From the NCBI GenBank assembly GCA_036172245.1, contig JAYWIR010000023.1, positions 248,001-312,000 on the forward strand: 64,000 bases of DNA, in the 5' to 3' direction. Within the stretch, counting starts at the first letter, position 1; each line of letters begins with the position of its first letter. Below the pieces are notes generated by a model that worked only from the letters and a program-made list of their open reading frames with translations, searched no databases and had not been told where the DNA came from. The translations under genes and the position numbers were made by a program. This document shows, piece by piece, positions 1 to 64,000 of the stretch. The stretch is from Raillietiella orientalis. Lineage: Eukaryota.

Positions 1-181
1 CAGATCCAGAAAAAAGCCCGGAATCTCGGCGGGCTGAACGTGTGATCAGCCCCGTCATGTCTGAAACTGTCACATCGAATTTCGAACGTTTCCACGACAT
101 GCGGGGCGCCATTATTTTTTATACTTATCGTTTCAAAACACACGTTTTAAGTTTTACATGCTTGGAATGGTCCTGCGTTAT

Positions 182-273
182 CGATTGTTCTAGAACCAGA
201 TATCGCCGTGTGACGCAGAATTTTCGACGAATGAAATGGCCAGCTACAGTCACATGACGTTCCTCTATATAAG
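182..273 (+). promoter_or_regulatory. Polyubiquitin promoter: heat-shock-element units, CRE-like site and TATA box
   Basis: gTTCtaGAAc at 187-196 and GAAttTTC at 218-225 match inverted nGAAn pairs; TGACGT at 255-260; TATATAAG at 266-273. Polyubiquitin genes are typically HSF-inducible. Confidence 0.65.
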
Positions 274-362
274 GCAATGGCAGGGTCGGCGTCATTTGTT
301 TGGTAAAATCTTCAAGTGGGACAGTGCGCTTGAAAATTTTAAAAAAAGGAATTGTAAACCTT

Positions 363-1502
<1,140 letters not shown>

Positions 1503-1526
1503 ATCGTTTTTCTGGCTATTGTTCAA

Positions 1527-1532
1527 AATAAA
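1527..1532 (+). terminator. Polyadenylation signal of polyubiquitin
   Basis: AATAAA about 25 nt after the stop, followed by a GT-rich stretch. Confidence 0.75.
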
Positions 1533-1799
1533 ACTTACTAGAAATGTGTATATTGTTTGTACGGGAGAATGGATGAGTGTCACTAGTGGACTAAAGATTT
1601 CTAAATGGGTGGAGTTTGCAGCAAAGAGTAAAGGGATAACTTAGAAAAAGGTGCTGGTACTTACAGTATGGCACTAGATGGGCGTTGCAGCCATTTTTGC
1701 ACTTTCAAGAGCGCGTACACGGTGGTGGCAGCGTAAGCCAAAGACAGAAAGCGAGCACAAGTCCGAAACGTGTAAGGGCAGCGGTTGTTCCCTGGTGAA

Positions 1800-4700
1800 T
1801 GTGAAACCCCCCGGCGTAGCTCCCTTTCGGTGGCGCCCGTTCCCGTAGGCGAGGGACCGGTAGCAGCCGCGCACAATTAGTAAGCAATCAGGGTACGTTC
1901 GGGGACCTCGGTGCATATGAGGGGGTGTTGGGATGCTGCGTCTGGCTGTCAGAAGGGAACTGCGGCAACGGTCCGGTACGAAGGAAGTTGACATGAAACA
2001 CGACTAGCTGATGATTTGCGACCACAGTGTCGGTTGACCTCTTTCGAAGGTACTGTTTCGAAGTTGGGGCCTTCATTGGCATGCTTGGGACACTTCTAGG
2101 GCTACCAGCTCTGCGGCAGCACCTGCCGGAAAAGGCGAGCGGTCGGCCAGCTGCTAGAGAAGGCAGGGAAACTTCCGCCGGAAACTTCTCCCAAGCGTGG
2201 GGTGATTGTTGGTGCCATGCCCAAAAGGACAAGAATTAGTCCCCGTGGCCCCCGAGTAAATTTGTGAACACATGCACTTGGCAGGAATCCGGGACAAGTG
2301 GGGAGTTATGCCTGCGCGTGGGTTGCGAAGCGTTTTCCTGGAAATTACGAGCAGCATCACGCGAAAGTGCTCACTCGCGGGTAGTTCTGTAAACGTCTAC
2401 GAGAGTGCATCGCGTTAATGAATTCCGGCATAAGGGAGTCCATGGAAAGCGCTCGAGGAAGCACTCTTGCGAATCAATTTGATGGCCTTGCCCTTGGTGA
2501 AGTTGATGTGTGAGAGAATTTCGTGGTCCTGCTTTCGGAGCTTGGGTCCGTGCGTTCGTCTGTATGTAGGAAAGCTCCTGATAGTTTCGGACAAAGTGAT
2601 CTGTATCTGGGAAAGAAGCTGCCGCTTTGGTTTTCCGCGTCCTGGTGAGACGGTTTCCCCATACTTGAGGAATCGCTTTGTGCAAGTCAGGGCAAGGACG
2701 TCCTCCAGCTGCGAACGACTCGCCGTGACGAGGTGTAGTTCCGGTGCCCTATCCGGAGGCAGCTGAAGCATCCGTGCTGCTTAGCGGGCATCCACTTGAA
2801 CTCGAGCTAATTTTTCTTCGGTGGGCTCCGGAGGTTCCAGAAGCCCGCATCGATTAGACTGGGGCCTCACGCCTCGCGTAGATAAGGATGAAAGCAGAGA
2901 TTGTAGGAGGGACTCAGTTAAGCGGAAAACGAGCGGAGAGAGCAGAAGGACTTCAAGCGTGCAACTCAAAGAGTTGTCTCTGTTTGCCATTTCTGCAGCG
3001 GGGCAGAGCATGTGGCTATCCATTCGCGCATCCGACCCCGGAAGCCACATCCGACGGCAGTTCTTTCTTCGCTCAGCGCCAGATTTACACGGGATGCTGC
3101 TGCCCGAACTGGAGACGGCCGCTGGAAGCTTTCCAGAGGACGCGGAGATATGACGCGCCAGCCAAGGGCTGCTCGTGGCGTTGTTCCCCAGCAGGAGTCG
3201 TGATTTGCCGCAGATGCAAGCGGTCTGCAGCCTCTCCCTCCCGAGAGATGATGCATCGGAGCGAACGTCGGGGAAAGCGTGGGGCACTCCATCAATCATC
3301 GCCGGACACACTGAGGAGAAGGAAGGGGTGACGCCGACGGTCCCCAGGCTGCGGGGTCTCTCTCGGTGCGACTGCGAGAGTAAGCAAGGGAACCGGGAAA
3401 GTGGAAAGAAGAGTGGCGCGGCGAGGTATCGATCCCCGCGCAGGACGCGGAGGGAACGGGCGCCGGGATCCTCGCGCATCCAACCCGTTCGCCTCCCCCA
3501 GCGGATCCCTTACGCCGGGAAGAGCCCAGGCTGCCGGCGGTGAGGAACGGGGGGATCCTGGCGTAACGGCACTCCGCGGGCGGGTGAAGCTGCGAGAGGT
3601 TCGAATGAAGGGATGCCGAGGTCTCCTCCTCCCATCCCATTGTTGCGCACTTGCACCTGCTCGTCGCCATGATAACGGTCTCTCCGTGTCCTCCCTCGTA
3701 CGAAAACTTGCCCGGTCACCTATTCCTCCCCCCTTCGTCCGAGGAGGAGGAGGGTCAGGACCTGAGCGCGCCGATTTAAGGCTGACTCTCGGGAGTCAAA
3801 AAGCCCTGCAGGCCCAAGAGGCTATCAGCCTGGAGCCAAGGCCCCTCCTCCTTTCCTCGAAGCCGGATCTCCGATCGCTTCCATTAGACCAGCCGCAGCT
3901 CCCGGCAGCATCTACGCGGCCCCGCAAATGCCGTCCGGTGAAGCTGCGTGGTGATGGTGGCAGGCACCACCTCGCCCGCTCCTCTGGCCTGGGTGGCGGT
4001 CGATTGCTCCCGACGTGGGAGGACTCACGAAGAACGACGGGGTTGGGAGCCGCAAGCCGGAGCCACCTCCAGCCGGCTTGCGGCTGGTGGCGGTGGGTGC
4101 CGCGCGCACGCACCCTCTTATGCTCGTCCCTTTCTGCGGGAAGAAAATCCTCAGGCGGGCTCGGGGTGCCTCCGGATCCCGGAGAAGGCGGCTCGGTGTT
4201 GGCTGCTGACCAGGTGAGTTCTGGGCTCCCTCCGCCACGGCGGTCGTGCACCCGGTGCTGAGTGGCGAAGAAGCTGAGGAGTGCGTCCGGTCCTGGCTCA
4301 AGGCGGTGGTACTGCCGCGAGCGGCATGTCTGAGAGCCGCGGTTGCCGTGAGACGGGGCACTCTCGAAAAGGCGGAGCAAGACTAGCGGCGCTGCGCGAG
4401 GAAGGGAGAGTATGCACGTGGACGGGACCCATCGAACGGACTGCAGGAGGCCTGTCACTCCTTCCGAAAGCGGCGGAGAATTCCGGGACCTCCGGCATTC
4501 GGATAGAACGCCGGCGGCGTCCCGAGGAGCTTCCTGGATGGTGGAGACGGGAATGCACGGCGCCCTCTCGTCTCCCGCGCCAGCGCGCAGACGGGAGCGC
4601 CCCTCTTGGAGCCTGTCTGCTTCCTGAGTTTCGTCCGGCGGGTCGCCTCTTTCCCTCCGGGTGTTTCCGGAGGACGTCCGGCACGTTCGGGGAGCATCCC

Positions 4701-5500
4701 TCTTATTGCGAGAGGTTCGGAATGCACCGGGGGCCTCCGGAGGGTCGCGAGAGAGTCCGACCGCGTCGCCACCTCCTCCCTCTGCCGGTCAGAAGGGACG
4801 ACCCTCTCTCCCCGGAATTCCTAGGAAACGCGGGAGGGAGGGCGCATCGAGGGGCTCTTCCACCCTCGCCTTCGCAGTCGCTGCGGGATGCCCGGGACTC
4901 CCCGTGGAGGTTCCGGGGAAAAAACCCTTCGCAGGACTGGGAAGATCGGCGCGGGCTGAGGATCCCGGCAGGCGAGCTCACCGGTGGGGAGTCGACGGAC
5001 ACCCCTCGAGGCCTACCGACCAGTCCTGGGGTCTCGTAAGAGTCGCTGACCGAAGGCGCGTCACGAAGCCGACGCGAACTGCTCCACGCATGGCACGACG
5101 CCGGGATACAAAGCGTCGCTCCCACAGGAAGGACCTGCAGAGCGGGAGGCGCCTTCCTGGAAGAGGAGTCGCGCCCGCTGACGGCAGGGTTAGGAGGCGC
5201 CGACGGGACGCCGGTGCACCCCGTGAGGGAACGCAGGTACGACTGGAGGGACTTTCGGGGGGAGGGGGCGTAGGGCGCCGCGGAATGGGAGCGGGAAGAG
5301 GGGAAGCGGACGCCACCCCTCGTCCGTTCCCGCTTCCCTCGGGAGCGGGTGACCTTCGGAGGGGGATGGGAGAGGATTGGAGGTGTCTGCCTACGAGCGG
5401 GGCACTTCCCCGCGGAGCCCCAAAGAGGACCCTTAGGATGGAGTCGAGCGCGATCCGTTTTGCCTCAGGGCATAAGTCCGAAAGAGTCCTCGGAGATACC
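1800..5500 (-). mobile_element. Decayed L1/Tx1-like non-LTR retrotransposon ORF2 (fossil A)
   Basis: Minus-strand motif remnants in the correct order across frameshifts: SR/LD (~5450, endonuclease), GPSASPLP (~3330, QGxPLSP), AAASRVNLALS (~3070-3100, ASGxxVNxxKS), AIPQVWG (~2660) and NVP*LLTNCARL (~1870-1900, ETxxHLLxxC). Boundaries approximate. Confidence 0.5.
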
Positions 5501-6219
5501 AGATGAGGCCAGCTGCTGTGTCCTCCCTGTCTCTTCTCCCCTTCCCCGTCTGACCTCCGGGACTCCCAGAAGTTGCGAGGCTGCTCAGGGCTGGAGGAGG
5601 GAGGGCTAATGCCCGGAGTCCACTTCCCAGCAGGGGGTGCATGCACTTTCGCGCGCGGATGCCGAGCGGCAACGCGTTCCAGGCGCGGCGCGCGTCCCCA
5701 CCTGCCGGGAACCTCCGCGGCTGCGTACCGGCGGCGGTTCGGGCCGGAAGTGACATGCCCCGAGAAGACGCTAGTCCGCGCCGCTCCTTGTAGTCGGCGC
5801 TCTGGCACGGGGTCACTCTGCGACGCAGCCTGTCAGCCGACGCTACTTCTGCGCCTTAGGAATAGGTGGCTTCCGGTCCACCTGAAGCCTGTCCATGGGG
5901 TCAGGCAAACGTCCACGAGCAGCGCTCTTCGGCAGCTTCCTCGCCCTTCGGCTGAGCACTCTCTTGGTGCGTCCACCAGTCCGGGAAGAGAAGGGCGAGG
6001 CTGCAGCGGATGGCGGAACTAGGTCTCCCTCGCACTTCTCCGTCGGCCAGAAGGCTGGCCGGCGGCAGCGGCGAGAGTAGCCGTAGGGGCAGGGGGGCGG
6101 GAATCCGTCCGCGCCGCGCCTCCCAGAAGGTCTTACACCCGTGTTGCAGCTGCTGAAAGCACGACGACAACGCGGCGGTCCCCCGCGCGGGAAGCCGGAG
6201 GAGGAAGGGGGTCGCTGTC

Positions 6220-7856
6220 ATGGAAACCACCGTCCCCGAGAGGCAAGGCAACCTGACTGCGGAGGAGTTCTTCGAGGACTTCCAAGTGCTCGCCCATGGC
6301 GCCCAGATGGCCTTCATCACCGCCTATTCCCTCATCATGGCGGTGGGAATGCTTGCCAACTCCTACGTTCTCTACGTGATCCTCGCCCACGCGGCCCTAC
6401 GGACTCCTGGCAACCTTTACATCGCCTCCCTGATGGTCTCCGACCTCCTGGTGTGCACATTCTGCATTCCCTTCACCCTGGTCATCCTGCTGCAGCCCAC
6501 CTGGACTCTGGGGGTCGTCCCGTGCAAGCTGCTGCCCTTCGTGCAGGTAGGAAACACCCTACTCTGACCCTGGGGAGGTGGGTCCAAGAGTCTCCATCCT
6601 CATCCCCTTGCTTGTGGGGACGAGCAGATACGCGCGCAGCCGGAGGGACCTCTCCCCAAAGGTGGCACATCTAAAGGGCCGGCAGACGAAGAACCGTAGC
6701 TCCCGCGGTCGCGAAGGAGCGTCAGCTCGCGGCGCTGTAGAGTGTGCGCGGAGGGCACTCGACAGCGCCCGGAAGGCAGCCGCGCCGTCTCCAAGTCCAG
6801 CCGCATGCAGGACTGGAATCTTCCTGGAATCCGCCTTCGGGCGGTGCCACCTTAGCTTGCCGGGGCGGGAGGGAGGAGCGTTGCTGGGAACGGGCGCCCC
6901 CTGCTGTGTGGGTGTTCTCGGAGCCCTGCGTACGGCTCAGGCGACGACCAGGAACGGAAAGGAATGGGAAGAGGGGGAGATCTCGAGATGGCCATACGGA
7001 CGGATGCTCTCCCCCCTACCCCCCATTAGCAGATCGTCTTGAAGCCCACTCCTCCACCGGTGTCCGCCTTAGCTGCTTAGACCCGATCCCCTCCTCCTCC
7101 CCTCTCTCCCAGCGCTGACATGAGGGCGGCTCCCTGCTTAAGTCGCAGCGCTCACTATTGCAGGGGACATCGATCGTCGTGTCCACGGCCACGGTGCTGG
7201 CCATAGGCCTAGACCGCTACCAGTGCGTGGCGAGGATGCACATGGGCGGTCCGCCGGTGGGCTCCAGGAGGCCGTTGCTAAATGTGGCGCTCCTGTGGAC
7301 CGCGTCGTCGCTGCCAGTGGCTCCCTTCCTGGTGTACCAGGACGTACGAACCTTCTCCCTTCCCGGCCGGGCCGGCATCCACTACCAGATGTGCGTGGAA
7401 GGCTGGCCCCAACGATACATGAAGGACCTCTACACGCTCTTCTTCATCACCGTCCAGCTAGTGGCACCTGCGGTCGTCCTGTGGACCATCAGCGCGCGCT
7501 TCAAGCGGTTCCTGGACCGACACCTGCGGAGCGGCTTCCCGGACAGGGTGGTGGGCAAGGAGCGGCGGAGGAACAGCAAGGTCATGGGCATGCTGGCCGC
7601 CGTGACGGTCGTCTTCGCGGCCAGCTGGCTGCCTTACCACGTGGACGCGCTGCTGGAGAGCTTCCACCCGGCGCTGTTCCGCGACCAGAGGCAGGTCTAC
7701 CTCATCTTCGGGATCTGCCACGCCGTGGCCATGACATCTGTGGTCAGCAACCCCGTGATGTACGCCCTGCTCAACTCCAACCTGAGCAGATACCTGCGCA
7801 GCAGGAACGTCCGCCCTCTGGCAAGCCAGCTAAAGAGGATCGCCGTTCCGACATGA
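6220..7856 (+). CDS. Rhodopsin-class neuropeptide GPCR, NPY/NPF-receptor-like, 339 aa; exons 6220-6546 and 7164-7856
   Basis: Phase-0 GT-AG intron 6547-7163 joins FVQ|GTSIVVST. Motifs: GMLAN (TM1), NLYIASLMVSDLL (TM2), WTLGVVPCK, DRY, CVEGWP (ECL2), FAASWLP (TM6), CHAVAMTSVVSNPVMY (TM7). Confidence 0.92.
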
Positions 7857-7914
7857 CGACCCCGACCCGCTGGAGGGCGATGCGAGCGTCCTCCCTCCGC
7901 CGGATGCCGGAACC

Positions 7915-7920
7915 AATAAA
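7915..7920 (+). terminator. Polyadenylation signal of the GPCR gene
   Basis: AATAAA about 60 nt after the TGA, within an otherwise GC-rich region. Confidence 0.65.
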
Positions 7921-8599
7921 ACGCGCGTGCGCGCGCCCTCGGGAGGCGATCGGTGCCTGCGGGATGGACAGCCTCAGGAATGGTCAGGTGGGAAGCAGCG
8001 AAGGACGGACTGGACTCTGGGAAGGTTGGACGCTCTGCGACAGGTGGTGCGACAGGCTCTGCGTGGGAGTCCACTGGCGGAAGAGGGTGGGTACACAAAG
8101 AAAGAATGGGCGACAGCGGCCTCCCCATTGAGTGTGGACCTTTCCTGCCCCAGGAGGCACGTGCATGCTTGCGTCTTCCCTTCCCCCCCCCCCGCCCCTC
8201 CAGCCTTCTCCTCCTTCCTTCGCTTGCCCCGCTCATCTCTTACGTGCGCTTTCCCGTCTTCCGGAACTCAGACGGTCCCCTGAGATGAGTTTCGCTCCGG
8301 CGCCAAGACTCACGGAGGCAAGAGAAAGGTCCTGGAGGACGAGGACTTCTCCCCCCACCCGGACAGAGCACCTGCCCCGGAATATACCAGACATTTCCTC
8401 AGGCAATCGGAGGCCTCACCCCACCCAGGGCGCCGGACCGAGGGGGGAGAAGGAAGGAGGCGAGGACCTTCCCCCCCACCCTGTTGACCGGGAGAAGGGC
8501 CGGTCGGGACTCTCGCAGAGACAGGAGCTCTCGGCTTTCGCGACCTCAGGGTCTCCAGGGGCAGACGGTCGCCAGCGCCCGTGCTTCCCTTGAGGCGGG

Positions 8600-9600
8600 A
8601 ACCTGTGCCCTTCTCTGCGCCCACCACCGACCGCGTTGCAGAGGTACCTGCCCCCTCCCCCACCCGCAAGAAGGGTTGTTCGAGATGTATCTGAGAATTT
8701 CCGAGGCCTCCGTTGCCTGGCAACTGCCTCTCTCCTCCCTTTGGAGCACGCGATCCACCCTGTCAGGCGAATCGGGCGCAACCATCCGGTGGTCAGCGAC
8801 ATTACCCCGGATAGTGGTGGAGCATGCACGAGAGACTGCCTACATCTCCTCCCTCCTCGCGCCAGTCGCCTTCTTGGCCACAATGCGCCCGCCTGGCTGC
8901 TCCAGCTGTCTGAGGAAGAGGAGGAAGAGGGGTGCGGATACCTGCGTGACCGGAGGACGCGCTATAGGAGCAGCGGTTAGTCAGTCTTGTGGCTCGCCCC
9001 GAGACAGCTGCCTGTCCCGGGGGCGGAGCGGACCCTTTTCCTTAGGGCCATGCAGCGGACGCCCTCCAGTCGGGAGGCGCCGTCGCCTCTGTGTCGATCT
9101 GTAGGGAGTGAGATGGGCGTTCCGAAGCGGGAGAAAGGGAAGGGGGCGGGGGAGCACACTTTCTCCAGCCCTCTCCCGGGCGTCATTTCGGGAGGAGGCA
9201 GGTCGGCTGCGACGGGACAGAGCAGCCCCCGAGGGCCGCGCAACCGACCTACGAGGCCCGAGGGCCTTTCCTGCGCAGAGAGAGCGGGCAGGCAGGCGGG
9301 CGGAGCGACGACGCACCCTCGTCGGCAGTGGACCAGCCTCTCCGGCCGGGAGCCAGGTGGCTCAGGGAGGGAGGGCTATCCATTCCCCGGCCTCTCCAAG
9401 ATTCGGCTGACTCGGAGGCTGCGGTCCCCGCAAACGACCCGGCGACGAGAGTCTCTCCCTTAAAAAAAGGGTCTCAGGATGATGTGAGCTCCTCTTCCTC
9501 CTCCTCGGCTCATCCGCATATCGGCGGCAGGCAGGTGGCGTGCCTGCGGAGGGGCCCGGAGACGACGGCCCCCCTGAGAGCAGGCAGAGACGCAGGGGAT
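8600..9600 (-). mobile_element. Decayed L1/Tx1-like RT region (fossil B; may extend further on both sides)
   Basis: One minus frame at ~8940-8700 reads SAPLFLLFLRQLE...AVSRACSTT...VDRVLQREERGSCQ, resembling SPLLFxLxLEP...SAYADD...VxxVLxxYExASG. HLPAADMR at ~9520-9545. Confidence 0.4.
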
Positions 9601-12600
9601 ACCGAGGCAGTTCCTCCGGTTCACGGGTGTGGAAAGGTGTCGCGGCATCCCCCCCCCCCGACCGTCGGTCTTCCTCCCCCCGGGCGCAGACATACCAGCA
9701 GAGACTCCGGTAGGGTGGGGGAGGGGAGGGAAAGCTAGCGCGGGAAGACTGTTGCTAGGGACGACGGAAGGGAAGGAAGCTGCTGCCGCGGCCTCGGACG
9801 CGTGAGCCGCGCGCGCCTCCTGTGCAGGTGCTGCCGAGGGGTGGCGGCGGGTGGAATGCCTCCTACCGTCCGGCCGCACCGCAGCGGGAGGCGCGTATCC
9901 TCCCCCTCGGTGGGCATCCGTTGTGGGTCCCGGCGGGAGCACTTCCTAGTCCCCGCGGAGCCCGGGGCGTGATGGGAGGGACGCCCTCGCGCGGGCTCCG
10001 GGAATTCCCACGGGCGATGGGCGGCTCCTTTCTCCCCCGACCGCCGCCATTCCGGGGAACGCGAGGTTTCCCTCCTCCACCCGAGGGAGACCTGGATCGC
10101 TCGCAGGGCTCCCGGAGGGATCTGCAATCGGGATAGGCCTCCTGGGGAAAGGCTGGGGCGCGAGCTTCTCGGATGGAGGGGAGGGGAGGGGGAGAGAGCC
10201 TGGGTCGCCACATCCCTTCCGACACCACGAGCGCGGTGCCCCCGACGGAACCAATGGGTGGAGATGCGCCCTGGGAGAGGCCCCTCCCTCCCTCTCCTCC
10301 CCCCCCAGCTCGGTCCCACTGTTGCCTGAGGGAGGTGGCGCGACTTCCAACCGAGAGCCCGTTGCCCCCGGCAACGGACCGGCCTCTGCCGCGGGCGAAC
10401 GCGGGGCGAGATCCTCTCCTGGAGCTCTAGCCGCATGTCGCCGCTGCCCTGGGGCTGCCCGCTTCCTCGCGATCCCTCGGAAGCGTGCGGGGGACCCGCG
10501 TCCTCTCGGGGTGGGCCGGGGAATCGATCGGGCGACCCTCCTTCAGGAGAGAGAGGGGGGCAGGACGCGTGTTCTCCTGCGGGACGGCGGCGTGGGGACT
10601 CTTCCGGGCGATGGGCTCCGCGGAAGGCCCATTAGCTGCCATCCCGATCCTCCCGACCACTTTCTCCCCGCCCCCTCCTAGCGGCGCCACTAACGAGCCC
10701 CATTACCGTGCGCACGGGGACCAGCCGGTGGGAATATCTGTCCTTCCCCCCGCCATTTCCGTCTGGTCGCCGGTCGCCCACCTCCTCTCACCCAGGGAGG
10801 AGGAGGGGCCGACGTCAGGGGCGTGCCCCCAGAAGAACGGGCAGCGGGCGGATGCGCCCCAAGAGCAGGAGAGAAGGAAGATACGCCCGCCCGCCTCCTC
10901 GCCCAACGCGTCCTGAAGGAGAGAGGAAGGCAATTGGGAGACGCGAGCTCGTCCGTTCCTAGGCAACCGCCGGAAGGATCGCGGCGCACCATGTCCCCAT
11001 GGGAGGGAAGGAGACGGGGTAAGGAAACGACGTCGGGTGAGGCGCAGACGCGGTTGACCCTTCCGATTCCCAATTCGGGCCGCGAAGTCGGCGGGTGGCC
11101 ATGCAGCCATCGCGTGCTCGTGGGTCCTGCGGCAAGCCGAGTGGGCTCGGCGTGGCGCACGCTCCTTGCCGGCGCCGCTTCCTGCAAAGGGAAAGGGGGG
11201 GCGTTGAGAGTGCGAAAGTCCCTAGGAGGATCGGGCCCCGCGTGCAGGCGTAGGCGGCAGGACCTCGCTTCCTGCCGCTTTCCGAGGGGCAGCGGACGGT
11301 GCCTGTGCCGGAGCGTTCCTGCACGAGAAGCGCCGAAGTGACGCTCGCGCAGGGCACGCACGCACACACGTGTGCGTGCGCCCACCTGATAGCGTGTCCG
11401 CCGCTTCTCTCGTGTGCGCACGGGAGACACGCGCCCTCGCGTGCGTTTCCAAGTCGAACGAAGGTGTGTGCGCGGACGCGGCGGTGGTCACATGGGGCCG
11501 CCCCGGAGCTCGGACGACTCCGGCAGACCCGCGCGCCCGTGCGGTGGGGGGAAGGAAGGGCTTCCACGTGCTCTCCCTCTGTCTCCCTCCTCCCCTTTGC
11601 TCTCTCTCTCCCTCCCCTTTTTCCGGATGAACCTCCGAGGTCCCTGGAAGGCGGCGTGGGGCGGCGCGCGTTGCGGGTGCCGCGCGCAGTGCTGCCTGGC
11701 GGGCGGTGCGCACACCATCTGAGGTGCCTCTTCTTTTCCTGCGCCAGTGGTCCGCCGCAGCGCGCCTTGGCCGGTTTGCGTGAGGGTCGCTGTTCCAGGG
11801 ACCGCCATCCGCAAACGACTTCGGCTCATGAGGTGTGCTGGAAGGAGTTTCTCTCCCGAGGGAGAGAGGTGGAGGGAGGGAGGAGGGGCGATTCAGCCCC
11901 CACGGCGCTCGGTTCCACCAGAGTTGAGGACCTCCCCATCTACCTGAATGCTGAACTCGCCGCAGCGCGCTGGAGTGGGAGGAACGCTTCACGGGTTCTC
12001 TAGAGCTTTGTCCACGCAGAAGCAGCACAGCAGCCCTTCTTTTCCTTCTTCCTTGCGCGCTTTTTTTCGGAGCCAGCCAAAACGAAAAACAGAAGCAGAG
12101 AAGCAGGCGCCTTCTACGGTGTCTTCAGCTCGCAGTTTGATTGTTTCCTCCCTGCAAACTGCACGGTAATTTCCCTTAATTTTTTTCGAGGCATCGGAAC
12201 AATTGGCAAGTGCAATTTCCTGCCTAATCGGCAGCATCCCAGAAAAAAAAAAAGAGAGAGAGAGAGAAGAAGAAAAAACAACAGACTCCACAGATATGCA
12301 AAATGTATATCAGCGGGCGCCTATTCGAGCCACTTTTTATACGTTCTCCTATTGCGGTCTCGCCCAAATCGTGCGGGATCCGCTCCATATTCGCCGGCGT
12401 AAATGGTTACGTGCGAGGGAAAACTGCGAATGGAAAAAAACTCGGAGGAGAAGGAAGAGGGGAGGAGAAAGAGAGATTCCTTTTCGGAATTTCGCTAACG
12501 GAATTTTATGGGCCGTAAAAAGTTCTTCGCTCGACGCGCTGCGGTAGGCCTAAGATGGCCGTCCGGCGCTTTGCGATGGAAACCACCTATCTGCTGCCTT

Positions 12601-12731
12601 AGCAGGTACTATGCTGCAGTGCATGTCTATTGCTCGCGTATTTGTATGCACCCTTGCCATTTAGTGATCACGTTCTATCAGACTACTGCTATTTTATCGT
12701 CTATGCTTATCCCCCCCCCCTCCCTTTAAAG

Positions 12732-12763
<32 letters not shown>
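12732..12763 (+). repeat. A32 homopolymer preceded by a C-run
   Basis: Counted directly from the sequence. Confidence 0.9.
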
Positions 12764-12764
<1 letters not shown>

Positions 12765-13199
12765 GATACGAACGAACGTGCTACATGTGCCATACGTATA
12801 TATAGTAAGGTGGCCAAGCGTTCCGAGCCTCCACGTGCTAACCCAGTTTTTTTCTTCTGATCTCTCCCGCACCACGGAATGTTTTCCGGTGTCGTCTTGC
12901 CGTTTCGTTTTGTCTATGAATTCTCCCCCTGTGAACACGGAATCTTATGGAGGATGCGCAAGCATTCTTTAGTGAGACATGGATGCTTGCATTTGCACTG
13001 ACGTATAACTTGCGTTGGCGAACAAATCACTGCCTCTGTGTCAGTATCTGCGTCTCCACATCACGACCTCCTCACGTCATCCAGCATTCTGCCATCTCAG
13101 AATGCAATTAGAAACTCCAACTTGAAAAATGTCTTTTTGTTGCTTGCCAATGGCAACGGGACCCACTTGTGCGCATAGCTCAACGGAGCACGCAGATGG

Positions 13200-16100
13200 A
13201 TGTACATGTACACCGGAGGGTGGTATCCCAGCTAAGACGCGTGCTAAGGCTTTCCGTTGCCCCAATACGAATGGAAGACGCGATTCTTCCATGAGCGTGT
13301 ATTCTTAACGTCTTGATACACTCCCGGATCTCCGATCCAGGATTAAGCAAATCAGGGAGGTGTCCGCCTTCACTCTACCCGGCTCAAATAGGGTGGGATG
13401 CAGCGATGGTCGCTTCTTCCCATTCGCTCGGGAAGGGTCTCCCGACTGGGCGGCATCCCGTGCCTACGGGAACGAACTCGGGAAGGCCGGCGCATTATCC
13501 TGGCGAAAGGATCGCTGGAGGTTCCAGCGCCTGCCTCTTCGTCGGAGGCGAGCGCCTTTGCTGCGGAGGTCGGAGCACACGCAAATCTCGAAGTCGCCTT
13601 GACCCTGTTGGTTGGGACCGAACCGTGGCTGACGTTGCCCCGCCGGTCAGCGAAGGGCCTGAAAGACAAATCGATTTCCGGAAGAGATCTTTTCCTTTGT
13701 CCCCTCCCCCCCCCCCACGCCCAATCGTTGCGCGGTTACGGTCGTGCGCTCGATGTTTTTGCCTGCGTGGAGCCCCCTCGGTTCCGTGTCTTCTCCCCGA
13801 ACATGAACCTTCCTTCCCATTCATCTCTGTGCCGTCTCCTGCATCCTGCCAGAGTGGGGAGGACAATCCTTGAGGACGGGTGCTCCTGCTGGGAAACGGG
13901 AACCCTTCCGGCCATCTCGTGAAACTTCAAAGTTGCCCCAGCGATTCAAGTCGAGCTGCGAGGATGGCAATTCAATCCTGAATTATGGCTTGCATCCTCG
14001 ATGAGATCATGCGTCTTCCCTGTGGATCATCCCCGCTGCACAGATACTCTGATAAAAAGGGCGTCCCGTGTGAAAGGAAAAGGTCATGGGGATCGAAATT
14101 TCCAGTGAATAGTTTCCTGGCTTTCCGGATAAAAAAAAAAAAGGGATGGGGAGGGGACAGAACAGTGGCAGCAACGGCGGAAGAAAAAGGTGTGCGGCCG
14201 AGCGCACGCGGTGTCGGCTCCCATCGAAGCCGAGCGCCAACAGCACTGCGACACGCGTGTGGACCCGGCGGGCCGGGACGGGGCGCGATTCTCCCCTGCC
14301 ACGAAGGGTGGACGGTCGGGTGGGTCGAAGCCCGCCGTCCGCTCTCCACGACGCGCAGGGTGCTACCGGGGAGGGCTGGGGCGCCCATGGAAGCAGCTGC
14401 AAGGGGACGGACCAGAGCTCTGCTCTAGGTGCGTCTCTCCCGACCGGGAAGAAGGGACTTTCGACCAGGAAACGATCCTGCGCGGTTTGCGCTCGGGGCG
14501 ACGGCGACATGTGCCAGGATCGTTTCCCCCCTTAAGTGTTATGGGGCCTCGTTGGCAGCAAAGGGTCGGGAAGGCTTTCCGACTGAAGAGGCTGCGCTGA
14601 TGATGGTGCTTGTGCAGGGACCGCTCGATGTGTTGCCAGGGGTGTTTCCTCGCGTGACGTTAGTTGAGCGGAAAATTTCGGGCAAGGTGCCGTGCCGAGC
14701 GGGTGGGAAGCGATCCCAGCTTGTAGATGGAGCTACGGAGGAGAGAGAACGCCGCTGCGCGCCAAGGAGCTGGACAGGCTACGGGAAATGGCGGCGGGGA
14801 TACGACTGACGGAAGGGGTTGCGGAGAAAGGGCGTAGGTTCGCGCCGTTCGAAAAGTGGGGGGGGGGGGTTAACGTTTGCTGTGCTCTCCACCCGCATCA
14901 TGCCCGAAAAACAAATGGGCGTGTAGACTAGGAGATGCGTTCCCTCTGCGGAAGAGGGAAGAGAGGAGGAAAAGGGGGAAGGAATGCTGTCCGGAGTGCG
15001 GTTGAGTGGATGGGGGAGGCCAGGCTTGGAGCGTTATTACCCCGGAGGGAGCAGGTGGGGGCAACGAGTGGGTAAATGAGAAAGGCAAGTGGCGAATGGG
15101 GAACGGAGGAATCCCGCCCGTCCCGGAGCCACCCGAACGGTTTCCCCGAGGCGTCCTGTCCTCCGCGCCCAGCTGTCCTCAGGGAGGACCCTCCCCCCTC
15201 CCGCCGCGCCGTCCGTCCGAAGATCGTCCCCTCCTCCCTGTTCCGACCTACCGGTCGCACACGTGCTGTGCCTAATAGGGGTGAGACAATAAACGGGCAG
15301 ATGGCCCCCGTCGGTTGGTGTGCCCAGCGGAAAGGAGGGGGGAGGAAGGGAGAATAGGTGATGGGGTGGAACCAGACTCGAGTTTCGGTCCTTCTGTGAC
15401 TCGGACCTCTCAGAGATTTGGCCAGGAATGCTCTGCGCCTGGAGACCACCCGCAGCCCTCTCGCCCGCAAGACGAGCTGTCTTCGGAGCAGCCTGAACTC
15501 CACGAAGGGAGGGCATCCATCTGGAGATTCCTCGCGAGGGTCCTTGGGGGTGCCTGGGGTGCCTGCCTTCCACTTCCCGGATTGATCACCTGCCCCCTCT
15601 GCTCCCTGAGTCGGAAGTGCAACCCGCAGTCCGCCCAGCGAGCTGTTGGGCGGGGGCGGAACGAAGGGAGGGAGGGGAAAGGCTCGACTTTGACCTCAGC
15701 AGCGATCCCAGTTCACGTAGGTGCTTCTTCAAGCTCCTCTGTGCTGCCATCGGAGGTCTCCTGAGGAGTCTTCTGCGACCCTCCTGCAAATACTCGACTC
15801 TTCTTCTGCTGTCTGTCGCAGAGCCGTGTTTTCCTCCTTTCCCTTCCCTTCTTCCTATCCTCCTTAGCTCCCGTTTCCAAAGCGCCGAGCAGCGAGGATC
15901 TCCCTCCTCTCTCGCGGTTCGACCGCGGGTTACCCTGTTCGCCTTTCCGGGAGGCTCGTCGGGAGCTGCACGTCTCCTCCCAAGTGCCAAAAGGATTTTA
16001 GTCAGGACGGCAGGAGTTCCCAGTTCTCGAACCCAGGGCGAACGGAGAGCGGGAGAGAGGTGCCGATTCCGGGGGAGGGAATTGCGGGCTCCCGCAAGAC

Positions 16101-17300
16101 CCGCCCTCCCGCTGCAACCGTTCCCATCTCGCGCGGGCGCGAGAGCTCCAGCGTTTCCAGGAGGGGCCGGAGGTACAGCGCACCTCCATCCACCACCAAC
16201 CGACCATCTTCGGTCAGCAGGCTGACCGACTGACCGCGCGCGCTCAGGAGAAAAAAAGCCAGGAGGGATTGTGGTGGGAGGACGAGGTTTTTGCAACACA
16301 CGCGGATGGCACTTCCTGGAGCGGATCCCGCCTCCCAGGCTTTGCCTGCCTCTCTCCCTCCCGCCTCCGTTTGTGCGGCCCCCCGGCCTCCATGACCGCA
16401 CTGGCTCTCGCGGACGGATCTGCTTCCGGTTCCAGTGCTGTAAGGACGGGAGCGAACGGAACATGGATGAAGAACCGCCGGGTGCGGTGGTGGCCGTTTT
16501 CTGACCCTCTCCGAGGGTCAGTAAACGACGAGACGCGAGCAGCTCGGGAGAGGAGACCGTGCCCCCCCCCCTTCTCTTTCTATCTTATACTCTTCTCGCA
16601 TTTAAGGCGGTCTCCTTGGTTACGCGGCGCGGCTCCTCTCGCTCGCCGGCCGTCCTTCTGCCGGTCTTCTTTCTTCTTTCTCGTGCCAGTGAGAGCTTTA
16701 AAGAGGTCCAAGAGCGACCGCATGGTCGCCCGGCTGGAGGACATGATGATCCCCTGAGGGTTCTCGGAGGTCCCACGCGGGCGTTCCCTCTGGTCGCTCC
16801 CCTCACTCCTCCTCCTCGCGAAACAGATTCGAGACAGAGCGGAGGCGGGGAGAACCGCCTCCTTTTCCAGAAATTCTCCGGCTGACCCTGGAGCCTTTCC
16901 AAGAGCTCCAGGGTCGGCCGAAGGGAATGCCGCACTGAGTTCTTCGAGAGCCGTCGTGTTCCTCCGCCATCTCACGCCTTCTGGCGCTGGGCGCCCCCAC
17001 GGCTTCTGCCAGAAGTCATCGATCCCGCGATATGAGTCCCCGAGCAGACCGTCTGCGCGTGCTCGAAACCTCTTCCGCACGGCGCGCCCGCCCTCAGAGG
17101 TGCAGCTGGCTCCTTGTGGCACGCAGGATCTGGGTCTCTGCGTGCGCGCGCGCGCGAACGAAACGAGTCTGAGCCCAGCATGCTGCGGGTCTGCTTGCCA
17201 AGCGACAGGTCGCTGCGGAAACCAGACATCGCACGGGCCGACCCGCCAGAAAAACTTCCGGTGCGGGCGGAGATCAAAAGCACACCGCTGCGTCCTGCCC
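13200..17300 (-). mobile_element. Decayed L1/Tx1-like element (fossil C): ORF2 plus probable ORF1 remnant
   Basis: Minus-strand order: TALNARRV*DRKRR (~16600, endonuclease start), WKRELRR linker (~15870), GTLPEIFRSTNVT (~14680), LAHV..GSFPGR (~14470-14520), SPSLFFFYPE (~14140), IAGATLKF (~13935), VFHSYWG (~13265). Confidence 0.55.
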
Positions 17301-19999
17301 GATACGATCAGGGCTCCCGGGAGGCGCAACAGAAGGGGGAAAGCTGCTTCGCCGCGGTCGGGACCTGCGCCAAGTGACTCTCCTTATTTCTTCGGACGTC
17401 CTCCTCAGGAAGGGGTGACCACAGGGATTGCCACGCGGGCAAGGAGGAAGAGGAGGAGGGAAAAGCAACTCTTTCTTCCTTCTCTGGCCTCGGGACTTTG
17501 CGTCCGATAAAAAGAGGGCACGCACCTCGCTACCGAAAAGGCCCCGAAGCTACCCATTTCCTCAGCGACCGCCGGCACGGAGAGGTACAAGGGAGTGGGG
17601 ACCGGACGGAGACAGTTCCCGGAGGCACTAGACGACAGCTCTGGATTGCTCTGCGGCGCGAGGCAATCTGTCTTTGGACACTTTCCTCAGAGGAACCGTG
17701 GACCTCTTGGCTACCCAGTTCCCAGGGAAGTCGGAGTGCTAATGGTGGTGTGTGCTAACCGACACTCTGGGTCTCCGGTCTCTGGGCAGGAGGTTACTGG
17801 CATTGATGACAGATGCGAGAGTGCCTTTGGAGGCCGAGAGATTCGCCTCGGTGGTTCATATGAACCATCAGCGCCGAAACGAGAACGCGAGGATAAGAAA
17901 CATCCCCTGAGGGCAAAATCTATTTCTAGGCGCTGTCTTGGAGACTGCTTTGACGAGTTCCTACAAACAAAGGCGTATTGCCTCGTCACCTGCTGCCAAA
18001 CTCTTCCCGGCATAGTATTAATATTCATCTTCCACGTCTGCTCAGCAAACGATGAATAAGAAAACATCCTCAGCCTCCCTTGAGAAGAGCGTCTCGTCCT
18101 GAGAGGAATTTCCTTCATCCAGCCCTCATGCAGTTGCACTTAATTTGGCTTCTGGTGCGCGGCATCTACTGAATATTTGATCCGGACTTCTGACAAGCTC
18201 AGAGGGCACACAAAGTATACAAGGATGCGATTTCGGGAAGCAGGCGGTTTGGTTGCCGAACCAGTTCTCCCGGAAAGTCTCTTCTTGAGTGCGTTTCGAT
18301 TCAGGTCGCGATGCCGAACGAGGAGAAATGGACGTCCTTGTTATCCCCCTCCTCAATAGTAAGTAAAGTTGCGATGCCTAACAGCCTTTGAAGTCTTGCG
18401 CTCGCAACGGATGAGATGGGTGTCTCTTGGGAAGAACAAACCTCCCCAGAAATATAAAGAATACGTGTCGTTGCAGACACGTGCGAAGATGAGCAAAGAC
18501 GCAAACAACGGGGAGCGTCAAGTTATTCCCGGAAGTCTCAGATTGGCAGTGAGGGAGAACGCATTGTTTTCATAGAAACACGGAAACAAAACAAAACAAG
18601 GAAGCAAAATCCAGTAGTGGCTTTTCTCCATCTGAAAAGATCCGTTTCGATGTTACAATAATCACCATCGCGTTTTCTTTCTTCTCTCCAAGGCGGAGAG
18701 AGCTCTTCGTGTCTTCGCACCGAGCACTTCGGCTCCTAGTGATGATAATAATCACTGGAACGAGCGCGCATTATGGAAATCCTTTCTGGATGTATCGAGT
18801 GCAAGAAACACCGTGGACCTTTCCGTTCTTCCGCATGATAAAAAGAGAATTGGTTCGAAAGGTTGATAATGGTCCAGCCTGCGCCTGTTCAATAATTTTG
18901 TCGACTTCGCTTCACCAACCGCTCTCAGCCAGAGATGCGTACATTCCATTTTTCGTCATCTTGCCGAAACAAAAAATGGAAGCAAGGACCGAATGATAAG
19001 AGGCAGTGGTCAGACTGAAAAGTGTACCAAGGAGATTGGGTGGAGGGGGGGGGGGGCTTTAACTAACCATCCCTCTTTTCAATTTCAGCACCCTTGACTC
19101 TCCGTCCTCCGGTTTCGTTTTTTCTTCTTCTTTTGCTTCTTGCAAGATGCTAATGGATACCGTTTTTTCGTGAGCATTTGCATCTTCATGAAGCCAAAGC
19201 AAAAGTTTGCAGGCGAAAACAGCCGCTCGCATTTTCCCTGGAACCGGCGGCAACACCTTCGGTGCGTAACCGAACATTCCGCTCCGGTTGCTGCGGGAGG
19301 GAAGAAAAAAACTGGACCAACTCCGGGCGCGATAGTCGAGGATGGCGCTTGTGCATTCCATAGGCACGAGCAGGATATGGAACGTTTCGTGACATGGAGC
19401 CATTAATACGCTGCGTTTTTTATATTTTTTTTACCTTTTTTTTACCTTTTTTTTTTCTTCCTCCTCTAACCGGCCTTTCGTGTGCAGGGTGTCTCGAAAC
19501 AACTGCACTATGCGCAAGTTGTGGATTCCCGGCGAAACAAATGGGAACATATTTTATTTTGTACTGTAGACGTCTCCGATGGAGGACGACGGACCGGTCG
19601 AATGTGAGGTTTTTGTAAATGAGGTCAGACTTGAAATTTTGTTTATTTTACTTTTCATTTTTTTTTTTTTTTACTGTACGAGTATGAGGCGCAACGTGTT
19701 CGTAAAATCCGTGTTTGAAAAAAAAAAAATCGACTTCTTTTGGAACGCTACAGAAATTCCATTGCTTTTCAGTATCTGGTTTCTCTATTAGTAGAGTTTT
19801 CGAGAGCCGCTTCCAGAGTAATTTTTGTATGACAATCGGAAGGATCCCTCTGAAGGAATTTCAACGGAATTTCATCTAAGAGAAGAGAATGCGAGGGTTT
19901 TTCTTTTCTTTTCTTTTTTTTTTCCAGCTTCCCTTCAAGGCAGAACGTTCCTGCAGCCCGCAACGGCATTTCACACTGCAAAGTGACAACGGAAACATA

Positions 20000-22900
20000 A
20001 TTGCTGTTTCATGGATAACATATGAACATGCTCCATTGCTTCACTGATGCTTAGTTCGATCCGAACTGTCTTCGAGATGGTGAGCACATAAACCTTGCCT
20101 GCAGCTAACTCATGCCCTGCCAGGAACGCTACGTTCCTGTCTGCAGCGTACAGCTGGAAAACCGGGAAAATTATCGTCAGGAGAACTGCGGAATTTCTCT
20201 CCTCTTGCAAAAGCCGGCAAATCACGATGAGAACGAGCAGACATTCCTCAATTGAGGGATTCTCTGGATTCAGCGTTCTCGATTTGTTTCCTTTTCCCTT
20301 CTTTTTTTTTTTTTCCTTCTTGAGGGGAAAACGAAGCAGGTCGAAACAAAACAAACCTTCCTTGCTACTGGACTATTTTCCGAGTACTGCACTGAAATCT
20401 GGGAGAAAAATCAAGTCTTCCTGATTACCCTCCCTCCCAAAAAGCTGTAGGCTTAAGAACATCACAATTTTGTTATTGCTGTATTGGACGCTGATATTTT
20501 TTATGCATTGACTGCTTACACAAAAATCGTTTCTTCTTGGGGAATGCTGAACCGAGAGGAAAGGAAGGAACTTTTAAGACGATTACCAAAGTTCTGTGAC
20601 TTCTTAACCCCGAACTGATAAAGCTTAAAGCCTCTTCTATGACTTGGGATGCTCCGACAGAAATGGACTCTGTCACTTAAGATTGCAAAGGCAGGAGGAG
20701 CCAAACTAATTCCACAATTCCAGTGGTTTCCACGTTTTCTATAATGGCTCATCCTCTGGCTTGGGAAACACGCCGTGGCGCATCCTTCTTGACGAAGGTT
20801 GTTCTTACGTTTCGAAATCAACATATTTTAGATATTAAGTTTTAGCGAATGCCCTTGAGCGACAAAAACAAGAACTTCCGACAGCCTAACGCCGATATTG
20901 AGGGAATTGTAGCTGCTTCAGTCACATTGTACAACCAGATGGCTTACAGAGTTTCCTTTAAAAAATTAGAAAAAAGGATTATCTTCTGAAAATGCCGTTT
21001 TTCTGCATCTTCCGTACTTATTACGAAGTCGAAATCAGCGTGCTCTGCAAGTTTTCCAGGACACCCAGCATCCTCTGGTCATCCGGTGCCCGAAGCCGCC
21101 GAAGCCAAGGCGCGCTTCCCTCACTCTTCGGAGACAGTGCCATCCTATTCGTTCCTTCCTTGGTCTTTGCATGTCTCAAACGGCGCGCGTAACTCGAAAT
21201 GTGTACCGCTGATGCAAGTCTGTACAAGTTGCAGTCGACTTAGTGCTTCCCTCCAGAACGAAAGCACGCAAAGTACAGACGACAGCATTGCTCCGCAAAG
21301 GAACAGCACTTTTTGAAACGTTGACTTTACCCAAACAGTGACAAGAGGTCGGTCTATTTGACAGTTGTGCCTAATGTATGCAAACTGTACCCGCTCAACC
21401 GCACGTATAACATAATCACATTTTTTTCGTAGAACTCGGAACTCACTCTAGTGTTATAGCTCTATGTCTTCATTATTTGGTCACACATTTAGAATCTTCT
21501 CCATAAAAATTGTGGTTATAAACATTGAATTGTTTTGCTCACGGGAATGGATGTGCTGGTGCATATCTTTCAACAAACTTCGAGCGATGGACCTTCGTGT
21601 AATCACACAGAGAACTGAGTTCTTGATGGAATGGTACATAATGTATGCAGATGGTAACATTGTATCCTGCGCTAACATTGGCTTGCCCGAAGTCCCTGGA
21701 TGATCTCTAAAGTCAGGTTTATAAACCGAAACTTTATGCATGTGAGAAATGGAGATTTCAGCTTGAAATACCTGTTCCGTCCGGAAGCTGGAAACATACC
21801 TTTTTATGTGATACGTAAATCATGTAGTCTTCCATGAACGTTGTTGTCCCATTCCCATTATGGGTCCGACCATACAGTAATATCTGATCCACATATCTGC
21901 AGTATCCGAAGAAGTTCCTCGGAACATCTTGCTAGAATGCAAGTTGCTGCGCTGGTCTGCAGCAAGAGCGGACGTTGGAATCGAATTATGAGGGACGTAG
22001 GAGCATCCTTTCCCCAGTCAGGAAAAATCGCACGGAATCACTTTTTCTCTGATCGTCGTTCTCCTGCTACTCCGTGGCTGCTTCCCATCTTCCACCACGT
22101 GGGCAGGTTGCATCTCCCAGAGCTTCCCTCCATCGTAAATAACAGAAGCGTTACCTGCTGTTGCTTACGATGGCACGCTCTACTCTCTTGATCGTGTTGC
22201 TTCTCGATTCTCTCTGAATTCGGCGAACATCTGTTCTGCACGGTTTCTTCTTTCAACGATTATAAAAATTCTCACTCTGGTTTCCGCCACTCAACGTAGT
22301 GAATCTGCAGACGCCATGGGTATGAAACTTGGTTTGGTCACTCTGCTCGTCCTAATAGGTAAAGAACGAAAACAAACACAAAGACCGTAAAGACAGGATA
22401 GAGTAAAAAAAAAAAAAAAAAAGGAAAAGGGTGTTGGTGAGAGCAACGTTTGGGTGGTGGTTGTTGGTGGTTGAGGACCCCCCAGGGATGATTGGTTTGC
22501 TTTGGTTGGAGGGTTCGGAGCTGCCGCTCCCGCCATGCAGACGTAGGCGCTGCACCACATCAAACTGGGGAGGAAGCCACAGAATCGTTCTCCAACCTTC
22601 TCTGGAATTCCATGTTCTTTGCTTTTTAGGACTTATGGTAGAATGCAACGCACAGTCCGGAATAGACCTTCCTTTGAGTCAGGTGCTTGCTACTGTGGAC
22701 ACTTTCAAGTAAGTAGAAAGACTGGTGGTTCTAGAAAATGTGACAAATCCCCCCTCCCTTCTTTTTTTTTTTTTTTGTTTCCTTCCCGATATCCAGCAAT
22801 GTCTTAAGGAAAGTGAAGAGTCTGTCATCATTTGAGGAAAAATTCCGGGACGCCTTTGCCAAGATCGAGGGAATCTCACCAGAATCCCTGATCCAGATCC

Positions 22901-25300
22901 GGAAATCCCTGAAAAAGATATTTTCCCACGATGTCGATATCTTCCAGTCCATCATCAGCCCGATGATGAGAGGCGACGGCGACGCCATCGAAAACACTGT
23001 GACGTATGAACACTATGAGAACACTATCTTTCCTTCTCGTTCTTGCTCCACGATGCTTAGCTTTCGGGAGGGAAAGGGAAGGAATGCACGCGCGTGTATG
23101 CAATAAGAGTTGGAACAAACGTCCTCGTCGACGACGCCATTGTGTGTTCCGCTGATTCCTCTCGAGCTCTTCGAAATAGCGCAGCTGCCGGAAACTCCTT
23201 GTTCCTCGCTCGTGTGTATCCATTCCACTTTCCAGGCTTAAGGGAGCACCTCTCGGCGTTCGGCGAACGTAACAAGCCGTGCTCTCCTGCCCTGTCTCTC
23301 GTATTTCCCACAGGATGCGTGCACTCCTTGGGAAAGCAGGAGGGAGGGAGGTGTCCTATCCCGATACATTCTTAGAGCCACGGAGCACGTTCCTTGCCTG
23401 GTTAGTCGTCTATACGGATCCACCGTTCGCGCTCCCTGTCCTAAGCTTAACCCTCTTATCTAATCGTTCCTTCCATCTTCTCCCTCCTTCGTCTCCTTCG
23501 GTTTCCCCCTTTCGATTGGTTTAGCAGGCGTCAGCGGGGGTGCTTGGATGGATTGAGTGAAACATAGGGTCATCGGGAGAAAGGATGTGGGACGCCCAAC
23601 TGCAGGAGCTTTCGCGGGCGGCCAGGAGGCTCTGCTCGCATCTGGCTCGCATTCTTCCCGAAACCGATGTGTGCTTGCTGACCTTCGGCTTTCCGTTCCA
23701 GAGTTCTCCAGGACCTGTTCCAGAAGCCATTCGAAGGAATCAAAGACATCACCGAGGTACTCATGAGCTCGTCAGCCGACACTTACTCCGCGTACGAGAA
23801 TCTCAGTCCTGTGCTGCAGGACCTCTCCTTCACCACGGTGCGACTGGGAAAGGAAATCTTTCACGAAATAGCTGGATAGAAGGTCCTCTTCCCCCCATCC
23901 CTTGAAGGCTGAGAAAACTCGCAATAGCATGCCCATTAAAAGCTGGCTGCTTCACATATCACCCGGGGTGTCGCTGCTGTTGTCATTCGGCGTTCCTCAA
24001 AGACTCTGCTCCGAGATCCTTAGCAAGGGCGAGGGAGGTTCCAGTTTGCTTAGGTAGAGGAAGGGAGATTACTCCATGTCATATCTCTCTCCAGACTTCT
24101 CCGGAATCTTCAAACTCGCTCAGAAAGGACACGTGTTTTTTTTTTTTTGGGGGGGGGGGTTCCGAAAGGAGCCACAGAAGCAAGTTCGGATTGGGTTCGG
24201 ACCCATTTTAGCCGTGGGAATCATCTTTCAGGTCACTCTGGCCAAAGGGTACTGGAAGTGCGGACGACACTGCCATTTAGATGCTGCGTCTGAGCTTTTC
24301 CTGCTGCCTCTCAGGAGACGGAGGATGGGAGCGTGCAAGGATGCCTCCGGTTACTCCTGGGGGGGAGAAAAAATCAAGGATGCTGAAGAGGATAAGGACC
24401 GAGATAGGGTGGTTTGTTTCATTGCAGTGGAGATGGGTCAGGTGAGGCAAAAAATGCACTGAGAGCGAGAGGGTGTGGACAGCTGGTTGTCTCGAGGACG
24501 GAAGAAGCGTGGCACGCGCTCTCTCGTCTTCCTGAAGACCAAGGATCCTTTTCCTGACTACAATCTTCCCAATCCCAGCTTACTGGAGACCCCTTGGCAT
24601 ATGGGCATCTTCCTATTCTGAGGTTTCCACGTAGAGAAAGCTGTCGTGGGCGGCCAAGTCACTGCAACGGCATAGCTGGCGACGTTGGGGGAGCACACGC
24701 GCTTTGGGAGTCGCGTCTGCCTACCTCCCTTTTCATCTCTCGATTCCCTGGCGCTCGAGATGCATGTCTGGACACCTTGTAGGTGCCAGCATGAAGAAGA
24801 GCTTTGTTCCACCTTCTTGAGTGTCCGTCCCGAGTCCTCCCTCACTCGGCATCCTCCCACCAATGCTCGCGGGTGGAACCTGGGTGTCTTCAGACTGTTC
24901 TCCCCACCTCGCTCGCGGATTTTCCATCGCTGCTGCCGTCTTTAGGCTTATCCCTGCTGCTGTGGCTGCTAGCTTCCCTTCCTTGGAGGAAGTGTGCCCA
25001 CTTTTCGTGCCCATATGGTTGGCTCTCCCGCTTCATCGGCTGCTCCCCTTCCCTGCCTCTTACCGCTCCCTACTTCCTACTGGAGCGAACCACGTAGGAT
25101 CACGAGTATGGCCCCCAGTAGAGAAAAAAGAGAGATGCCACTGCCTATTCTCTAGCCGCCAATCCTTATGATCCTCCCCATCCTGGTGACTGGCTTCGGA
25201 TGTTCATGAGACGTCCTTGCACGCATGCTTGCGGCGATCCCCCGCTACGGGTGACCTGCCCCCGTCAAGGAGCAGACAGGAACGCCTGTGCCGGTTTCCG
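20000..25300 (-). mobile_element. Decayed L1/Tx1-like element (fossil D)
   Basis: Minus-strand order: knuckle-like remnant (~25220), SPNVAS and D...LQ* (~24680-24580), SGEIPS (~22870), NVSAGYNVTICI (~21660, YADD position), DLLSLF/GKVNVSK (~21330), HAKTKEG (~21160), EAMEHV (~20030). Confidence 0.55.
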
Positions 25301-28300
25301 AAGAGGGTCCGAGGGTGATTTTAACACCAGGCAGTGGTAGCCCTTCGATCCAAAATGCAGCTCTCAAAGCGATCGCCATCAGCATTCGAGAAGGCCCCCT
25401 ACTGTCCAAGAAGCAGTAACAGTCTCATTAGGGCTATGGTCTCTTGCAACGAGAGCAGTCATCCCTTCCGCGTCCCTGTGCGCTTGAGAGGAGTCTCCGA
25501 AAGTCTAACTGTGCAAGAGCTCCTTGTCTAAGAGCGCGATGGTCGTTGCTTGGAGGTACAGTAACTTCGAGGATGTCCCTCACTCCTACGAAAGAAAAAT
25601 CGGCAGAGTCGCTCGCAGATTTCGTTTCAGTAGGCAAGACTCGAAGTGAGGAGATGCACGAGCACCATACCTACCTGAAAACAGTATCAGGAGATTATGG
25701 AGTTTTCCGGAATGGAGCAGAGAACACTCGGGACCATCCGGAGGAAGGCACGAATCTGCAGTAGAAAATGCCTCCCCGAGCGTGTTGAAGTCCGGAGGGA
25801 CAGCTCCGTTGGAGTGAAAGTCACGAGTTGTCCCTCAGCAGGCAAAACAACCTCCGTGCACCCTCCGTCTCCAAGCAAGCGACCCATCGATGCAGATTGA
25901 ACAAACGCCTTCTCGGGAGCCGAGTGAGCGTCGCAGTCGATGCAAGTCACCAATGGTGAGATGGCAGACCTCATCACCATGAGGAAATGGAGGTTGGTTT
26001 CCGCATGGTCTCAATGGCTGATGGAAAAGGAAAAAAATAGAAAGAAAATGAGCCCAGGAGCAGAGAAGGTACCAACGAAACTATGACAATCAAAAAAAAG
26101 AAAGAAGAAGGTTGATAGAAAGCAAGAAATTCTCATTAAGGATGCAGTACGCATTAAAGAATCCTCAAATTTAAAGGAAATAACCCGAGCTAAGCGCCGG
26201 AACCCGTCCTTCCATTTATGTAGTTGATTGCTGATTGGTAGAAAATTTGTATTTTCTTTTCCCTCTGAAGTGGTTTTGTACTCCTGGACGAGCTCACCAA
26301 ACGTGCGTAAAACTCTGACAGAAGGGCAGGGAAAATTCGAACTTTGTCATTAGCTCCCGTTTAATGCACGAAGCAGTCAGGAAAATGAACTGACCGCATT
26401 TGGCAGAGTTTCGTGGCCAATTTTTCTGAACCTGAACTTTGTAATTAATGACTAGGACAAAACTCCGTCTTCTCCCCAATTGTATCTCCACCCCACTCGA
26501 TCTCTACATCCTTCATCTTTCAAATGTCATTCTCACTCCATTATTTATTATACTCGCTCCAAGGGAAAAAGTTGCAGCATTGTAACTCCCTCATCCCAAT
26601 CCTTACTAAGAGCTCTCAGAAAAAAAAAGGCCACATTGAGATTTTTTAGCTAAAGGACAAATTATACTAAGGGTCTTCTGAGCTATCCGCGTGTCAATCT
26701 CGTTTAAAGCGAGATTAACGCACAGATAAATAATTACAAAAATTACGATGAATAAACGAACGGCCATGATCTTGACGGACAAAATAAATCAAATAAATTA
26801 TAAATACATACGTAAGGAGGGAAACAAGGAATAATCTGGAAACAAATAAATTATATGCACATTTTTGCATGCAAATTAATAACGAAAAAAAAAAAATGTC
26901 CAAAGTAACAACGAAACAAAAACAAAAAGAATCTTTCTGAAACAAGGAATTATTTGCATGAGGTTAAATAATTTCATGAGAGCGTTTTGGTTACATCCTC
27001 CTCAGGTCCTTCAAGTTCCTCACATGCCGTTTATGTTTTGAGTATTCACGTATCTCATACGTAGTTTCGGGATAGACTTGGGAACGTTCTAGGAAAACTG
27101 GATAATCTTGGACTTCATTGAACGCACCTGGCACACCCTATGTGCAGGAAATGGAAACGCACGTCCTGTGAGCTCGTGTGAGGTTATTGCCGAGCAGCAA
27201 GCAAATGGCTGACTTTTACTCAAAAGTACCAAAATATGAAAATCGGTTGCCGTGTACTCCTTTCGAAATGTCGGGCGCGTTTTTTTTTTTCATCTTCCTT
27301 TGCCTATATCAAAAGCCAACTAAATAGTTAATCGAAGTCGTGCTTTGGACCGCAAGCTGTTGCCTCCTAACCGAGAAGCTCATTTAAAATTCATATCACC
27401 CCCAATTTTTCTCAGCCTATTTTTGCTCCGATGCACGCTGCCTGCTTTTTCCGAGAGTGAGCACGGCATGCTGAAAGTCGGAGGAAAAATTCAAAAATTT
27501 CTTTCCTTTTTTTTTTTTTTCTTTTTTCCTTCCTCCGTCGAGATTAAAAAGTTTGATGAAGAGAGCAGTGGGAGGGGGTGGGGAGGAGGGAAGAGTCCTG
27601 GATCTGTATTGCAGAAATCACTTGTTAATCGAATCAGAAATCCGTTTCTGGAAAAGGGAAAGAAGTAATGGAATTACGATGCAAGTTTGAAAATTATGAA
27701 GGATGAGAACAGGAAAAAGAAAAAAAAATTGTACGTGCAATCATGACAAATGCGTGCCAGATTGGATCACATGGACACGCCGTTCCAGCGCCGTGCAATG
27801 TGGAATCCAACCGCACGCGCTGGAAGGAGAGTGCTCGAAAGACCGAGAAGATCATTTCTCTGTTGAAGAAGAAGAATTTTTTTTCTCTGTTTCCTTTTTC
27901 TGATTACGGCACGAGCGTGGGCCCCCGCGAGCTCCGCCGTTTTCGTAATAGAGTTTTGTTTTGAAGTACCGCTGAGATTCAAATGAGCGAAACGGAGCTC
28001 TGCGGAGAGTTTCGAAGGGGCGAGGCGGCGGTTGACGGAGTTTCGTTGGGGTTTTTCGCGGAGCCGCTGAAATTCCTGCAGCCGGAAAGTGAAATGGTCC
28101 AGTCGAAGATCTTCTCACCCGTGCTGCGTTGCAGTTTCGCGTGAATCCTTCCGTGTGTGCTGCAAGGCCCTTCTTACCACTCCCTGCTCAGACCAGTGTC
28201 GCACGATAGATCGAGTTTTAGGGTATGGATGATAACAAGCAACTAATAAACCCGATTCTCATACAGTTTGTGTGCTCATTTCTAATTTCAAGTGGCTGAC

Positions 28301-28966
28301 AAATGAATTTGTTGGTTATGCATTGTGACAGACTCATGCTCTGCAAGTGCTGGGTTAGTAATCGTAATTCTGATAAAACTGAAGCCCAAAAGACCAAGTT
28401 GATTTGACTACTTTATATTGCCTTGGGAACATTCGACCGTCACGTGTATTAATCATGAATCCCGTCAGAAATTAATATAATCAAATACGACAACAGTAGG
28501 ATCTGTTGATGATAGAAAGTAGCTGATTGTCCTATAATCGTTTTCTTTAAAATTATTATCGCATGCACTGCATTCTTTTCTAGGGAAGTGCACCACAATT
28601 TTAACCCAAACCTGTGAATGCAATTGCATAATGATTAGCATCCTAGATTTAGATCCACTTGCAGAGTTCAAGTATTCACCACATGGTGATGTTTTTCATA
28701 CTATTGGTGTATGCAGTGCAAGTTACAAGCCTGTGAACTGTTGATGTAGTCCTGCTGTTATATTTCAGGTATGTGGTGGTTAGGACTGGTGTCTTGCAAG
28801 GATTTTTTTTTTTCAATTTAGGCACATTGTATACCTCTGGCATTACAGTTCAAATGTTCATTTATCGAGTAAATTTGTGTGAAACAACTGCCATATTTCT
28901 TACTCATTTTCAATTTGACCACTTTCGGTATATTTACTAGTGGCTTACTTTTGTTTCCTTGCAGAA

Positions 28967-31900
28967 ATGGACCATATCCAGTCTCAGAATATACAGGTTT
29001 TTGTGCGTGCCAGGTAAGGAGAGTAAATAATTTTGCATGAAACATGTTTATTTAGTCCATTAAATGATCACGAGAAAGAACAGCGAGCCTGGAAGGTTAT
29101 CAAAATTCCTACTCACAAAGAGGTTGTTCTTCAGACCAAACCAGGAGAAAAACCAAAAACCTTTACTTTTGACTGGGTATTTAGTGACAATGCAAAGCAG
29201 GTATGTCTTGCAATTTGTCAGGATGTAATGTGTACTTTATTTTAGTTAGATGTTTATGAAAAAGTTGCACAACCACTTTTAAAGGAAGTTTTATCAGGAT
29301 ACAATTGTACTTTGTTTGCCTTTGGCCAAACTGGGACTGGAAAGACGTTCACTATGAAAGGTGAACAAGGAAGTGATCGTGACAACTGGGGAGATGCTTC
29401 TTTGAGTGGAATCATTCCCAGAACCATAAATGATCTTTTTGATGAAGTTTCTGCCCAGGGAATGCGGTCTACAGTGAATGTTTCCTTTGTGGAACTTTAC
29501 AATGAAGAACTGTTTGATCTGCTGGGAATCACTAAGGACCCATGCAAACTGTGTCTCTTTAAAGATGTAAACCATCATGGTTCAGTCATTATTCATGGAT
29601 TAGAAGAGGTGACTGTGCACAGCAAGAATGAGGCTTATCAGATTTTCAAGAAAGGATTAAAGAGAAGACACACAGCTTGCACTTTGCTCAATACTCATGC
29701 AAGTCAATCACATGCTGTGTTTGGAGTGACTGTGTATACAAAAGAATACTTTCAAGAAGGAGAGGAACTCCTGAGGACTGGAAAGTTTAATTTAGTGGAT
29801 TTGGCTGGCAGTGGAAACATAGGTCACTTAGGTGCTTTGGGTCATCAAGCTAGGGAAGCTGGTACCATCAATCAAAGTTTGCTTACCTTATGTAGGGTCA
29901 TTCAAGCCTTGGCAGAACCTACTTCTCACGTGCCTTATCGAGAATCCAAATTAACACGCCTGTTACAAGACTCACTGGGGGGGAAAACTCGGACATCGAT
30001 TATTGCAACGATTTCTTCAGCATCTGTAAACCTAAAGGAAACTTTATGTACTTTGGAATACACCCAGTACGCTAGGAAGATCATCAACAAACCAGAAGCC
30101 AATCAGAAACTTACTAAAATGACCATTCTGAAGACATATGTGGAACGAATTGCCTTTCTGCATCGGGACTTGATTGCAACAAAGGAAAAAAGCGGGATTG
30201 TACTGGATAAGGACAATTATACACAGTTGTGTGCTCAGCTGGAGGAGCAGGAGCAGAAAATTGCCGATGCACTAAGCAGCATGCAGGCTCTGCGAAAGGA
30301 AATGATGAAAATTGAGGTAGGTTTTTCTGAGGTTGCGTACTTATCACCTGTAGAGTTACAGCGTATTTTCTCTGAACTTGGTAAGACCCATGAGTTCACA
30401 AAGCAAAAGTTACAGCACACTAATGAAGAACTGGAATCTATGCAGCTAACTTTAGTGTCAACAGATAAGCAGTTGCAGTTAGCAAAATTGCAGCAACAGT
30501 TGTGTGAATGTCAGGTGGCTCACCATCTGCTTGCAGAGGATACTTTAAAACAGCAGGCCAAACAACTGCTGGACATTACCCAACTTAGTATGGCAGACTT
30601 GTGTGTCCTGCATAGGAATTTACATCAGAGAGCAACTCTAGATTACACCAATGGACAGCATCATAAGCTCTGCAAAACCAATATCTCATTCATTTGTGAT
30701 AACCTGACCAATGAACTGAAGGAATTTTTTGGTAATCAGAAGATACAACAAACGCTCCGTGAGAACTTGTATGGTGTGTACTGCCATGTATTGAATTGCG
30801 TCATTGTATAGACATCTTAGGCCAACTAAAAAAGCTGCAACAGGGACATGTAGTTTCTCACGGTGGAACTATATTCAGTTCGGTTGCTACAAAAGACTTG
30901 GAAGTAGTTATACCTCTTCTGCAGGATTGCTGTGATTCTGAGAAGCGAATTATTAGAAATGTGAATGATTACACCCATCAGCAATGGAGGATGCTGCAAT
31001 GCTGGAAAAAGCGCATCTACCTCCATCAAATGAAAGGCATCAACCAGATGCTCGTCAACCTAATTAGCCTACTTGACAGAACCAGCATTTTGTCCGCACA
31101 AATGAACCTGCAGACAAGCAGGAAACAGCAGCACCTTCAGGAGTGGCTGGAGCAATGCACAAAAAGCTGCGAGAAACGGAAAAAGGAATTCTGCTTACAG
31201 TGTACCACTGTCATGACCCATATTGAGCAAGCACATCGTGGACTGGAAGACACTTTTGCCACAGTACATCAGGAGTTCAAGGTGAGGAATGAATTCATGT
31301 TTTTTGTCTTCACTGCAATTTTCTAGGAAGAAAGTGAAACTCCAAAAGACTTGAGAAACACTGTGAACATAATGGATCAGCAGCAGAAAGAAATCAGTTC
31401 TAGAAAGCAGGAAACACATGCTTTTCTCTCTTTACACAAGCAGCTGCAAGATGTCTTGCAGAAGCTGCATGCATCTCAGGAACAGATTCAAATTAGCTCT
31501 TCTAGCACTTTGGAGCAGTACAACCTGCAGACTAAACAGTTTGCAACTGCTGTGAGGAGTATCATGCAAAAAAATTCAAGAAGCATCGTAAAAACAGTCA
31601 CTCATGTAGCTGACAAGGTACACTCTGGTCAGCAATGTCTGCGTGTCCAATTTGTTAACAGAAGGCAGGAACAACTGAGTGCTAGTACCGAGCATTTGTT
31701 ACAGGCATTGGAAAGAGAGCAACAATTTCTGACAAATAATGCCATGCAGTCACTGAAAAAGACAGATGTGGATGTACAAGGAGGTGTCATGGCCAGAAAA
31801 CAGGCAGCTGATGAGATTCAGTCTGCTTTCACAAAGAATTGGAATTATGTGCATGCTTTGCGACAAAACAAGTGCGTGGATCACCACGTGGAAGTGATAC

Positions 31901-32298
31901 TTCAAAGCTTGCAAAATATGAAAGATGAAGTGCGCTTTCATTATCAAGACCGTCTGCAAGTTTACAAGCCAACTGGGTTGACGCCACCAACAAGAGAATG
32001 GAAATTGGCAGCCGAATCTCCCCAGAGGTACATTTTGCGACATCTTCAATGCCAACGGTTTGCACAAAGCGATGTTGCATATCCCTCGTGGCGAAGTGGT
32101 GAAGGTCGATTTCACGAATCCTCAGGAACATCCGAAGTTCTAAAGGATGAAGAAAAGGAAAACGACATTCGAAGCGTCCAGACTCCCATTATTCACAAGC
32201 GACAACGATCCCACGGTAAACTTCGATCCCTGCATCAAAAAGAGCTCGTCGCAAGCCGTAGGATAGAACCAACCCGGCTGCTACGTCCCATGAACTGA
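28967..32298 (+). CDS. KIF11: Kinesin-5 (BimC/Eg5/Klp61F family), about 1038 aa, with substituted switch I/II residues; exons 28967-29013, 29056-29200, 29246-30316, 30362-30773, 30812-31281, 31327-32298
   Basis: NIQVFVR, KTFTFD, P-loop GQTGTGKT, ELYNEELFDLL, HVPYRESKLTRLLQDSLGG, neck NKPEANQK, coiled-coil stalk and BimC box YKPTGLTPPTRE. All introns are GT-AG (38-45 nt) and the exon sum of 3117 nt is in frame. Confidence 0.93.
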
Positions 32299-32899
32299 AG
32301 TCACTTCAGACGTTGATTCGTGAACTGGGATGCTGACAATATTGCCCAGTTCCCACGATTGCTTATAATGTAAGGTGTTCTGATTACTGAGCCAATTTAG
32401 TGGGCCAAAGTGAGTTCCTTCGAAGGATAAGCGAGGCGCGGGTTGTGATGTGGTTTTCTTGTCACCTTACTATGCCTTTCACCACCTTCGCGGATGTGAG
32501 CTTTCCATGCCAAAGGTGCCCAAAATGTTGAACTCCAATTCGACCAATGCGACTATATAGGGAATCCTGTAATGAGGGCCTGCGTTGCATCGCCCCTTCT
32601 GTTTCCTCAAAATAAAATCCCCCGTCTCTTCGTGTTAGGAGTTGGCGTGAAAGTTGTTTTTTACTATCCAGCCAACAGTTCATAGCTTTTGCCTGCCTCG
32701 AGTGCCGTATGTCAATCCACAGAATTGGGTGACAGAGCTGTAATAGAAAATGTTTCTTATCAGATACCCAGCCAAGGGGCAGGACAGGTCATCTAGCATG
32801 TGTATTTCTTGCCTCGGGTAGGTGTTGGTTGTTAAATGCTCACGTGATTCGCATTCCCAACGCCTGCCGTGAAGCATTTCTACCAATGTTCGCGATTTT

Positions 32900-35800
32900 T
32901 TAAGGAATATCGTAAAAAAGTATTCATTGGGTGATTTAACTGTTGCATCTTTCCATCCCTCGAGAACGTGGATGTTGGCCAATTTTCGTGCCAGAATCAA
33001 AACGCAGGTGTCAAGTACATCAGACGGAAGATGAAAAAAGCAGCCTGAGAGTTGTGGGGATCTTTCGGGCTCGGATGGATGCAACCCATCCGTTTGCGGA
33101 GAAGCCGTCTTTTCAAACCTTAGTCTTTCTAAATACATGAGTTTGAGCGTAATGATCAGAAATGTGATTTCTTTTCAAGGCCGTTTGGCCGTTTATCACT
33201 GCATATGAAATTAGCTTCCCCCGGGCCGGCCCTCATCTGTCTGTTAGTGTATTACGTGTGCCAAGTTATGCATATTGAAAGTATGTGAAATTAAATCCGA
33301 TCGGCGGAGGGATGATGTAATGTAAAGATTTCATTTTTCAAGAGCAGACGGTACGTAATGGGGTAGGCAGAGTCATCTTCAGCTTCCCTGCCGCAATTCT
33401 CAATGGTCCCGTCCGTCGTGAGATGGGGAAAGTACGACGTACTTCATAGACGGCTGTTGCAGGGCGGAGAGTTCCCGATGGTGGATGACATTCTCTCAAG
33501 GAGGTGCACCGTGCAAATTGTTCTATCGAAGTGGCAGCATGAAATATACATAAGATGAACCACGGGGCGAAAGGATGAGCAAATTGGACGAGCACGTGGG
33601 CTGGATGGATTCGCTGCATCGTTAATACCCGTTGCTATGCTGTTCGCGACACAATCACAGATTTTAGTCACTCACTTTTAGTCATTTGCACAAGTTCGGT
33701 ACTCTGGTATGACAAGAACATAAGGCAAAAGGGTAATTCGTTTGCGAAGCAGCTAAAGGTCAGCCATTCGGGAAGCTCCAACAAGACACGCGCCAGATGT
33801 GTGGTAGGGTTGCCTGCAAGTCACAGCGTCGTTACATTTTGGCTTTGCTCCGGCCTTGACTGTCTTCGTACTCTTCGTCTAACCTGAACCTTGCAGATGC
33901 TCTGATGACAAACACTTACTTAGGATTCTTAGCCTGCTGGCCATCGAAGAAACGGCCCACCGAGGCACGGCAGCGGCCACCCAAAGCACACCTTTGCTTC
34001 CCCCCTTTTTAGGAATTCAAAACAATCTGTGAGGGCATTGTGGAAAATGGTAGTGCTTGATTACAGAGGACGTTTGCACGATCAGGACCATTCTTCGTGA
34101 TGTGGTGATGCTGCTTCCGAGATGGCAAAAAGCTTTCTAACTTCCTTCGAGGTCAAGCGATGCTGGAGAGCGACAAGCGCAATACGCAACACGTTCTAGG
34201 TTTTGATCTTTTCATTGAATATCTACTCATAAGGACAGCATGTATGCACTGCTTATATGCATAAAGTGTGAATACATCGAAAGAATGAAAATTTCGATCG
34301 CAATTTTCGTCGAAGTAACTTCTTGTGAGCTCGTGTCATCAACACAGTGTATACAACTTACGTTCGCGTGTGCATGCAATGCGTAAGCGTGTGAGGGCAG
34401 CCTTCCTGGTTTGCAGGGAGATCTAAATTGGTCGATCCCATCGTGTCATGTTCCCCACATTACTGTTTTTTTTTTCTTCTTCTTCTTCTTCTTTCTGAGG
34501 ACAGTTTCAAGAACACGTTCACAAATCCAGTTTCAAATATTTCCAGGATCGTGATTCCGCTTCCCAGTATAGAATCACATACCTCCTGAGGATAATGACA
34601 CCAACTTTCAACTAAAAGCACGACTAACATTCTGAGCCACGTAAAGAATTTTTAGCATGCAGCTACTAATGATCACTACATCAAGCAATTTCTGGCGAGA
34701 TCGGGGTCACGGGAAGAACGGAAGCCAAAAGTGGTGACAGTGTGTTACCGAAATCGAATGCTTCCCTGCTTTAGCGTCAATAATTCCTAGAAAACCAAGG
34801 AAACCAAGCCACTTGGAAGCAACTGCAGTTACTTAGCAACTCTCATCCTGAATCATTATTGGCTGGGTTCTATCTGAAACATGAAGGCAGTGAAGGATTC
34901 AGGAACCTTGTCAACCCACACAAACTCAGTGGCTGGATGCCCGAAGGCCAACCACGAAAGAGAAAAACAGTGAAAACCAGTGAGGCACATTGACTACCGC
35001 ATGCATGTATGAATGAAAGTATAAAACAAATTCACCCCACCCCTCCTGGTACTTGGGGAGAATCGCGAACTCGGTGTCCCTTTCAAGAGCAATGTACGCA
35101 TTCCATCAAACATCATTGGACCGAATTTTCGTTACCGAAAGCGTTTCCGGGTTTCAAAGAAGCACAGCGGCTTCCAATGCATTGCTACAGACAATGGTCG
35201 CCTGCACCATCGCAGGAACAACACGACCTATTGGCGGCTGGAGGACTTGCGAGCTGGCAGACGCCGCCACGCCTCGCCACATCCCGAAGGGACTCCTTCG
35301 GTGGAGTGAGCATTTGAGTGTGCCTCCCGAAGAACTTGTGATCCCTCCCTCCTGTTTGAACACTTCTGTGTTCCCCCTTTCGTGGAAGCAGGACGTCATC
35401 ATGCTGGTGCATTGGGGTTTTCACTCCAACCAGCGGACGAACCGTGTTTCCGGGGGAGTTGTCTCCCCGAACTGTAAACGGTGCGGGGAAGTGGAAACGC
35501 TCCCCCATCTGCTCTTGGACTGCGGTGCCCTCCTAGGACTGTGGCGGAGGCTGGCCTCAGCTCTCCTGCTGCAGGGGGACACCGCAAGAGACTTGATGCG
35601 CCGCTTCTTCACGCCAGTCGGCCTGTCCTTAGGTGCGGTGGTCGCAACGGTCTGTTGCACCCGCGCCATCGACAAGGCCCACCGAGAGCTGGAGAAGCTG
35701 GCGATTTGTCGACAGGCCACCGGAATAGCCGTCGAGAACATGACTTCGGCTGCCGAGTGGGCCCATCTTCCAGAGGGCGTTAGGAGCGAGATCTCCGGCA

Positions 35801-35925
35801 TCCACCGCCGGTTCTGAAGGAAAGGAACGGCCAGCCTCCGCCGCAGTCCCGTCGGGGATCCCTCCCTTCGTTTTTTTCTGTGTCCTTTGTCCGGGAACTC
35901 TGTTCCTGGATGGTTTAGTAATAAA
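32900..35925 (+). mobile_element. L1/Tx1-like element (fossil E): decayed endonuclease/RT with an open C-terminal zinc-finger segment at 35053-35817
   Basis: LGD(F)NC with a 1-nt deletion at 32927-32943, ILRDVV..QKAF (~34090-34140), FPTLLF (~34455), then an open frame LGRIANSVSLSRAMY...SPNCKRCGEVETLPHLLLDCGALLGLW (CCHC zf-RVT type). AATAAA at 35920-35925. Confidence 0.75.
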
Positions 35926-36499
35926 CTTCCCGGCGCACCCGGGTGAGAAACAGACAATGAGAATGAGCACTCGAAATATTCTTGCAAAGAGCTACCAGAC
36001 GTTGTATGCCGTGACAAAATACAGTACCGTAAGTTGAAGTTCTCTTTCACGTACGGAAATGCAGTAAAGGGGATTTAGCGAGCGGATTTCTGGTGTTTCG
36101 TGGCTGACTTGCTGAATATTATTCGTCATGATATCGATTGCATCAAACCATGGAGACATACCTAATTCTTCTAGCCTAGAGCCTGCGTGTTTTATAGCGT
36201 ACACAATATGATTTGTAGTACTCAAAAGATGTGCAATCGAGAAAAGCCGTACATCCTCAAACTGAGAGTCCGTTCGAATGCACAAGAATTTCCCAAGACC
36301 CTCAGTATTTCTATTTTCCCAAGAAATTTCCAGTCAAAGTGTCATAGCTACGTACCAACGTGTGAGAAATACACTTTATTAGAGTGAAAATGCTATTATC
36401 ACTTTTGTGCATCGGTATGTGCAGACGTTAACAAAGGATCAAAATGGTGTTTGCAAGGTGCTCAATGCAAACACCATTTTGATTTAAAAGCATTTTCAG

Positions 36500-39400
36500 A
36501 GCTTTCAAAGTTTCCTCCGCTAAACATACCAACCCGGAAGGTTGGACGAAGGCACCACGCGTTCGACCAACGACACATCGGCGAAGAACGCGAAAATCCT
36601 CTGGAACACAGGTATGTGCATCCCATGTGGAATACTCTTTCACAAGAGGAAAGCAAGGAAAAGGGGTGGGTGGGGAGGCAAGTCTCTTTTTTCCGACTAA
36701 TGTACCGATCGATCTCCCTTCGTGCACCTCGCTACCAGCAGCTTTTAAATCTTCTCGGCCTCTTAAGCAAACAAGCAGCAGCCTAGTTTCTAGCTGTATG
36801 TGTTTTGAGGAGTTTATCAGGAGGTTCCATTCGTCACCACCTACTTTAATAAGATCAGGAAAATAATGAAGCGAGAACGAAGAAGGGAAATTTCCCTTTG
36901 TCCAATATTTGCAGCTGAAAATGTTCTGAAGTCAGTACCACCGCGCTTGAGCTTCCTCTCAGTGAAACACTTCTGGCTTCTCGGTAGAGAATACTAATAC
37001 ACTGTTCCAATAAATCCCGGGATATTATTCTGGATAAATAGCTCAGTAGCAGCTCTATCAAGAGGATATGTCTCTGGGTTATTTGAAATAATGAAAAACG
37101 TACTAAGCATACTTATAGGAAACAAAGAATACAGCATCGCTGTCTTATATGTCTTATAAGAAGATAAATTCGATAGTATTTTGAAAAGTGGTACAGCCTC
37201 AAAAAGCAACTGATGTATTGTGCAAGAAAAGCTCGTGAAACATCATGTACAAAACACCGATGTGCAAACAAGAATGCTTAATGGCTCAACAGGGAAACAG
37301 GAAGAATAAGCATGACGAATCAGGGAGCACTTTTATAACATGCTAAAAGAAAAGTGTACACAGTTGTGCATTAGTGACCAACGGTAGGGTTCACAAAGCA
37401 TCACATCAAATAATAAGTATTTTGTCTCATGACATTATGCTTCTGGACATACCAAACCTCAATAAGAAACAGATGGGAGAATGAGTCATTACAACACAAA
37501 AAAGAATCCCTTCCAACATCACAGTAAATGACGCTGGCAGGAATCAGAAATGCTACTGATGACCGCAATGAGCATTTAACCTTGGATCTCACTTTGTCTA
37601 TAGAGTTAAAACAGAGATAAATTAATCAAAACGTGAAATGCTACCATATAGAAATGATAACTTTGCAACTCGTCAAATCCTTAGATGCGTTCATCAATGT
37701 AAAGTGAGCTTGAACCTCGAGTAGTAATATTTATCCACAGTGGCACAAACATAATGGACTTTTTTGTGTTTTCCTTGCTTCTTCATTAACCGTGAGTTAT
37801 TGCGGCTGGCGAACGGACGCGGAACCATCATTCCTCTACGTTTTACGTATTATGATAAACTCTGATCTATTGGAATTTATTGAACGTATTGAATCTGCGC
37901 CTACCTCTAAAAGAGAATTGCATTCAATCTGGTGCTTAAATGCTTGTCACCAGAGCTTGCACCATCTTCAGGGATGCCTTTGTGTAGCCTGCGAAGCTTC
38001 ATCTCAAGCAGCACACCAATCTCTGCAAAACTCTTCTGCTCTTGAAACTTCCTAGGATTCGAAGGATTCAATCAGGAAGTAAACACAGCTGTCACCACCA
38101 TTATTCGTTGTTTGTAAATGATGTGAGGGCTATTGAGATTCTGAACGCTGATCCATTCCGGTGCTCACTCTTGGAGGTGTGGTTCATGCCTTACAAAAAA
38201 AAACTGGAGGCAACTCTTTCCTGTCATAACGAATGCTTCGAGGATAATTTCCGATGTGAGGGTTCTTTTGGCCGTTGATCAGCACGATCAGAATCCTCTG
38301 TTGTACACTTTGGACCTCAGAGTCGAGTCCCAAGTTCCCCATTTTTGCTGTGTATACTGAAATGACGGATTGAGTGGAAGCCAACTAGGAACTTTCTACA
38401 ACGTATTTTGTGTGGCGTTTGTACATTGCAACTTTTGAGGATTTTTAAATTTAAATAGATGCACCTTCCGGTACAGCCACTATGTGACGACTTATCTGAC
38501 TTTATATCAGAGCGACGGGCGATTTGTATTCAATGATTATTATATTCAATTTACCCTTCTCAGATAAATTTACAATTAAATCCCATTTCAACATAAAATT
38601 ACATATATATATTCAAGTTTAAGACATTGTAGTTCACAAATTATTCTTTTTCATGCTGCATCTTGATTAAAACTTTCAATTACCATGAATTGAGACAATT
38701 AATTATTGCACGCCACGCGCACCTGCAATGCCTCATTTCTCGAAAAGTACTGAAATCAAGCTCTTGTACAGCTGAACTGTACGACGGTTCGGTGGACAGA
38801 TCGCGGGCAAAAAGACACTTACGGATGATATACTGTAAACACTTAGGTTTACAGGGTAATTTGCCTGCAGCAGCAACCTTTTCTGCAGTTTAAAATGTCA
38901 TTAGGGAATGGTGAGAGAATGATGATGGTTTTTGTGTCTGTATTTTTTCTCATCAGGGATGTGATGTGATGGTAAGGTTGGAAACTGTGTACACCTGTCC
39001 ATGAGTTTAGCGTGGTGCTCGTAATGAAAGCCGTTAGCGCAATCCACAAATACCGTCTGTTTACAATGATTTCCGGCAAATAACGTAAAAATCACAACAG
39101 GTGACCATGATGGCGGAAAACTTCACCATGCCCAAAACCCTACTGGAGTCTCCCAAGTGTACAGATGCAGCCGGCTCAAAACACGGGATGACCGACGGAA
39201 CCATATGATTTGCAGACAGCTTTTGCTTGCATCGTCCTACCAGCTTTACGAAAAAGCATAAAACGTCCGCGTTCACCTCGGGGTCAAATTCTTCATTTCA
39301 CCTTATCTTTCGTTAATGTGCGTCTGTGTCACCTGAGTTAGAAAGAAACGGTAAGAACTGCGAGAAGTTATTGAATGCTTGCTCGGTCAATAAATGGCAC

Positions 39401-39750
39401 AGCTCTGGGGGGGGCAAAAGAATGCTGCAAAGTAAACTATCTGGAAAATACCGACCCTATTCAGTGTTGCCAATGCCATTCGGCAACGCCAACATCCCTT
39501 TTGTGAGTACGCTTCCGAATCAGCTTCCCATCGTCTGGCTTCAACTAAATAGAGTAGGCAATGTACCACCAATAAATATCCTATCACGTCTATACGAAAC
39601 AGAGCCAGCGCTTTCCACAGGAGCTACTAATAATACATACTAAAAGGCCTGTCTAACAAAAGCAAGCATCACGTACATTCGATTGTATTAACCGAACTCA
39701 TGAGGGAGGAGAGGTGAGACAGGGATAATCAACCAATCCCGTGGGTCCAG
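36500..39750 (-). mobile_element. Decayed L1/Tx1-like element (fossil F), tail-to-tail with E
   Basis: Minus-strand order: AFN (~39370), AGNH (~39070), STQSVISVYTAKMGNL (~38350), SGDKHLST (~37940), DKVRSKV (~37590), HLFLIEVW (~37460), SSPMCRW (~36580). Confidence 0.45.
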
Positions 39751-41183
39751 ACGCAGCAGCATTGCAACTGGTGCTTGTTGAAGCTGCGACGCCAAGCATG
39801 TGTGTGTGGGTGTGTTCATGAAAAAGAGTGGGCGAAAAATTTTCTAGCAGTGAGTTTATTCATTCAGCCTCTGTTCGTCCTTACTTGGTTGACACGAAGT
39901 GAGCATTCAACAGCCTTCACAGCTGCGTTTTTCGTTTGTGTCTTGTCGAATGCGCCTATCCTTTTCCCACCTTCGGACATGCTGCAGAATTTCGTGCAGA
40001 ATGGCAGCATCTCAAAGAGTCTCTCGCAACTTGCCACCGTTTCCTCAACGGGGGGACTTTACGAGTGGCTTTTTATGTCCACACCTTTCATATCGAGACT
40101 CATTTTAGTCTTCTTAGCCAACCTGGTGGCCATTATTTTTTTCTTCCTCTTCACACCAGTTATCCTCGTGGAGATGGCAAAAACTGTTTTCCAATGGTAG
40201 TTTAAAGGAACTCCACTGAATTCACTTCCGCTGAAGCTCATCTGAAGTGGCATTCTTATTAAATCTGCCAACTGCAGGTTGCTACATCTTCCAAAAAGCA
40301 TGTCAGTTCTAAATCTGTAACTATGCACCATTGGAGAAAGCTGCTGCGGCTGACTTTCGAGAAGCAGAACGCAGGCTGGCCCCATGGATTAAGTAAGTGA
40401 CGTCAGATTTTGCCGCGGAACTGACATTTTCTCATTCTTCTAAAGAATGAGTGGCCTCATCATCTCATAAGAATGCACTGGTTGTTAGTTATCTTCACGT
40501 TATCTTCATCATGTTGGATATTTTATGCGAGATCTTCCTACATGCACTTGGATATATTGGGTGAAGTAGAAAAATTAAAGCAGTACTTCTCCTAGTATTA
40601 TTATTATTATGAATTCTGCTTCAAGCCCTCCGGATCAGTCCACGCTTCAGTGTGTTGGAAGTATCAAATCACGTCATTAAACTTCTGACCACTCCTTGTA
40701 GGATTTGTACACAATCCCTTGGCATTCATTCTTAAAAATCAAGTTTCATATAGATCAAGATTTATGTATGCCTCGATCCAGTTTGGTTCGTGAAAGGTTA
40801 GAAATCGGAAATATTTTTTTCCGTATTACTGTCGTATAGCATGTCTGACCATTTTCCCATTAATATGCTCTGCTGATATGTCATATGCTCACACGTCCTT
40901 GGAATAAGATGGTGCATTTCAAACTCAATTATGAAAAGAACATTCTTAATGGAATCCAAGACTGCCAAAGCTGCAAGTGCACCATTGGCATGCTGCTTCT
41001 TAAATCACACATCCAAGGTCCATCTGACCGTCGAATTGAGAAGACCACATGACTTTGAACCCAGATAAAAGGCACAAACTATCAGCATGACTGGTGGACA
41101 ACATGACTCCATGTTTATTCCACGTCTCGGGCATGTGGTCAAGTCTCACTCTTCCATCACCGTTCACGCGACTTGTTCCCGTC

Positions 41184-41256
41184 GCATGTCTGGAGGACTC
41201 GAACTCCAGACCTACTGGGAAACGGGCGGTAGCTCGAGCGGTTTGGCTAGTTTGAC
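41184..41256 (-). pseudogene. Decayed tRNA-like sequence (tRNA pseudogene or SINE head)
   Basis: A-box TAGCCAAACCG, GAGC at tRNA positions 22-25, AGGTC at 44-48 and B-box GTTCGAGTC at 53-61 all fall on canonical numbering. The T-arm is extended to an 8-bp hairpin (41188-41195/41204-41211). Acceptor and anticodon stems are broken. Confidence 0.5.
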
Positions 41257-41819
41257 GTATTGACTGAAGAGAAGGAATTTCAGGTCTCTAATAGCTGTGA
41301 CGCTGCAGATGAATGCTCACCCAGTTGCCGAGGAGTTTACAGAGTTTCGGAAACTAAAATGGATTAACATTCAAGTTTGTGGCTCGTCACCATGCAAATA
41401 CTACAGAAAGGCTACATACAGAGAAGGCTGCAAAGATTGCAGAGGCAACAGTTCACCTCTAGGAGGATGGGGAGAAACTTTTCCCTCTTCGCTTCTCTTC
41501 TCTCACGCTTGGGGAGGGATCCCCCCCGGACGGGGGGATCGCACCTCCCACCCTGGTTGTCGCCGAAGGGGAAACCCGAAGGGAATCTCTCCTTCTTCAT
41601 TCTCTCCGGAGAAACACTCCCCGTAATGGGGGGTTGTCCTCTCCATTTCAACTTCTCCGAAGAGAACTCGGAAAGGATCCGCTAGTAGGGATTTCTTCTC
41701 CGGAGGGAACCCGCAAGGGAACCGCTCCTGTTCACTCCTCTGAAGAGAACCTCGAAGGGACGCTTCCGAAACTTAGAAGGGGCGCTGCAGCTTCCCGCAG
41801 GGAATCGCTCTCGCTTGCT

Positions 41820-44800
41820 TCCTTGTGCACTCTGTGAAGAGTGCGACGACTCGGAGGGTCCCCCCCGCAACAGGGGGGTCCGCTCCTTTGAACAACTGGA
41901 GAGGTGCCCGTGAGGGCTCCTGCTCCATCTTGAAACCGGAATGATCCCCCGGTGGGGGGGGGGGTCGTTCTCCGTTGTACGACCGGAGGGGGAACTCCCC
42001 ACTCCTTGATTCCTGGAAGGACCCGAAGGTCGACTCCCATTGTTCCGGCCTTCATCGGGGGCCTCCGGCTTAATCCACCGCCGGTGCCACGCCCGAATGT
42101 CTCGGCCAACCAGCGTCGTTATAGGAGAAACTCGCAATCCGACGACGCAGTGGCGTCAGAGTTTCAGCCGAAGTATTCGAACCCGCGACGCATGGTGCCA
42201 CACGCGGAAGCCTTAACCACAAGGCCTCCGACTCGGGCTCTCTTCTACTCCATGGAAATCATGGAGGTTGGCGAGGAAAAGGGAGATGTGTTGTTGGCTT
42301 TCGTGTCGCACATGTGCAGTAAGAAGCAAAACGACACTGGGAAATATCACCCAGCTTGCGCATTGAGTTCAATATCCAATCATAGACCTGTCCTGGAAAA
42401 TCTTCTGACAGCTGACTATGGAGGGCAGGCACAAATAGAACGAAATGTTTTTCGAACCACTTCAAAGCATCGCGAGGCTATCCGAATTCCCATGTCAAAT
42501 TTGGCATGGAACACTATGCATTAACCCCATTTTCCATAGAGTTCTCGCAGAAAGATCGACTCCTCTTGTTGTTCTTAGGTTTCATCATTTTAAATGGAGT
42601 GTTAGGAAACATGAGGAAGGAATACGCGGTACACCGATGTTGGTGGACAGTGGTGCATTCATCTGCCAAGTTCTAAGGTGAAACGTCTTGTTGTAAGGTG
42701 AACTGTCTAACCGGAAGTACTATACAGAAAGGAAAAGGACTTTGCTCATTAGATCCGTTGTTTTACATAGCAATTCATCTAAGTATTCTGAAAGCCTGCT
42801 TTCGGAATTCTGGAAGCCCCTGCTATTCTGGAACCTTAATGGCTGAGTCTGAAGAGCTTATATTTAATGGTCAAGTAAAATTTACAAACCTCAGTTAAAG
42901 TTGGCAAGAAAACTCCTCCATTAATGGGGTAATGATCGAAAGGGAACGATTTCTATTTTTAGGAGCGTATTTCTATTAATGATGCATTCGAGTTTGCTAA
43001 GGGTTCTGATGTATTGGTATTGATAATGTTATTTCTGAGCAGTGCTCGGGAATAGATAGAAAACGGACTATTATTACTACCTCCGTCCGTGAAGGTCTTT
43101 TATAAGAAAATCCATCTATACTAAGATATATCTGCGGATTTAATTTTGCGGATATTGTGTATGGATGCATCTCTCATAGAGGGCACTTCCGGGAAATGGA
43201 TAGTTGGCATAAATGCCGTGTTATAGGTATGCAATTCATTAACGCGAAGTGTAGCCATTTTTCGGAACAACCAAAGATATGGTTCGCATGCCACAAGAGG
43301 ACGCAAGGTCAGGTTAGGTTGCTCCTGTTGTGAGCAGTTAGAAATAGAGCGCAGTTTCCCAGAGGGACCACAATCAGAGTCTACGTGAGGAGTTTTTTCT
43401 TGTCTTCTCACGATGGCAGAGACCGAACCAAGGACTGCTTCCTTGAGAGCTGCCATGATGCAGCATTTCAGTGCATACCAATTGGTTGGCGCTGGAAGGT
43501 TCAAGGTGATGCCAGACCAGTTAGATGGAATTCAGAACCGCATCATCGATAAGTGTGAACGGCGAGTTTTGAATTCACATCAGGTCACGTGCGCACAAAT
43601 CGTGTTGTGACATTGCACATTGCGAGGTACTCTTAACCACCTAGTTTGGAGAGCTGGGATCATGGAAAGTTTCCACTCTTGTTCCCTAAATGAAAGCAGT
43701 CGAGGTATCTTTGAAAACGCTCGTCGCCCGAATCTCAAGCAACTCGACTTGCTATTAATCGAGTGGACGATGCCGACATTTGTAATTCCTTGACTGACGT
43801 TGAGTTCTCTTGTGTGCAGGATTGCTTGTAGGTTGTTCGAAGGGGGCCGAAGTCTGGAAATGTGGGTTGTCTTTCATAAGAGAACACGAGTACTCTCCAG
43901 GTTCTCATTTGTTGGTACAATATGACAGTACAAATTGCTCTGGTGAGGAAGGAATGCAGCAACTCCCTGGAAGAAACGAAGAGAGAGCCAAGAGTCCAGT
44001 GTTTCGTTGGGTCATACTGGTGACGACTGGAAGAAGGACGGTCATCAGAAGTGGTGTATTTTCTGGAGAAATCCTGTCCTGTAGTGTGCTCGTTTGAAAG
44101 AAAGGCAAAGAGAACTGGAATGGAGGTCCTTTGGTAATTTGAAACATGAAAAAAGTCCACAATGAGGTGTTGAATTACAAAGATGGTGGAACCGTAAGGT
44201 ATCATTTCTCAGAAGCAGTGCGTGTAAAAGGCACGTGCACCTTTTATCTAAACAGGAATGCAATCGTTTGATCAGCCAGTGGCTTTCATGAATGATAAAG
44301 AGTTCTGAAGACCGCAAACGCGGGTGGCGACCTTGCTGCCAATTGACACTCACACAACCCAATAAAGATGCTTCCAAAATTGCAAGCTATGGCGTCGCGC
44401 ATTTTAATTTTTCAAGTGAATCAGCAAAACAGGAGGCAGAATGGTGTGATGAAGAGAAAGGATGGAGTGTAGGGACCCTGTGGGGCGATGCAGAAAGTCG
44501 AGAGGAACGTTGAAACGAGGAAATCAGCAAAGGAACGAGACAAGATTTATATTTTTTGGCCGACCGCTTGGAGATGATAGGGTTGCGAACGCGAGGCGAT
44601 TCAGGAATTTGGGTGTAGCTGACACACGGAGAGTTCCGGCGTTTGAGTGACATCCTTCCAGGTGCATTCAGCATTTCGCGATGACAAGCATCAGGCAGTT
44701 CGACTGAAAACCAAAGTCGAAATTCCACTTCCAGTGGACTTTTAATATTTTAATGGTTGGTGCCCTTTTCGGTAGGATGAGTCGTCGTTAAAGGTTGAGA

Positions 44801-45870
44801 TACCCTCAGCTCGGGTTCCTGTGTATTTCAATGGGAGCGAAGTCTTGACGGATCTCCAGAGATGGGCTCCAGAGTGGATGCAACGAAGGCAAGTGCAGCA
44901 GGAGCCTTTGCAGAGGTGAGGTTTGCCTTAGTGAGGAACTAATTGATGAAAACTTGAATTCCACTTGTTCCCGGAGTGCACGCTGACTTTAATGGCTATT
45001 TCGGGAAGCTGAAACCTGAAAGCCAGTCGCCAATGACCTTTGCTTTGAGCTCTTGGGATGAGAAAGTGAGGCGCACGAGAAGTTTAGTTACCTGCAGCAA
45101 CTGCGTGGGTGAACTTCACCTGACATGCTGGTTTCTCGCCTAAATCTAAATATACACCATGTCAGGATGTCAAGGAGCAGACCTGGCTCCGTTAGAGCCA
45201 ACATATGGATGTAGGAGACTGTTCCACAGCGCGCTTGACAGAACTACCTGACCCTCCATCCCAGCTATTCCAGGAGGATAAGGAAGACAAAGCCAATCCT
45301 CCCCATCAATGAACGGATCCCTGGATCAGAGTTCCCTACCTCAAGGCTGAGGAAAGCTCCATCGCACCAAAGGATGGTTTCTTCGGCTGCAGGTCTTCGC
45401 TGCGGAGGAACTGTGACGGGAACAGGATTCGCTACCTCTGACGGGGGAAGAAGACAAGGCAGAAGAGGGCAAGCTCATATGATGATGGATCAGGAAGAGG
45501 GGAAAGTTCATGACCACGTGGATAAGCGTCCACGGCGGGCATGACTTTCTTCAGCTTGTGACCGAAGGCTTCGGTCAGGAAGATTTTCTCCAGAAGCCAC
45601 AGTAACTGAGGGGACTCTATTTCCCATTCCCTCAGCCAGGAGTGTGTGGGTGCAACTGCTTAGTTGCTCCTCGTCCTCGTTTCCCTGCTCTCTCGGGAAT
45701 CGAAAACACGCCAAACTGTTGGAGTGGGTCTTGTTTCCCTTTGTCGTGGAGGAACCGGGTGAGAATCCTAGCCCTTTGTGATAGAGGGAAACAGAGTATC
45801 CACTGAACAGCGGGACACTGCCAGGATGGCTTAAGGGTGACAGATGCGCTTGGACACTCGCAGGTCATCG
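41820..45870 (-). mobile_element. Decayed L1/Tx1-like element (fossil G)
   Basis: Minus-strand order: knuckle-like SWQCP (~45820), HVR*/SQELK (~45125-45050), SSHHSA (~44445), RLIASRV (~43750), QQEQPNLTLRPLVACEPYL (~43280-43330, RQGxPLSPLLFxxAxEP), CSMPN..G*PRD (~42490), PCCGG..LFTEC (~41830-41875). Confidence 0.55.
42163..42234 (-). pseudogene. Decayed tRNA-like sequence (nominal anticodon GTG)
   Basis: D-arm-like GGCCTTGTGGTTAAGGC, GTCGCGGGTTCGAAT B-box, and partial acceptor pairing AGTCG/CGGCT. T-stem 3' side and anticodon stem are decayed. Confidence 0.5.
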
Positions 45871-46238
45871 AAGGGGAAAGCGGCAGGGGGCGCTCATGTC
45901 ACCGCTCATGCCGTGCAGAGCAGTGAGCGTACTTACACTGTCCTACAGGTCATTCTTCGGAGTGAAAGAGACCTTCGAAGTGACCAGCTCCTCGTACAAC
46001 CTCTGGCCTGAAACCCTCTCAAGTTTTTTTTTCTTTAAAAAATGCTCCGGGAAAGTTTCTTCCTGCTCTCCTACCCATCACTTCATCTCACACGGAGGAA
46101 GGGGAGAAATGCGGTGATTCCTTCCTCCGTGCACGACAGGAGGGTAGCAGAACCCGGAGCGTACCCACGTCAGCACTGAAGGCACGTGACAAACGGCACG
46201 GAAGGTGGGAATAGGGAGCAGGGAATGAATAAGCGCGC

Positions 46239-46244
46239 TTTATT
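46239..46244 (-). terminator. Polyadenylation signal of the SLC7 gene
   Basis: AATAAA on the minus strand about 210 nt past the stop. Confidence 0.6.
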
Positions 46245-46456
46245 CGGTATTGTTCCCGGGAGTAACTGGAAGACCCTCGTGGACGTGGTGGTGACGCAGA
46301 CTGCGGATCACTGTCGAGGAGGGCCCGCACAGGGCCCGGAAGAGGGTAGGCCAAAGGGCAGCGGAATGGAAAGAGGTCGAGGCCAGGCAGTGGCGAACGC
46401 CGACGGCTCTTGTGAAGAGACGACCCCCTTCTGCGCTCACGCTGGCATCGCAGCCG

Positions 46457-49400
46457 TCAGCGCTCGCCTTCTTCCGGTGAGGAAGAGGGAAGGACCACCA
46501 TAAGTTTCTGCAGGAATCTTGTGGTAGCCTCTGGAAAAGAGACACGGCTACTACCGTCTGTACGGCGCGCAAAGACGGAGGGAGACACGGCGCGCGTACT
46601 CACGTGAGAAGGATGTGAAGCACGCCGGCTTATTCTTCCAGCGGAGAAACACTAAGTAGACGGGGATGCCGGACAGCACCAGCAGGATGCCGATCCCTGC
46701 AAGAAGATGATGCGTAGGCGCAGTGGCGAGAGTCCCCGTCCTTGTTTTCCCAATTCTCCCCCTCCTCCCAGGCAGAGCTTCCTCTTCCGGAAAGGGCATC
46801 GCCGTGCGGGACCGCGCCGCTTCCCGCTGGAGCAGGAAAAGGGCGGAGACCGAAACAACAGCGGACGAATGAGTCCTCCCACCACCCTCCCTTCTTCTCT
46901 GGGGGGAGGACGTTCCCGCGGTAGCCGCAAAGAGGAGCCGCGCAATGTCGTGGCTTCCTCCGAAAGCGCGGCAGTAACGCTCTTCAGAGATGAGCTAGTC
47001 GGCAAAGGTAAAGGGTGAAGGGGGCAAGAGGGAAGGAAGAAGCGAAACGCCTGGGGTGTCCGTTGCATTGGCTTCCCCCTTCCCGCACCGGATCGGCAGC
47101 GCGGAACGCTCCCCATCGCAGCGAACAGGCGTCCGTACAGCCCCTCCCCTCCTATAAAATCTGAGGCAACGCCCGGTTACCCGTCTCCACAGGACTGGCA
47201 ATGACCGGAACCACAGTGATGTACAGCGTTGCGAGGATGTAGAAGAATGGAAACAACAGGTTCACCCGGATGGGACGTTTCCATTCCGGCTGCTTCCAGC
47301 GCAGCCAAGGCAAGCAGAGAACACCCATGCCGATGGCCAGCCAGTTGACGAAGCTGACGTAGTTAATGAGTGCGACAATGTCCGAGGAGGTCAGATAGAT
47401 CAGCGACAGAAGCCCCTGGCGAGGGGTGGGTCAAATTCCCGCTTTGCCCCACCCCAATCTGTGCTCACCATCAGGAGCACCGCCGGAGCCGGGGTAATCC
47501 TATTGATCTGGATCATGGTCAACACGACAGGAAGCTGACCTTCTCGAGCTCCCGCGTAAAATAACCTGCAATGACGTCACAGGAGGAAGAAAGGTGGATG
47601 GGGAGCGGCGCTCGGACCCTTCCAAGGTCACTCGCGCCGCATTGGTTACCTGGAAGACGTCAGTAGGATGCCGTTTACAGCACCGAAGGTTGACATGGCG
47701 ACGAAGATGGGGATGATGATACTCATGTACCCGTACAGACGGTCCGAAAACGTCTGGAATGACGCCCCGAGGGAGAAGAGGCGCTTTAGTGACCCCAAGG
47801 CGCCCACTCTCCCTCCGTGCTCACCACTGCCACGGCCTCCGACCCCAGCATCTCCGCCGGGCTGAGGGTTGTGAAGAAGGCGACATTGGTCAGGACGTAG
47901 ACGCACGTAACCAGGGCGCACGAGATGTAGATCGCCCGGGGCAGGTCTCTTGGGTGTCCGGCAGCCGCGTTGTGGAACCTCTCCCTCCCTCCATAACTCA
48001 CCTGACCGGATTCTTCATCTCCTCGATGATAAAATTGAGGTAATTCCTGGAAGAGGGAGCCCTTGAAGCGGAAGAACCGGCAGAGAGCTCGCGCCAAGCC
48101 TGCGGGCGGCGGTGCGTCTTCCTCCGCAGCGAACGGCGCGCCTGCGACTACCTCGCACTCTCTCATTCCCCCTATCCCTAAGACCCCCCCTCCTTACCCA
48201 CCCCTTACACTGCATTCTGACCCCATCCGCACCTGCCCCATGCGACTGCCTTCCTCACCGCTTCCTCGACCCCCCACTCACCATCCGTTGTACGCGAACA
48301 ACCCTGAGTAGAAGGACAGAGAGATCTTCCGGAAGTCCGTCTCGGAGTTGTCGAACGTGAAGTACTGGAACTGACCTGAGGGCGGGGGAAGAAGAAGAGG
48401 GTGAGAGCCCCTCCTAGTTGTGCGAGTGTGTGAGGGGTGGTGATGAGGTGAGAATCGGACGGGCGCTTCTGGATCCTCCTTCCGGGAGGCGAACTGCTTC
48501 TCCCCTTTGCCCCGAACGGGGAAGCATGGGGAGAGGAACTTCCGCCACTTTCCTGAAGAGGTGCCTCAAGAGCGGGAGGGGAGCGACCCTTCCGAATGCA
48601 GAAGGGTAGCTGCTCAATCGGCATTCCGGATGCAACGCGGCGAGACTTCTGCCAGGAAGAATGCAGCCGCCCGGTTCACTCTGGCTGCGATCACCGTGAA
48701 CAAGGTGACCCGACAGAGGCACCCCGAAAGAATCTGGCGCGGGACGGCTCCGACCTCCGCAGCCCGCGCCCAAGGCCGGATCCGCCCGTCGAGCGAGCGA
48801 GGAGGGGCGGATTCCTCCGCCCCCTAGGCAGGGAGGCGCGGACCTTGACCTCTCGCCCGGCGCGGACACGGCGTGTACCCCCGCGCCGCCACCCCCTGAA
48901 GACCAAACAATGCGCGAGCTGCATCGATCCGCGTCGGGATCGACGCCCCCGCTACAGAAGCAGATGCTCGGGCGGAAAAACTGCCCTCGCCCCGTAGGCG
49001 CCCGGCGGTGATGACCGGGAAAGGGGAGGAGCAAGAGCGGCAGACTCCTGGCCCGGAGGAGACGGAGGGGAGAGAAGGGGGAGGAGGTGCGAACACACCA
49101 GCAAGGAAGCCGCGTGGAGGGGAGAAGATCGCCTGAAGGGAGGCACGGAACGAGGTCGGGCAGGGCCTTCGTGGCCATCGACGACTTCCGTGGCCTGGGA
49201 ACCGAGCAACACTTGCTGACTGCCTTCCTGACTGCCTTCTCTGCCAACTCCTGGCGGCGGGGTCGGGAAAGCGGGAGGGGAAGGACGGGAAGCCTCGGAG
49301 GAGAGAGGGAGAACGTGGAGAACACGCCGCCGCGGCAGTCTAGCGTCCCCATGCCAACCGCGCGCGCCGCATCCCTCTTCCGGGCTGCGACTTTTAGCGC

Positions 49401-51735
49401 GAGCGGCAGCGGCGCTTCCGTGGGAACCGGAGAAGGTGACGTAAGTGCGCGCGAGCTTCTCCCCGTCGGCAAGCTTGGCAGGGGGTAGGGAGAGCTAATG
49501 TCACCGGCAGCACGCGCGGCCGGACTTGGGCCGGCACCCCCGAGAGGAGGGGGCGATCTTCCTGCCTGAGACGGCCTCCCCCCAGGCACGATGCCGGGTG
49601 GGCGGCAGGAGGTGAGGGCGCTCGGGCCGAAGGTTTGCTGAGGCGGGAGAGACGCGAGAGAGAGCCTGGGGTGCGTTCCAGGCGCCACCTCCCAAAGCAT
49701 GGGGCAGGGGGTGGGAAATACGCGAAGGAACCAGCGTTTCCGTGGCACCCAGACGAGACCTGGACGGGGCACGCCGATGGTGGTCACCAGCATCACCAGC
49801 GGGACTCACTGGAAAGCAATGCGTTCGCGAACAGCCTACGGCGCGCTTTGTGGGCTAGAACAGGTGCCGCAGGTCGTGTCGTCCTGCCAGGGCCGGGGCG
49901 GGCGATGTGGGGAGGGGCCGCAGGACGCGTCGGCAGGAAGTATGATGGTAAGGGTGAGGAGTGGAAGAGGTCACGCACCCCCAGGCGGTGGCCGCCCGCC
50001 GGACGTACCTTTGGCCAGCTGCACCACTCCCGTGATGATGATGATGACCAGCGCCAGCAGCTTGGCGTACGTGAAGACGTCCTGCACTCGAGTCGCCCAC
50101 TTGACCTTCCAGCAGTTAATGAAGGTAAGAATGGCTACGGAGAAGAAAAGTTATGCAGTTCGCCTTCTCCCCTGTTTCCTTCCTGCATGGATAGGGGCGC
50201 GGGTGGGCGGGCGTGGGGCGAGGACCCGGAATCACGGTGGCGTGACATCCTCGGAGACATCGTCTGGAGGTCGCGCGCGCCGGGGAAGGAAGCGGCGCAC
50301 AGGCGCGGCTTCGAGGGAGCAGTTCGCCCGCGCTTTGGAGCTGGCCGGGTACCGATCGATAGGCTCCTCTGGAAAGGCCTTCTCCCTGTGCCACCGGACT
50401 CCCGCGCGCGCTTCCCCCCTTGCTCGAGCGCGGCCTCGACCGCCTGGGACCCGCCACTCCCGCCTCGGGAAGGGAGGGAGGGACGGATGTCCCCTGAAAA
50501 GACGACGCCCGAGGGAGAGCGCCTGCCACCCTAGCGAGGCCGCCTCCGGGAAGTCGGCCCCTCGTGGGTCCTCTGGGATGGTGGAGACACCCCGGAGCTT
50601 TTTGCGCCACCGGCGCGAGGCGTCGCGCGCATCTCCGCCCCGCGAGAGGGCGTCGTCGTCACCTGCGGTGCGCTTCCGAGCACGGCGGTGCGCCGCCGGG
50701 ATTCGATTGCCCGCGCACGGGTGTCCTCCGGGGGGGCGCCGAAGTGGCTGGGGGACGGACGCGCGCTTCCAACGTTCCCTGCCCGGGCGAGATTCCTCGG
50801 GGCACGAAAGGAAATCGCGTCGCGGAACTGGCGGCTGCCGCCGCTCCGGAAGGAGCCCCGGGGAAGACACGCGCGCTCTCCCGTCGCGGAATGCGTGCGG
50901 TCAGATAGAGATAGCCGGAGGCGGCCTCCCACGATGGAGGAGGAGGAGGGGCGGACGGCAGGAGTGCGTTCATGCCGAACAGGGCGTGGGCCGCCGCCTC
51001 GGGACAGCACGTTGCGGGCTCGCACGCGAGGGGGGGGGATCCAAGCACCAGGGGCCCTCCAACAACGGCTGCGCGCCTCCTCCCTCTCTGGGGGACCACC
51101 GCCCCCTCCCTTCCCCACTCACCTATGCAGCACGCCGCCAGCAGGCGCTGGGCCTGCTCTGGGGACTCGCAGGTGGAGAATAGGGGCCGCAGAGCGTAGA
51201 CGCTGAAGGTGAGGGCCACGATGGCCTGGGAGCAGGGCCTGACGATGAGGCACTCGACCCAGAGGCGCATGAAGGCCAGGAACGGGCCGAAGGCGGTCAT
51301 GATGTAGGCGTAGTCAGCCCCGGAGCGGGTGATCATGCAGCCCAGCTCTGCGTAGCAGTAAGCGCCCACAGCGGAGAATAGGCCACTGGCCACCCACACG
51401 ATCAGTGCCAGGTTGACGGAGCCCGAATATCGGAGCACCCCCGAGGGGCTAATGAAGATGCCACTTCCTACGATGCTGCCCACGATAACAGATATGCCGT
51501 TTAGGAGGCTCATCTTGGCCTCCAGGCGCACGGTGGTCCCGGGGGCGCCCCGGGAGGAGGAGGTGGAAGAGGAGGAGGAACCGCCCTTGAGTCGGGAGCC
51601 CTCGTGGACTCCTCCTCCTCCCCCTTCTTCCCCGTCCTTGTCGTCCTCCTCCCGGCGCCGGGGTGGCCGCCGGCCTTCGTCTCCCGGAGCGACAGTCCTG
51701 ATGCTCCGCAGCTCGCAGCCGTTGTCCAGAGTCAT
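46457..51735 (-). CDS. SLC7 L-type amino-acid transporter light chain (LAT1/LAT2-like, resembling arthropod sobremesa/CG1607), 534 aa; exons 51735-51123, 50134-50009, 48375-48282, 48046-48002, 47948-47825, 47753-47650, 47565-47469, 47415-47181, 46696-46604, 46530-46457
   Basis: [27 protein letters not shown], heavy-chain-linking Cys in [41 protein letters not shown]. All junctions are GT-AG with consistent phases; total 1605 nt. Confidence 0.93.
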
Positions 51736-53390
51736 GGCACTCGCAAGTCTCCCACCGCACGTCCAAGGGAAAGGGGGGGCGAACGCGCCTGCGCACACTC
51801 CACTCGCAACAGCACGCGGCGACGAACAATCCCTACCAGCTACTGGTTCGCCGGCCGCGAGCTCTGCTTCGCTTGTTCGCCCGCTCGCGCGCGCGCCCCG
51901 CGCCTGCGCACGCGGGAGGGGCTGCTTTTGGAGGCGCAGGAGGCAGCCACCCCGCTGGCGGGGTTGCGGGCGCCCCCGTCGTCCCGATCCGAGCGGCGGC
52001 GGCGGCTCTTTCGCGCGCATGTCATGCGCTTCCCTCCCCCCTTCCTTCCCCTCACGTCGGGGCGGCGAAGGGACGCTCTCCCAGAGCCCCTCCTCCGTCC
52101 CTGCCCGACTGGACGAGAGGGCGCGGGAGCTCTCCTGAGAGTCCCATGCTCTCCCCACGAGCGCCGTTCCCACAGCAGCGTCCTCATAGGCGTCCCTCCT
52201 CGCGCGCGCGGGACCTCTCCTCCTCCCCCTCCGATCCGGCGAGGGAAGGAACTGCTGCTCCCTCTTTCCCTCTCCGGCGCCAGTAGATTGCCTGCGGCAT
52301 GCCATCCTCGTGTGGTCACCCCGCTCTTTCCTTAAGCGGATGTTTTCAGGTCGAACGGCCGCCCGCCTTGTATACTCCTCCCCCCAGTTTTATCCTAGAG
52401 TTCCCAGTTGTGCTGCCACCTGCCTGGAATTCCCCCCACGCACACATCGTCGCCCCCAGAGACGGAGCTGCTCCTTGGCAACCGAGGAGCCCTGTCATCC
52501 TTCCCCGCGAGCGCTTTCCGCTTTTCCAGGAGCTTCCCTCTCCTCTCCATCACTCGCAGCCAGCGGTCAGCGGGCTCATACTGCCGTGAGCCCGAACGAT
52601 GTGCGGAGCCGCGTCGTCAAGGAAACGGCTGGGTCTCTCGAAATTGCGGAGGCGTCTGGCAGGCACACGTGAGCGGCCTCAAGAGCAGCATGCCGACTCC
52701 CTGTGCTGCCAGATTCCGTTTCTCGGCGACTCTCCAGGGAACCTTCGGGGAGACTTCCCTGCCTTCCCGAAGGCCACTCGGGTCGCCTCCCACACGGAGC
52801 AGCCAGACGGCGCGGGCGGGTTTTCCTCAGGCGGGCGGCGCAAACGAGGCGGGGAGGTGCGTCCGCACGCCTCATCTGCGGCAGATCGGCCCGACCGCGC
52901 CGGTCCCGGCGGGCCGCGGAGGAAGGGAAGGAAAGGCCGCCGCCGCCTTGCGCCGGTTGGCTCGCCTGGTGGTGCGGTGCATGCCGATCCCTGCCTCCGC
53001 CACTTCCCCCCCCTTCCCCCCGTGGCGCGAGCCGGTCACTGCTCTCGGATCATCGTCTGACTTCGCTCGTGCCGCCGGTTCAGGCGGCTGCGCGCGACCT
53101 TAGGGCGGGGGGAGCGAACTTTCTGCGGACCCCCTTCCTTCCTCGCCCTGATGCGCCTGCCGCCCGTTCGCGGGCCTTCCCCCATTCTCCTCCTCCCTCT
53201 TTTTTTTTTTTTTTTTTTTTTTTCTCGCCGCCGTTTTCGCTCCCCACTCCCAATGCCCCTCTTCCATGCCCTTTACGTTCCCGAGTACTTCCGCTTTTCG
53301 CAGGGCGGCGCCGCACGCACGCCGCTGCACGTGACAGCGGGCGAGGGGATGACGCAGCCTCCGCAATGATTTCGTTCTTTCGGCCGGCTC

Positions 53391-53414
53391 GCTGCTGCTG
53401 CTGCTGCTGCTGCT
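53391..53414 (+). repeat. (GCT)8 trinucleotide microsatellite
   Basis: Read directly from the sequence. Confidence 0.85.
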
Positions 53415-53999
53415 TCGGTTTGATCCGCGGAGCTGCGGTTTCGACTCGGCTGTGGCCGAAGTGGCAAGGCCAGGCCGGGGAGGCACTGCGACTGCGGGCT
53501 GCCCGAAACGCTCCCATCCCGGTTATCGATCCCGATTGGTCCCCCTACCCCCATAAAAAAAACGGGATGGACACCCCAACGAGAGCGCAATCTTGGCTCG
53601 CACGATAAAAGTGGCACCCTATTTCCAGCTAGGCTGCGGAGGGCAGCCTATTTGTCAACAATGGTGCGTGCGCGCTCGAGGCTCGCAGGTTATTAATAGC
53701 CTCAGGGAGAGGGCGCAGACGCAAATAGCCCGGATGCACATATAAGGAAGCGCTCCCCCAAAAAATCGGACCGCATTTTCGCAACTTGGGATGCAGCGGG
53801 GAGGATCCGCCGGCGTTCCCGAAGCGCGGCGCGACAGGAAGCGCTTCTGGAAGCGTTGCTCGGAGCCAGCCGGGCGTTCCTAGGCACACCAGTTCGTCGA
53901 TGCGTGGCGCGCCGCCTCTCGAGCAGGGAAGGAGGGGAGGAGGAGGCAGGAGAGAAGGGTTGACGAGGGGTTGAGGACCCTCGCTCTACGATGGACCTT

Positions 54000-56900
54000 T
54001 CCTGCGCAGGTGCGGTGGGCGTGGGGGCAGTCGGAACGCCTCAGGAGGATCGCGGAGCTGCGTGGATCGGAATGCCGCAGGTGGCGCCCGCGCTCAAAGA
54101 TCGGGGATCGGCAGTCGTTTCGAGTTTTCTGGGAAGAAAGGAATCGCTACTCAGAGCGGATATGGACTACGCTGGACAGCCTTCTGCTCAGGAGGACGAG
54201 GAGGAATTGCCCGTGGAGGAATCGGCTTGCACGCGCCTGATTGGTTGCTGTGGACTAGAATATTTCCGTCCTCGAGCGCATGCATCCTATTTTTCGGTCA
54301 CTTTTTCCAGGTTTCACTCGAGCAGCGTGAAAGATGCTGGAGGATTCTGGAGTGAGAGCGAGCGGCTTTCGAGGCTCCATCCTGCCCTTCGGGTTCGTGT
54401 TCTGGCTGCGCGCCCAACCCCTAGGTCAGCCAGAAGGGCGGCTCGATCATCGAGCTCGGAAAGCAGTTTCCAGTTGCATTCCTGCTGGCAGAGGGGGGAG
54501 GCGCTGGTGACGTCCGTCACCGAACGCGTTGCGCCGAGGGTGCACCAGGCTGCACCTCCTCGGCAAGAAGAAGAGCACAAAGCAGGCATCCTTCGTCCAG
54601 GAGCCATCCCGCTATAGAATCGCAGGGAGACCCCGCGAATGACTTCTCATCGCGAATGTCGAGGTGGTGGTGGTGGAAAGGTGGACCATGCAGTACGGAA
54701 ATGTGCCCTCGGATGTCCCTCTGAGTCCCTTGGCACGCTCTTCTGACGAATGCCCGAGAGAGAAAAGACTTCCCTCTCTCCCGTTTAAGAGGCTGTCTGG
54801 GAAGGGAAGGGAAGCAAAAAGAGCTATTCAGTCTCGCTACTTCAAAGCGTTATATACACGCATAGGTACATGAACCGCCCAACGAATGGTCTCCGTTTCC
54901 TGGACGACTGGGCTATATATTTCTTGGGGCATATATACACACATACACATATATTGGTATATATATGTGTGTGTGTATTATAGGTGCATTAACCGTGAGA
55001 TACCACAAGCTCCCAACGAATGGTCTCCGTTGCCTGGGCGACTGCTGTGCTACGTATACGTCGGGCGTCTTTCGAAATGCGAAACGTCTCGCATCGCTAT
55101 GGGGGTGTAATCTCTGTCACGCTGCGCCCCATTGCACTTTCACTTTCGCGACAGGGGGAGTGTCCCCGAGGGCGCTTGCAAGAAACGCAGCCGAGGCCTT
55201 CGAGGCTGTGCCTTGGCGGCGCCGACCGTTTTCGACGTGCCCTGGTCGCCCCGAGCAACCCGCCCTGGCCGCTTCGCTACTTCCCTTCGGCAAACTCGTA
55301 AGCTGAGCCTGACGACGAGGAGGGTGCACGCGTTTCCTGGAGGAGCAGCACGCGCTGGAAGTCGAAGCTTCTGCGCAGCTGTGGGAGACGAGAGAAGCAC
55401 ATGAGAGGCCGAAGAAGTCAGCTGCGGGGAAGCCAGTGAGAAGCGCATGTGGCGCCGATTGCCAAGATGGCGTGACAAAGACCGATCCTATTTTTAGAAA
55501 ATCTTCCTCATCTGTGGTGCATGCAGAAGGCTCTCAGTACGCTCGTTTATCGAGGAGCACAATAATTGGGTTTGGATATCGATAAATGGCCACTGCTGAT
55601 GCGGATGGCCTGGGGCTATCTCCGGTCGATTGTATCGCCCGCAGTTTTATCAGTGCCTCCACTGGGGATCCGGCCAACTCGGTTCGGTTTCCTCGCCCAC
55701 ACTTTGAAGGGGCGCCCCTATCTGGCCCCGATCGCCTCTCGATTTTTTGCGACGGCAGGAGGAAGCTACGCGAGTGAGGTGCCGCCGGTGCCGCCGCCGC
55801 GCCCCTCGGAGCAGCGGCTCTTCGTCCCTGCAGGAAAATCAAGAGCGGGGAGGTTGCCACCGGAGCAGCGCCTTCCTCACATCCGCTCTTTCCTTTCCGC
55901 TGGTGTCTCGTCTTGCAATCATAAAAAAAGGGAGACATCTGGACGCTCGAGGCATACGAGAAGAGGCGGCGTGCTCGGGAGCTGATCCCTCCACCTGCGG
56001 AGTGTCGGGTTTCTGGATTTCCCTCGGATTTCCTGTCTCCGTCTTCGTTCCTCCCACGCGCGCCCGGGTACGCGTCTCTGTCCATTCCGAAGAGGGAGGT
56101 CACCTTTAAGGCGGATGGATGATGCAGGTGTTTGCGCATCTGCGCTGCGCGTTGGCCGCGGCTCGTGCACAGGCGTGCGCTCAGGCGCCTCCGTGCGGGA
56201 TCAACGGTTGCGCACGCCCGGTCGCTCTAAGACGCGCAACCACGGGCCCCAGGGGCACCCTCCCGTACCGCACGTCCGAGGATGGGTTCGACGTGGATCC
56301 GGTGCCGCAGCCGGCGCTTGGACAAGCTCAGAGGCCAAGGAGTGAGGTAAGGGAACGCTCCTCTCCCCTTCCTCGGTGCCCGCAAGGAACCGTGAGATCC
56401 CGACCGGGATCGGCTCGGAGCAATTCCTGGAACAGCAGCAGGTAGGGATCGTGGGGACAGGGAAGCGGTTGCACCAGGACCTTCCATCCCGTGGGGAGCA
56501 CGCGTCCGTCGGCGAACCGGGAAGCGGATGGGGGGGAGAGTGGGTCCCCTGGGGCCTGGAGACAGGGAGCGGGAGACCCAGACTCGACCGTCCCGAGGCA
56601 ACCCCTTTCCGGGTCGGCCCGTTTCGCCCGGCCACGCCAGGAGCGTCCCGCCGGACGCGCCCCGGACTAAGGCCGAAGGGCGGAGAGGGAGGTGGGACGA
56701 GCTTTTCCAGAGAGCGGCTCTGAGGTGCCTCTTCCTGCATGCAGGAAAGGTGTAAGAGAGGAGTCCCGGGTTTGCCCCGGACTCCTGCGACCACGCGCTC
56801 CTCGAGTCGGCGGGCCTTGCCCGACTAGGGAAGAGACAGAGGGAGATCGTGAGCGAGAAAAGCCCGCGTCGGAGTGGGAGAAGAAGGACGGGGGAGGAGG

Positions 56901-57750
56901 AAGATGCGGGAGCACCTTCTGGCTTCCTGGAGGGGCGCCTTCGCTGGAAAGCAGCAACGAACTGCACTCGAGCCTCGTGCGCGTACATCCTTCCTGCCCC
57001 CACTTCTCACGTCGCTGTCGCCAGCAGTCCCAGGGAGCCACGGAGGCAGCACTGCTCCTGGCTGTACCCGGTCTCCACGACCCCTTCCCTCCGCAGGTCC
57101 GGATCGGCAGGAGCCTTCCAGGATCCCGTCAGCGTGGCAGCAGCTCCTGCCTTCTCCCCATCCCGCGCAAGTTCCCCCGAACAGCGCCGCCGCCGCCAGC
57201 CGGTTCCCCAGGGAAAACGCTGTTGGCTGGGGGGATCCCGGTAAGGCGGCTGCCTCCAAGAGGAGGCGGGAACCGCGCGCTTCTCCTGGAGCTTTCTCTC
57301 TCTCCGGAGAGAAGCGCGTGCGCGCAGACTGGAGGGGAAGGGGAACGGCGGCTCCACTGGACCCCGGGAACGTTGTCGTCCAATTGCGCTTGGGGGGGAG
57401 GAGGCGTTTCTTTTCGAAAGGCAAATGGGTCACGTGGATCAGGACGTCCACTACGCTGTGGACAAAGTGGACAAGAGAGAGAGAGTCACAAGGGGATCCT
57501 CACGGGAAGGTACTCGAAGTGCCTTGGGTTCCCTTGGAGGACTCCTGCCTAGAAGTGCCTGGTCTGGCCGTCTGCCGGAAGCAGGGCCGACCCTCGGCTC
57601 GTTCCCTTGCCGAGACCTCTGTTTGCCCCTTTGTGGCGGCTCTTTCACGGCATATCCGAGGGCTCCACCGGAAGAATGCCTCACAGTACAAAAACGCCAC
57701 CACCTTTTCATTGCTTGTCACGGGAATCTGGAGCAGAAGCTCCCTCCGGG
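54000..57750 (+). mobile_element. Decayed L1/Tx1-like ORF2 (fossil H)
   Basis: Plus-strand order: TRLI..YFSV..GGFW (54230-54350, endonuclease end), YFKALYT (54838-54858), SLLPFGKLVS (~55280), IFCDG (55742-55756, FADD position), SWNSSR (~56430), RPKGGEG (~56675), CPFVAALSRHIRGL (~57625). Confidence 0.55.
54862..55044 (+). repeat. Diverged local tandem duplication with an AT/CA-rich spacer
   Basis: 54878-54910 and 55012-55044 match at 31/33; ATAGGTACATGAACCG (54862) vs ATAGGTGCATTAACCG (54980). Confidence 0.8.
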
Positions 57751-60674
57751 GCACCGAGCCTTCGGGGGGGGAGAAGACGCAAGTGCTGCGATCTTTCGAG
57801 CCTCCTCATCGGCCGCGGAGGACTCTTATCCCTCCTTCCTCGCGCGCAGCCGCACCCCAGTGCATCTCGGTGCGGGCCCTGGCGGCTGCCCCCCTGGAGA
57901 GAGAGAACGGCTGCCTCCTGCCGCCCCGAGAACCGTGACGTCTGGTTGCGAGAAGCCGCTCGCACGTGGACGGAGATCTACGTAGCGAGCGCGAAGCCGC
58001 TTCACTGCCCGTGCTGTGGGAGGCTCGTAGAGTACGGCTTGAAGGCTCGTGGGCAGCTCGTCAACGGGAGCTCCTCCTCGAGAGTCCCCCCAAATTGACG
58101 ACAGTCCTAGCCCCTGGAGATTCCTCCGGAAGATCCGGTGCTGCCCGCGATTTTCCTGACGGAAATCGGCGCCGCTGTTGTTGCACTGGAACCTCCGCGC
58201 AACGCCCGCGAGCTGCTCTGGACTAGGGGGAAGGCGGGCGGGGACCCGAACTGTTGTGGGTGAGGAGGAGGAAGATCTCTCCCCGCACCTGCTTGTGCAT
58301 TGCATTGTCCCCTGGCCCCTAAGTGGGGACGTTTAGCGACGGCCCTCCGGATCCTGTGGGCAACCCCAGAGACGTAACGAAGCGCCTCTTCGTGCGGGAT
58401 GCGTTGCCGCAAGCCACGTTGTCAGAAGCAGCCGTTCTCTGCCTTCACGGGCTGTTGGTGCCGTCGAAAGAGGCCAGCCAGGCAGGGATGCCCTCCACTT
58501 TACCGTTCTCTTCCCGTGGATCGCGAGATGTCCCCATCTTGCGGTCCATGGGAACCTGGGGAATATGCAGGCATCCTGTAGAGGGAGCAGAAGGCTCCCC
58601 CAAGAGAATGTGATCCCGAACTCCCCCTGAGAGTTTTGCGTTTTTCTATTTTGTTTTACTCTTCGTTTGCTCCCTTCCCTTCTGTTGCCTGGGCAAACCG
58701 CGCCGGTGCGCGTCGGCATCTCGGCATGCTCCCCTGAACGTTTGGACGTGGCACGACCAGCAGTCCTGCCGCCAACCGTTGGTAGTTCTTTTCTTAATGA
58801 ATACTCTGTGTTAGCCGGTGGCAAATAGTTGGCTTTGCACCTTCATCTTAGCCGAAAGGCCAAAAAGCGATGCTGCAGCGAGGAGTAACAGCCCGGCGGG
58901 CACTGTTGTCTTCACCCCCGCTGGAGCCGAACGCTCCAGGATTTGCTCGCCCAGCAGACATCTCTGCCCCGTATTTCCAGAGCTGCCGTTCGGCCAGCCT
59001 GCGCACGTCCAGGCGTGTGGAGTGGGTCCGCGAAAGAGGACAGTTGTTCCCGATGCCTCCTTGGGTAGGTGCGGTGGACACCGAACGCAAAACCGTCGGA
59101 CAGAGCCCTTGACGTTGTTCCGGTTCTCCATCTTGTCGATAGCACGGAGCGGCTCTAGATCTCCCGGGTGGCTGTGCCAATCCCACGGTGACCTCCACAG
59201 ATTCATGGGAACTCTTTCTTGCGAGAATGCATCTCGAGTTCGATCCTGGAAAGGTCTGAAAGGGTCGATCTCACTTTGCCTCTCGGCCCCGTGTGGCTGT
59301 CGAGGTACATCTTGTCGGCCGAGTCGTCACATGCAGGCTCGTCGGTGAGCAAGCTGGTCACGTGCAGCGACGCGCGCAACTCGTCCACCTGACCTCTATG
59401 ATCTCTCCATCTCACGATGTCCCTTGATGGCAGATGAGCATGGAAACCCCCTGCTATCCAAACCCGCTTTGCGTAGCCGGTGGCTTCCGAGTGCATCGAA
59501 GAACCGAGACCGTTCGGTTTGCGCGCCCTGTGGTGCGCGGGGGTGTTCGCCACTGAGGGATCGACCGCATAGTGCCACTCGAGCCCAACTGGTCCACTCG
59601 GTAGACGCCGTCGAAACGGGCGCTGAGCGTGGCATTCGCGAGGTGCGCGCGTGCGCGAGGAACGGCAACGCTAGCACAGCTCATCCTGGACGGGGGAGCC
59701 TCTGCGTCCACTGCTTCCTCCGTGGGAATCTCGTGGACTCACTGGAGGAGAGCGAGGGCAAAGTGGCGCGCAGGGTTTCGGCCGCGGCTCGGTTTCCTGC
59801 GTCGTCGGGAATTCCGTCGGCGTTCTGAACGGCAGTCCATGCAACGACCCGATTCCCCGCAACGCCGCTGGGAAGTCTAGGCCGTGGTTCCAGCTTCGCA
59901 CTGAAGCTCTTCCCTAGTGGAGAGGGAGGAGGGATCCAGGGGTTTCATTCCTCCCTTTCGCTTCGACCTCCTAGAAGAGAGATCCAGTGCTCTCCCAAAG
60001 TCCGCTGACGCGAGCACCTCCTGGGACTGGTGCGTTTTCATGGGCGACGAAGTGCTTCTTTGCCTGTGCTCACTGGGAAGATGACTTTGAGGTGACCTTT
60101 GGGTGATTCTGGGGTGCATGTCCGGGTCTCCTGAATCCTCCAAAGAGAAGAAAAGAAAAATCCTCCTCTTTCGGATCTCCGGCATCTCTCCTTGCAGATG
60201 CCGCGGAAGCCAACCGCGGAGTAGTGCTTTCAGAGAATCCTCGCCATGGGGAGATTCGGGGCGTCGCGTCGCTGGACGGGATCCATCCACGGGGGGAAAG
60301 ACAGCAGGAGAAGTGTGTAGGCCGATTTCTGCTTAGCGTTCCCAGAGCTCAAGCACTGGGGGCTCAGTTACTGCTTTCGAGTTATTCTCGTTGATGACTT
60401 CCTCCGCTTCCCTGCGGTTGAACTTCAGGGGTTACACGAGCTACCATTCTACCACTGCTGCTGTGTACTTGGAACTCCTGGGAAAGGGGGGCGGACACCT
60501 CCGTGCATCCGTCAGTGGTCCCTGGGTTCTCCCCGCGCGTCCACTAGCAGGAAGATCATGTGACTCCGGCCAAAAGATGACTGACTTTTGTTTTGTCCCT
60601 GCTCCAGATTCCCGCGAAAAAGCAACGAAAAGGTGACGGCATTTTTGTACTGCGAGGCGTCCTTTCGGTGGAGC
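57662..60674. repeat. Inverted repeat pair 57662-57736 / 60599-60674
   Basis: Hand alignment gives about 65/76 identical positions. Confidence 0.85.
59100..59880 (-). mobile_element. Decayed L1-type endonuclease region (fossil I)
   Basis: Minus strand: ALRGI (~59860), RVWIAGGFHAHLPSRD (~59420-59465, GDFN motif), DLSRIE (~59245), GGHR (~59190, SDH position). Confidence 0.45.
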
Positions 60675-61580
60675 TCCTCTCCGCTCGCACAGAGGGATGC
60701 AGGGATTGAGGTGTTGCTGGGTGAGGAAGGCTCCCCCATCCTGGAGGGTCTCCTCTATAAGCAGGTATGGCTTCGCCGACCGACCCGTAGGCTACAGATG
60801 TCTTCGACGAGAGTCGGTCGATCAGCGGGGGGAATCTTGCGTGAGGAAGGGGCTGGCTTCCCACTGCCCACGGCTCGTGCCGGCGAAGAGGGAAGCAAAA
60901 AAAGGTGCTCTCTTTGCCACCGGCGCGCGCGTGGTGGTCAGCCTGTCCCTCGCAAAAACAACCCCCGGATGTGCCGTGAAGGAGCTGCCACCCGGGGGGC
61001 TCAAGCGGCAGCGCCAGTCCGCGCCGCGGCCCTCGCTTTCCGAAAGGCCGGTGAGCTACCGGTTGCGGCTGTACTGGTTTCGACGCACGCCTCCTCTCCC
61101 GTGTGTGTGTCTACACAGGAGCAGGGAGTTTGTGACGTGAGCTCAACAGGAATTCCTTCCACGCCACAAGATTTGCTGAGCTCATCTTCCGACGATGACG
61201 TTAGCGGAAAACACTCTTCGCACCTGCAGAAGCGGCACCTCCTCGTCTGGCGTACGCTTCCCTTTGAAAGCCCGAAGAAGTATTTCCACATGGTACAAGC
61301 AAAAGTCGTCACAGCACATTTTCGTACACAGGATGGAACGAACCGTGTTGCTTTCACCTGTGCTCTTTCTCCGGGTTAGCCCGGTGGGAGCAGGCTCCAG
61401 GAAAGGGACCACCAGTCCTGTATGCTGCTCTCAAGAGTACAAAGCACAGCCCGCATGGAAGAAGCATCGTGCCTTTGTGGGCTCCTCGATTTGCGCCGCT
61501 GCTTACCTTTCGTACAGTGTTAATACTGCATTGACCTTTGTGGCTGCAAAGGCAATACTGCAAAACCGAGTGTCCTAGAA
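60500..61580 (-). mobile_element. Decayed 3' half of an L1/Tx1-like ORF2 (fossil J)
   Basis: Minus strand: VNAVLTLYER*AAAQI (~61490-61535), TGESNTVRSILCTKM (~61320-61360), MWKYFFG (~61280). Its 3' segment is homologous to the end of fossil H. Confidence 0.55.
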
Positions 61581-61584
61581 TAAA

Positions 61585-61630
61585 ATGATCAATAAGATAC
61601 ATGTGTTTTTATTTGTACCTAACATAATAG
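61585..61630 (+). CDS. CDIPT: Exon 1 of phosphatidylinositol synthase (CDP-diacylglycerol-inositol 3-phosphatidyltransferase); the gene continues beyond the window
   Basis: MINKIHVFLFVPNII-G matches the PIS N-terminal motif xFLFVPNxIG; AAAATG context; phase-1 donor G|GTAGGT at 61631. No exon 2 (YARI) was found before 64000. Confidence 0.8.
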
Positions 61631-64000
61631 GTAGGTTTTTCATTATATGGGTGTTTGCTTATGTGGATTCTTTTTTTTTCTTTCTTTCTTCTTTCCGACT
61701 TGATGTTGTTTTACGTTGTGCAGACTCGCTGCCAGGCGTGAATTCGAAATCTGATGTATGTAATGTATTTCGTAAGATCAACTTAACGTGTAAGGAAAAC
61801 ATTGAGTACAAGCATGCTGTGTGTTTTTTTTGTTTCCGCTTAGGGTCCTTTGTTTTTTCGATTTTTATCCGTGCTTCGGGGTTTTCTGCCTTCCCGTGTG
61901 CAAAATTCCACGGGAAAAAGCTTCGATTGATTGATTCGATTTTTGACACTCACCTAGGGGAAAGTGCTCGCCACAGGAGTAATTTTTTTGAAAAAAAATT
62001 GGAGGTGCGGTTCTTTGTGTGTGTTTCTTCCAGGTGGTGAAATCTGGGAGCGTAACTTTTTTTTATACTAGCTTTTTTGTGAGCATTTCCGTATCAGGTT
62101 TCCAACTTTTTGGTCTTATCGAATTAAGTGACAGTTGTGGTTAAGTAGGAACGGTTTTCTCAAGGTGCAGCTTTGGTTTGGCAAACTCCTGCTTTCCTGC
62201 CTTTTAATTGAAATGCTTTTTAATTACTTTGAATGTTTTTCAATATTTAAATATTGTTTTGTGTAGCTCCCAACAGTGTGAGATGCTTGGCAATTACTAT
62301 GCTGCTGATTCAAATGCATTAGGTTTTTATTTCGAAAACAGCCAAATGCTGAGCCAAGGCCTACCCTTTTTTCTTTGTAATATGCATTTTGATTCGAGGA
62401 TGTTTTTAAAAGCACCGTATTTGAGATTTCTCGAATTTCTTGAGGATTCAGTAACAGGCATGGACCACAAAGCCAGTTGACTTCTTGTAGGCCAAGACTT
62501 AAACAAATCCTGATGAAATTGTTCATATACAGTTCATTGGTGTGAATATGCGGGGTATGAATATCAGTTGCATAGTAAGTGAAAGTACTCAGTAAAAGTT
62601 TCAGAAGACATGTACAAATCCCTCAAATTGAGCAGTAATGTTCTTATTACCATGATTCAAACTTAACATCTTGTATGGAATGTGTGCCCTGTTTTGCACA
62701 TCCAAATTATTATAATGAACTTAATAAAAGTTCCATTATCTTTATCACAAAGAAGGAATTCCTAAGCATAATCTAGAATGTCAGGTGGAATGTGTACTTG
62801 CAATGTTTGTAGCACAGAACAAAAGTGTAGAAGATAAGAAAAACTGTGGTTATTAGGCAAAGTCAACAACTTTAAATAATCTCGATAGTCTTGCAATATA
62901 TTCTACTAGGAATTCCATATTACTGTATTCAAAATTTGTTTTTGATGGGTAAAGAAGCAAGTAATCAGAGTTCTTCCTTGTGAGTCAAAATGTTCTCAGT
63001 TGTTAAAAGTAAGAACTTTAGCACAGTGGTTCTCAAATGTAACAAGAATCTTCAGCAGAGGATCTGAATTTGCATAATGTCAAAATTATAACAAGGTTAT
63101 TGATTGCAAAATATCACCCTGATTTTTCTTTTTGGATATAGCTTTTGATTAATTAGTGTGGAAAGCAACTGGTTTCTCTTAGGCATGTATGGAATCCCAA
63201 ACTAAAGTGCATAGGATGGAAATCATTGTATTACAATGAAGAGTTATTAAAATTTCCATTTCCTGATTTGTGTTTTGAGAAATTTAAATGTCCAAAGTGT
63301 TGGCTTGTAGTCATTGTTGTGCATACTGAAGTCTATCTGCATTGTGAATGTTTATGAAATAAATATTGAATTATAGCATATACTATCTAAAACGTGGCAT
63401 GTGTTTTGCGGGAAATAAACAACTGGCTATATTTGTAAGTTGTTTGTTTTATTTTATCAAATCCATATAGTAATGCAAAACTTCAGTTTCTCAGTGTGGT
63501 GCATTGAATCCCCTGAATTGGTCTGAAAATTGGGACACAGTTGTTAACATTTTAATTTATACGAGAAAAGTCTCTAACAGATTTTAATCTAGGAATATTT
63601 TGGAAACTGAACAGCATAAGACATAAAAAAAAAAAAGAGAGTAATTGCTGTTTTTTTTTTAATCTCTGTGGTTCAGTGTTTACTTCTGTCAAAATTGTCA
63701 CTTGATGAGTTTAGTTTTGATAATTTACTAAGCAAGGTACATAATTAAAATAAATATTTCTTTAAAGAAATGCATAAAAGTTTTCCAAGATTGTTGAGGG
63801 GAATGGAGAGGAAATTCTATCAAAAAAAAAAGAAAGAAACTTAATATGAAGTATTGGTTGTTTTGAATTAATTTAATCATCTAAGTATTGATTTCAATAA
63901 TAACTTTCCCAGTAAGTTCGATGCAGTTACATCTATTAGCAGCAATACAAAAATAGGAGGCAAAGGAGTAAGCAGAAGCAGTAAAAACTAAATATAATAA

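Follow-up and report, generated by a model that had tools for sequence, protein, structure and literature searches.

The kinesin-5 gene described here raises the question of whether a member of this family can lose ATP hydrolysis and still be maintained by selection. It lies at positions 28967-32298 (+) of the window, the 64,000-nucleotide stretch of Raillietiella orientalis DNA that was analysed. The family supplies the textbook sliding motor of the mitotic spindle, which is also a drug target; whether cross-linking or braking suffices without motility has so far been examined only in engineered or drug-selected mutants. A hydrolysis-dead kinesin-5 kept by selection would be a ready-made separation-of-function allele. 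It would tell the parts that count in static cross-linking (P-loop, helix 4, loop 12, helix 5, stalk and the BimC-box Thr-Pro, all kept) from those free to change (the switch residues and most of the tail), and kinesin-5 would join the kinesin families known for pseudo-motors. If the gene were a dying duplicate instead, it would be an ordinary case. In the literature searched (outside subscription journals), no natural catalytically dead kinesin-5 was described.

The coding sequence was reconstructed as a frame of 1038 codons that is open once five GT-AG introns of 38-45 nt are spliced out, reproducing the frame of about 1038 codons and the intact splice sites reported in the initial annotation. 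In addition to their GT-AG ends, all five introns carried a G at -1 and at +5, and removal of intron 1 regained collinearity with Periplaneta Klp61F. Intron 3 was the only one whose frame is open without splicing too, with further AGs at 30353 and 30355; its removal yields the protein of 1038 aa, while reading through it would insert 15 residues, a Pro among them, into the coiled coil. The model assumes that introns of 38-45 nt, all shorter than the 71 nt of the only short intron read in a gene nearby, are spliced efficiently. Upstream, a GT donor at 28225, preceded by AGG, marks the putative end of a first exon. The gene was laid out as follows:

27900..28224, +, putative non-coding first exon and promoter-proximal CpG-rich stretch (CpG o/e 1.26, GC 0.55; limits uncertain)
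28225..28964, +, putative 5'UTR intron of 740 nt, read from the sequence, its 3' end (...tttccttgcag) just upstream of the ATG
28967..29013, +, coding exon 1, ATG and MDHIQSQNIQVFVRA; the RxRP motif reads R-A-S-P after splicing
29014..29055, +, tiny intron 1, 42 nt, cag/GTAAGG...TTTAG/t; retention gives a stop at codon 17
29056..29200, +, coding exon 2
29201..29245, +, tiny intron 2, 45 nt, cag/GTATGT...TTTAG/t; retention gives a stop at codon 79
29246..30316, +, coding exon 3, 357 codons, from the motor core (starting upstream of the P-loop) to the neck and first coiled coil, matching Pfam PF00225 and KIF11 structures
30317..30361, +, tiny intron 3, 45 nt, gag/GTAGGT...TTACAG/c, in frame and stop-free
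30362..30773, +, coding exon 4, stalk
30774..30811, +, tiny intron 4, 38 nt, atg/GTGTGT...TATAG/a; splicing required for the frame, retention gives a stop at codon 571
30812..31281, +, coding exon 5, stalk
31282..31326, +, tiny intron 5, 45 nt, aag/GTGAGG...TCTAG/g; retention gives a stop at codon 730
31327..32298, +, last coding exon, 323 codons and TGA, distal stalk and strongly diverged tail
32611..32616, +, AATAAA, candidate polyadenylation signal from sequence reading

A processed retrogene was considered for this locus and ruled against by the five coding introns together with the probable 5'UTR intron, by the lack of a poly(A) tract downstream of the AATAAA on reading the sequence, and by the lack of direct repeats flanking the gene beyond chance or of any repeat or duplication marking an insertion. 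The gene may still descend from an old retrocopy that later gained introns.

The PDB search placed the motor domain nearest to kinesin-5 among the kinesin families, with phmmer E values of 6e-109 for KIF11, 3e-97 for Klp61F and 1e-75 for Cut7, against 3e-61 for KIF3B and ~1e-53 for kinesin-1. Its identity to solved Eg5 structures was ~60%, a level at which a kinesin fold is to be expected. Similarly, exon 3 alone matched Pfam PF00225 with an E value of 8.2e-89 (profile positions 57-327), and tblastn with Periplaneta Klp61F as query returned 47% identity over 560 aa (E 5e-148). The motor exon was also searched against longer and similar-length proteins, giving two lists of 120 matches in which all named entries, generic labels aside, were kinesins, mostly KIF11, Klp61F or KRP-130, with a minority named KLP2, 'Kinesin-like protein' or 'kinesin motor domain-containing'. 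The best identity of any relative among the matches listed was 60-62%, and these motor-exon searches of the protein collection returned neither an orthologue nor a protein identical to that of the window among the matches listed. For the conservation analyses we aligned 234 of the 240 relatives fetched, the other six being dropped because they had no P-loop match or fewer than 330 aa after trimming, and numbered residues through primate KIF11 (P0072).

In a quick 45-row tree, built from the window protein and 44 of the 240 relatives picked for taxonomic spread, the terminal branch of the gene measured 1.53 against a median of 0.21, a ratio of ~7. The tree placed the gene within the pancrustacean set with an SH-aLRT of 97; however, constraining it to join the five vertebrates did not worsen the tree (lnL 1.8 higher, p-AU 0.54), and the 'pancrustacean' label was dropped because the constrained tree fits equally. 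Diagnostic columns carried 16 arthropod versus 4 vertebrate states and 12 non-bilaterian versus 4 vertebrate states; judged from these columns, the gene is not of crown-vertebrate type, which is all that they show. Because of its gene-specific long branch and unusual gene structure, the gene is more likely an extra copy than the only kinesin-5 of the organism.

Within exon 3, the two switches were located together with the P-loop and a microtubule-binding element:

29324..29347, +, P-loop GQTGTGKT, intact (family majority residue at 8/8 positions)
29690..29713, +, switch I NTHASQSH (family consensus NxxSSRSH), with S232A and R234Q; CAA at 29705-29707
29798..29836, +, switch II and loop 11, DLAGSGNIGHLGA, with E270G (GGA at 29813-29815), R274H and S275L
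29927..29983, +, microtubule-binding element HVPYRESKLTRLLQDSLGG, intact (common family residue at 19/19 positions)

As the initial annotation had reported, switch I translates as N-T-H-A-S-Q-S-H with CAA (Gln) and switch II as D-L-A-G-S-G-N-I-G-H-L-G-A with GGA (Gly), and sequence, translation and codons agreed in both cases. When aligned by phmmer with human KIF11 structures (E 6e-109), these segments faced aySSRSH and DLAGSENIGRSGA, which defines the five changes in KIF11 numbering as S232A, R234Q, E270G, R274H and S275L. The switch II Glu270, Gly in the window protein, was present in 234/234 relatives. Ser232, here Ala, was Ser in 233/233, and both residues were retained even on the longest branches. 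Arg234, here Gln, was Arg in 232 of 234, the two deviants being P0190, whose sequence is wholly divergent from there on and is probably a gene-model error, and P0239, whose record is labelled LOW QUALITY PROTEIN; P0183 kept the Arg and lacked Ser232 and Ser233 at an alignment gap. The near-invariance of these columns in 234 aligned relatives makes S232A, R234Q and E270G more than chance. The second Arg of the RxRP motif is Ser in the window protein, whereas 188 of the 197 rows filled at this column carry R. The loss of both catalytic switch residues claimed initially holds, and the damage is wider than stated, with Ser232 and the RxRP Arg also gone. Judged by its motifs, the protein has the P-loop of a catalytically competent motor and lacks both the switch I NxxSSRSH and the switch II DxxGxE (here DLAGSG). 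The dependence of hydrolysis on the salt bridge between Arg234 of switch I and Glu270 of switch II, on which the initial annotation relied, is supported by a source that names the bridge as likely required for hydrolysis competence (PMC3820509).

The rest of the nucleotide pocket was largely preserved. The P-loop, identical to the majority form found in 227/234 relatives, was intact as first described, and Ser233, His236, Gly268 and the latch residues Tyr164 and Glu284 were kept. The same applied to HVPYRESKLTRLLQDSLGG, which we take to be the loop 12/helix 5 microtubule-binding element and whose reported integrity was upheld at all of its positions. Near-invariant motor columns were changed at 23 of 157 positions, including G296C, V303A and P307S, which presumably fall in helix 4 and loop 12, so that microtubule binding may also be altered. 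The Arg codons of the microtubule-binding element still include two hypermutable ones, CGA (29939) and CGC (29957), and the CGA, one transition away from TGA, has survived there. The codons of R234 and R281 are now CAA, one CpG transition from CGA, the path being reconstructed from the present codon. R234Q, R274H and R281Q are changes of the CpG-decay type, which fits a simple relaxation of constraint too.

Beyond the motor, the stalk had been called intact, and it contained only 2 Pro in 555 residues and a heptad periodicity of z 4.5 against shuffles, at the low end of the 4.0-11.4 found in five canonical stalks. The region equivalent to the bipolar assembly domain was only ~21% identical, and the tetramerisation region is interrupted by an intron. 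The tail was strongly diverged: a weak collinear tblastn match to the Periplaneta tail covered 458 aa at 21% identity (E 2e-9), the 323-aa tail gave no phmmer hit among 1.84 billion representatives, and Pfam did not report the tail domain PF13931, carried by most full-length relatives, even at E<=10. Protein-atlas neighbours from PF13931 clusters scored only 0.77 and 0.75. Alignment with 19 canonical tails located what remains of the BimC box:

31969..31998, +, BimC box remnant PTGLTPPTRE, with the Thr-Pro kept and the downstream YPR deleted

The box had been considered intact; its PTGLTP core is indeed retained, but a 4-residue deletion has taken YPR.

Germline gene-body methylation marks transcribed genes in invertebrates. 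The base composition of the locus was informative in this respect, as CpG depletion with an excess of TG+CA was found only over the gene and included its non-coding 5' intron, while the flanks stood at ~1.0:

28560..31860, no strand assigned, CpG-depleted block limited to the gene body (CpG o/e 0.23-0.44, TG+CA excess 1.3-1.7)

The putative 5'UTR intron had a CpG o/e of 0.45, with 0.25 in 28501-29000, and GC shifted sharply around the gene (0.40 versus 0.60-0.69). Both composition shifts (~28.56 and ~31.86 kb) fell inside the transcription unit and not at its borders. This gene-body depletion points to long-term germline methylation and transcription, with the reservation that the signature is one of past methylation, not of present transcription. 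In the surroundings, a neighbouring GPCR gene had no word-based search hit and its protein-atlas neighbours were spread over several phyla, and a neighbouring SLC7 exon was about equally similar to human LAT1, y+LAT1, y+LAT2 and LAT2. Pfam named nothing beyond SLC7 exons on 66 + 138 further ORFs of the window, which contained no Rfam match and no tRNA.

In a neutral simulation of 1000 runs with substitutions only and no indels, changing 23 of the 157 conserved codons needed ~238 substitutions, and by that point the frame was still open in 0/1000 runs. Identity to the family consensus was 0.25, 0.53 and 0.85 at variable, intermediate and highly conserved columns, and the same gradient was present in Tetranychus (P0236; 0.24, 0.43 and 0.88) and in the nematode Syphacia (P0224; 0.23, 0.51 and 0.90), both divergent kinesin-5s that keep both catalytic residues. 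The 23 deviations were within the range of divergent relatives (23, 20, 19, 18, 16 and 15), and neither frame disruption nor splice-site loss nor a neutral pattern was found in the sequence. The initial annotation had offered two alternatives, a non-catalytic protein kept by selection or else a young duplicate, perhaps an incipient pseudogene. The open 1038-codon frame, the simulations and the site gradient favour the former, while the ~7x median branch, the tail with no detectable homologue and the absence of any relative above 62% identity argue against a young duplicate. Our main reading, to which we assign a probability of roughly 55%, is that this is a real, intact gene derived from kinesin-5 that has lost hydrolysis and is maintained by selection as a natural pseudo-motor that binds, cross-links or brakes microtubules. 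It is further supported by the retained P-loop, HVPYRESKLTRLLQDSLGG and latch residues, by the survival of hypermutable Arg codons in the microtubule-binding element next to their loss at R234 and R281, by the stalk, the PTGLTP core and the gene-body CpG depletion, and by the precedent of Eg5-G268V. Weighing against it are the unrecognised tail domain, the four residues lost from the BimC box, the low-end heptad periodicity, the 23 changed near-invariant motor positions, the very short introns and the CpG-decay type of three lost Arg.

An unlikely alternative is that of a decaying duplicate: a fast-evolving, once-active extra kinesin-5 would have lost constraint recently, and CpG decay would have removed its Arg codons in too little time to break the frame. 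The CpG-transition type of R234Q, R274H and R281Q in a strongly CpG-depleted gene agrees with it, as do the 23 of 157 altered near-invariant positions, the unrecognisable tail and a protein collection with no homologue above 62% and no identical protein among the matches listed. It is opposed by the simulation, in which that many conserved-codon changes never left an open frame, and by the persistence of the family conservation gradient, of consensus ends in 5/5 tiny introns, of a stalk with only 2 Pro in 555 residues and of CGA Arg codons in the microtubule-binding element. Moreover, it would be improbable for three or more independent hits to have fallen in two catalytic motifs within a very short neutral period. 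Should the gene be the only kinesin-5 of the organism, an ATP-hydrolysis-dead cross-linker or brake with bipolar spindles built by other motors, it would be the natural counterpart of cultured cells with rigor Eg5, which use a kinesin-12-dependent pathway; we regard this as rather improbable.

Equivalent single mutants in kinesin-1 and Kar3 are hydrolysis-deficient. It is very improbable that the protein is still an active motor or a slow ATPase in which other residues offset the lost salt bridge and Ser. The retained P-loop, Ser233, His236, Gly268, Tyr164 and Glu284 would suit such a motor, and overall the protein is just as divergent as the most divergent relatives, in which both catalytic residues persist; the salt bridge reported as likely required, and a switch II Glu and Ser232 that no relative carrying these columns has lost, longest branches included, speak against it. 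A base-calling or assembly error at both codons, or foreign or chimeric DNA, is scarcely credible. The sharp shift of GC and CpG around the gene could suggest it, but the two odd codons are among many changes across the gene (23 at conserved columns), for which isolated errors are insufficient, the shifts lie within the transcription unit as expected for methylation in place, and nothing repeated or duplicated marks an insertion.

If the protein is a selection-maintained pseudo-motor, it would still bind nucleotide and microtubules. The bridge between switch I and switch II would not form and the attacking water would not be activated; with binding retained, the protein would sit on microtubules in a tight-binding, non-stepping state. 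The long helical stalk would assemble the protein into dimers or tetramers, either by itself or together with a canonical kinesin-5, should the genome encode one. Such complexes would statically cross-link or brake spindle microtubules, probably in germ-line cells or the early embryo. With the Thr-Pro of the BimC box retained, spindle binding would remain open to Cdk1-type control.

Compared with canonical kinesin-5 (human Eg5/KIF11, Drosophila Klp61F and the BimC family), the window gene encodes an N-terminal motor best matching KIF11/Klp61F, a loop 5 of similar length and a ~550-residue stalk followed by a tail with PTGxTP at the expected place, and its 1038 aa fall among the 985-1130 aa of most relatives. 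In contrast, it has lost the switch I Ser and Arg, the switch II Glu and the RxRP Arg, has no detectable PF13931, sits on a branch ~7x the median and has only five tiny coding introns. Extra kinesin-5 genes described in one animal lineage are a precedent for extra copies. Among non-motile kinesins, Vik1/Cik1 have no nucleotide-binding site at all, whereas the window protein has an intact P-loop; KIF7/Costal2 and KIF26/VAB-8 belong to kinesin-4 and kinesin-11 and have other tails and functions. The C. elegans kinesin-5 BMK-1 retains its catalytic motifs.

Vik1/Cik1, the partners of Kar3, combine a kinesin fold with microtubule binding without ATP hydrolysis alongside an active motor (PMC4338441, PMC10281266), but they are fungal kinesin-14 partners that cannot be identified as kinesins from sequence alone. 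KIF7/Costal2 and KIF26/VAB-8 are kinesins repurposed as static microtubule binders or scaffolds (PMC12919046); they form old conserved subfamilies with orthologues in many species, whereas none is known for the window gene. BMK-1 is described as a brake or cross-linker (PMC4472013, PMC10775986; review PMC8232732), showing that a kinesin-5 can be useful by cross-linking or braking with no outward sliding, the same activity as proposed here. Finally, Eg5-G268V, a spontaneous 'rigor' mutant of human Eg5 in switch II, is immotile, remains bound to microtubules in ATP, bundles them and cross-links them statically, also within mixed tetramers (PMC5084272), so that a kinesin-5 with a defective switch II behaves, by analogy, as predicted for the window protein. 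That mutant is a single somatic mutation, drug-selected in cultured cells and toxic when overexpressed, while the window protein keeps Gly268, has lost S232, R234 and E270 and is the product of a germline gene with a long independent history.

Similarity of the motor domain and the overall architecture place the gene at window positions 28967-32298 (forward strand) in the kinesin-5 family. When the 357-codon exon at 29246-30316 was compared with solved structures using phmmer, human KIF11 ranked first (E 6e-109), followed by Drosophila Klp61F (3e-97), and the next kinesin family, KIF3B, reached only 3e-61. Positions 29690-29713 encode NTHASQSH, with CAA at 29705-29707 (switch I), and positions 29798-29836 encode DLAGSGNIGHLGA, with GGA at 29813-29815 (switch II); the codon and translation readings both agreed with the initial annotation on these points. 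In the KIF11 alignment, the two motifs lay opposite aySSRSH and DLAGSENIGRSGA, respectively, giving S232A, R234Q, E270G, R274H and S275L in primate KIF11 numbering. R234 and E270 make the inter-switch salt bridge that PMC3820509 describes as 'likely required for hydrolysis-competence'. We fetched 240 kinesin-5 relatives (120 of 626-2000 aa and 120 of 196-625 aa), 234 of which could be aligned over the motor; the other six were too short or gave no P-loop match. The switch II Glu was kept in 234/234 aligned relatives, Ser232 in 233/233 and Arg234 in 232/234. One of the two Arg234 deviants was a record labelled as low quality and the other diverged completely from that residue onwards; one further relative retained Arg234 and had a gap at Ser232-Ser233. 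The low-quality record, P0239, is a songbird KIF11 with the source label LOW QUALITY PROTEIN; it reads SSCSH and was the sole other full-looking record among the 234 with a replaced switch I Arg; its branch was long (0.51) in a 45-row tree, and it could be a sequence error or a second degenerate copy.

The P-loop and the microtubule-binding element had been described as intact, and indeed 8/8 residues of the former and 19/19 of the latter (HVPYRESKLTRLLQDSLGG) were those usual in the family, as were the latch residues Tyr164 and Glu284 and most of helix 4. The second Arg of RxRP (R in 188/197 relatives) was Ser. Since helix 4 and loop 12 bear several changes, microtubule binding by this protein is an assumption. 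Altogether, two of the three nucleotide motifs departed from those of a catalytically competent motor, and continued activity as a motor appears quite improbable.

Cockroach Klp61F, the best full-length relative, matched the window collinearly in tblastn (47% identity over 560 residues), and a weak collinear match continued through its tail (21% over 458 residues, E 2e-9). Both matches were broken by short stop-carrying inserts, which we read as introns of 42, 45, 45, 38 and 45 nt:

29014-29055, forward strand, first coding intron
29201-29245, forward strand, second coding intron
30317-30361, forward strand, third coding intron
30774-30811, forward strand, fourth coding intron
31282-31326, forward strand, fifth coding intron

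All five had the strong consensus ends expected of the intact splice sites claimed earlier (a G|GT start, a purine at +3, G at +5 and a YAG end), and their removal reproduced the annotated 1038-codon frame with zero internal stops. A premature stop arises if intron 1, 2, 4 or 5 stays in; intron 3 is stop-free and in frame, so it may be either spliced or unspliced. A further intron of 740 nt probably lies in the 5'UTR, upstream of the ATG at 28967. The whole gene model, intron removal included, is a prediction from the DNA, and efficient splicing is assumed because 38-45 nt is below the 71 nt of the neighbouring SLC7 intron. Other introns in the window measured 71 nt (SLC7, ~47754-47824), ~550 nt (GPCR), ~740 nt (kinesin 5'UTR) or several kb. 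Tiny introns may be the norm in this genome or peculiar to the kinesin gene, which might, for instance, have acquired them following a duplication that was RNA-mediated or partially processed. The other features of the window were as follows:

584-1502, forward strand, polyubiquitin gene with four 228-nt ubiquitin units arranged head to tail, 91% identical in DNA and ending in ...LRGGF
6157-6567 and 7119-7856, forward strand, two exons of a rhodopsin-type GPCR (Pfam 7tm_1, E 9e-14 and 4.5e-23)
35017-35817, forward strand, 266-codon open frame, Cys/His-rich in a stretch at its C-terminus
~47155-51510, reverse strand, SLC7 amino-acid transporter (LAT / y+LAT type) whose exons lie in DNA of very high GC content

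The GPCR had a GC3 of 0.83-0.87 and its nearest protein-atlas clusters came from several animal phyla; a word-based protein search returned no relatives at E<=0.001. The first transmembrane exon of SLC7 scored about equally (E ~2e-32 to 1e-30) against human LAT1, y+LAT1, y+LAT2 and LAT2, a tie that would be expected of a lineage that did not share the vertebrate gene duplications. The 266-codon frame matched no Pfam family; its C-terminal stretch is reminiscent of the final part of non-LTR retrotransposon ORF2 proteins. At 39718-40197 there was a weak similarity to retroviral envelopes (TLV_coat, E 0.006), which fell below the cut-off.

The CpG observed/expected ratio was 1.0-1.2 upstream of ~28.5 kb, 0.23-0.44 at ~28.56-31.86 kb and ~1.0 beyond, and the depleted stretch showed a matching excess of TG+CA with normal GpC. 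As it takes in the non-coding 5' intron and ends ~440 nt short of the stop codon, the depletion cannot be ascribed to coding, and its limits differ from the gene borders. The rest of the window was mostly at 0.7-1.1, regions of 60-69% GC included; positions 62001-64000 had a ratio of 0.29 and a GC content of 0.32, and the two ORFs at 62208-62622 matched no Pfam families. This mosaic looks typical of a mosaically methylated invertebrate-type genome. Gene-body methylation in such genomes marks germline-transcribed genes, and the depletion would be indirect evidence that the kinesin locus has long been transcribed. Germline methylation and CpG loss would also explain the low GC of the gene (GC3 0.38-0.42 versus 0.83-0.87 in neighbouring genes).

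The stalk contained only 2 Pro in its 555 residues and showed a significant heptad periodicity, with a z of 4.5 against 4.0-11.4 in canonical stalks. The BimC box, described in PMC8232732 as a Cdk1 site required for spindle localisation, was less complete than had been annotated: its PTGLTP core was present in an otherwise unrecognisable tail, but four residues were missing compared with canonical tails. A Pfam search of the protein detected no kinesin-5 tail domain (PF13931), and the 323-residue tail had zero relatives among 1.84 billion representatives. The last ~100 codons (32000-32298, forward strand) lie beyond the CpG-depleted block and are CpG-rich, with 11 CGN Arg codons (8 of them CGA) against 2 AGR; their product had no similarity to canonical tails, and this end of the frame may have a history separate from the remaining gene.

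Of the two origins initially proposed, a selected non-catalytic protein is favoured, whereas a young duplicate is disfavoured by the long branch and the pattern of constraint. The motor exon found nothing above 62% identity in either length class of the protein collection, the tail was without relatives and the terminal branch was 1.53 against a median of 0.21 (quick maximum-likelihood tree, 45 rows), so the gene does not look like a young duplicate. In the unconstrained tree it fell within the pancrustacean set (SH-aLRT 97); this placement was not retained as firm, as forcing it to group with the vertebrates did not worsen the tree (p-AU 0.54). All that the diagnostic columns reveal is the absence of the derived crown-vertebrate states. 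Lineage-specific extra copies are known, since PMC2674883 gives one kinesin-5 gene in most arthropods and four in Tribolium.

Three Arg losses (R234Q, R274H and R281Q) are of the CpG-decay type and would fit relaxed constraint, as in a recently relaxed, decaying copy, equally well. About half of the surviving motor-region CpGs were in Arg CGN codons, both Arg of the microtubule-binding element among them, while the R234 and R281 codons are now CAA, one CpG transition from CGA; we infer from this that the microtubule-binding residues withstood a CpG mutation pressure to which catalytic ones yielded. The protein kept 134 of the 157 motor columns that were at least 97% conserved across the 120 full-length relatives. 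Its 23 deviations compare with 23 in the most divergent relative, 18 in a spider mite, 16 in a nematode and 15 in a Drosophila (median 1), all of which retained the catalytic residues. Identity to the family consensus rose with conservation from 0.25 in variable columns through 0.53 to 0.85, similarly to those divergent relatives. In a neutral simulation of substitutions only, without indels, ~238 substitutions were needed to alter 23/157 codons, and the open frame survived in 0/1000 runs. The open frame, the consensus gradient, the retained columns, the stalk features and the survival of PTGLTP speak for most of the divergence, including at least some of the catalytic loss, having arisen under continued selection on the protein. 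Decay therefore seems unlikely, though it is a stronger contender than an active motor, and it is least probable of all that the altered switches are an artefact.

We give a probability of roughly 0.55 to a selected, hydrolysis-dead pseudo-motor. Such a protein would retain nucleotide and microtubule binding and lose ATP hydrolysis, which would leave it stuck in the strongly bound state, and a dimerising or tetramerising stalk with bound motors could then cross-link or brake microtubules. If true, this would be a clean and testable separation-of-function case that arose naturally in an intensively studied motor, known from one sequence; our literature search, whose coverage excludes most subscription journals, found no natural hydrolysis-dead kinesin-5. 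For C. elegans BMK-1, PMC4472013 and PMC10775986 document a kinesin-5 role in braking or cross-linking. The experimental precedent for the proposed static behaviour is Eg5-G268V, a switch II rigor mutant of human Eg5, and in function the protein would be expected to resemble engineered rigor kinesin-5. Its resemblance to Vik1/Cik1, KIF7/Cos2 and KIF26/VAB-8, kinesin relatives that lack catalysis or motility, would be looser.
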